DNA of 64,000 bases from Rhizaria sp. SCN 62-66 (lineage: Eukaryota), in assembly GCA_001724265.1 (NCBI GenBank), contig MEDY01000040.1, positions 1-64,000 of the forward strand. Direction: 5' to 3'. Below the pieces are notes generated by a model. The model was not told the origin of the DNA and did no database searches. It saw only the letters and a list, made by a program, of their open reading frames with translations. Below are positions 1-64,000 of the stretch, one piece after another; positions within the stretch are counted from its first letter, which is position 1, and each line of letters starts with the position of its first letter. The position numbers and the translations under genes were made by a program.

Positions 1-313
1 CAGAAACACCACCTTTGGACACAGCGAGGGGAATACACACATGGCCGTCTTCGTCACCGTCTCACATGCTTTTTTATGTAAAATGTCGTGCGTCACAGAA
101 TTTTATGCAGAATGTCGGCGGTAACAACTATCGTCACTGCCACTCTAGTTGTCACTGGAGTCACTGTTGAGCGGCTGCGGCCGCCATTAGTGAGCTCGCA
201 ACCAATGGTAAGAGTGATGCAGGGGACGATTTAGAATGCCGGGAGCTCCAAAAAAGAATGCTTAGAACACACCGGTGACGATGCGGAGCGCGTTGAGCGT
301 TGTGGACGCGGGC

Positions 314-322
314 AAAAAAAAA
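314..322 (-). terminator. RNA polymerase III terminator (T9) downstream of tRNA-Leu
   Basis: Nine T on the minus strand, 4 nt after the discriminator base. Confidence 0.75.
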
Positions 323-326
323 GAAG

Positions 327-407
327 TGTGCTAGACGGGGATCGAACCCGCGCGTCCGGAGACACTACGGCCTTAACGTAGCACATTAACCACTTTGTTA
401 CCAGCAC
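327..407 (-). tRNA. tRNA-Leu, anticodon AAG (type II, long variable arm), intronless
   Basis: Reverse complement folds as a cloverleaf: acceptor stem GTGCTGG/CTAGCAC plus discriminator A, D-loop with GG, anticodon stem CTACG/CGTAG around loop TTAAGGC, long variable arm, T-loop GGTTCGATCC. No encoded CCA. Confidence 0.93.
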
Positions 408-1048
408 GAAATCCATTGAAGGGATGTCGTCTCGCGCCAAATCCATGCTACTAAGCCATAACAACTTGTTACAAGACTATTCAACACTATTGATACAGTA
501 AATTGAGACAATAGCGCACAATCATTGTCATTTTACTGAAAGATAGCAAAAAACTCACGTCGAACACACACACATGTGCAGTTATTGTTCTTGAGAAGAG
601 AAAGATGAGGCTTGTAATATTACGTCAGACTAGTAAAAATGTAACATTTACTTTTTAGTAGTAGTAGGGGCTCAAACGAGGCTTGAAAGACTACTAAAAG
701 TACAACTAGTCCTACTAGTAGTAATATGAATACATAAATGCAATGGCCTGAAAATCTCCAAGTTTACCACATTATTTGATACTAGCCATTTGTCACCAGC
801 ACTCGAAATGACAAGCCGCATCAAGACGTCGCGATTTGAGATTTCACGTGGCCCGATACTGTAACCACACAATCAAAAGCTTGTGATGAAGTAGAGTGTA
901 TTTATAATTCAATGATGCCTAGATATTAATATTGCTCATGTAGCTTGAATAAAAAATATGTCAAAAGTTCATTGTTCCTTCATAAGTAGCTGAGTATAGC
1001 CGCTTTTAGGCCGATTTGTAGACGTGACAAGAGCGTATATTTTGTTTT

Positions 1049-2554
1049 TCACGTGGAGTCATGCAGTGTGACATAGACCTTATCCGCAAGCACGCGCTTC
1101 ATCGTCTCAACCGGCTCCGTGTTGCGCAGCTGCGGGCGCTTCTGCACCGCACTCAACGCATCGCCGAGTGTCAACGTCTTGCGGTCTGCGCTGAGAGCGT
1201 GCGCGCCCACCACTGCGCGGCCGCCGGTCAACGCGCCCGTCGCGGGGGCAGCGGCCGCGGCGGTGGCGGCGGCCACGGCGGCAGCGGCCTCGCGCGCGCT
1301 CGCCGCGCCCGCAGCGGCCACAGCGGCGGTCTGCCGCAGGTATAAATCAACGGGGTCGGTCATTTGCACCGCACGCGCAGCCGCAGCGGCCTGCGCGGTG
1401 GCCGTCTGTGACGCGCCGTCGCCAGTCCCAGCGCCAGCGGCGCCGGAGGAAGACGAGATTTGCAGCAGCGCGGCGTTGTTGGTGGCTTCGTCGTCTGAGC
1501 GCTTGGCCTCGACTAACACGTTCTCGGCCGCGATCGTGGCGGCTTTGGCGGCCGCGTTCGCGAGCCGGAGCTCGGCCTCCGCGTTTTGCGTCACAGCCAC
1601 GGCGGCGGCAGGAACGGCCCAGACCGCCGCGCCGCGACGTTTGTCCGCCGCGGCGGCCGCGTCTGCCAGCAGCTCGGCGGCGAGCTGCGTCACCGCCTCG
1701 GTCATGAGCGTGACGGCGGCGCGGTCGTACAGCAAACCCAGCGCCTCTGCCGCGACGCGCATGCGGGCCTCAAGCACAGGGACGGACACAGGGGGCGCTC
1801 GGTGCGCCGCGGCAACGGGCCGCACGGTCGCGGTGCGGCCCAGCAGCACCTGGAGGTCCATGCCACCCATGCCGCCGCCGGCGAGGAGCGGCCGCGCGGT
1901 GTCGCTGCCGTCCAGCGCCGTTTCGGGGAGTATGAGCGAGACTGTCGACGCCGCGGGCGCGTTCGGCTGTGCGTTCACCGCCGTCTGCGCCGTGGTGTTG
2001 GGCACGGTCAGCGAGGTCGAGTAGGTGATGAACGGCGCCTTGACGTCGTCGACGAGGTCGGCGGACGGCAGCGCAGGGCTGGAGTTATCGAAAAGCGCAG
2101 CGAGCGCAGCCAACGCGTCATGGCCCTTGCGCGCGCGGTCGAACTCCTCCTGCGTGTATTGGGGCGTTGCGGCGGCGGCCTGCGCCTGAGCCTGGGCTTG
2201 AGCTTGCGCCAGAGCTTGGGCCTGCGCTTGGGCCTGCGCTTGGGCCTGCGCTTGGGCCTGCGCTTGGGCCTGCACTTGGGCAGCGGCGGCCTGTTGCTGG
2301 GCGAATTGCTGCTGTTGTTGCTGTTGCGGCTGTTGGTATTGGAGAGAATGCTGCTGGGTGTACTGTGGCTGCTGCGACTGCGGCGGGGACTGCTGCGTGT
2401 AGTACTGTTGCTGATGATGTTGCTGCTGCTGTGGGGCAGAGTAGTACTGCTGCGGCTGTTGCTGCTGTTGCTGTTGGAACATCTGCTGCTGACCAGCTTG
2501 CTGCTGCATCTTCTGCTGCTGCGACAGGAACTGCTGGTACTGGTTGGGGTCCAT
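1049..2554 (-). CDS. TAF4: TFIID subunit TAF4-like protein (about 501 aa): Gln-rich N-terminus, C-terminal histone-fold region
   Basis: Single exon from ATG 2554 (MDPNQYQQF) to TGA. Histone-fold-like helices LEARMRVAAEALGL...AVTLMTEAVTQLAAELLADA, then ATNNAALLQI and RKTLTLGDALSAVQK, resembling the TAF4 C-terminal motifs. Confidence 0.65.
   Translation of the reverse strand: MDPNQYQQFLSQQQKMQQQAGQQQMFQQQQQQQPQQYYSAPQQQQHHQQQYYTQQSPPQSQQPQYTQQHSLQYQQPQQQQQQQFAQQQAAAAQVQAQAQAQAQAQAQAQAQAQALAQAQAQAQAQAAAATPQYTQEEFDRARKGHDALAALAALFDNSSPALPSADLVDDVKAPFITYSTSLTVPNTTAQTAVNAQPNAPAASTVSLILPETALDGSDTARPLLAGGGMGGMDLQVLLGRTATVRPVAAAHRAPPVSVPVLEARMRVAAEALGLLYDRAAVTLMTEAVTQLAAELLADAAAAADKRRGAAVWAVPAAAVAVTQNAEAELRLANAAAKAATIAAENVLVEAKRSDDEATNNAALLQISSSSGAAGAGTGDGASQTATAQAAAAARAVQMTDPVDLYLRQTAAVAAAGAASAREAAAAVAAATAAAAAPATGALTGGRAVVGAHALSADRKTLTLGDALSAVQKRPQLRNTEPVETMKRVLADKVYVTLHDST
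2178..2282 (-). repeat. 12-bp tandem repeat encoding (AQ)n in the TAF4-like gene
   Basis: Repeated gcctgcgcttgg on the + strand; protein AQVQAQAQAQAQ... Confidence 0.85.
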
Positions 2555-3108
2555 CGCAAGTGGGGACAAGCTGGCTCGGTCAGAGAAGCCGGAGTGTTGC
2601 TGTCGCGCTGGCTAGAGTAGCTAAAAAGTCTGATGTCCACCGAGGCCTCGATAGAAAACTTTCCCGTGTTGGAAACGGGTGAAAAAGGTCTTTTAGAAAG
2701 AATTTAAAAACAGAAAGAAGAAAAAATTAAGTAAACACTACTGAAAGCGCACTAGAAGTTTAAATGACGATTGATACCTCTCTAGATCCCTTGTTTTCTT
2801 TTACCGCCCAGAGTAGATGAGAGTTGGATTTGCCAGGTCCGCAGTCAAGATTCTCACGAATCCTAATAGAAACAGCCTTTGAATGTAATGACGAGCGTCA
2901 ATGAAGATGAAATAATAATATATTATGTATGGCCAAAGTATCTTACTTAAAAGTGCCGATTCATCTGTTGGCCCCCCAAAGCCTGGTGTATAATCCCAAA
3001 ATTAGTGTGTCTCTGGGATGATTAACACTCTGGTAGGTAACTTAAACAATGCTTCATGTTCGCGTCTAGCGAAAGCTGCTTTCCCACAGTAACAACAGCA
3101 GCTAAACT

Positions 3109-5854
3109 TCATGACGTGACGTTCTCCTGCGCGGCCATAAGCTCCAGCGCGCCAACAGCCGCTGGTCGTTCCTTGCCTAAATCCGCAAGTACACCGATAA
3201 ACTCTTCCGGAGACAACATCTCGCTCGCGGCATACGCGATGCTCGTCACCGAGCCCGGGACGGCGCCGAGACCCAGCCCACCGCCGTGCCCCGCGCCCGC
3301 GCCTCCGTGGCCTGCGTTGGCCGCGGCGGCCAGCTCCTGCAGGTTGACATACTCCGCGCACGTGCCACCGCCAAGCATGAGCACGACGACGGAGCGGAAA
3401 GCACCGCGGACGCGCGTCTCGAGTGGGGCCTGGCCGTCAGGCAGAGTCGACCCCACGCGCGGGTCTAAGTACAGAAACGACCGCGCCGGGTCGCCGCTGC
3501 TGGCAGCACTGCCCGCGGCCCCGCCCGCGCCCGCGGAGTGACCGTGAGCGGAGGAAGTGGTGTTGTTGTGCATCAGAGACTGGACGATGCGGGTGACGGG
3601 AAGAAGCACGTTGTGAGCGTCCTGCATCGTTGCTGACAGAGCCTGCGCAGACTGGTCAATCACAGAGCGCGCAAAGTCGAGGAAACCCTTGCCAGCGGCG
3701 CCCGCGGGGCCAGCGGCGGCCGCGGCAGTGTCCTAAAGAAGACACAAAGCGAAAAAGCAAGAGGATTCGCCAGAAATATAAGAAAATAATATAATAGAGC
3801 AAGATTTCACACAAAACAGGTATATAACAATGACACATGTTATTATCGAAGAGATAAGTACATTATAGAGCATTGGTGCGTTTTTGTTGTAATTCGATTT
3901 TAGCACGTACCTGACGGTGTCCACGCATGGCGTGCAGAGTCATCTGCGTGCCCTTGACGGCCTTCGCATAGCGAATCGCAGACGAAACAAGCGCGCTAAG
4001 CTGTTTGCCAGCGCTAGCGCCACCGGCAGCAGTCCCGCCAGCGCCTGACTCAATATCAGCAGCTGCAGCAGGCTTACTCGAGCTGCTGCTCGAGCTGGAG
4101 CCGCCGCCCATAAGGGCAGAGGCGAAGTCATCGTCAGCGTTGCCGCTCGAGCTGGAGCTGGAGCCGGCGGCCTTGTTCGCAGCCGCGGCCTTGTTCGCAG
4201 CCGCACTGTTGTCTTGCCCACTGTTGGCGCCGGTTCCGGCAGTCGGAGCGCCAGAGCGCGCGTCCTCCTTGGCAGCCTGGCGCTCAATAGCAGAGAAAAG
4301 CTCGCCATAGTACGTCGTTTCGGGTGTCTCAGCGCTGAAATAGGCAACCAACACAGCGCGCAGACGGTCCAATACACTGCCCTTTTCTTGCCGGATCATC
4401 TGCCCAAGCGTCGGCTTGTCCGCTTTGTCGCCGACGCCGCCCGCTGCGGCCGTGGCAGCGAGCGTTTCCTCCTCAAACGAGTGGAATTCGTCCAGCGCAC
4501 GGGCGCGGATCTGCGCAACAAGTGCGAAACCCAAGTTTGTGTGGATGTCGAGTTGCTTCTTGCGGCGCGTCAGCTGCGGCAGCGACGCTATCGCGCCTGC
4601 AAGCTCCGCCGACGCCGCCGCCAGCCCACCGCCGCCGCCGCTGCCGGACTGCTGCTGTTGCTGCTGCTGCGTGCGGCGGAGCACGTCGTCAGCCTCAGCC
4701 TTGTAGCGGGAGAGCGCGGCATCCACGTTCTCGGCCACGGAGGAGATCTGTTCGCCGGCATTAGCGGCCCAAAAGGGGTCGCGGGTATCGATCTCCCACT
4801 GCTCCTCGCTGTCCGCCCCGTGCGCGCCGCCGCCGGTGCTAGACTGCGAGTGCTGAGATTGTGACTGCGCCTGTTGGGCGCGGAACGACGCGGGCACAGG
4901 AACGCGGTTCGCGTGGAGTCCCAGCAGGTCCGCGATGAGCGAGACGTACGTCCACGCGTGGTGCACCATCGCAGTCATGTCCGTCTGCCTGTCCAGCACC
5001 ACCAGCAACGGCCGCTGCCCCGCGCCCGCGCCGCCGGGGAGGCCCAGACCAGAGACGGCGGAGACGGCCGAGTCCGAGCCCGTGGGGACGATGTCCGGCA
5101 CTGCGCGGAGCTCGCGGGCCAGCTGCGTCGCGACGGCGCGCGCGGGCCCCTCGGCCGACGAGCAGCGGATCACGGGCAGTGCGCCGAGGGCGGCGACGAG
5201 CGACGCGGCGGAGGTGACGGCGCGGTGTAGGTACGCTTCGCGGGCGCGGTCTGACAGAGAAGGCGCATAGAGAGCTGCGTAGCTGTGTGGGTGGGCAAAG
5301 GAGAGCAGACGTGAGTCGAGAGTCGTGGTTTCGGCCCACTGGCTGACGACGCGCGAGATGCGCCCCACGGCGGCGGGCCCCGCAGCGGCGGCGCGCGCGG
5401 CGAGAGCACGCAAGAAGGGTTCCGGTAACGACGTGAAATGCAGCTGAACGTCGTCGTACACACGGTTGCTGAGGTCCTTGGCAATGCGGGTGAGGTTCTC
5501 GGCCGTAGGGCGGCAGAAGTAGACCGCGGGTACGTCGTGCACGGGTTCGCGCGGAGAGTGCAACATCAGATAGAGAGTCACACCGAGCTTTTTGAGCTCG
5601 CCAACCGTGAAAAGAGTCGCCAGTACGTCGCGACCGTACGAGTCGTACACAAGCACTTTCCAGGCAGTAGAGGAGTCCACGGCCGACGCGGCGGAGGCCG
5701 AGCCCAGGAGGTGGTCGTGAGTCGCAGCCGCGGCGGCGGAGGCTGAGGCGGAGGCCGGTGAGACGCCGCTGGAGCCGGCCCCGCCGTCGCCGCCGAAGTG
5801 GACTGAAGTGAGCATGCGCGCCAGCTGCTCGCGCTGCCGCTGCTGGATGTCCAT
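3109..5854 (-). CDS. SLY1: Sec1/Munc18-family protein SLY1/SCFD1 (about 855 aa, 2 exons)
   Basis: Exons 5854-3911 and 3732-3109 join in frame across a GTACGT...TTTAG intron. Motifs WKVLVYD, GVTLYLMLHSPREPVHDVPAVYFCRPTAENL, RPLLVVLDRQTDM..HHAWTY..LIADLL, DPFW, KKQLDIHTN, VLMLGGG..EYVNLQ. Confidence 0.92.
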
Positions 5855-6927
5855 CACGGGCGCAGCAGGCTGATAAAGGAAAACAAAAGAAGAGAGGCAG
5901 TGTGGGGGTAACGTTGCAATGAGAAAACAGTGAGACGGGAGCGCTGGAGGGCGGCGTAGAGGGGAAGATGATAGCTGACTCAGAGCAGGACCATCGCCCG
6001 CACGATCAGGAAGATATGCGGGGTTGAAAGTGTAACAGTAGATGTTCAATCATAAATTAGAATATAATCTAAAGCGGAAACATTCATATCAAAAGATCAG
6101 CCATGTTGGCGATCGTTTGAGCGAGATCTAGCGGAAAGAAGGACGAGTCGCGAGGGTGTGGTAGGAGTCGAAGGCTCGCTCGTCGGATTTTTCGACCCCC
6201 ACTTTGAAAAACGTTCAGTTCGAATTGAGACCTCGGCCTGTGAGCTGCTCCATCTGCCAACAGCTGCTTTGACTTTAATTGTATGAAAAAAACAACGTTA
6301 TTTGCGCTATCACAAAATTATATTTCCTCAAGTCACCGTTTATCCCTCCAACCTGATGGGCCAGGGTCTTCTTCACTGGGTCATCCAGTTCACTCTCCAT
6401 TCTCGTCTTATGCCTCCCCAGCGCTACATAAACGCACCCATTCGAGCTTGTGGCAGCTTTATTGAAGAGAAATCATTGTTTTATTCCCAATTCTTTCCCA
6501 TATTTCTCACTGCCGTGCTTGAACCGTCCCCATTGCACCCCCTCTAGCAGAGCAGAGCGCCCGACTGTCCCAGCCGAGCCACTCTCTCCCTTCCCACCCC
6601 GTCCGCGCCCCCAGGCCGCCCTCGCCTCCGCGCGCACTCCGTGATCTTGCACCCCAGATTCTCTTCTCCCGAGAACGCGCCCCCGCAGGACTTTTTCCTC
6701 GCCGCGTGGCGCCTCGCAGCCCCGCCGCCAGTATTCCCACCCGTTGGCTGGCTTGCTCCCCGGTGTGTCCGGTCTCCCGCCCGCCTCTCGCCACCGGCGC
6801 CCTCAGCTCTCTGTGCCGAGCGACTGTTGCTCTCCGGCGCCAACCCGGCTTTTCTTTCTCTGCTCACACCGCCTGTCTGAGTGCGTGAGCGTGTAAGAGC
6901 GTGCTTGTGTGTGTGAGAGTAGGTAGC

Positions 6928-9900
6928 ATGTCGTCGTCTTTAATATCATCAACCTCGTCGTCGGCGTCGCCGGTGCTGCTCGCAGGCCCGCGCTTGCCGC
7001 CGACAGCCTCCTCAACCGCGGCACGCAACGCGCCGCAGCCCACGACATCGTCGTCGTCGTCTAACGCCAGCGCGAGTGCGGCGCCGGCGTCGTTGCTTGC
7101 CGAGAGTCTCAGTCTTAGCCTCAGCACAACCTCGAGCGCTTCACCAGCGCCAGCACCGGTACCCGCCACAACAAACGCTGCTGCTGCTGTTGCTGCTGCT
7201 CCGAGTGCGAATGCTGCTGCTGGTGCGGGCGGCGGCGGTTTAACTTCCCCGCGCGTGCGCCGCGCCTCAGTCCGACAACCCGACACTAATACTACCGCCA
7301 CTTCTCACAGCAACGGGAGTGGGAACAGCAACGGGAGCGGCGGTGGCATAGCGAGCGCGTACACGACGCCTGCGCCTGCCCCCGTGACCGCGACAGGCGG
7401 CGCCAATACTGCAGCGGCCGGTGAATCACACCCGTCACCGCAGTCACAGTTCGCGACTCCGACCCCTCCGGGTATCCCCTCGCCGGCCTCGCTCTCCGTC
7501 TCTGCGATCTCTGCCGCACAGCAACAGCAAGGAGGCCAGCAGTTCGGCTCTGCGTCGTTCTCCCACCCCGGCAGCAGCGCAGGCAACAACGCTCTCGTCA
7601 AGGCCCACAGCGGCGCCGCAAACTCCAACCCTGGCACTGGCGCTCACAGCTCTGGCCCTGGCATCGCTGGCGCTGGCTCTGGTGGTGGGGGTTTGTTTGC
7701 GACGTTTTCGCCGACAGCACCGACAACGAGCAAAGTCAACGCTGGCACCATGCGCAATCATCCTGTGCACTCCGCTAATAGCTCTAGCTCAAGCTCTAGC
7801 TCTGCTGCTACTGGCGCTGGCGCCGGCTCTAATGCTCATGCGAACGCTCTTTCGCCGCAGCCGTCACCTCCGTCCCTCACGGCACAGCCGCAGTCCCAGT
7901 CCCAGTCGCAGGCGTCGCCGAATGCCAGCACTACCAGCGCTCACAGCGCGAACGCTCATGCTTCTGCAAATGCGAATTCTGCTGCCGGCGACCGGACCTC
8001 GTCAGGCCGACCGATGCGGCTCGTCCCGTCGCTCTCTTCCCCCACCCCCGCCCCCGGAGTCACCCCCGCCCCAGCGGCTACACCCGCCTCAGCGGCCACA
8101 CCCGCCTCCGGGGCCACTGGAGCTACGCTTGCGCCTGCGCCTGCGGCTGCAGCGCCGGCGCCGTCGGCTGCAACCTCCACAGCAGCAGCAGCCTCAGGCT
8201 CTTCAGTTCCAGCCTCTATTGCGACTGCGACGACGGGGTGGAAACGCTCTGGTGCAGCCCTTGGTCCCGGCTCTGGCCCTAGCGCTGGCTCTGGCTCTGG
8301 CTCTGGCGCTGCAGCCACGTTCGGGCTCTCGACTTCGTTCACAGCGCACGGCCTGGGCAGCGCTGCCGCCGCCGAGCTCGCCGCCGCCGCCGCCGCCGTC
8401 ACCGCAGCAAAAGTCACCGCCGCATCAGCCACCGCCGCATCAGCCACCGCAGCGGCAAACGCAGCGAAATCGCCCCCCTCGTCATCAACAACAACAACAG
8501 CAGCTGACGGCGGCGGCGGCGGCGCAGCTGCGAACAGTGCCAACCCTACCGCTGCCTCTGTGCAATCGGGGGGGTTGGTCGCCCCTCGGCCCACATCATC
8601 GCGCAAGGGCCTTATCCCCGGTGCTATTACAGCCGCCGGATCTAACGCGGGTTCCGCGGGCTCTGGAATGGGCATGGCTCAGTCACTGCCGGTCGGATCG
8701 TCGTCGGTCGCCGCGGCACGCGCCGCGCTGGGCGGCTTAGTTTCCGGCGGCGGAGGCGGCTTAACTTCGGCGGGAACGCCTGACAGTACGCACAGTGCCG
8801 GCGCTGTCACTGGCGGCAATGGTGCTGGCGCTGGTCATGTGTCGCTGTTGCCGCGGCCACCGTCTTCTGTGATCAACTCAGCGGCACACAGCGCACACTC
8901 TAATACCACAACAGCGAGCGCCAATACCAGTGTCAGTGCCAATAATGCGAGTGCGAGTACGGGTACGGGTAATGGCGGAAATGGACTGGCGGGCGCGGTG
9001 ACACGCGCTTACCGGGCACCCTCAGAGCCGACTTTGCCCTTACACCAACAGCAACAACAGCAGCAACAGGGGACAGCTTTGGCGGTGCAAGACTTGTCCC
9101 GCGCTGTCACACAGCCAAGCAACACTCTCTCTGGCTCTAATGCAACTGCTTCTTCTGGCTCTGGTGTTGGTGGGAGTAGTCATAACGCGGCTTCTAGTCC
9201 TGTCGATTCGCTGTCGCCGTCGCCCACGGTACTAAGTCAAGCCGCATCCGGAAGTCAGGCCGCGTCGGACAGCCCTGTCGCCAGCGGCCCTGACGGCTAC
9301 GCAGTGACCGTGAGCAGCTCTAGCAACAACACCAACAACAATAACAACAACAATGCTGAGCCAACAACTCCCCGTCGTCGCAACAACAACAATAACAACA
9401 ACAACGCCGGCGGCGCCGGTGGCCTTTTGCCCCCTTCAGCCTCAGTCTCCGCCGCCGCCCCTGTGACTCCGCAGAGCAACTCCACCGGTGGCCACAACCC
9501 CTTGGGCAGCGGCGGCAAACCGGGGGCCGGCGCCGCTGTACCGTCGACGCAGCCCCCGCTGGATAAGGCGGCGCGGGCGCGGCGGCGCGCACTGCTGCAG
9601 CAAAAGGAGCAGCAGCGCGAGCAGCAGCAGCAACGGGAGCGAGCGCACAGCGGCTACCGGAATCAATCGCTTGAGGCGGCCGCCGAAGTGTTTCTCTACG
9701 CGAATAACGGCAATAACGGCGGTAATAGCAGTGCGCATAACAGTATGGGGGATCTGGGGACGGACGGCGGTCACTCACAGCCGCAATATCCGTACCCTCA
9801 TCCTCAGCAACTGCAGCCGCAACAGCAGCAGCAGTATCAGCCTCAGGTTGTGAACAGTGGCAACGGGAACGGTAATAACGGCGCAAATCAAGGCAATCGC

Positions 9901-12900
9901 ACTCGGCCCGTTCGCGCCCTCTCTGGCTACAACGGTAACAATGCTAACAACGCCAATGCGGGCGCGAACGCTGGCACCAACAGCGGCAGCGACCAGCAGA
10001 GTGCCGTGGGCACCGTGACTCGCCCCTCTGGCTGGTCCGCCGGCCCCTCAGCCCGCGGCAACAACGGCAACAATAACAACAACAACAACAGTAATAACAC
10101 TGCGAACAACAGCAACAGCAACGGGCAGCCCCCTCGCGCCCCGCAGTACAACGGCCCCAGCAGCGGTTCTCAGTCACAGCAATCGGGTCCTTCACAGGGC
10201 CTGAGTCAAGGACAAGCACAAGGACAGGGACAGGGACAAGGGGGCACGTTTGCGAGTGCAATGGCGCTGGCCTCGGCCGCGCGCACCGTCCGCTCAATCC
10301 GGTCTGCAGATTTCTCGGGCCGCCCCCGCCCCGCTGCTGCCGCTAACAACAACAACAATAACAACAACAATAGCAATAACGTTGGTGCTAGCAGCGGAGC
10401 GTGGGATGAGAGCGCCACTGACAGCAGCGCTTTCAACGGCAACGGCAACGGCAACGGTAACGGTTATAACACCAACAATGGCGGCGGCAGTAACAATGGC
10501 GGTGTGTTCAAGCCGAGTCACGGCGCCGTCGGACTGGCGGCACGCGCACAGCGCATGCGCTCAGAGTCAAACGCCGAGACGAGTGCTGCGATCGCCACCG
10601 CGAATAACGTGCCGCTGCTGCCGCTGCCGCTGCGGGACAACTTCTCAGAGCCGTCGTCGTCCATCATCCCCACGAACGGCACTAATGTGAATCATAATAA
10701 CGCAAACAGCAATGCTAGCGTGCCAACCCCGTCAGCCTCTAATGCTAATGCCAATAACAACAATAACGGCGGTGGTAACGGCGGTTGCAGCAGCGTCAGT
10801 GGCTCCCCCAAGTCCCCCCGTCGTCGTTACGTTACAATCGCCAACAACGCCGCCAATGCAAACGCTAATTCTAACAATAACGCTGGAGCCCCCGCTGGCT
10901 CTCTGCTGGCCCCGCCGTTGCTGCCCGCGCTCGTCCGCCCCTCCGGCAGCGGCAACAGCAACGCTAACAATAACGGCAGCAACGCCAAGGGCGGTCTGTC
11001 CGACACGCTGGTGACCCCACTCAAATCGAACAACGGCGGCAGCAACGGCGCAGGGCTCCACTCCGCGCGCGGCCACAGCGGCCACAACAGCGCCTATAAC
11101 AACAATAATAACGCTGGTGGTGGCGGCAAGGGCAGTGCGGCAACGGCGCGGTCTGCGGCGCGGCGTGTCGGCTCCGGCGGTCCCCAGGGGCCCCATAATA
11201 ACGCGCCGGGAGCGCTGGCGCGCGGCATGAGTTCCCCGCCGGAACGCGTGGCCCATGAGTACGCGGCCGCACAAGCTAGCGCGCGGCTTATGGCGCAGCG
11301 CCACAGTGCGATTGAGCTCGGCAATGGGCCGATGCGCGGGAGCCCGTTTCATAACCAGCACAACCAGTTCGCTCCTCTCGCCAACTACCGTGACAACAAC
11401 AACAACCAATACGGTGGACAGCCCGGCGGGCAGCAGCAGCAGCAGGTGCAGGTGGGTGATCCTGACTGGGCACTGACACGGTCTGCGTCCTCTGTCGCCG
11501 CGCTCATCGCAGAGGCTGCGGGCGACAGCGCTGACTATAACAGCAACACGCCGACTCACCAGGCTGGCAACGCTGCTGGCGGTGGGAACGGCGGGCATAT
11601 GCGCCGTCCCAGCGGCGGCAACAGCAGTGCAGTCTACTCCGCTGCCGGTGTGAATGCGAACAACGCCAACGGCGGTGTGTACTACCCCTCCTCCCGCGGC
11701 GGCGGTGGCGGCCACGGCAGTGCGCGCGCCCGCCAGCCCTCGGCCCACGGGCACGGCGGCAATGCCGGGGCGTCGCGGGCCGGCGTCGGCAGCGCGCGCG
11801 GCCGCAACGCCGGCGCCAGCCGCGGGCTCACCAGCGGCGGCTCCAACGGCAGCAACAACAACAACGGTGGCGGGCGGCAGAGGCTGGGCTCAGTGCACGG
11901 CCCCTCTGGCGGCGCCGCTGCGGCGTCGTACGCTCCCGGCAGCAACAATAACAACAACAGCATGCTGAGCGGGGACGGCGCGGCTGTCTCGTGGGCGGAC
12001 CTCAACAATAACGGCGACGCCGCTAGTATGTTTGGAGGCGGGGGTGGGGGCGGCGACCAGCAGGACGAGTGGGACGGCTCAGTGTATCTCCGCGAGCGTG
12101 CGAGCCGTATCCGTGCGCGCGCGAACATGCAGCAGTACCAACAACAGGCCCAACAGCACCAGCAACAACAACAGCAGCAACAACATGGGCAGCATAACGG
12201 TGACACGCCGCTGGAAGAACTCTCATTGGACGAAATCCCTCTGGTCGCCGCGAGCTCTTTCTCAGGCGCGCTCTTGGCCAACAGAGCCCCGCCGGGCCAC
12301 CACAACTCCAACAGCAGCGGCGGCGGCAGTGTCAACGGTAGCGGCAACGGCAACGGTAGGTCTTCACCGCCGATCCCAGACGCGGTTATTCTCGAGTGCG
12401 GCAGTGCGGAGGAGCATAACCCGCTGCGCCGCGAGCAGATGGAGGACCGCATCGTCGTCAAACCGGGGCTTGGGGGCGGCCGCGCTGCTGCCGCCGCTGC
12501 CGCGCCTGGTCTCGCTGCCGCGTCCTCGGTCTCGGTCGCAGCCGTCGCTCGTAGCGGCGGCGGCGGCGGCGGCGGCGGTCAGTCTGCTGCTGGGGGCCCG
12601 CGGGGGTCCGTGATGGGGTCTCCGAACCGCCGCAAGGAGGCCAAGGAGAGCGAGGACAACAACAACAACAACAACGCCGTTGCTGGCGCTGGTGCGGGTG
12701 GTGTTCCTGGTCCCGGCGGTTCAGTGCCAGCGTGGCGGCGGCTGGGCGGGTATTTCGCAGTCTACGACGGCCACGGCGGCGTAAGTACCGCGGAATTCCT
12801 CTCGCACTCGCTCCATAAGGAGCTGCTTGCCCGTCTCGCGCGCGCCCCCACAGTCACCATCGCGCCTGACTCCGCCGCCAGCAACGCGGGTGCGAGTGTG

Positions 12901-13896
12901 AGCGCTGGTTCAGTGACGGTGTTGGCGCCCGGCGCGGTGGAAAAGGCGATGCACGACGCGTTCGTTGCGGTCGACGCGCAAGTGTGCAAACTCAGCGAGC
13001 TCTCGGCCTCTGGCTCCACAGCGCAGGTCGCGTTCATCGAGTGCGTCCCTGCGCACAACAACGGGAGTAGTTGCGGCGTGGCGGGGCTGTCGCACCGGCT
13101 GCTGCATGTGGCCAATGTCGGTGACGCGCAGGCCGTGCTTGCAGTCGCGAATGCGCCCAATAACAACGCCAGCGGGAGCAACAGCGGCAGCCATAGCCGC
13201 TCCGACAGCAACAGCTTCAAGGATAACAAGGATGCCAAGGAGAACAAGGACTCCCCCGTTGCCTCCACCAACGACACAGCTGCGCCTGCTGTCACTGCCG
13301 CTGCGACGACTGCGCCTGCCGCGCCCGCTGTGAGCCCCAATGTGGCTGCCGCGGCCGCTATGGACGACGACCCGTACTACTACGCCTCCGCAGCCGCCGC
13401 CGTCCACGGCTCCGCCGCTATCTCTAATAGCACCGTCGCCGGCGGCAGCGGCAGCGGCAACGGTAACGGCGGTGACAGCCACGCGCGCACGCAGCCCGCG
13501 TCTGCGGCGTACAGTGCGATCGATCTGACCGTGAACCACACCGGCCGTAACGTCAGTGAAGTCACGCGTGTGACCAAGGCGGGCGGGTTCTTCGCCAACG
13601 GTATGCGTGTGTGCGGCGGTCTGGCCGTCACGCGCGCGTTCGGCGACGTCTCGTTCAAGCGGTCGGGCGTTATCGCGGTGCCGCATCAGCAGACTCTGCG
13701 GCTGACCCCGCGGCACAAGTTCCTCATCGTCGCCTGTGACGGCGTGTGGGATGTCATGTCCTCGACCGAGGCTGTGGGGCTCGTCTGGGGCATGCGCGAC
13801 GCGACGGCGATGGCTGAGAGGATCATTGCAGAGGCCATGCGAAGGAATACGCTTGATAACATTAGCGTTGTCGTTGTTCGCCTCCACGAATATTGA
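6928..13896 (+). CDS. PP2C/PPM-family Ser/Thr phosphatase with a very long low-complexity N-terminus (about 2322 aa)
   Basis: Intronless ORF, first ATG 6928, TGA stop. C-terminal PP2C motifs in order: RREQMEDR, FAVYDGHGG, SGSTA, ANVGD, E..RV..AGG, RVCGGLAVTRAFGD, FLIVACDGVWDV, DNISVVVVRL. Confidence 0.9.
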   Translation: MSSSLISSTSSSASPVLLAGPRLPPTASSTAARNAPQPTTSSSSSNASASAAPASLLAESLSLSLSTTSSASPAPAPVPATTNAAAAVAAAPSANAAAGAGGGGLTSPRVRRASVRQPDTNTTATSHSNGSGNSNGSGGGIASAYTTPAPAPVTATGGANTAAAGESHPSPQSQFATPTPPGIPSPASLSVSAISAAQQQQGGQQFGSASFSHPGSSAGNNALVKAHSGAANSNPGTGAHSSGPGIAGAGSGGGGLFATFSPTAPTTSKVNAGTMRNHPVHSANSSSSSSSSAATGAGAGSNAHANALSPQPSPPSLTAQPQSQSQSQASPNASTTSAHSANAHASANANSAAGDRTSSGRPMRLVPSLSSPTPAPGVTPAPAATPASAATPASGATGATLAPAPAAAAPAPSAATSTAAAASGSSVPASIATATTGWKRSGAALGPGSGPSAGSGSGSGAAATFGLSTSFTAHGLGSAAAAELAAAAAAVTAAKVTAASATAASATAAANAAKSPPSSSTTTTAADGGGGGAAANSANPTAASVQSGGLVAPRPTSSRKGLIPGAITAAGSNAGSAGSGMGMAQSLPVGSSSVAAARAALGGLVSGGGGGLTSAGTPDSTHSAGAVTGGNGAGAGHVSLLPRPPSSVINSAAHSAHSNTTTASANTSVSANNASASTGTGNGGNGLAGAVTRAYRAPSEPTLPLHQQQQQQQQGTALAVQDLSRAVTQPSNTLSGSNATASSGSGVGGSSHNAASSPVDSLSPSPTVLSQAASGSQAASDSPVASGPDGYAVTVSSSSNNTNNNNNNNAEPTTPRRRNNNNNNNNAGGAGGLLPPSASVSAAAPVTPQSNSTGGHNPLGSGGKPGAGAAVPSTQPPLDKAARARRRALLQQKEQQREQQQQRERAHSGYRNQSLEAAAEVFLYANNGNNGGNSSAHNSMGDLGTDGGHSQPQYPYPHPQQLQPQQQQQYQPQVVNSGNGNGNNGANQGNRTRPVRALSGYNGNNANNANAGANAGTNSGSDQQSAVGTVTRPSGWSAGPSARGNNGNNNNNNNSNNTANNSNSNGQPPRAPQYNGPSSGSQSQQSGPSQGLSQGQAQGQGQGQGGTFASAMALASAARTVRSIRSADFSGRPRPAAAANNNNNNNNNSNNVGASSGAWDESATDSSAFNGNGNGNGNGYNTNNGGGSNNGGVFKPSHGAVGLAARAQRMRSESNAETSAAIATANNVPLLPLPLRDNFSEPSSSIIPTNGTNVNHNNANSNASVPTPSASNANANNNNNGGGNGGCSSVSGSPKSPRRRYVTIANNAANANANSNNNAGAPAGSLLAPPLLPALVRPSGSGNSNANNNGSNAKGGLSDTLVTPLKSNNGGSNGAGLHSARGHSGHNSAYNNNNNAGGGGKGSAATARSAARRVGSGGPQGPHNNAPGALARGMSSPPERVAHEYAAAQASARLMAQRHSAIELGNGPMRGSPFHNQHNQFAPLANYRDNNNNQYGGQPGGQQQQQVQVGDPDWALTRSASSVAALIAEAAGDSADYNSNTPTHQAGNAAGGGNGGHMRRPSGGNSSAVYSAAGVNANNANGGVYYPSSRGGGGGHGSARARQPSAHGHGGNAGASRAGVGSARGRNAGASRGLTSGGSNGSNNNNGGGRQRLGSVHGPSGGAAAASYAPGSNNNNNSMLSGDGAAVSWADLNNNGDAASMFGGGGGGGDQQDEWDGSVYLRERASRIRARANMQQYQQQAQQHQQQQQQQQHGQHNGDTPLEELSLDEIPLVAASSFSGALLANRAPPGHHNSNSSGGGSVNGSGNGNGRSSPPIPDAVILECGSAEEHNPLRREQMEDRIVVKPGLGGGRAAAAAAAPGLAAASSVSVAAVARSGGGGGGGGQSAAGGPRGSVMGSPNRRKEAKESEDNNNNNNAVAGAGAGGVPGPGGSVPAWRRLGGYFAVYDGHGGVSTAEFLSHSLHKELLARLARAPTVTIAPDSAASNAGASVSAGSVTVLAPGAVEKAMHDAFVAVDAQVCKLSELSASGSTAQVAFIECVPAHNNGSSCGVAGLSHRLLHVANVGDAQAVLAVANAPNNNASGSNSGSHSRSDSNSFKDNKDAKENKDSPVASTNDTAAPAVTAAATTAPAAPAVSPNVAAAAAMDDDPYYYASAAAAVHGSAAISNSTVAGGSGSGNGNGGDSHARTQPASAAYSAIDLTVNHTGRNVSEVTRVTKAGGFFANGMRVCGGLAVTRAFGDVSFKRSGVIAVPHQQTLRLTPRHKFLIVACDGVWDVMSSTEAVGLVWGMRDATAMAERIIAEAMRRNTLDNISVVVVRLHEY

Positions 13897-14436
13897 TCGT
13901 CTCAGCGAAGCGCGAAGCGAAGCGTTCTAGTGTGAGCGAAGAGCGGTCATTTAATGTTGTTGAGGTTTGAGGTTTATTTTTTTGTTTGACGTTAAGTCAG
14001 GTATTTTTTACAATAGTTTTGTTTATTAGATAGTGATGCGTTGATCTCTCCAAAGTATCATGCACATTTTCCTCCCCCCTTTTTTACATCATAGAAAACA
14101 ATACAACTTTCCAAATTCCTTTACAATTCTTCTTTCATCGCAGCTTTTGTTTTTGTAAAGAATAGTGTGTATTATTTTGTTCATAACAGTACAAGAACTG
14201 GAGATAACCGTGCCCATAGCAAGAATTTAAACACAGGGATTATACACACGATTATCGTTGTTCGTCGTCAAGAACTCGATGAGGATACACACCACTAAGA
14301 AGAAGTATTATAACTACCACCTATATGCCAACATCACAGAGCCTCCTATTCACTTCAGCAACTATAGTCATGTTCTTTTTGTAGTCCAAACATCTACAAA
14401 CCACAACACGATCATTACCGCACAACAACGTCAAAC

Positions 14437-16185
14437 TTAGTTGAGGCGCTTGGCAATGGCCTCCTTGAGAGCGGCCGCCTGCTTGTGGGCGATCTGGTCA
14501 TCCTCGAGGAAGGTAAGGACCTCACCGTGGAACTTGTACGACTCCTTGTTGGTATCGGAGGCGGACTTGAGCACGGGCAGGTAGACGGGCTTCTGCGCAG
14601 TGGCGTGGTACTTATACAGCTTGTGCTGGGAGACGGCATCAGCGGGGATCCACTGAGTGATCTTCTCCTTGCTGCCCTTGCTGCCATCATCGACACCAGC
14701 GGCAGTCATGTAGTTGCGCACAGCACCCTCAGTCTCAGTCTTGATGACGTCCTTGATCTTGTCCGAAGTCAGCGCAGCCTTCATGGCCGTGATCTTGGTC
14801 TTGAGCTTGTTGAGCGACTCGGTGGCGCGGGAGACACGCTGCATGGCGTTGTTGAGGCTCGTCTGCGCAGCAGAGTCGGCAGGCGCAACGGCCTGCGCGG
14901 CCTTGGTGGCGGAACTCTTGAACTGCTGCGAGAACTGCTTCTTGATCGCCTTGCGGGCGGCCTCGGGCAGGTTCTTGGGGATGTTCTGCATCGCCTTATT
15001 GGCCTCAGCGGCCGCGCGCTGGCGGCGCTCCGCGGCGAGACGGGCAGCCTCACGCGCCTTGCGGGCGTTCTCCTCGGCGCGCTTGCGAGCCGCGGCAGCC
15101 TCGCGGGCCTGGCGGATCTTCTGCTGGCGCGCCTGGCGAGTAGACCAGCGGGTCTTGGCGGCGGCAAGCTTGGCCCTTGCGGTGGTCTCGTACGACTTGC
15201 AGTTACAGGGCGTGGAGTTGATCTTGGCGAGGGTCAGCTGGAGCTTGCGGGCGGCCTCCTGGCGCTGCTTGATCAGCGCCCAGTTGATGGGCGGCTGCGG
15301 CGGCGGCGGGGGCGGCGGGGGAGGGCGGTGCACCACGGGGCGGTGGCGACGGCGGCGGTGGCGGCGACCGAAGATGCGGTGGATGACACGAGGAGGAGGA
15401 GGGCGGTGCACCACGGGGCGGTGGCGACGGCGACGACGACGGCGTTCAACAGTGACCTCGTTCTCAGCGTCAACCTCAACGTCGACCTCGGTCTCGGCCT
15501 CAAGCTCGGCATCGAGCTCGACGAGAGAGAGAGGAGACTCGGAGATCTTGGTCTCCATCTCGAGGAAGCGGCTGTTGCGGTGGCGGCCCATGGGACGCGG
15601 GCGGTGAGGGCCACGGCGGCGGCGGATGCGACGCAGGACGCGGCGCAGGCCACCACGGCGGCGGTGACGACGGTGCTTGCGACCCTTGCGGAGGCCCTTG
15701 CGGCGGTGGACCTTGCGACCAGCGCGGCGGGGCGCGCCACGCGCAGGGGGCTTGAGAGCAGGGGTCTTGGCGTACCGCTTGAACATCGGGGCAAGCTTAG
15801 CGTCGACCGAGGAGCGGCACTGCACGCGGCACTGGTTGCGGCGGGCAGTCATGGCAGCCTGGATCGCCGCGGCCGAGTTGACCGGAGGAGGGATCGGGGG
15901 AGCGATCACACGAGGAGGCGGCGGCGCCGGCACGTGACGCGGCGGCGGCGGAGGGCGGTGGACCACGTGACGACGACGACGACGGCGGCGACGCTCCGTG
16001 TTGACGGTCTGGTCAACCTCCTGCTCGGCATCGACCTCGAGGGCAACCATCTCGGAAGTGGTGGCTTCAGCCGACTGTGACACGGCAGCGACAGCGTCCG
16101 AGGTGACCTCGGAAGCTGAGGCGTGGCCGATCACCGCACCCAGAAGGCACATAGCCGCAATGAGAACCAAACGGCTGGCCTTCAT
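14437..16185 (-). CDS. Secreted Arg/His/Pro-rich protein of unknown function (about 582 aa)
   Basis: ATG 16185 followed by signal-peptide-like MKASRLVLIAAMCLLGAVIGHASA. Strong C/G3 codon bias similar to eIF4A. Two acidic-spacer/polyArg modules, a coiled coil and a C-terminal region; TAA stop. Confidence 0.85.
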   Translation of the reverse strand: MKASRLVLIAAMCLLGAVIGHASASEVTSDAVAAVSQSAEATTSEMVALEVDAEQEVDQTVNTERRRRRRRRHVVHRPPPPPRHVPAPPPPRVIAPPIPPPVNSAAAIQAAMTARRNQCRVQCRSSVDAKLAPMFKRYAKTPALKPPARGAPRRAGRKVHRRKGLRKGRKHRRHRRRGGLRRVLRRIRRRRGPHRPRPMGRHRNSRFLEMETKISESPLSLVELDAELEAETEVDVEVDAENEVTVERRRRRRRHRPVVHRPPPPRVIHRIFGRRHRRRRHRPVVHRPPPPPPPPPQPPINWALIKQRQEAARKLQLTLAKINSTPCNCKSYETTARAKLAAAKTRWSTRQARQQKIRQAREAAAARKRAEENARKAREAARLAAERRQRAAAEANKAMQNIPKNLPEAARKAIKKQFSQQFKSSATKAAQAVAPADSAAQTSLNNAMQRVSRATESLNKLKTKITAMKAALTSDKIKDVIKTETEGAVRNYMTAAGVDDGSKGSKEKITQWIPADAVSQHKLYKYHATAQKPVYLPVLKSASDTNKESYKFHGEVLTFLEDDQIAHKQAAALKEAIAKRLN

Positions 16186-16942
16186 TGCAAGTACCTGGGC
16201 GAGAAAACAAGGGAAGAGCAAAGCAGAGGAGGAGAGGGGAGCAAGGAGGAGCAAGGTCAGAATTGAATCGGGTCACAGGGGCGGAAAGCGGACGACGCAG
16301 CGGCGCTAGATCACAGGAAAGAAATAGAGAAGAGTAAAGTATCGTCTCGAGCAATTGACATGCGCTTGCAGGGTCTGGGACGCGCAGACAGATGGTCAAC
16401 AGGGGAGGCCTGCTTCGAGGAAGCCATTATGCCCCCATCGCCCCACAAAAGGGCGTCGATAGAGCACACTGGGAGCATCACGGGTGCTCTTGAACGAAGG
16501 ACTGATAGATTATGCTTGGACAATTCTTATTTTTATCTCACAGAATCAAATAGCAACGCCATTGCGCCGACATCATGGTTTCAAAGACCACACAAAGGAG
16601 GCCCTCTCGTCTGACCGACCCCACCCAGCCTCGCCTTCTAAGGGGGGCGCCCCTTACAGCCCACAGTCGTTTTTCGTCGGTCTCGAATTTTTCGACCAAG
16701 CTGGCTTCGATTGACTTGGCTTGACTGACTGGCTCCTTTGAAAAGGCGATAGTGGAGTTTTTGTTCGTTGGTTGATTATCTAAAGATTTTGTTCGGATTT
16801 ATTATTGGATACTCTCTGAAATATCCGATCCGTGTGATATCAGGACGCGTTTTACCCCATGTGTATACCTTGCTTCTTCCTCTCACCTTTGCTCTCCTCC
16901 TCCCCTTTGCACTCGACTTTGTTAGGGTGTAACGCGCTCGCC

Positions 16943-19126
16943 ATGAGGTCCTTTGGTCTCATGTCGCGGCTCGTTTTCGCAGCTCTCGGGCTTGCGTATC
17001 TTTGGGTTGGCCCTGCGGCCGCGCTGGAGATCGCCCCGCAGGGCTCCGGAGCCTCGATGATGCCCGCCACCCCGGGCGCCTTCAAGGTTCCCCCCACGCT
17101 CCCGCCCCCGGAGCCTGTTCTGGTCGCGCCTGCGCCTGCTGCTGCTGCTGCTGATGCTGCTGTTGCTGCTGCTGCTGCTGTGGAGGCGAAGAAGAACAAC
17201 TCGGCGTCTGTTTCCGCTAGCAACGCCACCGTTGTCTCTTCCGCTCCTGTTGTGCCCGCTCACTCTTCCCCCGTCGTCGCTGCCACTGCCGCTGCTCCCG
17301 CCACTGCTGCTGCTCCCGCCGTCGCTTCTGCTGCTCCTGCTGCTGCTGCCAGTCTTGTCGAGGGCCACCCCGTTGTCGCGCCTGTCGCTGCGCCCGTCTC
17401 TGCCGCCGGCATTGTCTCCCCTCCAGCCGCGAGCGCGCCCGTTCACCCTGCGTCGACCGTGGCCCACGTCTTTCACGTGCGCGGCGTCTTCTCCGTCTGC
17501 ACCGAGGGTGTCGCGGGCGTGTGCGCAGGCAAGCCTGTCGCGTCGGCGTCCTACACGGCGACGCACACGACCACGGGATGGGACGAGCTCTCGCTCACCA
17601 CCAACGGCGAGTTCCCCGACACCGAGCAGGCCTACGCCGCTGGTTACCTCGAGGGCGCGCTCTCAGCCACGCGCGTCCGCCGCTTCCTCGACTCGTACGT
17701 GCTGCCGTCGCGCGCCGCCGCAGGTGACCGCGAGAAGACGATGGCGTATCTGCGCAAGCAGGACGCGTTCATGCGCGGGCAAGTCGCGCAGCTCGGCAGC
17801 CGCGAACGCGCGCTGGCCAAGGACCCCCACGCCGTGTACTGGTACACGGTGGGGCTCGTGTTGCAGCAGATTGACGGCATGCGCGCCGGCGTCAACAGCG
17901 CGCTGCCCGCCAACAAGGCGATGTCGGTCGAGGACCTCTGGCTGCTGAACAACGATGGCGATTTGATGGATATCGAGCGGTTCGTCAACCCTGGCCAGCG
18001 CTTTAAGTCCATCAATGATATGTCTGTGCGTGAAGTGACGGATTTTCTCGCACTGAACGGCCGCTGCACCGCGGTTGTGAAGCTCACCGGCGATGATCTC
18101 ATTGTCGGCCACTCGACCTGGGCTGAGTACCGTGAGATGCAGCGTGTGTATAAGCATTACACGCTTAACTACGGTCTCATCAAGGCCAAGAAGACGTCGT
18201 ACTCGTCCTATCCCGGCATGGTCTACTCTTCCGACGACTTTTACGTTCTCGACACCGGTCTCGTTGTGATGGAGACGACGATTAACATCCTCAACGAGGC
18301 GCTGTACAAGAAATGCACTCCCGAGACCTCTGTGCTCACTTACATCCGCGCGACGGTGGCCAACATGCTCGCGACAACGGCCCCGGAATGGGTGCAGATC
18401 TTCTCGCACCACAATTCCGGCACCTACAACAACCAGTGGATGATTGTCGACTACAACAAGTTCACTCCCGCCGCCGCCGCCACCAAGGGCGCCAACGCTA
18501 CTGGCACCGGTGCGCCTGTGCTTGGCAAGGACATGTTCTGGGTGCTGGAGCAGATCCCGGGCCGCGTCGTCGCCAAGGATATGACCGCAACGCTGCAGCA
18601 GCAGACGTACTGGGGCAGCTACAACCGCCCGTTCTTCGCCGAGATCAACGAAGAGAGCATGTTCAAGCACTTTTCCTCGCAGCACGGTGAGATGTTCTCG
18701 TACAAGTCGTCTTCTCGCGCTAAGATCATGGCGCGCGAGCAGGCCGCGGCGACGTCCGTGGACGCCGTGCAGGCGCTGTTGCGGCACAACGACTACCGCA
18801 ACGATCCCTACTCGCGTGGGTGCCCGTGGCGCGCTCTCGCGGCCCGCTTTGACCTCCCCGGCACGCCGCAATGTGAGAGCACGATGCGCAAGCCGCACGG
18901 CGCGACTGACGCCAAGGTTACGTCGTACAAGTGGCGCGACCAGCAGAAGGCGCTCGCTGTCGCGGGGCCCTCGACGAACGGCGGGAAGCTGCCTGCGTTT
19001 GCCTGGGGACAGGCCGAGGGCCAGTTCGCGGGGCTCCGCGCCCCCGGGATGCCCAACGTGTATGAGTTCCCGTGGATTGCGCAGACGCCCAAGAGCGTCC
19101 CCGTGCCCCCCATGGTCAGCGGCTAA
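16943..19126 (+). CDS. Phospholipase B-like protein (PLBD family, Ntn hydrolase), about 727 aa
   Basis: Signal peptide and Ala/Pro linker, then TGWDEL, QAYAAGYLEG, GRCTAVVKL (autocleavage Cys), GHSTW, SSYPG..SSDDFY, ETT, NSGTYNNQWMIVDY, EQIPG, YWGSYNRPFF. Confidence 0.93.
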   Translation: MRSFGLMSRLVFAALGLAYLWVGPAAALEIAPQGSGASMMPATPGAFKVPPTLPPPEPVLVAPAPAAAAADAAVAAAAAVEAKKNNSASVSASNATVVSSAPVVPAHSSPVVAATAAAPATAAAPAVASAAPAAAASLVEGHPVVAPVAAPVSAAGIVSPPAASAPVHPASTVAHVFHVRGVFSVCTEGVAGVCAGKPVASASYTATHTTTGWDELSLTTNGEFPDTEQAYAAGYLEGALSATRVRRFLDSYVLPSRAAAGDREKTMAYLRKQDAFMRGQVAQLGSRERALAKDPHAVYWYTVGLVLQQIDGMRAGVNSALPANKAMSVEDLWLLNNDGDLMDIERFVNPGQRFKSINDMSVREVTDFLALNGRCTAVVKLTGDDLIVGHSTWAEYREMQRVYKHYTLNYGLIKAKKTSYSSYPGMVYSSDDFYVLDTGLVVMETTINILNEALYKKCTPETSVLTYIRATVANMLATTAPEWVQIFSHHNSGTYNNQWMIVDYNKFTPAAAATKGANATGTGAPVLGKDMFWVLEQIPGRVVAKDMTATLQQQTYWGSYNRPFFAEINEESMFKHFSSQHGEMFSYKSSSRAKIMAREQAAATSVDAVQALLRHNDYRNDPYSRGCPWRALAARFDLPGTPQCESTMRKPHGATDAKVTSYKWRDQQKALAVAGPSTNGGKLPAFAWGQAEGQFAGLRAPGMPNVYEFPWIAQTPKSVPVPPMVSG

Positions 19127-20986
19127 GCAAAGAAGTTAGGCCGCGAGAAGTTAAGCCGCGCAGAGGCTCGGTTTAGTTGGTGATATGTGGTGGCTGTGAA
19201 GGAGAGGAGCGAGATGCTCGCATCACAGTCACGGATGGTTTTGGTGTGCTGTTTTTTTAGTGATGTTGTGAGTTACAACGTGTAATTCCGATAATAAAGA
19301 TGAAACCATTTTTAATCAATATCGTTACAATTGTTTACAGTTTGAGTACTCTGTCACAGGTTCGATCAGGTTCGATGCCTTATGCGCAGCTGCATTATCC
19401 TTTTGAGAGTGATTAGGAGTGTTAAGCCACATTACGATGCGCCAGCCGATGTCGCTGTATTCCAGATACAAGTATTTGTATTTTTGATGGTTATTGTTAT
19501 TTCTCGAAACTGCCACTCGTATTTTGTTCGATGTTTTTTGTTCTTGCTGTGTTTTGAGGGCTGGGTAGATTGAAACAAAAAGAGTATTGAGTGTCGAGTG
19601 AAGAACATAACGTGCGATTTGAATTGAAGGGACGGCTGAGGCTGCATAAATATGGGTGGGGCAGACCCAGCTCGCGCCCTCACTCACGAGACAGTGTCAC
19701 CACTGCATGCAGCAAAACACAGCACAGCACGACAATAACGCAAAACAGCATAGCACGTTTGAGGGCGCAGTACAACATAACACGACACAACAACACAGCA
19801 CAGAAGGCTCCTCAGAAGCAAAACGTGCCTTGAGTGAAACAACAGCATGAACATGAACAAACTGCACGAGAGGGCAGTGGTAAAGTTACCGTGACAAAAC
19901 ACGATGTGCATAGCGTGGCGAAACAAGACGAAATGAGCAAGGTTTGTGGTGAATTGAGACTTGGGACTGACGAAAGATAAACGGCAGCACAATAAGTGCT
20001 GCGAATGTCAGTGCGAGTGCGAGAGTTGTGTGGTGTGATGTTACTGTTGGTATTGTGGGTGTGACATGACAGAGCGTGCGCAGTGGTGACGGTGAGAGAG
20101 AAAAAAGAAAGAGAGAAAGAGAAAGAGAAAACGAAATGTGCGCAAACGATTAAGAGACATGGTTTGACGGACAAAGCAAGGTGACTGGCACTAGAGTGCG
20201 ATTATGAAAGGAGGGCGGTTTAGAGAACAATCAACAAGAGCGAGTGCTGGCGCTTGTTGTGTAGGTGAGCGATTGTGAAAAGAGAGCGAAATGTGAGGCC
20301 AATCGAGATAAGATACGAGAACAGAACAGAGAAACGACGTGATAATGATTAGAGATACAAAACAAAAAGAGAGTAGCTTTGGTTGGGTGGTTAGACGTGA
20401 TATGTTTCGCCATGCGTAGCTTCACTAAACGAAACAACCATAACACACTTGCGTCGCGTTTACACTGCAACTGTGACAGTTGAGATGAGCGACTGAAAAA
20501 GCAAAGAAAAGCAAAGAAGATGATGATATCCGAGAAGGTAGCGAAAACTTGACGAGAATACACGCGAGTGAGAACGCACAACTGCAACGACAGAATCAGC
20601 GACAACAGTGATACTACGAGACGACAAAAGAAAATGATGATGCAAAGACACTGATGCTGGGGGCGTGCTTTGTTGGGAAGGAAATTTGAGAAGGCAAAAT
20701 GCGAAATATAGAGTTTTGCAATGATTTAAAATGAAACGAATGTAAGAAACAAACGAAAGAAAGAATATGATTGGATTCGGTGAATGAACAAAATATTGAC
20801 TTGCATGAACAAATATTGCGATAAAGTTGAGACCATTAGTAAGACGTTGCGTTGTGTTTCATGTCGAAACGCAACAATGATACATGGCCGGAGTAAGTTT
20901 ACTCAACAACACCACACACAAAGTACTGAGAATTGAGACTGTGTGTTGTGATGCTTAGACGTAGATTCGAGGTCCTGAGACCGCGT

Positions 20987-21706
20987 TTAGTTGCTCGCCA
21001 CAGCAACAGGCGCAGCATTCGCAGCCGTAGTCGCAGGGGCAGCAGCAGAGGCAGCAGTCGAGGAGCCAGCAGTGGCGGCGGCGGCGGCAGCAGCTGCCGG
21101 AGCAGCAGCAGACTTGGTGTTGTTCTGGGCGTTATTGCTGTTGTTTTGCGGCGGATGCCAGAGTGGACTCACCTGATACGGGTGTGGGTATGGCCGCTGC
21201 CGCTGCTGCTGCTGCTGCTGGTGGTTGTGGCGGGGGTGATGGTACTGCGGCGCATAGTGCGGCTGATAATGCGGCTGAGACTGAGGCTGGTGTTGCTGAA
21301 GGGCGTACGACTGCTGCGGGTGCTGCGGGTGCGGCTGGTAGTGGTGCGGCTGGTACTGCGGCGCATAGTGAGGAGGCGGGGGCTGGTAGCGGTACTGTTG
21401 CGGCTGGTGCGGGGGCGGCATGTGCTGCTGGTACTGCGGGTGCGGGTGCGGGGCGGCGCCGTAATAGTGAGGAGGCGGGGGCGGGCTGCGGGGCGGGTAG
21501 GCCGCGTAGTGCGTCGGAACAGGGTGGCCGTGCACTGCATACTGAGGAGGCGGGGGCTGCTGCTGGTAGTACTGGGGCGCATACTGCTGCTGCTGCTGCT
21601 GCGGAGGCTGAGGCTGCTGGGGCTGAGACTGAGATTGAGAGGGGTACTGAGCCGGGTGAGGAGCAGTGTACTGAGTCGGGGGCTGTGAAGAGTACTGAGG
21701 CTGAGA

Positions 21707-21749
<43 letters not shown>

Positions 21750-23183
21750 GGGGGCGGGTAGCTGCCATTGTCGCTGCCACTGCTACCACTGCTACCATTG
21801 CTACCGTTGCCGCTGTTGTTGTTGTTGTTACGGCTGTTGTTGCTGTTGCTGTTGCTGTTGTTGTTGTAGCGGGGCTGGCCGTTGTTGTTGCGTGACAGCT
21901 GCTGAGCAGACTGAGACTGAGACTGAGACTGAGACACAGGAGCAGAAACAGAGCTACGAGTCTGACTCTGGCTCTCGCTCTGGCTCTGGCTCTTAGCAGC
22001 CCCAGCGACAGAGGCGTCAGTGGCGGCGACGGTGGAGACAGCAGCAGCAGCAGCCGCAGGAGCAGGAGCAGGGACGGTGTTGCTACCGCTAGGCCCACTC
22101 TCACTCCCACTGGTAGCCTTCAAAGCCGCACTCGCTCCGGCGCTCGCAGTCGCATTCGCGGTGTTGTTGCCGTTGTTGCTGTTACTGGTGCTTGCAGTGG
22201 AGACAGGCGCCGTCTTGACGGGAGGCGCAGCGGCGATCGCGGCCCACACGCCCTTGGGCGCCTTCACAGCGGCCGCAGCGTCGCTGGCGCGGCTGGCGCT
22301 GTTGCTGCTGCTGCTGCTCTCATTCTTCTGCTCTTGCTGCTGGCGGCCGCGGTGAGCGCTGTCAGCGGACTCACTCGCCGCCTCAGCAGCGGTGGCGTTG
22401 GCGGCGCTGCGGCGGCCGCGGCCACGGCGGCCTTTGCTTTCACGGTCACCCCCGCCGCTTTCCGCAGCACTCGCGCTCGCACCAGAGTCAGCGCTGTCGG
22501 CGCTCTTGTTGCTGCAGGGCTTCGCGCCGTCCTTGGTCTCACTCTCACTGTCGGCCTTCTTGGCAGCGACGGCGGCGGCAGCAGCAGCGGCGGCGGCGGC
22601 GGCCTCAGCCTCTGCCTTGGCGGCGGCATGGGCGGCGGCGATGATGGCCGCTGCAGTCGGCGGCGCAGGCTGCGCAGCCACAGCCACAGAAGCAGTTGCG
22701 GCAGCGGCAGGCGCTGACACAGGCGCACTCGCGGCAGCTGCGGTCACAACAGCAGCAGCAGGGGCAGCCTTGGTGTTCTTGCCGCCGCCCGTGTTGCCGT
22801 TGACGGCGGCTGCGTTAACGCTGCTTGCGCTGCGGGAGCCAGAGGCGTTGCGACGCCCGTTCGCGTGGACCGTCCCGTTAGCCGCGCCAGAGTTCGCCGC
22901 AGCAGCAACAGGGACGCTGACGCTGCCGTTTCCGTTGCTGTTGTTGCTGGCGATGCTCGCGGAAGCGTTGCTGTTGCTGTTGTTGCTGGTCTTGTTGGCA
23001 GTCAGCACGCGCACTGCAGGCCCCGCCGCGTTGGAGTTACTGTTGGCGATGCCGACGCTGGCAGCGCTGCTGCTGGGAGAGACAGGCTTCACAGGGTGAC
23101 TCTGGCCCTGAGTCTGGTCCTGGCTCTGCTGAGACTGAACCTGCTGCTGAGGTTGTGGCTGGCCGCGGTTTGAACCAGAGCCA

Positions 23184-23222
<39 letters not shown>

Positions 23223-23992
23223 AGAGCACGATTGGCGCTAGCCCCACGCGCTACACGCTGCTGCTGCTGAGGCTCAGGCTGATGCTGTGGCTGAGCTTGC
23301 TGCGGCTGCTGAGACAGAGCCTGAGGCTGGGATTGAGGCTGAGGCTGAGAACGACGCGGCTGCTGCAGCTGCGGCGGCTGCTGCTGCTGCGGGTACGGAC
23401 CCAACTGCTGTTGCTGCTGCCTCTGCTGCCCGTTGCCTCTAGTGCTGTTGTTGCTAACATTGCTGTTGCTTTGGCTGTAGTGGTTGGGGGGCCGGGCACG
23501 AAGGTACGTGTACCCCTGACTGGCGTGCGCCCGCGCCGCCGCAGCCGCCGCGGCGCCTTGGGCCGTCGCCGCCGCGCGCGCCGCCGCCGTCACCGTGTCG
23601 CCGTTTTCGCCCCGCACGGGAGCAGGCGCAGACGCAGCGGAGTTCGCGGACTGGGTTTGAGACTGAGGCTGGGTTTCGTCAGAAGGCACAGCAGCAGCAG
23701 CAGCGGACTTCATAGCGGCGTTGGCGTCCGTGGCAGCAGTAGCTGCGGCGGACTGAGCGTCGTCAGAGGCAGCACCGCTGCGGCCGTGGGTCTGACCTGC
23801 AGGGGCAGCAGCAGCGGCGGCGGCGGCGGCGGCGGCCTGGGCGGCGTGAGCGCGGTCGCAATCAGCGTCCGTGACGTCGTCAGCGCTGAGAGCGGCGGCG
23901 GCCTTCGCGGCGGCGGCGGCGTTGGCCTCCTCCTCCTCCTCAGCGGCGGCGGCGGCGGCGGCGGCGAAGATGATGGCGCGAATGACGCTGTG
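20987..23992 (-). CDS. In-frame 1001-codon continuation of the CCCH gene beyond its TAG (Ala/Asn/Gln-rich, with a Q/P/Y/H prion-like C-terminal part)
   Basis: Frame is open from the codon after the TAG (23992) to TAA at 20989-20987, with the same codon and composition style as other exons. First ATG is 93 codons in, at 23713. Confidence 0.75.
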
Positions 23993-25660
23993 CTAGCTGT
24001 TGTCGCCGGCGCCGAGCGCGCGCGCCAGCGACAGAGTCAGAGCGCGGGGCAGCTCGCCCTCGCTGTCAGACTCGGCAGCGGTCGCGGTCTCAGTCGCAGT
24101 GGCACTAGCCGCACGCTCAGTCCCAGCCGCAGTGGCACTGGTGGAGTCAGGCTTGGCGTCACTGGCGGAGTCAGCGCCAGTGGGGGAGTCAGGCTTGGAC
24201 TCGGCTTCAGACTCAGTCTTGGGCTCAGCATCGGCGCCAGCGGTCGCAGCGCTACCGTCGCCGTCGCTGCCGCTGTTGCTGTTGTTGTTGTTGCTGTCAC
24301 TTGCACTCGCAGGCGCGTTGCTGGAGGTCTCCGGAGTAGCAGGCGCAGCGCCGGCCGACTCAGTCTCGCTGCCGTGCTCGCCAGCGCTCTTCTTGACTTC
24401 ACCCACCGCCGCATTGGCACTCGCTGTGTTGTGACTGTTGGCGTTGTTAGCATTGCTGTTCGAGTTGTTATGACTGCTGTTGTTGTTGTTCGACTTGTTG
24501 GCGGATGCGTTGACCGCGGCAGCACGGCGCAGCACCTCCGCCGCCGCCGCGCTGGCCGCCGCAACCACGGCCACCGGCCGGTCGCCACCAGCGCAGGGGC
24601 CCGAAACCGCGATGGCCGCGGCCGCGGCCGCGGCCACCTTGTCTCCGTTCGCCGCCGCGGCCGCAGCTGCCGCGGCCGCCGCGGGCGAGGGCGGCGCGAT
24701 GCCGGCGCCGTTGGTGCGCGCCAGCGCGGCTGTGATGATTGTCACGGCGTCGGGGGACTCGGCAAGCTGCTTCGCGGTGAGGCCGGTCGCCGAGGTCACC
24801 GCGGCCACGGCGGCGGCGCGCGCGGCGGCGGCGGCGGCGGCGCGGGCCGGCGCGGAGGTCGTGATGACGGCGGCGGCGGCGAGCGGGCGGGCCGTCGTGA
24901 CGACCGCCGTGCCGTGGGGCGCGGAGGGAACGGGGCCGAACGTGCGCTCGACGCGGACGATGTTTTCGCTGGGGGAGACGAACCACGTCTGCGTGTCGTT
25001 GTTGACGCGGAACTCATCGTGCAAGTACGTGCAGCGCGCGCCGAACTGGCACGTGCCGGTCCGGTGGAAGTTCTCGCAGGGAGTCGTCTTGTACTTAATG
25101 TGGTACGCACGCGGGCGCATGTCGTCGTAGCCGTGGGCGAAGCGGCAGTTGGACTCGTAGGCACAGTGGCCCTTGCGGAAAGAACGGCAAAACTCGGTTT
25201 TGTAGTTCTCTTCGACGATGTTCGGCGCTGAGGACGAGGAGGAGTGACCGTGAGCGCCGTGAGTACCGCCGTGCTTGCCGTGATGGTGACCGTGATGGCC
25301 GTGACCGTGGCCGTGATTGTTGTTGTTGTTGTTGCTGCCAGACGTGTTGGAGCTGTTCCCAGAGCTGCCGTTGCCGTTGCCGTTGCCGTTGCTACTGTTA
25401 GAGTTGGGGACAACAACAATGCCGCCGCCACGGGCGCGGTACGGCACCGCGTGCGGGGCAGCCGTCGTCGTCGTCGTCGATGTCGCACCGTGACCGTGAG
25501 ACAGCGGAGGGTGACTGTGAACAGGGCTGCCACGGGGGCTGCTGTTGCTGTTGTTGTTGTTGTTGTTCTGATTTGCCATGACAACGACGGGAGAGGAAGG
25601 GGAGCCAGAGCGGGAGCCAGGGCCACTGGAGGGAGCACCGGTCGCAGTAGCAGAGGGCAT
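23993..25660 (-). CDS. Tandem CCCH zinc-finger RNA-binding protein, TTP/ZFP36 type (555 aa to the TAG)
   Basis: NYKTEFC-x7-C-x5-C-x3-H, an 18-aa linker ending KYKTTP, then C-x8-C-x5-C-x3-H (about 25015-25205). ATG 25660 is uncertain: an acceptor-like CAG at 25740-25738 and a GTATG at 26018 suggest an upstream intron. Confidence 0.88.
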   Translation of the reverse strand: MPSATATGAPSSGPGSRSGSPSSPVVVMANQNNNNNNSNSSPRGSPVHSHPPLSHGHGATSTTTTTAAPHAVPYRARGGGIVVVPNSNSSNGNGNGNGSSGNSSNTSGSNNNNNNHGHGHGHHGHHHGKHGGTHGAHGHSSSSSAPNIVEENYKTEFCRSFRKGHCAYESNCRFAHGYDDMRPRAYHIKYKTTPCENFHRTGTCQFGARCTYLHDEFRVNNDTQTWFVSPSENIVRVERTFGPVPSAPHGTAVVTTARPLAAAAVITTSAPARAAAAAAARAAAVAAVTSATGLTAKQLAESPDAVTIITAALARTNGAGIAPPSPAAAAAAAAAAANGDKVAAAAAAAIAVSGPCAGGDRPVAVVAAASAAAAEVLRRAAAVNASANKSNNNNSSHNNSNSNANNANSHNTASANAAVGEVKKSAGEHGSETESAGAAPATPETSSNAPASASDSNNNNSNSGSDGDGSAATAGADAEPKTESEAESKPDSPTGADSASDAKPDSTSATAAGTERAASATATETATAAESDSEGELPRALTLSLARALGAGDNS

Positions 25661-28137
25661 GAGGGTAGAAACGGGGGCAGAAATGGTGCCTTGTAGTTGT
25701 GGGGCTGGGGCGGTGACGCCAGCGGTGACTTCCGAGCCTGCGGGGGAGGTTATGCAGTAAAAATTGGCAAAAACAGGGGAGATGTGAGTCGGAGAAAATA
25801 CTAGGGTGCGTTGTAGCATAATATGCGCAGTTTGTAGCACATTCATGCGCATATAGTATGCGAAAGATAACTGGCTGAGCACTGCATTGCGTTTGTGGTG
25901 GGATTGGAGCAGCTAAGCAAAGAGCAGCGTAATCAAGTGCCGTGTCCCATTCACTGCGCACATGCAGTTGCAGCAGCGCAAGTTAGTATGCACACAGGCT
26001 AATACGGTCACAACATACGAGGTTGTGCCGAAAATGGCTTGTTGTAGCGGCGTGCTCGGAGTTCGGGGGTTGAGATTTTGCAAGCGCATGTGTGGCCTGA
26101 ACAAGATGAATTCGGCAATAAAAATAACACAAACAACAATTTTCAACACGAATACACGGTGATACTATTTGCTATAGAAACAATGGTGACGTTCTGTGGG
26201 CCACATACCGAATAAGCCCGGTTGGGTCGCTGACATCAGGTTCTGCGGAAAAGAGGTGTCAAAGCAGGGCCGTTTTGAAGGATAGAGTGAGTCACCGTAA
26301 AATATTACACGCATTAGAGATAGAAAACGCACGATTATGTATAATTCTTGTGATGATATGCATCTTGACGGTGTTACACCCGCGCGTTGCAAAGTTACAA
26401 TCGCTCACCTCGTCAAGCATTCCGGTCGAGTTCGTTCGTGGTGTGGCTACGGTTGTCACGACTCACCAATTGAAGAAATCGTGGCTAAAACCCGGTCTAA
26501 TGATGTCAGTAGAGATTGATTCTGAGATACGCTTTATATTTACTTGCGGCAATAACGAAAACATAATATTCATTTGTTGAGAGTGATATATATATTGTGA
26601 TTTCGGCGGGGCGGAACGCTTGTTCGGTCCTCAAGATTGACATGACGATGGTCATCTGCATCGACAAGCACGGTATAAGAACAAGCCCCAACTCTTCAAA
26701 CAAGTTTCAGTGATCATGATAGTTGCCGAAACCACAGGATACGCATTCTGGCGTGCATACCCTTTGAAACATCACAACTGCGTGACTTGATGACGAAATG
26801 CAGTCAGCACCTGCGCTCTGCTCGACTCGGCATGCGCACGTGTTGGTGGTGGCACGGATGTATGAGTCAAGGAGGCGGCATCAGCTGGTAAACAGTACTG
26901 CTGACGTCACACAGAATGATCAAGGAAACAATTTCAGTCGCGATTCAGCTCCAATACTAGTATGCTGCTCCTCACGAGATGATGCTCCGCGTGACCTCGA
27001 ACACGCTGACCACCTGCACAGTACACCGACTTCATCACACTGCTTCGCAACTTTCCGCTCCTTACAAATCTCAATGTACATTTCATCGGATTGTTTGTGT
27101 TTTGGAAAAGTGTGTCCTTATGAAATATGTTATATGCGGAGTAAGCTTAACGTTCGTACTCGTTTGATATGATCGCATCTCCACAGATCCACGACCAGCA
27201 GAGAAGCGCCACGTTCAACAAAAATCCAATAGCAAACAACAACGAACAGAACAACGACCAACAATAGCAACAACAACATCTTCACACGTTCTTATCAAAA
27301 GACCCACTAGCGCGGTGTCGCGGCTTCCTTGCCCGCCGCACGTTATTTGACACCATGAAATAACTAACAGTTTCTCCCAATCCGGGACCAACCGTGGGCT
27401 ACGAATGACAAGTCGCGTCGTCGCCGGCTGAACCGACCAACAGGTTGATTTGTGAGAATGCTCGATACCAGTGGGGAGCGGTCAAAGCGATGAGTTTGCC
27501 TCCATTAAGATGGTGGGTTCCGCCTTACAAAACCGCCAAAAGATAGATAGCACTTGTACAACACTCACCGAAATAACAGCAAATTTTAGGAGCAGCACTT
27601 TTGAGACACATGAAGCTTTACGAACCACTTTTCTGCCTGCCTGCCTGAGGATTGAGGTAACCAATGATGTGGGCAGGACCGAAAAATGTGTTGGCCGGCT
27701 GACCGCGACGACAGGCCTCTGCGACTTGCTACTTTGAGTCTCCATATCTTCCTCCGTACAACGTCAATTGAGAAGTTTTGAAGATCTGACGGCACATATC
27801 ACGCTAATATGCCTTAATTCCTTTTTGTATTGCACCAATGGCTGTGTTGGTGTCACGAGTGCCAATTTTGATTCTTTCCTCATCTGTGACGCTCGTGACC
27901 ACTCCCTTCCCAAAGCCTGGATTTACCGCTCCACCAGCATTCTCACGCGAACAATTTCTTCCATATTCACCCACACGACCCCATTGCCTATTATTATAGC
28001 CCTGTTACAGCGCGTGTAACGTTCTTTATCTTGTCCGGCAGACGCCTCAACGTATCGCAAGCGTCGTCGACTTCGATCTCTTTCCTCCTCGACCCGCGTC
28101 CAACCGCTCTGCGTGCAGGCCTCACTGTTGTTGACCG

Positions 28138-31100
28138 ATGAGCTCCGCAGCCGCCGCTGCTGCGGCCTCCATTAACGCCGCTGCAGCCTCGTCTGCGCAG
28201 CCATCGCCGCAGTCCCCCTCTGCCCCCGCCGCGGGCCCTGTGGTTTACTCGACCATGTCCAAGCGCACAATTACCGTCCCCACAGTCTCGGACGCACTCA
28301 AGGCTATCCCGGTGTTCTCCGCGCAGCTCGAGCAGGCCGTGGCCGAGGCTGTGCCCGATAAGGCGCACGACCCGCTCTACGCCGCCGACTTTGACCCCAT
28401 CGCATACCTCAACAAAGCCGTACGTCCTCTGCTCCACCAACGCAACAACAACATTTCATCATTAAGCGTTCTATCTTGATGCATCTTGACTTCCAGAGTA
28501 TGATTTTAAACCAAGTTATCAACATCGCCTTAATTTAGCTAACAATTCTCTTTTGACATCTTCATTCTATGCTCTCTGCTCTATTCTTTGTTTTCTATTC
28601 TCTTCTATTTTCCTCCGCTCTGTTTAGTTCCCCGACGAGCAGTCTCTGTCTGGCGGCAAGCTCGACTCATTCCTCCTCAGCGTGCGCCGCGACATTGCCA
28701 CGCTCAACGAGACAGCCCGCGTCGAGGTGCGTGCGCACTCCGACTCGCGTTCGCAGACCCAGACCGCGCTTGTCTCTGCCTCGTCATCTATCGCCCAGCT
28801 TTCCTCCCGGATCTCGGACATCAAGGCCAAGGCGCTGCAGTCCGAAGCCATGGTGCACGGCATCTGCCGTGACATCACCGCGCTCGACCACGCCAAGCGC
28901 CATATCCGCGCCACCGTCACCGCGCTGCGCAACCTGCACATGCTCGTGACGGCGCTGACGCATCTTAAGGCGCGCACGGACCGCCGCGACTTCGCAGAGG
29001 CCGCGCGCCTCTTGGCCGCAGTGGGCGATCTCTTCACCCTGTTCGAGCCCTACCGCAGCGTGCCCAAAGTGCGCGACCTCCGCGCGCAGGCCAACGGACT
29101 GCGCGACCAGCTCCGCGTGCTTGCGCTCGGCGACCTCAAGTCCGCGCTGCTAACCACCGCGCCGTCTGCGAGCTACGACGACGTGGCGCCGCACTTGCAC
29201 AACGCGTGTCTGGTGCTCGACGCGCTTCCGGCGCAGCACAAGCGCGCGTTCCTGACCGCGTTTCTCCGACAGCAGCTGGAGCAGTACGAGCAGCTCTTCG
29301 GGCCCCGGTCTGATGCGTACACTGTGGAGGCTATCCCGCGTCGGTACGCGTGGGTGCGCCGCGAAGCCAAGGCGTTTGACGAGAAGTTCGGCGCGGTGTT
29401 CCCGCAGTCGTGGCATGTGCCCGCGCGGCTGATGCAGGAGTTCTGCGTCGTCACGCGGACCCACATCTCCGCGCTGCTGCAGTCGTCGCCGCACGGGGCG
29501 TACGCGCTCATGGACGTCACGGCCACGGGCGCCGGCGCGGGCCCCGTTGCGGCCGCGGCGGCGAACAAGCCAGGCCCGACGGTGCCCGGCAAGGCGCTCT
29601 TTGGCGGCGCGATCCGCGTGCCTTCGCTCACCAGCAACAGCAGCAGTTCTTCTAGCTCTGCGCCCACTGGCGCTGGCGCTGGCACGGGCGCGTCTGCTGC
29701 TGCGGGCGGCGAGACCGGCGCGGGCAGCGCCGCTGGCAACGCTGATGACGACTCTGGCCCGCTCACGGCGAGTGACATCGGTCTGTCATCCGGGTTACCG
29801 CCTGTTTCCGACGCGGACGTGGCACTGCTGACGTCATCCATGCTAAAAACGGTCGAGTTCGAGCGTGAACTCACCAACAAGTTCAAGGACTGCCTGCCTC
29901 CGTCGCCCACCAACAGCGCCGCCAACAACGCCTCTGGTCCCGGCGGCGCGGGCGACAGCAGCAGCACTTCTAGCGGTGCTGACTCGGCTTCATCGGTCAA
30001 GACGCCCGTGCTCGTGACGATGGCGACCGGCACCACGGTCACCCCCGCGGCCGCCGCGATGGCCGCCGAGCCCACGGGCGCGAGCGTGGCTTTCACCGTC
30101 ACATTCGAGCGCGCTATCTCGGGCTGCTTCGTGCCGTACCTGGGCGGCCTCGTCTTCACAGAGCGCCGCCAGCTCAATGAGCTCCTGGACCGCATCTCCC
30201 GCGACGAGCAGTGGACCGGACCGCTGCCGCCCGCCGCCTCGGACGCCGACGCCGTGCGGCCGTCGCAGGAGCAGCAGGACCCCGAGGCGACGGGCGGCGA
30301 GCGCTGGCTCAAGCCGCGGCACCGCTTCGCTGGCGCGGACGAGCTGTTCCTGTACTACAAGAAGTCGATGTCGCACTGCGCCAAGCTCACCACGGAGGCG
30401 CCGTTCCTCGCGCTGGCCAAGGAATACTTGCGCTCGCTCGACCAGTACGCAGTGCTGCTCGAGTCGCGGACGCGGCGCCGCGAGGGACGCGCGCTCACGC
30501 GCGCCGAGCGCATCACGGCGTGCCTCGCGATCAACACGGCCGAGGGGATCGTTGAGGTGCTGCCGAGCTTCCTCGAGTCCATCACGGCCAAGATTGCGCC
30601 CGCGCTGGCGGATAAGGTCACTGCGGCGGCGCAGTCGGAGCGGTTCGAAGCCCTCGCGTCGCGCGCGATTGCGTCCTTGGTGTCCTCGCTGCTGGCGCGC
30701 GTCGGTGTCAAGCTGCACTCGATTTCGCGGACCAACTGGGGCGCGTTTGACGCCGTGGGCGACTGCTCGTTGTTTATCAGCCAGACCGTCGCTGCGCTCC
30801 ACGACGAGCTCGCGCTGCCGGCGACACTGCTGAGTCCTAAGTACCACGCGTTCCTCTGCGCGCAGGCCTCCGCGGGCGTTCTCACGGCGTATCGTGGCGA
30901 GCTGTTCCGCGCGCGCAACGTTGCCGCCGCGGCGGCGCAGCAGCTCGCCGTCGACCTCCAGTCGCTCCGCACGGGGCTGCTCGACGCGCCCGGCGTGTTT
31001 TTCGACACCAACACGTGCACGATCGGCATGCGCACCCCCGCGTCCCGCGCGTCCGCGCGCATGTACTCGCGCTCCGTGTCGCGCGAGCTCGGCCACATCG

Positions 31101-31564
31101 AGACGTTGATCAAGGTGCTGGGCGCGCCGAACGAGATGCTGGTGCCGCAGTTCCGCCTGCTTTTCCCCAACTCTGGCCCCGCGGACCTGCGCGCTGTGAT
31201 GGAGCTGCGGCCGCCGTTCCCGGCCGCGGGCGCCGCCGCCAACGCGATCCGCGCGCTTGAGGAAGAGATCGCCACCGCGGGCGGGCTGGTTGAGCCCGGG
31301 TCCGGCGCCAGCGCGGTGTTTACGGCCGGGCAGAGCGGGAGCACGGCACAGAGCGCGGCCGGCAGCAGCGGCGTCGGCGGGCTCGCCAGCAGCGCAAACG
31401 ACCTCTTTGCGGCGGCGTTGGGCGGTAGGAACCGCGGCGGCGGCGGCGGCGGCGGTGGCGATGCCGGCAACAACGGCGGGGCCAACGGCGCCGCCGGCGG
31501 TGGCGGCAAGGATGACTCTAAGAGGGGCGCGCTCGGACGGTTCATGTCCAGGGTCATGAACTAA
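28138..31564 (+). CDS. VPS53: GARP/EARP complex subunit VPS53 (about 1072 aa, 2 exons)
   Basis: Exons 28138-28419 and 28628-31564 give DPLYAADFDPIAYLNKA|FPDEQSL. Also SEAMVHGICRDITALDHAKRHI..TVTALRNLHMLV, RRYAWVRR, FPQSWHV, QQLAVDLQSLR. Confidence 0.93.
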
Positions 31565-32632
31565 GAGCCAATGACAAGCGTCAACAAAGCGCATGCATAT
31601 GTGTCTGGTATGATCTGCGCAGAGATCTTCTTGGGGAGGCGGGCGATTTTGTTGCTGTTTTGAGAGAATTTAGTGTTTTTGTTCGTGTTTTTGTTCGTAA
31701 TTTGAATTTACGCGATTATTAGTGTAATAAACATCAACTTCAAAGAAGTACTAGTATGACTGGCGGACGCTCGTGCTCTCGCTCTCGGTGACCGGCTAAT
31801 TAGGCGCGGATGCAAAGATCCCGTCGTCGACTGATGTGCGCGCACTTGACGTCGATGAACACCGAGCCGGCGCGGGCGCTGCTCGCAGAACTGCAGCCTT
31901 GCGCCGAAAGATGCTGATTGTTGCTGCCATTTTACACCATATTTCTTCTTATTACGCCTTCTCTTTCAGTAATAACAGACATTCGTGCACCAGAGTCAAT
32001 TGAGATGCTTATTTATAGAGTAGGCGTTGATTGAATGAAGTTTGTGTATTGTTTTTGTTGTTGCTGTTTGGTGAAGGACGCGTACTAGTGTCTCTTGCTT
32101 TTGTTGTCGTGAACAAGCTAGGAATCGGTATTTTGAGATTATGACTACATGTATGAGATTATGACTAGAGATTATGACTATAAAAAAACAGGGATGTGAA
32201 TATTGAGAAGGGGATATGCATTCAAATACAGTTACACTATCGATGAAACATAAATACAATACAAAAGAAAACAAGCCAGAACTATTACAACATTCAAATC
32301 ACGAATGAGATTAAACTAGACAAAAGAAAAGAAACGGAACGAGGAGGAACACAGTTACCTACTCCGCAGTTTTGTTGTCACACACCAGAGATGTCATAAA
32401 TATTTACGTCGTATTCATGCACAAACAGAAAAAGCAAAAACACATATAAAAACCAAGGAGCAGATAAAATCTGTTTTAAAATTTGTTGTTTCAAATTGAA
32501 CCGTCGCATAATGCTCTCTAGAGCATGCAAGCGCATCTCTAAGTACACCACGTACTTAACCATAGCCGACGCAAGGAAGGGGACGTAATTACCACTAGCT
32601 CTCATGTAAGTACCCTTTGGGCGTCCACTTAC

Positions 32633-35600
32633 TCACTGCGAGTAGATGTCGAACAGCGCGACACCCGATCCCTGGAGCGAGTCCACATCGATGCCGGCCC
32701 CCGCTGCTCCGCCCCTCTCAACGGCAGGGCTTTGCAGTGCGCCCCCCGCGGCCCCGAGGTCACCACCGCGGCCGTCGCCGCTGCCGCCGACGCCGGGGGC
32801 GGAAAGCTGGCCGCGCGCGCGGCGTTCCCTAAGCACACGACGCTTCGGCTTCGCGGCTGCGGCGGCGGCTGCGGCGGCTGCGGCGGCAGCGGCGGCGGCA
32901 GCGGCGGCAGCGGCGGCGGCGATGGCGGCCTTATCGCTCATGTTATACTGTGCAGGCTGCTGCTGCTGCTGTTGTTGCTGCTGTTGTTGCTGAGCGAAAT
33001 GCTGCTGCTGGAGCTGATACTGCTGCTGCGCGTAGTCGGGGTATGAAACGATCTCGCTATAGATATCACTCGCAAGCGCGCCGCTGCCGCCCGGAAGCTG
33101 GTGAAGCTGCGCCTGAACCAGCAGCGCCTCCGCAGCCGCAGCAGTAGTCGCAGCTGCCGTGTCGGCGTCGTGAGAAGCAGAAGGAGCATTCGCGTCACCA
33201 AGCAGGGAGACAGGAACGTTGTAGCTGCTACTGTTGCTGTTGCTGCTCAGCACACTGGCGCTCGGGCTAGGACTGGCACTGTAATACGCAGCACTCCCAC
33301 CGCCAACGTTGTTGCTGTTGCTGTGGGGGTGGCTCTCGTCGTCTGTCGTCGTCGCCGTCGCAGAGCTCGCGGCGCCAGTCGGGCCCGCAGTGGGCGGCGT
33401 GGTCGCGGCCGCCGTCGTCGCCGCCGACTGCTGCTGCTGCTGTTGCTGTAGATGCTGCATTGTCCCGTTGAGTAGCACACCGTCGCTCGTACCAGTGCCA
33501 TTCACACTGTTGTTGCTGCTACTCGCACTCGTGTTCGAGACCGTGAGCAGCGACGGGCAGTTCTCAGCGACACCGGGCAGCGTACCCACGGAACCACTGC
33601 TGCCCACGGTCACCCCGGCGGCGCCGGAGCCCATGGGTCCCGCGTTCGCAGCGAGGTTCAACGCGCTTACGGTCATCCCCGCGCCGGCGCCAGCGCCGTT
33701 TAAGTTAAGCCGCAGCGCGGTCTGTTGCGGGGTCTGAGGCACGCTTCCGGGCACACTTCCGGCGCCGCTGGCGCCGACGGCGGTCAAAAGCCCAGAGTTG
33801 CCCCCAGAAGCAGCGCCGGCTCCGGCTCCAGCTCCGGTGTTCAGAGCGATGGAGGAAACGGCACCACTGTTCGATGAGCCAGTGGAGCCATTGGAGGCTA
33901 AGGCTGAGGCTGAGGGGGGCAGAGGAACGCCAGCCTCGGCTGCGGCGGCGGCCGCGGCGGCCGCCGCCGCCGCAGCGACTGCGGCCGCCGCAGCGGCCGT
34001 GGCCTTCTTGTCCTGCCGCTCCTGCGCCTTCTTGGCGCGCCGTTTCGCGGCCTTGGCACGGATCTTCTCCTTTTGCGCGTCGAGGAATTCGCGGTGGGAC
34101 TCCCACATGATTTCGAGGAACTCCTCGAACTCGACCGTGCCGTCGTCGTCGACATCGACTTCGTCGAGCATCGCCGAGAGCTCTTGGGCTGTGTACAGGC
34201 CCTTGTCCGCCAGCGCCTAGTCGGGAGAGAAACAAAAGTTACAGAAAGTGAGATATATTGCAAATAAAGCCGCGGTCAATTGAGTACTACCTAAGACAGA
34301 AGTTACGATATGTCACATTGATGGACAGTTTAAGGGCGGTTTGATGTGGTATATGCAGTCAAATGCAGTGTTTTCATATGATTGTTGCGTACCTGCGAGA
34401 GGTCGTCGAGGTCGACGCGGCCCGAGTTGTCGACGTCAAGTTTGCTGAAGGCTGCCCACATGCGCTCTTCTTTCTCTGATAGAGTCATAGAGACGTACGA
34501 AAGCAGCAAGTCCTCGTAGGAGAGGTACCCGTCGTTGTTAACGTCCACACGCTCCATGATTTGCTGTGAGTGTACGTCGATGCAAAAGAAGGAAAATGTG
34601 ATAAAGAGAATAAAGTGAGGGATATATCGTTCCAATTACAATGAGTTTAGATGATCATCCCGTTCATGCACGTAAAAAAACAACATTTAACGAACAAATA
34701 TTTCACGAATATATATCCTGAGTAATGAAGATATAGCGTACCTGAACTTCGCGCTCCCAGAAGGCATCCGACTCGACCAAGTCTTCCGTGGCCGCGGCGC
34801 CGGCATCCGACGTCGTCTCACTATCATTATCGCCGTTATCATCACCGTCACCGTCGCCGTCGCCGTCGCGTTTGTCGTCGCCGTCGTTGGCGTCACCGCT
34901 GTTGTCGCGGTGAACCTTGTTTGAGTTCGAGTCAGCGGCACCAGCGCCGTCGGTCTTCGGCTTAACAGCACCACCAGCAGTAGTAGCAGTGGGCGCAACC
35001 ACAGCGGAGCCCGTGCTCTTCAGTCCGCTATTGGCCGCCGCTGCCACCGCAGCAGCAGTGGCAGCGGCAGTGGCCGTGGTGGCGGCGATGGCCGCGATGG
35101 GGGCGCCTGTGATTTCGTCCCTCGCCTGCTGCTCCACGTAGAACTGCTTCATAACGCGTCGCAAGTCCTGGATCGAGACGAACCCGTCGCCGTTGCTGTC
35201 CATGGCCGCAAACGACGACTGCAGCTGCTGCAGCGATACATCAGACAAACAGTCAACCATCAAGTGCAGCACGGCCTGCTGGAACTTGCACTTGACGTCG
35301 AACGTGCTGATCGCTTTCACGACACGAGGATCGATCATGCTGCGCTGGGACGCCGCGCCCGCCAGCCAGGGGTGGTTGAGGGCCTCTGCCGCGGTGAGAC
35401 GTTGGCCAGAGTCAGAGGTCAGGAGACGCGAAAGGAGGTCCTTAGAGGCGTCGGAGACTGGGATCTCGCTCGGGAAATGCGCCTTTGGATGGATATATAC
35501 AACGCAAATACAAGTGAAATAAAAATTATGATTTGTAATTAGGTTAGATAGATACATAATTGTTATAATATCCAATATTTGATACGATTTCCGAATACTA

Positions 35601-37987
35601 TTGTCGTTTTCGACAGTGAAGCGTGACTTAACGCAGTAGCAAGCAAGTCCTACGACGTTAATGCATTTGCAGAAGAGAAACATATCGAGAGATAAAGTGA
35701 AGCGAGACGTACGCCTGCGCCGGGAAGCACGCGCGCATCGAATCCGCGCAAAATGAGCTGGAAAATGCGCTTATCGGCAGCGGCACGGCCGTCGAGCGCG
35801 GCTGCGCTGGGGTGGCGTGATCGACCTGAGCGTGGATGCGGTACAAGTCAAGTCAGAAAAAATAAGCGTTTACAGTGTGATGAATGAATGAAGTGAGAGT
35901 CAGCGAGATACAGAGTGCACAGGCAGTCATATGGAATACAAGGATAATGCATTTTAGTCAAACACAGCACAGAACAAAATTAATGTTGTTTCGCATCGAC
36001 ATCAGTTAACAACACAATAGTGCAAAAGCACAGTTAAACATGTTCATTGTGCGTATTCGCGGTGAAAGAAAAACGTACCAAGCCCGCGGCTGCTGCGCCT
36101 GCGGATGTTGCCTTGCTGTTGCGCCGCCACAGTCGTCACGGCAGTGTTCGCATTCACAGCGTTGCTATTGGCGTTGTTGGTATTGTTGTTGTTGTTGCGG
36201 GCGTTGGAGCGAGCACGGAGGGCCGACCCGGCTTCGTTGTCGCTATCATTATCATCGCTGTAGTTGCCCGCCGCCGCGGCCGCCGCAGCAGCCGCCGCCG
36301 CCGCTGCCGCCGCCGCCGCGGCCGCCGCAGCAGCCGCAGCCGCCTTGGCTCTCGCAGTCCCACCTGCAGTCGCCGCCGCTGCAGCAGCGCCAGCGCCGGA
36401 GGCAGGGGCAGCGGCGGAAGCGGCGGAGGCCGCGGCAGCAGGCGCCGGCAGGGCAGGCACCGCAGCATTGTTGCCGTTGTTGTTGTTGTAGGTGACTGTG
36501 AGCGAGTCGCTGCGGCGCACGTCGAACGGCGGGTACCCGAAGAGCATGATGAACATCACGACTCCGAGCGACCACAAATCGCACGACTGGTTGTACGCGC
36601 CCGCGAGGACTTCTGGTGCGATGAAGTAGGGCGTGCCGGTGGCGGCCGTGAAGTGGCCGCGGTGGCCGATGAACTTGGACAAACCGAAGTCGATCAGCTT
36701 AATGGGCGAGGAGGGGCCCGTGGAGACAAAGAGGAAGTTGTCGGGCTTCAGGTCGCAGTGCACGAGCTTCATCGAGTGCATGTACGCCACCGCCGAGATC
36801 ATCTGGTGCAGCAGCCGCGCCGCGTGGTGTTCCGAAAAAACCCCGCGCAGGCCGGCGTTGATGAGCTCGCCGCCCGTGCAGAGTTCCATTACGATGTAGA
36901 AATAGAGCGAATCCTCGAAAAACTCCTTGAATTCGATGATATTTGGATGCCGCAGCATCTGCATAATGCGAACCTCACGCTTGAACTGAGCCAAACCGTC
37001 CCATTTGAGCGCGAACTTGACCTTCGGAATGATTTTGCACGCGTATTCGACGCCTGTGCGGCGGCAGCGGGCCTTAACGACCTTGCCGAAGGAGCCGGGC
37101 TCGCCAACAGGCTCCTTGCCCAGTTCGTACGAGTCTGCAATCGCCGCGGTGGGGCCGAGGACCCAGGCGCCCGACCGCAAGGCGCGGGGGTCCGGGTGCT
37201 GCGGCTGCTGCTGCTGCTGGGACTGCTGGGAGTGCGACTGCTCGCGGTCACGTTCGTCGACGGGGGGGGAAGCGACCGTGGTCACCGCAGCGCTTGGATG
37301 GTGGTGACTGGCGGCCTGCTGCGGGCGGTGAGGCTGGTGGTGGCCGTGGGCGTGCGCGTGGTGGTGGGTCTGGTGACCGTGGGCAGCCGAGTGAACGAGA
37401 GCAGCCGTCGCAGATGGGTTCACAGCAGCATTCGCGGCAATATTGGCGTTGGCAGTGGTGTTGGCGTTGTTGTTCTCGGGGAGAGCGGTGGGGTCGTGGC
37501 CAGGATGGGAGCGAACAGGGAAGTTTTGCTGCAAGTGCTGCTGCTGCTGCCAGCCAGAGGCCGAGGCGGCTGCAGAGTAATACGAGGCAGTGCCGCCGCC
37601 GCCACCCATCATCGCTGCAGCAGCAGCTGATGACGACGATGACGATGACGCGAGAGAGCCGGAGTGGGGGACGACTGCGTTGCTGTTGCTGTTGCCGGTC
37701 AGACTGCTGCTGCCGCTGTCATAGCCGTCGCCGCCGTTGGCGTTGGCGGCGGCGGCTGCGTTAAGAGCTGCTGCGCGCTGCCGCTGGTACTGCGCTAGCT
37801 GCGCCCCGTGCGCGGCCGCGTCTGCCACCAGGGCAGCGTGGCCGCCGTGGCCGCCGCCCGCAAGCGCGAGGGCGGTGGTGGACGGGATGGGGTCAGTGGC
37901 GCTGTCATCAAGCGTTTGGGGGCCGGAGGTGCCGGCGAAGAAGGCGAGAGGCCCGGATGGGGATTCCTTAGTGCATGTGTTGCCCAT
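32633..37987 (-). CDS. CDPK: Calcium-dependent protein kinase (kinase + 4 EF-hands), about 1505 aa, 5 exons
   Basis: Exons 37987-36079, 35825-35713, 35482-34742, 34563-34393, 34216-32633, all phase-consistent. N-terminal MGNTC (acylation-like). Kinase motifs GEPGSFGKV, ACK, HCDLKPDN, DFG, GTPYFIAPE, DLWSLG. EF loops DSNGDGFVSIQD, DVNNDGYLSYED, DVDNSGRVDLDD, DVDDDGTVEFEE. Confidence 0.92.
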
Positions 37988-39169
37988 TCACCGGGATACG
38001 GGAGGAACGCGCGGGGAAAGGGACTGGCAGCTGGGGGGCGCGGGCGCGCGGGGGAGGAAGCGTGAGGGAAGTGGGGAGCAGCACGTAGATAGGGCGCTGT
38101 GGGTGGAGGGCTGGGGGGCGAGATGCAAAGACGTTGGGGAGGGGTGGCGGCACTGGATAAGCACCGGAGGTGGTTTTCTGCACAGAAAAAGCAAGACACA
38201 AAGAAAGGAAGAGTAGTCGCAGTGGTGAGACGTTGAGATGCAGAAAGTTGACGCGAGCCGATCGCGTGACATGTTAAAATGCTGTGGCAGCGGGTGAGGG
38301 GGCTTGGGAAGGGGGCACGCCAGAACGCTTGTGGAGCGATAGAATCCCAGCAAAGGCGGTGTAATAACACGCAGAGGTGGCGCATAACAGCTGGTTCAAG
38401 CGTAACCCGGTAGAGAGATGCAACTGTTCGACTGAGACATGGAGTAAGTCCCGTTGGCAAGGAGGTCGGGCGAAGTGAGCAAGCAAACCGGTGTGACGGC
38501 GTCAAGTCAGCGCGAAATTGGGACATGCTCTGCGCCACGGACGCAACCTTGCTTCCATGAGTCGTACATCCCCATGAAATTGACCGAGAACAGTCGCTGC
38601 GACTGTTGAAGCACGGTGTATACTCCAAAGAATCAAGTTGGTAAAATCCCTGCCTCCGCGTCGAAAGGCGGACGACAGGCAGCCGCTGACGGTTCGCAAA
38701 AAGTCAAGCTCGTAGTCGTCGCCGTCGGTCTGACCAAGTTCAAAAAAATGCTCTGGCGCCGTGCATGTCCGCTCGTTTAAATCCGGATAGTGAAGTTTGT
38801 GAAGAAATCGAGAATTAACCTCGATATCCTAATTGTTTTATCCACAATAGTGTGTCTTGGCGTCGTATGCACTCCTTGCGAAGTTCCCACCACCCCGCGT
38901 GCCGACCTCCGCGTCGTCCCGCCTCTCACCGACTGTCTGCATGCATTAACGCTCTCCTTCATGTAACTAACCTTTCTGACCACATATAACCGCTACTTTT
39001 CACTACTATAGTCGCACGTAGGCTCTCAAATTTCTTGAACTGCCGCTGCCGAACGCTGTTTACGAGCCCCAACCGCAACGCTCTCATCACAAGAGCGATC
39101 CGAATCAACTCTCTCTAACACGGAGCAGCCACGGTCGCAGTTTACTTGTCTCACCGACGCGCCATTACG

Positions 39170-41703
39170 ATGTCCGACTACGCCACGTTTGCGCCCGCCG
39201 CGGGCGCCAGCGCTGGCGGCCACAGCAACGGGCCTCTGTCCCCTTCAGCGGCGTCCTCAACGGCCGACCATCACGACTACACCAGTCGCAGTTACAGCAA
39301 CAGCAACAGCAGTGCAGTTGCCGCCAGCTCTGCTGAGGGTGGTAGCGACGCCCAAAGTGAGGCTCCCGCGATGGCGCCCCGTTTCCCGTGGCAAATCGAG
39401 GGTCAAGGCACAGGTATGCCAGTCATTCAGACAGACTAGACACCTCTTTTACAACTTTATAAAATGACGGGTTCGATGACGTCACTAAATGAATGATATC
39501 TCGCGCATATATCATCAATTCGAGTTAACATATAGACTTATGGTATAGCACCAGATTTATCATACCTTCATAACACGCCACGTTGTTATATCTTTATTTC
39601 ACGCTTCTACATTCTTTCTTATCTTTCGCCACTTGTTTTATTTGCCCTGACCACGCCCGTAAAGCTCTGTCAACGGGCATGACGGTGGCGCAGATCTGCG
39701 CCGGTGTCGGCCTCCTTGCCCTGCCTTACGCCTTTGTCCTTGCGGGTTTCCCCATCGGCATTGCCGGTGTGTCGCTTGTCGCATACGCCAACTACGCAAA
39801 CACGCGCTGGCTCGTCGAAGCCAAAGACGCCGTACTGCTCTACGGTTTGTACCGCAAGGGAAAGGATCTCGTGTCCAAGGCCGACAGGCGCGCGCGCAGG
39901 GCGCAGCGGCGCGCGCTCAAGGGCCATAGTGACGAGGCGGGGGTGGTGGCGGCGTCGAGCGAGGCCACTCCGCTGATCGCGAGTCACGCGTCTGCTCACG
40001 GTCACTCACATGAGACGACTGACGTTGACGCTGACGCTGATGCTGATGCTGCTGCTGTTGACTGCAACAGCAGCAACAGTAACGCTGTTGCCGACGGCAG
40101 TTACACCGGTGCGCAGGCGCCGCGGCTTAACTTAAAGCTCAACCCACGCGTTGCCCCGTCAGACTCCTCTCTGATCAAGCCTTTCCAGTTCTCAAACAGC
40201 AACAGCAAGGGTCAGCACGACAACAGTAAGTTTGACCTCGAGTCGCACGCAGCTGTGCATACTGCGGCTGCGGCTGCGAGCGGGACTGCGAGCGGGACTG
40301 TGAATGCGAGAGTGAGTGCGTCGGAGGCGCTGGTGGCGCGAGCGTGTGCCGGCGGGCCTCTGGCCCACTTGATCACGACTGAGCCCCCCGTTATCAACAA
40401 CCCGTCCGCTCACGGTCACTCAGCTGCTCACGGTCACTCTCACTCCGCTCACTGTCACGGTGACGCCAGTGGGAGTCGTGATGTCGTTGCTTTGGAGCTG
40501 GCTGTCATCTCGCCCAAGGCCACCCACCGGACGATCTTCTCACCGACCCACCTCAACAGCGCCGGTGGCAACAGCAAGAGCAACTCGCTCACCGACAGCG
40601 GCAGCGGCAGTGACGTTGACAGCGACGACGACGATGCCGATGCCGAGGGCAACTCGACGCAAGTGGAGGAGCTGAGCTCCGGGACGTTCGGGTTTGTTGC
40701 CCGTGCCATCATCGGCCGCCACGGGCCCCTCTTGGTCGATCTCTCGCTGCTGCTCACTCTGCTCGGATGCGCCACGCTGTACTTCATCACTCTGGGCCAC
40801 ATGCTTGCGACCAGCCCCAGTCAACTCCCTCCCGCCTCCTCTTCCGCGGCCGTCGACACCGGTTCTAGCGCGTTCGCGGCGCTGTCGCGCTGGTGGCAAG
40901 GGCTCACTCTTTCCCCCACCGCGATCATCATCCTCGCCACGCTGCTGCAGTCACCTTTAGCACTCATCCGCGACCTGTCTAATCTGTCCTGGGTTGCGTA
41001 CGTGGGCATCGCGAGCTACACGGCCGCTATTGTCGCTATTACTAGCGAGGGCCTCTCTATGGCCTACGGCGGCGCCCAGTCCGCCGCCACCGCTGCAGTC
41101 ACCTCCGCAGTTTCTACCGCAGTGAGCGCTGGGACATCCGCTGCGGGGGTGACTCCAGTGCGGACGCTGTGGGGCGATTTGACCCACACCGTCTACTGGT
41201 CACTCCCGTCCAACGCCGCCACAACCGCCGCCGCCGCCGCCGCGACGGGCGCGGCGCAGTCGCCGTTTCTGATTGTTTTCCAGTTCATCGGCATGGTCGC
41301 CTTCTCGTTCGGCATCCCCGCGCTCGCGTTTGACCTGGAGGCCGCGATGACCCGCCGTGCCCGCAAGAGCTACGGAGTCACCATGGCCACCACAACGGCC
41401 ACAGTTGCCGTGCTCTACGCCTGCATCGGCGTTGTCTTAGCCCTCGCCTTCTCTGTGGACCCAACTGGTAGCGACCCCAGTCTGCCGCGCGGCGCCGGTG
41501 TCGCGCCGCTCGTTTTGCTGTCGCTGCCCGCCGCCAGCGCGGTGGCAAAGGCGGTCACGGCGGCGATCGCGGTGACGATGCTGTGCGCGCTGGCTCCGAC
41601 GCTCCTTACGCCGGCGATCAACCTCATGGAGCTCCTGGTCTTTGGTTCCCTGCCCCACGACGACAAGAGCGACAACAGCCGCAACAACAACGCAAACGCG
41701 GTT

Positions 41704-41750
<47 letters not shown>

Positions 41751-42084
41751 TGGAGGCAGCAGCAGTGTGTTTGCACGCGTGCGCAGCGCACTGCCGACCG
41801 GCGACGCCGTTGCCCGCGCCGCTTTGCGCCTGTCCGCCCTGTGGCTATGTGCGTTTGTGGCGGTCAACGTGCCGTGCTTCTCCCTCATCATGGCCATCGT
41901 CGGCTCCGGCTCCGTCGGGCTGGTCTGCTTCGTGCTGCCGCCGATGTTCCTGCTGAAGCTCGCCGGCGCTGGCGTGGTGAGTAAGACGGCGACTCAGGTG
42001 CTTGTGCTGAGGGCCATGTTCGCGTTTGGCGTCATTGCTTGTGTGTCCAGTCTGTGGGTTGGCGCCACCGGCGAGTGCAATTAA
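39170..42084 (+). CDS. Amino-acid/auxin permease (AAAP; SLC36/38-like) transporter, about 887 aa, 2 exons
   Basis: Exons 39170-39413 and 39665-42084 (phase 1, GTATG...AAG). Motifs ICAGVGLLALPYAFVLAG, PLALIRDLSNL, GMVAFSF, VPCFSLIMAIVGS..CFVLPP; multiple hydrophobic helices. Confidence 0.87.
41704..41748 (+). repeat. Perfect (AGC)15 microsatellite encoding poly-Ser in the transporter
   Basis: Counted directly. Confidence 0.9.
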
Positions 42085-42508
42085 AGCAAGGCAAAACAAA
42101 AACAAGACAAGGTCCAACGAGAGAAAGCCTTGACTTGCGTTAGGTGAGTTCGCCTTGTTTGTATTTGTTTTTAGTTTTGATAGTGATTAGGATCCTTGAT
42201 ATAGTAATGATCGTTAATAATAATAATAATCTTAGTATACGATGATCCGTGTCTTGATCTTTGCGCGGGTGAAGCAAAGTGGTTTCGGGCCATTTGTGTT
42301 TATCACTGTTCGCCAAGTCATAGTTCATGGAGTTGTTGTGTAAATGTTACATAGTCTTGTCTATTTGGTCTATTTCCCATTATCTGTTTTGTTTGTTGTT
42401 ATCTAATACATTATTTCAACGTTTTTCATTTGTCGCATTAACATAAACCGTATTTTTCAATCGTTACATCCTTCAATCACTCAGAGTAGCCGTCCATGCT
42501 GTCAGTTT

Positions 42509-44811
42509 TCAGTCGATTTGCTCAATCTTAACGCTGCTCGCCGCAGGTGTGCCGCCACTCGCGTATCCGTACTCCTGACTGTTATAGCTTGCGTACCCAT
42601 GAGTACCGTGGCCGTGGGTACCCTTGCTGCTCACAACAGTCATCCCCCGCTCCACCTTTCCCACAGCAACAGTCTTCGCCACAACACCGCCACTGTAGCC
42701 AGCGCCACTCTTCCCGTGACTGTCACCGCGGCTGCTGCTGCTGCTGCTGCGATGAGTGTTGGCGCCGCGAGCGTTGGCGTTGAGACTGCGTTTGTGTCGC
42801 AGCGCGCGGTCCTCCGCCTCGACCCGCGCACAGTGTCGCGCCATCTCCCTGAGAAACGCCGCCACCCTGGCCTCGGCTTCAGGCCCTTCTTCTGCCAGAC
42901 TGGGCGCTAGAGCGACAAAGGCTTCGAGCAGAGGCGCGTGCCGGCGCAGGTCTGCCACGGCAGCCGCGATGCCGGCGTCGGGGCCCGAGGCGGCAGAGGC
43001 GGCTGCGAGGGCCGCGGCGTCCGCGGCGGCGGCGGTGTCCGCGTCTCCTAATGATGCAGATGCCGCAGACGCAGACGCAGGCGCAGAGCTGCTATTGTTC
43101 GCAGTGTTGTTGCTGTGATTCTGAGAGCTGTTGCGCCAGAGCTGCGCCGAGTTTTCCTCACTACTGCTGCTGCCAAGTCCACTATAGTCCCCAAGGAAGT
43201 CGCCATTTCCATCGTCTTGCTCTTCAATAACGCAGTCAACGGCATCGCCGTCAGCGCGCGCCCCGTCCAGCGCGATTGCAGTGAGTCCCGCCAGGTCCCG
43301 CGCCGTCCCGGCCGCCGGCAGCACCGCCCGCCCGGCCTGCATTTGTGCGGCGACGGCGGCGGCGCGCGCGACAAGCGGGGCGGGCACGCCGGCGGCGCGG
43401 GCGCAGCCGAAGCCGAAGCTGTTGCCGCCCCAACCGGGCGCGACGCGGAACAGAGGCACCACGGTCGCGGTTGAGATCTCGGGCAGAAGCGGCCGCGACT
43501 CGCTCGCAGTCGCAGTGTCGCCGGCAGCGCTCGCACTGCTTGAGCTAGAGTTAGAGCCATTAGGTCCGCCTGTGGGACTCGCGTTTGTTGTTACAAGAGG
43601 AGCGTCGTGAAGGGCGGTCTTGGCGACATATTGCATGCTGAAGAAGCGGACCCTTGGACTCTCCTTGACGAGCCCCTTCGTCGCGATCTCGTGCAAGTGC
43701 GTCGCGAACATCGTCTTGGGGCACTGCCCCGTCGGACGCCGGTCGAGCCACCTCAGCACGGCCGCCGCGAGCGCCACGCCGTCGGGCCCGTTGGTGCCGG
43801 CGCCGAACTCGTCCAGCAGCAGCAGCGTGGCGCCCGTGGCGGCCCGTAGAGCCCGGCCCGCGACGGCAACGTCGGCGGCAAAGGTCGACACGCCTCGGGC
43901 CGCGCAGTCGACGCTGGGGGCGCAGACCGCGATCGCGTCGCAGACGCCGATGACGGCCTCGGCGGCGGGGACGAAGGAGCCGATGTGGGCCAGGTAAGCG
44001 ATGACGCCGGTCTGGCGCAAGAGGACGGACTTGCCGGAGTTGTTGGGACCGGTGATCACGTGCACCGTGCCGTGGCCACTGCTCGCGGCACTCGAGCTCG
44101 CACTGCAGCTGCTGTCGCGATCGCCGCCGCCGCCGCCGCCGCCGCCGTCGAGCGTGGTGGTGTTGGGCACGAACGCGTCGACCGCCAGCTCCGCCAGCGG
44201 ATGCCGTCCGTTGACAATATGTAGCACTGAGCTATCGGCGGTCACCACGGGGCGGGTCAACCCGCGCTCGCGTGCCGCTACAGCCAGCGCGGCCACTGCG
44301 TCGAGCTCCGCCGCGGCAGAGGCGAACCTCTCCACGGCCGGCGCCGCGGTTGTCACCGCTGCGGCGAGGTGCAAGAGGACCTCGCGCTCGGCGTCAGCGA
44401 TGCGGGTGTGGAGGTCGCCCAGTTCGCGGCACAGCTCGTCGGTGCGCGGCGTGGAGTAGAAGGCGTAACCCTCGGCCACGAGTTCCAGACGCACTCCCGG
44501 CGGGAGTAAGCTCGGCTCAGCTAAAGGAGGCGGGGGAGGCGGCGGCGGCGGCGGCTGCGTCGGGAAGCGACCGCCGCCGCCATTGCCGCCACCGCCACCG
44601 CCGCGAGGGGTGTGGGCTGAGTAACCGTTACCGCGGGGCGTGTTGTGGCCGTTGCTGTTGACGCTGTTGTAGTATGTGGCGAGCGTGTCAGCCTCGACTT
44701 GTTCCCGCGCGACCGCGAGTACTGAGGCGACTTGACTTCGGTACGCAGCCTCGGCCTCGGGACCCCACGCGTACCCGGGGTTATGACCACCGGCACCATG
44801 CGTACTGAAAC

Positions 44812-44842
<31 letters not shown>

Positions 44843-47800
44843 AAGTTCTTGCTCGAGGGCTGCCGCGCGCGCGTGCTGCTGCTCCGACACTGCGGCGGCG
44901 GCTGCACGGTAGGCGGCCGCGGCGGGGCCCTCAGAGGGGCCGCAGGGCGCGGCGAGCAGGTAGCCGAGCTGCGGAAAGTAGCAGTACTGGGCGCCGCCCA
45001 GCAGCGCCGCGGGGGAAGTTAAGCCGCCATGAGTGCCGTGCGGGTACTGCTGGTGCGGCGGGGGAGCGGAAATGATTTGCGGGGGAACGTCCCCGGCAGC
45101 GGCGTCTGCGGCGAGAATCTCGGCCAAAAAGGGGTCGATGAGGGCTAGACGGGTCTTGAGCTCGTCGAGCTGGGGGTCGACACCAGGGCGGATGCTCACG
45201 GTCACTTCGCTACTGCGCACAGTTGCTGCAGCGCTATTGCGACTGCGGGTGCGCTTGTTGTTGCCATTGCCAGCAGCACCGTTGTTGGTCACATCAGCGT
45301 TCGAGTTGTTGTTGTACATGTCACTGTTGTCATTGCTAGCTGTTGCTGTGGCTGAGAGGCCAGTGAAATCGAGCGTGGCAGCAAGCAGAGCGGCTAGCTC
45401 GCGCACCTCGGGGCCCATCGCCGTTGGGATCTCACGCAACAACCGCGGCAACGCACTTACACCCGCTCCAGTACTTACATTGCCACCGCCACTGGAGTCA
45501 GCACCATTCGAGTGCGCGTGTGCGTGCGAGTGCTGCTGTTGTAGTTGGTGACCGCTGCTGCGTTGACGTTGCGCCGCCGCCGCCGCCGCTGCCGCCGCAG
45601 CCGCCGCAACTGACGCCGACGCGGCCGAGACGAGTGTGTGGACGGAAACGAAGGCTTGCAGACTGGCGGCCAGCGCAGCCCAGTCGCTGGCCTTGGCCGC
45701 CGCTGTGAAGAACCGCGTGAGGACGCGGGAGACGTCGCGAACCCGGCGCAGAGCGGCGCGAAGGCGGACCGTGAGGTCGTCGTGGAGCGGGTTCGCGAAA
45801 AAGGCCACGTGCGCAAGGCGGTCGTTGATGACGTCAGCGTCGGCGGCGGGGAAGCGGACCCAGCTGCGGAGTAAGCGCGTGCCGGGTGGGGACTTTGCGC
45901 GGTTGAGCAGCGCGAAGAGGGAGAGCCCCTCCTTGTGACGCGCCGTGCAGGAGGAGGAGGGGTGCGCCTCGGCGATGAACACGCCCAGCGCGTCCCTCGT
46001 GGCGGCGTCGCAGCGCAACACGGCGGAGCAGCCGCGGCCGGCGTGGTGCTGCAGCGGCTTGATGGAGCGCAGGACGATGGCGAACTGCTGGTGCTGCTGT
46101 AGGTCGCCACCGTAGCCGTCAACATCCAACTCATGCCGCCCAGTGTCATCCCTACGACTGCTGCTGCTGCTGCCGCTGCTGCTGTTGTTAATGTTGTTGT
46201 TGCTGTTGTTGTTATGGTGGTGTTGAGTGAGACGGACACCGATGCTGCGGGCGAGTGCGGCGACCCGGCTGTTGGCAAAGCCAAGCCCCCCCGCCTTATT
46301 ATGAGAGCCGGAGCTTGCGGAGTTGTTGTTGCCGCCGCCACGAGCACGTTTCAGTAGGCGACTGCTTGCACTGCTGCTGACGTTATCATTGTCATCTTCA
46401 TTATCATCGTCATTATTGTTCTTATTGTTGCCATCGCCTTTGTTCATGTTACGGTTCAGAGCGCTATCAGCAAAGGGGTTCTCTGGCTGCTCACCGTCCA
46501 CGTCGTCACCGGTACCCCCCCATGCGTTCCCGGCGTTGTAACTGTACGAGCAGTACCGCAGCAAATGCGTGAGCAGTCCACTGAGCGCAGACACGAGCTG
46601 CTGCTTGTCGAAGTCGATGATTGCAGCCCAGTGGAGGGACTCGGCGTACCGGCACGCCACTGCACTCGCAGCAGAGCTGCTATTGGCGTTACTATTGTTG
46701 TTATTGTTGTTGTTGTTGCTGCTGTTGTTTGCAATGGCAGATGACTGTGGAGGCAGGGCGCGGAGACCCGGGACTTCGAGCAAAGACACACAGCGGAGCT
46801 TAGAGCGGCAGTCTAGCGGGTCGAAATCCCACCGCTTGAGCTGCTGCACGTCGAAGTAGCTACTATGGCGGTGCGGCGGGGGCGCCGCGGACGAGGTACT
46901 TAGACTGTGTAAGGGTGCGCGGAGGGCCAGGAAGAGCGGATCGTTAGGCGGGACGGGGGTGATGAGCTGTGCTGGGCACAGCTGCAACTTGACTATAAAC
47001 GACGGAACGCATGTGGGAACATGTGACACGAGAAAAGCAAGAAAGGTATGAATGCATATGATGTGAGAGTGAAGAGACGAGACGGAAGGTCCGAGTTGAC
47101 TATTAGCGACGTTCAAGTCACTTGCATGGAGATATAATAATGGTGCAAAGAAATACACACATAAAGATGTAAATTTAGTGCGATAGAGTGAATTCAGGAC
47201 GTACGCATGAGCACGTGGTCGAGAGTGTCGAGCTCGCCAACGTACACGCATTGGGTCTACACGTGCATAAAAGAAGAGGCAAGATAATGCGATGAGATAA
47301 CGTTCTTGAAAAAGTTATAATAACGAAAATATCATAACAAATCAGCTCAATACAGCGTTATAAGTTTGAGTAATTTGTTGTTTCAGTGCGCGTACCGTCT
47401 CCTCGTAGTAAGCGACGCCGTAGCCGTTGTTCGCGGGCGCGCGGACCACCGAGAGCACACAGCCCTCGCGCCGCTGTCCCTCACCAGCGCCCTCATCCTC
47501 GCTACCGTCGCCGTCGCCGTAGTCGCCACCGTAGCCGGCTCCGTTGCGGTCGCGGGTGTTGTTGGCGGCGGTTTCGGCGGCGAAGGCGCGCATTGCGCTC
47601 TCGTCACAAGGGGTTACGGGCTCGAAGCCCGCGTTAGCGCCGGAGTCAGCAGAGCCTGAGCCAGAGCGAGAGGCTAAGGCGGGGGCTAAAGCGTCGGCGG
47701 AGGAGGAAGAGTTTGAGACACGGGTGAAGCCGATCAACGCGTCCTCATCCTCCTCTTCTTGTTCTTCCTCTTGCTCACTGTCGCCGGCATTGATGCCGTA

Positions 47801-48091
47801 GCGGTCAATCTCTTTGTCGTCGCTGTTATCGCTGTCGGCGTTGACGTTGGCGTGGAATGCAAACGGATCCTCATCATTATCAGCATCGTTGTTGCTGTTG
47901 TTGCTGCGACTTCGACTGCGACTGTTACCGCGAGTGTTACGCCTGTTGTTATCGACGCGGAGCCGCGCAGTGAGCTGCGGGAGGCCACGCTTGGCGGTCG
48001 AGTTAGAGCTAGCGGCGCCATCGTGCTTGCGCGGACCGAGAGTTGAAGGCGGAGGCGGGAGGGCCAGCTCATCATCAGAGTCGGTCTCAGC

Positions 48092-48124
<33 letters not shown>

Positions 48125-48331
48125 TTGTTGGGCCTGTTGCTGCTGCTGGACGTGGGCGAACGAGCGCTGGTACGCTGGGTGGAGAACGCCAGAGCGTTGC
48201 TGTTGCGCAAAGCCGGAAGTTGAGGGGCGTTGCGGGGCGTCTGAGGGCGGCGCGCGCGGCAGGGGCGTGTTGCTGACCGAGGACGGGGCCGAGGAGCCGT
48301 CGCCGTCGCGCACGGAGGCAGACGACAACAT
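42509..48331 (-). CDS. MSH5: MutS homolog 5 (meiotic crossover protein), about 1823 aa, 3 exons
   Basis: Exons 48331-47396, 47256-47205 (52 nt) and 46992-42509 give GVAYYEET|TQCVYVGELDTLDHVLM|LKLQLCP. MSH5-type motifs HPS...KEGLSLFALLN, YFPQLGYLL, LGDLH. ATPase motifs GRHPL, ITGPNNSGKS, AHIGSFVPA, STF, LLDEFGAGT, ATHLHE. No mismatch-binding domain seen. Confidence 0.9.
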
Positions 48332-48780
48332 GTGGAGCTAAACAGTTTACAAAGTCGAGATTAACAGACTTTGTAAATCTTCAGGTTTAATTTTGCAAGA
48401 AACAGACGACATGACTTGTGCGAATTTGTTGCGCTATGAAAGGCCCGGGTGCTACTTGCAACTTGAAAAATAATTCGGTGCCACGTCGCTCACCGTCGTT
48501 CAGCATACCACATGATAACCACCAATCGCTTTGCGAATAATTCACCACTTCAAATGAATACATTTCAAGTTAATTACAGATTGTGTGCTGGGTTAAATTA
48601 TGTGATTTATGAAGATATGCGTTCCAAGCGCACAATGTCAAATCAGAGAGTCGCACACGGCAACCATGGTGAAGGCCAGCAAAACAGCTGTGCTGACTTC
48701 GGACCAGAAAGAAACAAGATATATACATAGTTCAAGATATTTACAAACAGATATGGTATTAATTAAGGTATTCAGTGATG

Positions 48781-51700
48781 TTAATTGTTGCTACTAGCGT
48801 TGTTTGCTCCAGCTTGGTAACTGCCAGTGTACGTGCCTGACCGCAGGAACGAGCCACGCCTACACAAAGGGATCGAAATAGCCAAATATAAGCCCAATGT
48901 CAGGTTTACAAGTTAAAAATGTCAGAAGTGTAAGATACATCAATTTAAAAACGATGACCATTAACCTGATGTCATATATTGATCATATCGATCGATAAAA
49001 CAGCGATTTAATGTTTTGACATACCTTGCGGTTCCCGGAGACGCCATCGGCTTGGTGCCCCCACCCTCCGCCGCCCCCGCAGCAGTATTTGCGTTGTTAC
49101 TAGCGATATCGCCCATGTCAGGCGCCGAGGTGGACATGTTCAGCATGCTCTGGAAGCTCATCAGATCCTCAAACTGGTTCTCTAAAGAACTCGTTGTTAA
49201 GGTACTCGCACCAGCACCCGCACCCGCACCACCCGCACCACCCGCGCCAGCGCCAGCGCCAGCGCCAGGGCCAGTGCCAGTGCCAGTGCCAGGGCCAGTG
49301 CCAGCGCCAGGACCAGTGTGAGAGTTGGTGTTCGCGGTTGCTGCCGTGGCAGCGGCCGCGGTGATGGTCGCGTGGTGCGAGTGGTGCACTGAGCGGCGGC
49401 GGGAGCCCATCGTGCCCGAGCCCAGCGTCGCGCCCACCGCGGCGGAACCCGTGCCGCTCACGGTCACTGCGGGGTCCGCGCCGCCGGTACCCGCGCTGCC
49501 CACGGTCACTCTGTCAATGAAGCCCTCGCCAACGGTGCCGCTGCCCCCTGAGTTACCGCCGGTCGCTGTCGCTGTCGTGGCAGTGACGGGGGCGGAGGAC
49601 ATGCGGTCGAAGTTAAGCCGCCGGCTTAAGCCACTCTGCTGCTGCTGCTGCTGCTGCTGGCGCTGCTGCTGCGCCTGCGTGTGCTGAGGAGACGCAAAGC
49701 GCGACCCCGCTTTACTGACCGCTGCGGTCGCAGTCGCCGAGGCGGTGGTGCTGCTGGTATGTGTCCCGCTTGAGTTCAGGGAGTGGTTGTGGGTGGCGGG
49801 CGACGGCAACGGTGAGTCTAAGTCAAACAGCATACCGCTGGTGCCACCGCCTTGATTACCGGTCAAAATACCGGTTTCGGGGGACAGGAGGCCTGCATCG
49901 AGGTCACTATTGATGTTGTCGTCGCCGCCCCCGTTTCCGTCGTTTTGCCCTGCGTCAGAGTCGGGCGAGTGCAAGTCGAACGGCGACGCGCCTAAAATGT
50001 CCCCATCCTCGTCGTTGCCGGCGCCGCCGCCCATCTCAGCTCGCAACATCACGTCGCCAAGGTTCTCCTCGGTCTCCTCGCCGTGGCCGAGACTGTGGGT
50101 CTGCAGCGCGAAAGCAGCGGCGACGGCCGCGTCGCTCGCGCTATTCGTACTGCTGCTGTTGTTGCTCCCGCGCACACCACCAGCACTGACATTCGCGCTC
50201 GCGCTCATGCCCGCAGTCACAGTCGCGTTCGTGCTGGCAGTGTTCACGTTCACTGTACTTTGAGTGCTCGGCGAGCGCAACAGACTATCGAGCCGGAGAC
50301 CCTTGGCAGGCGGCTTAACTTCCGAGCCAGGTGGCTTACCTTTTGCCCCCATGACAAGCGGCGACGCCGGCACGGACGCGTTGTTAGTGCTTGCAGTGGC
50401 GGCGGCACGGGACGCAGTCGCAGAGCCGGGCCGCGACATCGTCCCAGTGCCGCTGCCGCTGCCGCTGCCGCTGCCACCACCGAGGCTGGTGCTTCCAGTA
50501 GCAGCGTTGACGACGACAGGCTTCACAGCTCCAGTGGCAGAGTTAGCATTCCCAGCAGGAGGGCCTGATGCGCTAAGACTCGGCGATGGCGAATGCTGCG
50601 GCTGCTGCTGCAGTTGCTGTTGCTGTTGCTGTTGAGATTGCGAATATGACGAGAGCGCTGCTGCCGCGGTGGGGGTGAAGGAGGACGACCGTGAGCGCAC
50701 GTGGCGGCCCTTTACACCGCCTCCAGGGGTACTTACACCGCCGCCGCCGCCGCTGCCAGCGGTGCTGAGGCTCAGGTTCACACTTAGACCGCCGCCGCCG
50801 CCGCCGCCGCCGCCCCCGCCGATGTTATTCGTGTTGACGGCGTTGACGGTGTTGGCGGTGTTGGCGGGAACGACTGCAGCGTTGGCGTGAGCGGAAGAGA
50901 GACGAGGGGTGCCGGGGCGACTGCTTCCAAGCATACTGCCAGTCGTAATATTGTTGTTGTTATAATTGGCAACATTGAGACTGTTAGCGTTAGTGCTGAC
51001 TCCCCATCCCCGCTCGCGCTCACGGTCGCGCTCACGGTCAGCGCGCTCGCGGTCACTGCGCTCACGGTCGCGCTCACGGTCACGCTCGGCGCGCTCACGG
51101 TCACTGCGTTCTTGTAAGATGCGCTCACGGTCACGCTCACGGTCACGCTCACGGTTTAAAGCCGCCTGCTCACGGTCACTGCGCTCACGGTCAATTGCGT
51201 TGGCATTCGCAGTGCTGCTTTGCGGGCGTAAGGGGGTCGCGGCGGGACTAAGTACCCTACCGCTGCCACTTACATCTCTGCTGGTCTTGGTGGAAGCGCC
51301 CGCGGGATGCAAGTGCCTCGAGCGCGGTGTAAGTGGAGGGGTCCGAGGGGGAGCAACGCCACCACGTGGGGTACTTACATTGTTCCCGCCGCTCGACGAC
51401 GACGGAGCATTTACATCCATCGCAGCGAAGTTAGTGTTGTTGTTGCTATTGTTGTTCGAGACTGAGGCCGCACGAGGCAATTGCAGCCGGTCTTTGTCGC
51501 CGACGCCACTCGAGCTAGTCTCCAGGCTCGCCGTCGTCGTGTTGAAGTTGTTGTTGTTGTTTGAAGTTAAGCCGCCTGCGCCGTAGGCGTCTTCAGACTC
51601 GAGCATCGCTTCGAGAGCAGCGCGCGAGAGCGGCTTAATGGGCCTGTCTGAAGATAAGCCGCCCCCGCCGGAAGTGAAGCCGCCCGCGAGACTCCGCCGA

Positions 51701-53736
51701 CTCGCCAAGATCGGCGACGGCTTCTGACTCTGCGACTGCGACCGCGATTGTGCCTGTTGTTGCTGTGAATTAAAGCCATTGCCATTGCCAGTGCCAGCGC
51801 CGTGAGTGGGAGAAGGGGACGGAGATCGAGAGGGCAGTGGTAAGAGGCTGACAGTGTCAAGAAATTGCACATCTTTGTTCATGGTAGCCGCAACAGGCAT
51901 GTCATCCTTGTTGTTGTTGACCATGATGCTCTTGCCGACTGTTGTTGCTGTAGTTGCCGAGGCGGATGCAGAGGTGGGTCTCGATGTCGTGACCGTAAGT
52001 TCAGAGCTTCTCGTAGTGGCCGCGGGCGGCACAGAGCCTGTGACTGGGCTGCTCACGGTCACTTCAGTCACTGTGAGAGGAGCGACGGGTGACGCAACGG
52101 CGCTCGCAGTCGTAGCCGCGGTCGCAGTGGCAGTGACACTGGCACTGGCACTTGTCGTCGCGCTCGCAGTCTCAGCAGCACTACTGCTAGAGATGTTATT
52201 GTTACTCAACCTGCTGCTCTTGTTGTTATTATTACTCGTAACACTCGCAGTACGTGTGAGAAGTGAAGTCGGCATCGGTAAAGGAGTCACACCTGCAGAC
52301 ACATCCGTCTTAAGACCGGTACCACTCGCACTTGAAGTTGTTGCAGCGGCGTTGACAAGGTCGGCGCGGCTTAACTTCTCTTCGATGCGGCTAACCTTCT
52401 CCTCAACGCGCGTTAACTGCTCATCAGTGCGCGCGGACTTCTCGTCCCCGCGGCTCACCTTTTCCTCGACGCGACCTAACTTCTCCTCGGCATGGTTTAA
52501 CTTCTCGTCGCTCTCCTCAACATGCGCCTCGACAATGGCCAACCTTGCAGCCACACCTTTGCCTTCGGCAGAGACAAGCGCTAATTCACGCTTCAGTGCA
52601 GCAATGTCGCTGCCCGCCTTGGCCGACACAGGCCCACTGACACCGGTTGCGTTAGCCGGTGATGAGACAACAGGGGCGGCGTTGTTAGACGCCAGTGATG
52701 CTGCTGTTGCTGCAGAGGGCAGTGCTCTAAGGGCTTTGTTCGCGGCAGCGGCGGCTGCGGTGGCGGCGGCGGCCTCGGCCTCTGCGGCGGCTAAACGGGT
52801 CTCGAGCGCGGTGACGCGGCCTAGCTTTTCGTCGGCGCGGCTTAACTTCTCCTCCATTTCGGCGACGCGGCTTGACATCTTGTCGTAGGCAGACTGCAGC
52901 GGTGCGACAGCAGCAGTGGCAGCGGTGGCAGCGGCAGTGGCGTTGGCGGCTGCAGCCGCAGCAGCGTCCGCTTGAGCTTTCACTCGCGCGAGGATACTCT
53001 CGAAATCAGCCTTGACAGCAAACACGGCTGGGCACGACTCTGGCTTCGCAACACACGGACACACCGCAGCAGCGGCACTACCAGCAGCATGTGTACCCTC
53101 AGGGGTACCAGCGGCGGCTTGACTTCCCCCTTTCTCACGGTCACTGCGCTCACGGTCGCTGGTAAGGGCCTCCACGGCCTCGTCGAGCCTTTCCAGCGAG
53201 TGCGCCAGGTCCGCGATGTCGTCGGCGGTCGCAGTGCGCAGCTCGTCGATCACGGCCTGCGCGTCAGCACGCGTCTGCGCCAGCTCGGCGCTGGTGCGGA
53301 CCCAGAGCGACTCGGCGACGACGGCCGCGGCCGTAGAGGCCGTGGCGGTGGCGTGGGTGCGCGCTGCAGCAAGTGTCGCCGCGGCGGAGGACGCGATGTC
53401 GCTTGCCCAAGCCGTCGCAGTGTGGTTGTTGTGGCTGTGGCTAGACACACCCGCTGCAGTCTTGCCGCTGCTGCTGTTGCTGCTATTGGGGTTGTTGCTC
53501 GAGGATGCGGTGGGTTTGGAGCTGCTGCTGATGGTGGCGGGCATTGTGGTGCGGCGGGACGACGCAGTGTTGTGACCTCCCGCTGCTGTTGCTGTAGATG
53601 TAGTTGACGCTGTTGCAGAGCCAGAGCCAGAGCTAGAGGAGGCTGTGTTTGAGTTGGTGTTGGCGCTAGCGTTATTAGCGCTGGCAGGTGGTATGGATGC
53701 GTCTGAGACGCGGTGCTGTGCAGTGTTGCGCGACAT
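48781..53736 (-). CDS. Large low-complexity coiled-coil protein of unknown function (about 1596 aa, 2 exons)
   Basis: ATG 53736. Exon 1 ends 49025 (AG|GTATGT); exon 2, 48859-48781, completes ARRGSFLRSGTY...SSNN-TAA. Heptad repeats (EEKLSRA/DEKLGRV) and an RE/RD repeat. Confidence 0.8.
51009..51191 (-). repeat. Degenerate tandem repeat encoding Arg-Glu/Arg-Asp mixed-charge tract
   Basis: Repeated cgctcacggtca on the + strand; protein DRERSDRE...RERDRERDRER. Confidence 0.8.
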
Positions 53737-54402
53737 GGGCACCGTTAGCGTGCGCTACAGTGGTTGTCGTTAGCGTGTTGCAGTGGCAAGCAGAGGTGGG
53801 AAGCAGCCGTTAAGGCAGGCACGCGGGCGGTGTTAAGAGCGGCAAAAACCGCAACGGTAGCAAATAGATAAAAGGCTAAGAGACCCAGTGACGGGAGATC
53901 AGCGGCAGGATCTGTTGAGGCGGGCGCGCTCGAGCGAAGAAAGAGAGGGGGCACGCGACGGGCAATGACGGTGACCGTTGAGAGCGAGAAACGGCAGCTC
54001 CTTTGAATGTACAAGGACAGGGTTCACGAAGAGAGAAAATATTATTTGGGGCAAGTCAGATGCAGCGAGTACTAAAGCAATACAATAGTCAATTGCACAA
54101 CGACGGTCCATGTGCCCGAGGACAGACATGATTTTGAAGGGCTTGGATGAGATAAGAGTCGTCCGCTGGGCCCTGCTTTGAGTTCTGGTGTGGACTAGGG
54201 CTGTTTTTGAGGCGCAACAGCGGTATATTCTGATTGTCCGGCGCGTAGAATGTGGTATATCCAGATAGAAATTGTTGTTATATAGCTTATCTTTTTATTT
54301 CACCTGTAAAAAATTGGTTTAGTCTTGTTTTGCGCAGTAGATACTCACCGCACCTCCTCTGCTCTCTCCACCTCTCTCTCCACCTTCGTGCGACGGCCGC
54401 AG

Positions 54403-55833
54403 ATGTCTGCCACCGCCACACCTAGCGCTGGCGATGCCGCATCCGCGAATTACACCTTTCAGACTCTTACAGGCGTGACTACCACACTGCCTGTGACCGC
54501 TCTTGACCTCCCCCTGACCGAGCTTTTCACTCACCTCGCCACCGCACTCTCCGCCTCGTCTTCCTTCGCAACGGCTGAGACTGTGAGTGTGCTGTCTGTC
54601 GTGGCCCCTGGCGGTGTCGTCGCTTCGGTTGACTCGGCCAAGAAGGACCCCACTGCGACTCTGCGCTCCTTGATCAACAGTAACAACAATAACACCAACA
54701 GCAAGTCCGTTGTGCCCGGCGCCATCTTCACCGTCGTCCTTGCTTCTCCTCCTGCCGCGGCCGCTTCCAACACCGCTCAGAGCAACGCGAGCTCTACCAC
54801 ACTGTCAGAGGCGAAACAGTCTTCCGCCGACTCGAAACCCCGCACCACAACTGGTGCCGACGCGTCTGCCAAGGTGAGCGGCGTCACTGTGTGGACCTGT
54901 GTCAACTGTTACGCTGCTCACCCGCCCACGTCGCACTACTGCCGCATCTGCGGCTTAACTTCCACCGCTCACAACAACACTACCACTAATAACAGCAGTA
55001 CCACTGGCGGCTCAACTTCTTCATCCGCGGCGGCGTTTGACTGGGAGCAGTTTGGCATTGCCTCGAGCGCCATGGACGGTGCCAGTGCAGACATGCGTGC
55101 AGCCATCATGGCCGCCCTCTCCGAGCCGCTGCCGTCACAGTCTAACAACTCCAAGAACAACAACAACAATAGCTCTAACACGAATACCCTCACGAGTACT
55201 AAGAGTGTGAACTCCGCTGAGGATGAGGCCGCTATCAACGCGTACCTCGCCTCTGCCTTCGGTACCTCTGCTGACTGCGGTACGTATGCTGAGAACGCAT
55301 GCGGTACCTCTGACCCTGAAGCCTTCGCTGTGGGCAGCTCAGTCGACTCCCCCCTCAGTTATGAGGTGTTAACTGCGCTGCTTGACCAGGACCCCGAGCT
55401 GCGGCATCAAATCGCAGTCGCGATCGGCGCCGACTTTGACTCGCAGTTCAGGGCGTATAAGCTCCTGCGTGCGGCGGGCAAGCTCGGCAAACAGCGGCCC
55501 ACCAAGGATGCTGCTGCTGCAGCTGCTGGGAAGGCTGAGTCGGGTACCGGGAGCGACCATTCTGCTGCTAAGTCTGATCAGCTGAGCAAGGATGATTACA
55601 ACGTGTTGCTGAGCGAGATCGCGTCCGACCAGCTCAGCATCCCTCTGGACGCAGATGGGGAAGGCAGCGAGCGCACTGTCGCCGCCTTCCGCAGGATGTG
55701 GGACTGGAGGCAGATCACCACTGCCGAGCTGGCCATGGCAGTGACGCTGCTCATGGGCGAAGGAGAAGTCGCTAAGAAAGAGCCCCTGCTGAAGCATTTG
55801 TCGAGGCTGGCGGTGGTTAATAGGGCCGCGTAG
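54403..55833 (+). CDS. Putative ubiquitin-system adaptor: Ubl-like N-terminus, RanBP2/NZF zinc finger, UIM-like helices (476 aa)
   Basis: ATG 54403. YTFQTLTGVTTTLPV resembles ubiquitin IFVKTLTGKTITLEV; WTCVNC-x10-CRIC finger; ADMRAAIMAALSE and EDEAAINAYLAS. Ends at TAG. Confidence 0.7.
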   Translation: MSATATPSAGDAASANYTFQTLTGVTTTLPVTALDLPLTELFTHLATALSASSSFATAETVSVLSVVAPGGVVASVDSAKKDPTATLRSLINSNNNNTNSKSVVPGAIFTVVLASPPAAAASNTAQSNASSTTLSEAKQSSADSKPRTTTGADASAKVSGVTVWTCVNCYAAHPPTSHYCRICGLTSTAHNNTTTNNSSTTGGSTSSSAAAFDWEQFGIASSAMDGASADMRAAIMAALSEPLPSQSNNSKNNNNNSSNTNTLTSTKSVNSAEDEAAINAYLASAFGTSADCGTYAENACGTSDPEAFAVGSSVDSPLSYEVLTALLDQDPELRHQIAVAIGADFDSQFRAYKLLRAAGKLGKQRPTKDAAAAAAGKAESGTGSDHSAAKSDQLSKDDYNVLLSEIASDQLSIPLDADGEGSERTVAAFRRMWDWRQITTAELAMAVTLLMGEGEVAKKEPLLKHLSRLAVVNRAA

Positions 55834-56919
55834 CTCGCGAGTGATAAGGTTGACGGCAAGAACTGAAAGGCAGTGATGAACAGTACCAAGCAAGGGATGA
55901 TACGGATGAAATGCGAGGGAAATGCGGCGAGTTTTTTGATATTTGTCGACATGCTTTGTTTTGGCTCAGGCCAGGTTCAGATTCAGGCCATGTAGACACA
56001 TGTATGAATATTTCATGTAACCATCCAACTATTCAGCCCAATACATAGTAAGCTTAACAGTACACAATTGCAAACATAAAGTCGAATTGTGGTATGAGTT
56101 GATTGCAGTCAAAGTGAATGTAGTTAGGAGAGATTGTTGTTGTCATCGATGATGCATTGTGATTGTTTGTCAAGCCTATATGTTGTATTTATCTCACTCA
56201 GCTCGCCCCCTGCCCCTTTTATATACCTTTTATACTACTACTATACTAACTCCTACAACCCTGATAACAGTCAGTTGTTGTCGTTAAATTGTTGTTGCCA
56301 CCTTCCAAACACACATCGTATTTAAATTAATAACACGATTTCTTCTTCTCTTACTAAAACTACATAAGGCATCATACTTCCCACACATCAAGCAGGAGTT
56401 ACATCAACCGTCACACAACTCATAAGTGCCATTATTCATCAAAATAACAATTCGCCCAACACCACACATGACACAACTGACACACACACATTAGGTACGC
56501 ATGTAGTAGGTCATTGTGTCGTTGTAGGTTGTTGTTCTTGATATTATTATATATGAAAAAAGAGGCACACATGGGTCAAGTGAGTGGGAAAGAGCGATGT
56601 TTCACTTGTGTGTGATTGTAAGTATTCCGCCAGTTACACAGCCTCGCACGCTTTGCTCCCTCAGTTGTTGTTGTTGTGAAGTTGTCCCTGTACATCTGTA
56701 CGTCATACAAGTCAGACTGGATGAGAAGTCTCACATGCCGTCGCTGTTTTCAGTAGCATTGCCGTTTCTCAATCGCCGCATACTTAACTCACTCCCCTTA
56801 GACAAAAGGTAGGGTTATATTTTAGACGATGCGACGTTTCTTAACTCAAAAAAGGTATTTTACTGATTTACTGACTGACACTTAGACTGGTCAAACACGG
56901 GTACTGAGATCCGGGGTAC

Positions 56920-58849
56920 TTAGAGGATGGAGGCGAGGTTCTCGGGCATCTCGGCGATCTGCATCTGGTAGAAGGCCTCAAGCTCGCGGAGGACCTTGAC
57001 GTCATCGTTGGTGATGAAGTTGATAGCGGTACCCTTCTTACCGAGACGACCAGAGCGGCCGATACGGTGGATGTAGCTCTCGCGGTTGGTGGAAGGAGGG
57101 AGGTCGTAGTTGATAACGAGGGACACCTGCTGGACGTCGATACCACGAGCGAGGAGGTCGGTGGTGATGAGGACGCGGGTGGAGCCGGAGCGGAAATCCT
57201 TGAGAATGCGCTCACGCTCGAGGGGCTGCATGTCGCCGTGCATAGCAGAGACGGTAAAGTCGTCCTTAGTCATCTGCTCGGTGAGCCAGTCGACACGGCC
57301 GCGGGTGTTGCAGAAAATAATCGCCTAGAATAAATAGTCAAGATATATCACACAAAGGACAATAGTTGTGAGTACAAAATTGTTATGATTGGATACGCAT
57401 TTGCACAATGCATATTACTAGAAAATATTGCACCAAGAATCTGTTATCTAGATACATTTTTCATGAAAAAGCAAATGTGCACTTTTGGGTCTTACACAGC
57501 CTCACAAAGCTGTCATTTTTATGTCGTTGCCAATGTTTTGCGTTTGCTCACGTACCTGAGCGATGGTGATGGTGGAGTAGAGGTCAGTAAGAGTCTCGTA
57601 CTTGTACTTCTCATCCTCGACGTTGACGTAGAACTGCTTGATACCCTCGAGAGTGAGCTCCTCGTTACGGACGAGCAGCTTGATAGGGTTACGCATGAAC
57701 TTCTGGGAGATCTCGAGGATCTCGGAGGGCATGGTCGCGGAGCAGAGGACAACCTAAAATAGTCATAACAGTCCAATCAAACAGATGAAGGCAAAGGGTT
57801 AAAAAAAATATTTAGAGACAACGATGTGAATGGGTTGCGATGAAACGTAGCATGAACAGAGATAAAACCGCGTTTAATCAATGCTAAAATATGTGTTTTA
57901 CATATGACAGATACTACGCGTGTGATATTGAGCGTATTCGTACCTGGACCTCGCGGTTGAGGTGCTGGAAGATGTCGTAGATCTGGTCCTTGAAGCCGCG
58001 CGAGAGCATCTCATCAGCCTCATCGAGCACGAACATCTTGCACGCACTGAGGCTGAGGCAGCTGCGCGAGATCATGTCGTAAACGCGGCCAGGGGTGCCG
58101 ACGACGAGGTGAACACCCTCACGGAGCTTGTTCATGTCGTCGCGGACGTTGGTGCCACCGACGCAGGTGTGGGAGGTGATGCGCATGAAGTCGGCGAGGC
58201 GGGACGCGACGGAGCAGATCTGGATGGCGAGCTCGCGGGTAGGGGCGAGGATCAGAGCCTGCGTCTTCTTCTGAGAGACATCGAGGGCCTGGAGGACGGC
58301 GATGGAGAAGGTACCAGTCTTACCAGTACCGGCCTAGAGTGCAGAGCAGAGAACGAGGATCGATCACGCGAACAAAAGAGATATACACAAAGATGAGTAC
58401 GTGTCAGAAAATAAAAATACCAATGAATAGCAAATAGAGATCGTCTATCTAAATATACCAATTCAACGTTGATAGCGAGCGTTGAGAGTTCTACGGGTGC
58501 GTACCTGCGCCTGGATGATAGTGTCGCGGCCGGACATGATGGGGAGGATACCACGCTGCTGGATGACGGAGGGCTTCTCGAAACCGTAGGCGTAGATGCC
58601 ATGGAGGAGGTCGTCGTTGAGCTTCATGTCGTCGAACGACTTGACGACGGCGAAGGTGGAATCGGACTCGACATCGATGTCGTTGTTGACGGCGGAGGTC
58701 TTGGACGACTCGGTCTCCTCCTTCTTGGGGGCGGGAGCGGGGGCAGCGGCAGGGGCGGCGGCGGGAGCAGCGGCCTCGGCGGCGGGGGCGGCCGCGGGGG
58801 CGGCGGCAGCTGCGCGGGGAGCGAGCTTGGAGACAGGCTTGGTAGACAT
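56920..58849 (-). CDS. EIF4A: Translation initiation factor eIF4A (DEAD-box helicase), about 445 aa, 4 exons
   Basis: Exons 58849-58505, 58333-57944, 57753-57556, 57324-56920. Motifs [93 protein letters not shown]. Confidence 0.96.
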
Positions 58850-59675
58850 ACTGTGTCGCCCGCGAGCGGAGCAGCAACAAAGAGGGTGGAGCAGAGAGGC
58901 GCGGGAAGGCAAGGCCGAAAGTTGGAAGAACGGGAAGCAGAAGCGAAGGAGCGACAGAAAGAGTGAGAATAGATACACAAAAGCAAGGAGATGCGACTTT
59001 GAAGCATGTGAGAGCGCGGGAACGGAAGGGGACGGCGCTGGTGGCGGCTGAAGTTAGCTGGCAGCGAGGTCGGCAGCCACACGCTTAGGCATTGTTCGGA
59101 GACGAGCAACAACGAGGGTCCCGCGTGCGGCGGCGTCGGCGGATCGCGGTGGAAAGCGGCGCAACGGACACGGGAAAATAGTTTGGAGCGGGGATTTTGC
59201 GGTTGACACGCTAAGACGCTCGGGGGCGCGCGCGCTGGACGGGGCAAGGGAAATAGGCGAGAGTGCGACGACTTCGGTGGTGGGGCACGCTCTCCTCCCG
59301 CGTTGACCCGGACACGGCTCCGCGCGCTGCGGCGCAATATCACCCGGATAGAACAGATATCAGACAACCTATTGTGATCTATATTAGAACGCTTCTCTGG
59401 CCACGAAAGCGAGAAACCAATCGAGATTGCAGGCCTGCGCACCCCATCTTGCCCACCGACTGTGAGACGGCTTAACTTTTGACTGACCGACACCATTTCA
59501 TTTAATCCTGCACGTCTCATTCATTTTTTGCACTTATCAATTGCATTATACTATAGAAAAGTATTATTGCAAAATTATTACGTTGCTAAAATGCCATATA
59601 TCTGCGTATATTTTAAGGAATATGATAGTTTAGAATGCGGGCTGAGGAGCTGGACCGAAATATTCGGAACTCAAC

Positions 59676-59715
59676 TTTCGCGCCCAAGTTTCGAGACCTC
59701 CGCGCAGCCTTCAAA
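59676..59715 (+). promoter_or_regulatory. Candidate E2F site (TTTCGCGC, 59676-59683) and inverted CHR-like element (TTCAAA, 59710-59715) upstream of the primase gene
   Basis: Exact match to the TTTSSCGC consensus about 245 nt upstream of an S-phase gene. The motifs are short and could occur by chance. Confidence 0.35.
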
Positions 59716-59928
59716 GATCCCATTTGCATACCTTGCCTGATCCGTCAAGAAACTTCTGTGTATGCCCTTAGGCAACAATTTTGACTCACACATCTTTCAC
59801 CTTATTAACTCTTTCTAAGAACTCGGCCGCCCCGCACTAGCGTCCTAGCCGTTCGTCGCTCGCTCCCAACAGTCGTCCTGTTGCATCACAGACCTCACTC
59901 CCCGTCCAGCTCACAACAGACACTCCAG

Positions 59929-61958
59929 ATGTCGATCAGTGCTGACGGCGCTACCGCCGCCCCCGCGGCGTCTAAGCCGAGCATCTACTCGCACAACGCG
60001 AGCGAGACCGGCGTGTCAATCTCCGCCGCCGCCGGCTACTCCACAAAGCTCGCTGCTAACGAGTTTAGCAAGCCCCTGCTGCAGTCGTACTACGACCGCC
60101 TGTTCCCATTCGGCGCCATGTACGACTGGATTACGTACGGCTCTACGGACGTCCTTGAGCGCCGTCGCCGCGAGTACTGCACGACTTTGCGCACGGGCAC
60201 CAACGACGAAGTATTCGTCCGCTATGGCTGCTGCCCCACCAGGTACGTTTCCACTTAGCAGGATATATCTCCGCCATATCGCAACTTTAAGAAACAAAAC
60301 CTTGCCATAGCATGTAATATTAAAGTATACATGTCCCCTCTAAGTTATACTGCGATATACGCTTATCTTGTGCTTAATATTTCATGTGTTGTGTCGGCGT
60401 TGTTTTTTTTAACCACTATTTAGGGACGATTTCCGCAAGCTGATGCGACGCGAGGAGAACGACACGATGGTGCTCAAGCTCGACATCGGCCCTGTGTACA
60501 GCATGGACGTCACCAAGCATGTTGACGCTAACTGCGTCGCTGTCGAGCGCGAGCTTGTCTTCGATATCGATATGGACGAGTATGACAGCGTTCGTACTTG
60601 CTGCACGGGCAAAACCGTCTGCCGCCACTGCTTCCAGTTCCTCATTGCCGCCGTCAAGGTCATTGACGCTGTGATGCGCAACGATTTCGGCTTCAAGCAC
60701 ATCCTGTACGTGTTTTCAGGTCGTCGTGGTGTGCACTGTTGGGTCGCAGACAAGGCGGCGCGCACGATGAGCAAGGAGGTGCGCTCCGCAGTCGTTCAGG
60801 TACGCACATATAACACTGCTTTTAACCGCATTAATGCTATGCGATTCTATTTAAACTTATATAGTTAGACTTTTGATTTATATTCACATTTTTAATTGTT
60901 GGCTTCATCGATAGTTAGTCTAATGTAAATGGTATATACTTCATTGTGTTATCCTGTCGTCATTCTTTCAGTACCTTCACATCGACACGCAGTCCAAGGA
61001 GCAGATGAGCGACATCGTCCTTCGCCACCCTACCGTGCAGCGCTCGATCGATCTTCTGGCCGAAATCTACCCCACGGTGCTTGAGACTCAGCGCATCTTC
61101 CACGATGCGACGCAAAAGGCCAAGCTTTTCAGCGAGTTTGCCACCACTCCGGGCTTTGCGCTGCCCAAGACCGGCACTGACCCCGTCACGCAGTGGTATG
61201 TATCTCGAACATATCTTTGCAAAATCAAAATATAATGTATTTGTACAAGTTATTGCACAATGATGACATTTACCTCGAGTTTGAGTCTATAAAATGAAGA
61301 TCTGACTGATCTATCCTTTATTTTGTTACTTTTGACGTGCTTTTCACTGCAGGCACGCGACTGTGGCTGAGGCGCGCCGTCTCAACGCCCGCAATGTCAA
61401 GGCTAGCACCCGCGAATACGTCGACAAGCGTATCCTGCTGCATCATTTGTACCCGCGCCTCGATATTGAAGTCAGTAAGCACGTCAACCACTTGCTTAAG
61501 GCGCCCTTTTGCATTCACCCGGCCACCGGCAAGGTGTGCGTGCCCCTCGACATCAAGGTACATAAAACACGCTATATCTCATGCCGTTCTTCATATTTAA
61601 TGTATTCAGTCAATTACACCATGGGTGTGTTTATTATTCATGTTTTTTGTTCGTTTAACTTAATTTCTCACTTATATTTGCTCCATTTTGTTGTTTTGTG
61701 CGTGAATCGTACGTCCAGACGATTGACTCATTCGACCCGGACACGGTGCCGACGATGGCGCATATTCTCAACGAGCTCAACGCGGCCGACGTCAACAGCC
61801 GCGTGACCGGTGACGAAGCGGCTGCGCGCACGTCTCTCGCGCCCTATGTCAAGTTCTTCAACAAGTTTGTGAAGGATTTGCTGCTTGATGAAAAGGCGGC
61901 TGAGGGCAATGGGGCCAAGGGCGAGGATGATGACGACGACGACGATCTTGACTTTTGA
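59929..61958 (+). CDS. PRIM1: DNA primase small (catalytic) subunit, about 452 aa, 5 exons
   Basis: Exons 59929-60242, 60424-60799, 60972-61195, 61353-61557, 61719-61958. Motifs [74 protein letters not shown]. Confidence 0.96.
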
Positions 61959-62705
61959 TATCATATCGCGAAGTTAAGCTGAAACCGACTGGAAACACAC
62001 ATGCCGACACGACCTGCCACATCGCCCGATAATGGGGTTTTCATTGACATTGCCGACAAACCTATCACGATGATATAAGCTTAAAATTGCAATTTTATAG
62101 CTAATTCTCTCTGTACGCACCTAACTAGTAACCGGTAACGATCTGACCACAAAAGGATTCTACACAACCTCACAGCTACCTACACAAAACCAGATGGCGG
62201 CAGGATGACGGGCTAACGTGTTATTCACCGGGTTTTGAAATTGTTTTGCATTCAAATATGTACGCACTCGGACGGTTTCATAAGCCGTCATGCCAGTCTT
62301 GGGTGATGAGTAAGTTGGTGGTGGTTCTGTTCACGTTTATATTAGCTCCGTAGTCATTTTTTTTATAGTTTATTGTTTGTTTCTGTCAGGTCACTTTTGT
62401 TCCAACAAGTGTTCAATACATTCACATGTTTATTTTTCCGATTCAAGTGCTGACGATACACAACAACATACTGTATGCTATACAATTATGCCAATATTGC
62501 TATCGCTCTTGCCTTGCACTCCTTTGCATTTGCACTCAACGAACGAGCCACACTAGTGATAACAAGTCATGTGAGTATAAAAATATGATTACTTCTATAC
62601 ATTCTAGGTAATTAATCGGCACGATAGTGCTTTGTTGTTATGCTTAGTCGTTTCACCGTCGACCTGACTGTGGCTCCTTGACTCGTAGCTGCGTAGTCGT
62701 GTTGT

Positions 62706-63928
62706 TTAGGCAGTCTCATCGTAGAACTGGTTGAGGCTGGACTCAAGCACGGGGATGCTGTACTGCACGTACTTACCGGGCTTGGTAGAGAACGTGAGGT
62801 TCTCATACGTAGCCAAAAATGTACGGTAGCGCGGCAGTATGAGGTCGATGTTCGTCGCACGGAGCTAACAAAAGAAGTGACAAACAAGAAAAGCAGATGT
62901 AAGTGAGGCAAATGAACATATATCAGCCTGAAACTTAACTTAATACAACAATAAGCAACACAAAAATACAAATTTAAAGCAATTTCATGCACATTTGTGT
63001 TCGAAGCGTCATGGTATTCGGGTAAAACGTTGACATACCTGACCGCGCAAGTCTGCGTCGGGGATGGGATATGCCCTCTGTGTGCGGTAGATCTCATCAA
63101 ACGTGGTGTTAAAGCCCGCAAACTTCCTCTTGATTGTCGGCTTGACCGAGTCCGGCACCAGTGACCCCTTACACTGTGCCAGGATCTGCGGCGCGTCTTC
63201 CACAGAGAGATAAGTTAAGACGCGTCCCCAGGTCGCCGTTGAATAAGCCGCCTGAGCCTCACGCATTTTGCCGACATACCGTACCTCGGCACCGCGGCCC
63301 AGGGCCAGGCCGGAGCGGGAGGCGGCGCGGAAGATGTAGTGGTAGTTGTTGAGCAGGAACAGCGCAGACAGGGCCGGGGCGCGCGACGCAGTGCTAAACA
63401 GGGTGATATCAAGCGAAAAGCAGAGAAAAGAAAGAGAAAACGTTATCCAATGACGTGAGAGTGAGAAATAAGAACAAATAAGTCACACAAAAGAAACTTT
63501 AGCATATGACACAATAAATGTATACTTTTGCGATTAGAGTGCGAAATATAACGTACTTTTGCGCTTGTTTCTCGAGGGTCTGCTCGAGCGAGAGCATGAG
63601 CATGCGCAGCAGCCTGTGCACCAGCGGCTCGTCGTCGTCCGCGTCATCACCCAGCACACCAGCAGCCGTGGTCGCGGCAGCGGCGGCGGCGGCGTTGGCG
63701 GCAGCCGTGGCGGCGGCACCCGAGACGGAGAGGATCGAGTCTGAGAGCTGGTTGATGACGTCAGCGTAGCCAGACAGTTGGCTGAGTAGTGTCAGTGTAT
63801 CAACGGTTAAACCGGAGACGGAGCCCTTGTTGGAGGCGCGCGCCAGAGAGGTCTTGTCGGGGCGGTAGTCGGTGATCGCTGCGTGCTGCTCACGTACCGC
63901 CGTCGCCACAGCCTCGGCCACTTGGCGC
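62706..63928 (-). CDS. EXO70: Exocyst subunit EXO70, 3' part (continues beyond the window)
   Basis: Exons 63928-63557, 63393-63039, 62864-62706. Motifs GSVSGLT, LSALFLLNNYHYI, YSTATWGRV, IKRKFAGFNTTFDEIYRTQRAYPIPDADLR, ILPRYRTFL, KPGKYVQYS...QFYD; TAA stop. Confidence 0.9.
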
Positions 63929-64000
63929 CTGTTATCAGCAGGAGAGAGAGAGAGAGAGAGGGAAAGAGCAATGCAAAACAAGGATTGAGGTACATTTGAT

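Follow-up and report, generated by a model that had tools for sequence, protein, structure and literature searches.

An in-frame TAG in a 1557-codon TTP-like CCCH frame of an uncultured wastewater protist: truncating allele or stop-codon readthrough?

The window, the whole stretch of 64,000 nucleotides analysed here, is taken from contig MEDY01000040.1 of Rhizaria sp. SCN 62-66. Its minus strand carries a long reading frame which, counted from ATG 25660, contains two stops, a TAG at codon 556 and a TAA at codon 1558, giving 555 + 1 + 1001 codons. The context of the first is ...GAC AAC AGC TAG CAC AGC GTC ATT CGC GCC ATC ATC TTC... An earlier, sequence-only reading had placed a TAG at 23995-23993, followed by 1001 codons in the same frame up to a TAA, with 93 GC-rich Ala/Glu codons ahead of the next ATG, and these positions and this composition are confirmed (Table 1). 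The codon-based coding score is approximately zero upstream of ~25730, so ATG 25660 is favoured over ATG 25852 as the start. The upstream ORF consists of an S/N/G/H-rich N-terminus, tandem CCCH fingers, a conserved post-finger motif and then some 300 aa of A/S/N/T-rich low complexity. Beyond the TAG the other two sense-strand frames are closed within at most 317 codons, and a stop-free frame of 1001 codons is above the chance expectation at the local composition.

Table 1. Features of the long CCCH frame, in positions of the window.
Feature	Position	Strand	Remarks
Upstream ORF, tandem CCCH	23996..25660	minus	555 codons; start codon provisional (alternative ATG 25852)
Tandem zinc finger	25019..25189	minus	C-x7-C-x5-C-x3-H, 18-aa linker, C-x8-C-x5-C-x3-H; pattern match and spacing
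Conserved extension adjoining finger 2, DEFRVNNDTQTWFVSPSENIVRVER	24944..25015	minus	Subfamily marker, consensus EFWLVSPSENLVRVE
In-frame TAG, then C (TAG CAC AGC)	23993..23995	minus	
Stretch from TAG to next in-frame ATG (23713)	23714..23992	minus	93 codons, Ala/Glu runs, GC 0.756
ORF portion starting at ATG 23713, up to the last codon ahead of TAA	20990..23713	minus	908 codons, all low complexity
P/Q/Y/H-rich prion-like tail	21221..21760	minus	Codons ~1301-1480 of the read-through frame
TAA closing the long frame	20987..20989	minus	Flank beyond: GC 0.47 over 100 nt, 0.38 over 279 nt (ordinary, lower)

The Pfam family zf-CCCH (PF00642) matches the upstream ORF twice (E 2.3e-14). TTP/TIS11-like proteins space their fingers by 18 residues and carry an (R/K)YKTEL lead-in before each finger. 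Here the spacing is 18 residues and the lead-ins are NYKTEF before finger 1, which fits, and KYKTTP before finger 2, which fits in part. Measured against the TTP/TIS11 rule of two C-x8-C-x5-C-x3-H fingers, finger 2 is exact and finger 1, with C-x7-C, is one residue shorter than in relatives. An unnamed subfamily combines a single tandem zinc finger with an SP(S/T)E(N/Q) motif about 15 residues further on, an arrangement shared by the upstream ORF. Motifs of the EFWLVSPSENLVRVE type occur in 20 of 153 stored proteins, and the subfamily members found (n = 20) range from 167 to 711 aa, so that a 555-aa product falls inside the range. With hhalign the upstream ORF aligns to a 15-member subfamily profile at 99.9% (E 4e-35, 51% identity over 94 columns). 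The description as a TTP-like tandem CCCH protein, first made from the letters, is upheld by Pfam, finger spacing and hhalign alike, and the assignment to this family of predicted RNA-binding proteins holds. Inspection by eye identified no clear C-terminal NOT1-binding motif in the 555-aa form; its end, ELPRALTLSLARALGAGDNS, bears a vague resemblance to what we take to be that motif.

A P/Q/Y-rich tail after the fingers is common to most members of the subfamily. Such a region appears here at the far end of the frame, with a PQY fraction per 100 aa of up to 0.75 and Tyr of 0.15, as against a PQY fraction of 0.05-0.07 before the TAG; composition therefore bears out the earlier suggestion of a prion-like tail. 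Among 17 long ORFs in the window this is the only one with a Tyr-rich tail of the kind. The resemblance of the putative tail to those of relatives is one of composition only; hhalign with a profile of relatives' tails found no alignable similarity to the downstream ORF (probability 0.2), and neither a Pfam domain nor a homologue was found for its 908 codons. Word-indexed protein searches, conducted over limited length ranges, returned no match to tail residues 478-640 or, with the TAG read as X, to the 100 aa flanking it on each side; the same type of search with the finger region gave one weak match and was flooded by low-complexity words. The best score of a protein-atlas look-up of the tail was 0.77, an uninformative level. 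A single-sequence AlphaFold2 model of the 161 aa that span the TAG, with Gln in its place, has a mean pLDDT of 55, too poor to judge helix packing between the two sides.

The coding signature does not end at the stop but carries on in the same frame. The frame-0 codon score is steady across the TAG at 0.80-0.93 bits/codon, and the 93 codons that follow it score 0.97 in the same frame, compared with a mean of 0.53 (sd 0.20, n = 104) for true coding windows, at most 0.12 for wrong-frame windows (n = 208) and at most 0.86 for intergenic ones (n = 56). GC downstream of the TAG is 0.78 over 100 nt and 0.76 over 279 nt. Downstream of the 15 other long ORF ends in the window the corresponding ranges are 0.29-0.61 and 0.35-0.50, and upstream of other ORF starts GC is 0.41-0.66. 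The contention that sequence after the TAG is unlike the spacers of other genes thus stands, on coding score in the same frame and on GC. Since the post-TAG codons are coding-like in frame and GC-rich, with no intron nearby, we regard the locus as one gene with a genuine in-frame TAG, and a second cistron as unlikely.

The TAG is genuine, beyond a single base-call error. It is unchanged in Logan contigs of three runs (X1, X2 and X4) from two studies, dated 2015, 2016 and 2025; the contigs that cover it (record 6 of X1, record 13 of X2, record 20 of X4) have no differing letter, and no alternative letter is listed at positions 23993-23995 across the four runs compared, with the proviso that Logan contigs omit minor variants. 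The base-call error entertained earlier is now unlikely. The populations compared are nearly identical, the differences seen being a 3-nt indel and a single synonymous change, so the open downstream frame tells little of the age of the TAG.

Introns of this organism have GTACG donors and AT-rich bodies of 100-200 nt. On the minus strand no GTAYG donor occurs from 26018 to 21584, and the sequence-only reading was right, as far as canonical introns are concerned, that no nearby intron could remove the TAG. A polyA-RNA contig lies at 22288-22528, about 1.5 kb downstream of the TAG; none of the RNA contigs spans the TAG itself. RNA depth is zero in two bins outside the coding sequence, 20500-20887 and 25932-26125, and run X4 of the same study, for which no kind is recorded, covers both. 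A scan with Rfam gave a tRNA as its sole match.

A C directly after a stop is a leaky context, and this is the sole respect in which the TAG fits a stimulatory 3′ context; neither CARYYA nor CUAG is present, the hexamer that follows being CACAGC. An excerpt of PMC3542737 gives CARYYA as the leaky-stop motif. Folding the 3′ flank had been proposed as a check, and 139 nt spanning the TAG (133 nt of them downstream) form no structure better than shuffles (z +1.14; 176 of 200 shuffles fold at least as well). The searched libraries hold no close orthologue, the best identity being at most 56% and similarity confined to the finger core. Scanning metagenome contigs with the core alignment yielded 80 loci, of which the only close one, at 100% identity, is a 2605-nt contig from the organism itself, which stops within the gene ahead of the TAG; a scan with the whole 555-aa protein, run on N-run patterns, confirmed none. 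In 73 distant relatives' loci with a stop after the fingers, the frame beyond that stop is open for 0-143 codons, values that are lower bounds in the 10 cases where the extension meets the contig end. Programmed readthrough, as first proposed, is not borne out, given the lack of CARYYA and of 3′ structure and distant relatives that have no long extension.

The explanation we prefer, tentatively and at somewhat less than an even chance, is a young truncating allele of a TTP-like gene with basal leak only. The 1557-codon coding frame would be one tandem-CCCH gene with a single UAG at codon 556. Ribosomes would stop there, and the main product of 555 aa would retain both fingers and the post-finger motif. 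Coding sequence of the same gene would make up the 1001 codons that follow, cut off by a recent point mutation in what may be a tolerant disordered region; the allele would have reached fixation or dominance in a wastewater population that is close to clonal, and the tail would be made solely through the low basal leakage to be expected of UAG-C. Points in favour are a coding signal that is continuous across the TAG, with neither an intron nor a readthrough signal found, a TAG identical in the contigs of X1, X2 and X4, and a 555-aa product of a length usual in the subfamily. On the other side, the family-typical P/Q/Y-rich tail lies solely behind the TAG, so truncation strips the part that is typical of the family. 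The TAG is also retained in samples taken 10 years apart and distinguished by an indel, the C after the stop is leaky, and the frame remains open through all 1001 codons downstream. We infer that the TAG is most likely young and that readthrough is most likely not maintained by selection.

The same data may reflect selected UAG readthrough, which we consider possible, if doubtful. Most ribosomes would yield 555 aa and a regulated fraction 1557 aa; a near-cognate tRNA would decode the UAG, and the P/Q/Y-rich tail might, we suggest with like reserve, alter partner binding or condensate entry. One continuous coding frame by codon score and GC, the C after the stop, a family-typical tail found only behind the TAG, the stability of the TAG in the 2015, 2016 and 2025 samples, and polyA-RNA behind the TAG with zero RNA depth in the two bins outside the coding sequence are all consistent with this. 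A precedent for so long an extension is described for Drosophila kelch, in the excerpt of 10.1101/2020.06.22.165522. Against it stand the missing CARYYA and 3′ structure, relatives' tails that do not align with the downstream ORF, the short open frames past the stop in the 73 loci, and searched libraries that offer no close orthologue to show conservation. It is a doubtful, if conceivable, proposition that readthrough at a site with no known stimulatory motif or structure switches a TTP-like decay factor of an uncultured wastewater protist between two forms. With similar reserve, these forms might be one of 555 aa that lacks the P/Q/Y tail and one of 1557 aa that carries it behind a low-complexity spacer of ~750 aa. 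A nonsense mutation that became fixed in a nearly clonal population accounts for the same data as readthrough does. Occasional deliberate readthrough and a recent truncation are both compatible with the data.

An assembly artefact is improbable. It would be a misjoin or collapse at the GCC/GCG repeat, or one of two alleles, the other having a sense codon. The Logan contigs of all runs do break at low-complexity repeats; those with the TAG end, by calculation, near 23809 and the next overlaps by just ~25 nt within (GCG)n. The joining of the remaining tail therefore depends on the original assembly. On its low side the TAG has only 13 aligned letters, as against the 31 needed to count as bridged, and an allele present as a minor variant would be omitted from such contigs. 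Nevertheless, by record lengths the TAG and 171 nt behind it (X1, X2) or 32 nt (X4) lie in single contigs, pieces of any one run are of similar depth (24-36 in X1), the join preserves the frame and no differing letter is listed at the TAG.

Two genes, one for the finger protein up to the TAG and a separate 908-aa low-complexity one from ATG 23713, are slightly less probable again. The 555 aa are a normal length for the family, an ATG lies 93 codons downstream and a shared frame has a one in three chance, but the 279-nt gap, at GC 0.76, would stand alone as a GC-rich spacer among those seen in the window, its score in the shared frame is that of coding sequence, and the downstream ORF has neither a domain nor a homologue that we could find. 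About as improbable is a change of the nuclear code, with TAG as a rare or ambiguous sense codon and a gene that is simply 1557 aa long. Pfam-confirmed C-termini do avoid TAG (TGA in PP2C, TAA in phospholipase B and an amino-acid transporter), and the other TAG-ended ORF, at 54403-55833, has no family match. Reading TAG as Q, however, lengthens no other real ORF by more than a few dozen codons in the 64 kb tested; this TAG is the sole in-frame one in ~12,000 coding codons of the window, where in-frame TAGs in many genes would mark reassignment, and a tRNA with anticodon CUA is absent from the window. Least likely of all is a TAG spliced out of the mRNA with an unconventional, GC-rich intron, or altered there by base editing: within 400 nt the TAG is crossed by 29 GT..AG spans, each in frame and at least 40 nt long, which makes splicing formally possible, but none of the 29 has the GTAYG donor of the organism, its real introns are AT-rich and 100-200 nt long, and no RNA contig covers the TAG.

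If readthrough were selected, the extension would be among the longest known in cellular genes. Termination efficiency would then be tied to the availability of the prion-like tail and would set the share of the factor able to enter condensates or engage the decay machinery. We know of no other case of readthrough in a TTP-like decay factor, and a literature search gave no such report among the matches listed. If the TAG marks a truncating allele the case is ordinary, and the finger core with its ~300 aa spacer suffices for the lineage, over at least 10 years. On either reading the locus is a clean test case, a single gene with a single stop and neither intron nor frameshift.

Like TTP, ZFP36 and TIS11 of the mRNA-decay family, the protein has two CCCH fingers 18 residues apart, YKT-type lead-ins and disordered flanks; unlike them it has C-x7-C rather than C-x8-C in finger 1, and a EFWLVSPSENLVRVE-type motif follows finger 2. 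Such a motif is not known from TTP itself. TTP/TIS11-like proteins bind AU-rich elements and promote deadenylation. The disordered regions of TTP and its C-terminal NOT1-binding helix bring in CCR4-NOT, according to an excerpt of PMC12350847. With the Tobamovirus-type UAG-CARYYA leaky stop the site shares the UAG and the CA that follows, whereas CACAGC misfits CARYYA at positions 3 to 6. In Drosophila kelch, as in the present case, a functional ORF1 and a very long ORF2 share one frame with a single stop between them, the products there being 77 kDa for ORF1 and 160 kDa for ORF1-ORF2. The kelch stop differs in being UGA, with stimulatory 3′ stem-loops, conservation among flies and a long product on blots; the locus described here has UAG and no structure found, and is known from sequence alone. 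Ordinary nonsense alleles share with it a single stop in an otherwise intact frame, in a disordered region past the functional domain; it departs from them in that 64% of the frame is lost, including the family-typical tail, and in that the TAG form is the sole one seen in samples taken 10 years apart.

The frame of the tandem-CCCH gene holds exactly two stops, one closing the upstream ORF of 555 codons and one 1001 codons further on. The sequence-only reading had described this split frame, and the TAG position, the two stops and the next ATG are all as it reported; the observation is therefore confirmed throughout. The source is a eukaryote present in bioreactor and wastewater metagenomes. 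The neighbours (Sec1, Vps53, phospholipase B, PP2C, a MutS homologue, an amino-acid transporter and a kinase with EF-hands) are ordinary eukaryotic genes, and both strands carry genes. Coding DNA in the window is 60-72% GC, spacers 42-50%. Summed over the readings considered here, we are fairly confident that the frame belongs to a single gene whose in-frame TAG is real.

Coordinates of features in the window
Feature	Position	Strand	Remark
CCCH frame, ATG	25660	-	
Motif after finger 2	24944-25015	-	consensus EFWLVSPSENLVRVE
CCCH frame, TAG	23995-23993	-	codon 556; ...GAC AAC AGC TAG
First in-frame ATG after TAG	23713	-	93 codons downstream
CCCH frame, TAA	20989-20987	-	codon 1558
tRNA-Leu	326-407	-	anticodon AAG; sole RNA gene (ARAGORN, Rfam)
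Sec1 ORF, donor	3910	-	GTACGT, then AT-rich
Sec1 ORF, end region	3863-3910	-	donor just ahead of apparent TAA
Vps53 exon 1	28138-28419	+	94 codons
Vps53 intron, acceptor end	28627	+	208 nt, AT-rich; GTACGT...CTAAC...TTTAG
Kinase and EF-hand ORFs	32633-37987	-	probably one intron-split CDPK-like gene
Kinase domain ORF	36047-37987	-	match stops at profile position 204
Next ORF	34706-35683	-	end of kinase domain (profile positions 220-263), EF-hands
ORF starting inside an EF-hand	32636-34171		may belong to the same gene
Kinase region, GTACG donors	36078; 34741		
MutS-like gene	42509-48337	-	split, one frame
MutS-like ORFs	47345-48331; 42512-47251	-	AT-rich stretch between
MutS-like donors	47395; 47204		GTACGC; GTACGT
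Other TAG-terminated long ORF	54403-55833	+	no Pfam match
Its TAG	55831-55833	+	C follows; next stop 11 codons on

Does the coding signal continue behind the TAG? For a codon model, ten confidently called ORFs in the window served as the training set (10,357 codons). In all 60-codon windows over 24112-23663 the CCCH frame stays at 0.80-0.93 bits per codon, with no dip at the TAG, and the two remaining frames score negatively. The 93 codons following the TAG reach 0.97. For equally long windows of true coding sequence the mean is 0.53 (sd 0.20, n=104), a slightly optimistic figure as they are drawn from the training genes; windows read in a wrong frame do not exceed 0.12 (n=208), and intergenic windows, taking the best frame, a maximum of 0.86 with a mean of -0.18 (n=56). 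GC content in the 100 and 279 nt behind the TAG is 0.78 and 0.76, against 0.29-0.61 and 0.35-0.50 behind 15 other ORF ends. On codon score and GC the stretch therefore resembles neither 3' UTR, spacer nor promoter of this genome, and the early impression that it was GC-rich and unlike other spacers holds.

A HMMER search, exhaustive over 1.84 billion representatives, yielded 5516 matches at E<=0.001, among them no close relative; the best orthologue-like ones score about 120 bits, in the core only. Of the 153 matched proteins examined, 20 (167-711 aa) combine one tandem finger with a conserved EFWLVSPSENLVRVE-type motif behind it, and the residues S, P, E, N, R and E of the motif are invariant in 16 sequences. 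Tandem-CCCH proteins sharing this strongly conserved motif apparently form an unnamed subfamily. Matches carrying it are P0007, P0012-P0019, P0023-P0029, P0033, P0045 and P0047. Most of these relatives have P/Q/Y/M/H-rich tails. In the window's CCCH gene the PQY fraction is only 0.05-0.07 over the 335 aa from the fingers to the TAG; behind the TAG it climbs to 0.50 over codons 701-850 and to 0.75 over codons 1301-1450, the latter with Tyr at 0.15. P/Q-rich stretches above 0.6 occur in only two of 17 long ORFs of the window, Tyr-rich ones only in the CCCH gene. Composition thus argues that the tail would belong to the finger protein. The relatives show no alignable similarity to it (hhalign probability 0.2), and searches found no homologues of the tail or of the stretch across the TAG.

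Logan contigs of four sequencing runs were compared with the window over 20500-26300. Contigs of X1 (2015, possibly the window's own source run) and X2 (2016) from one study and of X4 (2025) from another each span 23980 upward with no differing letter, and none of the four runs lists alternative letters at 23993-23995, although contigs could hide a minor allele. Because repeats at 23798-23991 are skipped, only 13 letters align below the TAG, the threshold for a bridged place being 31; from record lengths, the contigs continue past the aligned part by 171 nt (X1, X2) or 32 nt (X4). With the TAG unchanged in all three, the single base-call error that had been entertained is therefore unlikely. 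X4 carries a 3-nt insertion, an extra GTT after 24463 that adds an AAC codon in an Asn/Ser-rich stretch on the gene's strand, and the polyA-RNA run X5 (same study as X4) differs at 24959, where G>A makes a synonymous ATC>ATT change. Both are strain differences such as a coding gene is expected to show; the populations are thus almost but not fully identical. Tentatively, and at less than even odds, we prefer to read the TAG as a truncating allele that would be young and sit in a near-clonal lineage.

Selected readthrough, the original proposal, is only somewhat less likely than this. It is favoured by C directly after the stop, by a coding signature that runs on past it, by a family-typical tail lying behind it and by retention of the TAG over ten years of samples. 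Also in its favour, a polyA-RNA contig spans 22288-22528 behind the TAG without differences, and RNA depth is zero outside the CDS in bins 20500-20887 and 25932-26125, both covered by X4 (same study, kind not on record). Against it, the 139 nt across the TAG (133 downstream), folded as had been suggested, show no structure and fold worse than shuffles (z +1.14), and the 555-aa product is already family-typical in length. Among 80 metagenome loci of relatives, 76 fit the finger pattern. The ORF leaves the contig in three of these, and the remaining 73 have a post-stop frame that is open for 0-143 codons, at least 100 in only three; ten extensions end at a contig edge and are lower bounds. These loci share at most 55% identity with the CCCH gene, in the core. 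Long extensions are thus no habit of the family, but the relatives do not show that the window's extension is unselected. Only one other long ORF of the window ends in TAG.

An assembly artefact, including a false join at the GCG repeat around 23809-23833 where the Logan contigs break, is improbable; the coding-like continuation right behind the TAG shares the TAG's contig, judging from record length. Two separate genes are very unlikely, as they would need a 279-nt, 76%-GC, coding-like in-frame spacer unlike any other here. A code change with TAG as sense codon would fit the lack of Pfam-verified C-termini ending in TAG, in a sample of only 64 kb; however, TAG=Gln lengthens no other real ORF of the window beyond a few dozen codons and tRNA-CUA is absent from it, and this reading is therefore equally hard to credit.

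Vps53 has a first exon and an intron. Its Pfam Vps53_N match opens directly behind the acceptor, with the first residue there aligned to profile position 13, so that a list of ATG-to-stop ORFs shows the gene cut short. The MutS-like gene carries similar introns, and a scan for GTAYG, the donor pattern of this organism, found many at GC-to-AT transitions. The Pfam match of the Sec1 ORF ends at profile position 393 of 575, and an additional exon probably holds the true C-terminus. Removal of the TAG at the RNA level is least probable of all: as noticed at the outset, no GTAYG donor or AT-rich intron is near, the scan finding none on the minus strand over 26018-21584, and none of 29 in-frame GT..AG spans covering the TAG has a GTAYG-type donor.

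Among known systems, the UAG-CARYYA readthrough motif (PMC3542737) is not matched by the CACAGC that follows the TAG, a further point against selected readthrough. Kelch readthrough (10.1101/2020.06.22.165522) offers a comparison case, and the matches listed in a literature search include no report of readthrough in tandem-CCCH genes. The assignment as a TTP-like CCCH protein stands on two Pfam zf-CCCH matches in the upstream ORF, on finger spacing and on a match to a profile of 15 of the 20 motif-bearing proteins (99.9% probability, 51% identity over 94 columns). A NOT1-binding domain is described in PMC12350847. The fingers, C-x7-C-x5-C-x3-H and C-x8-C-x5-C-x3-H with lead-ins NYKTEF and KYKTTP and 18 residues between, share the arrangement of TTP, except that finger 1 is one residue shorter here.
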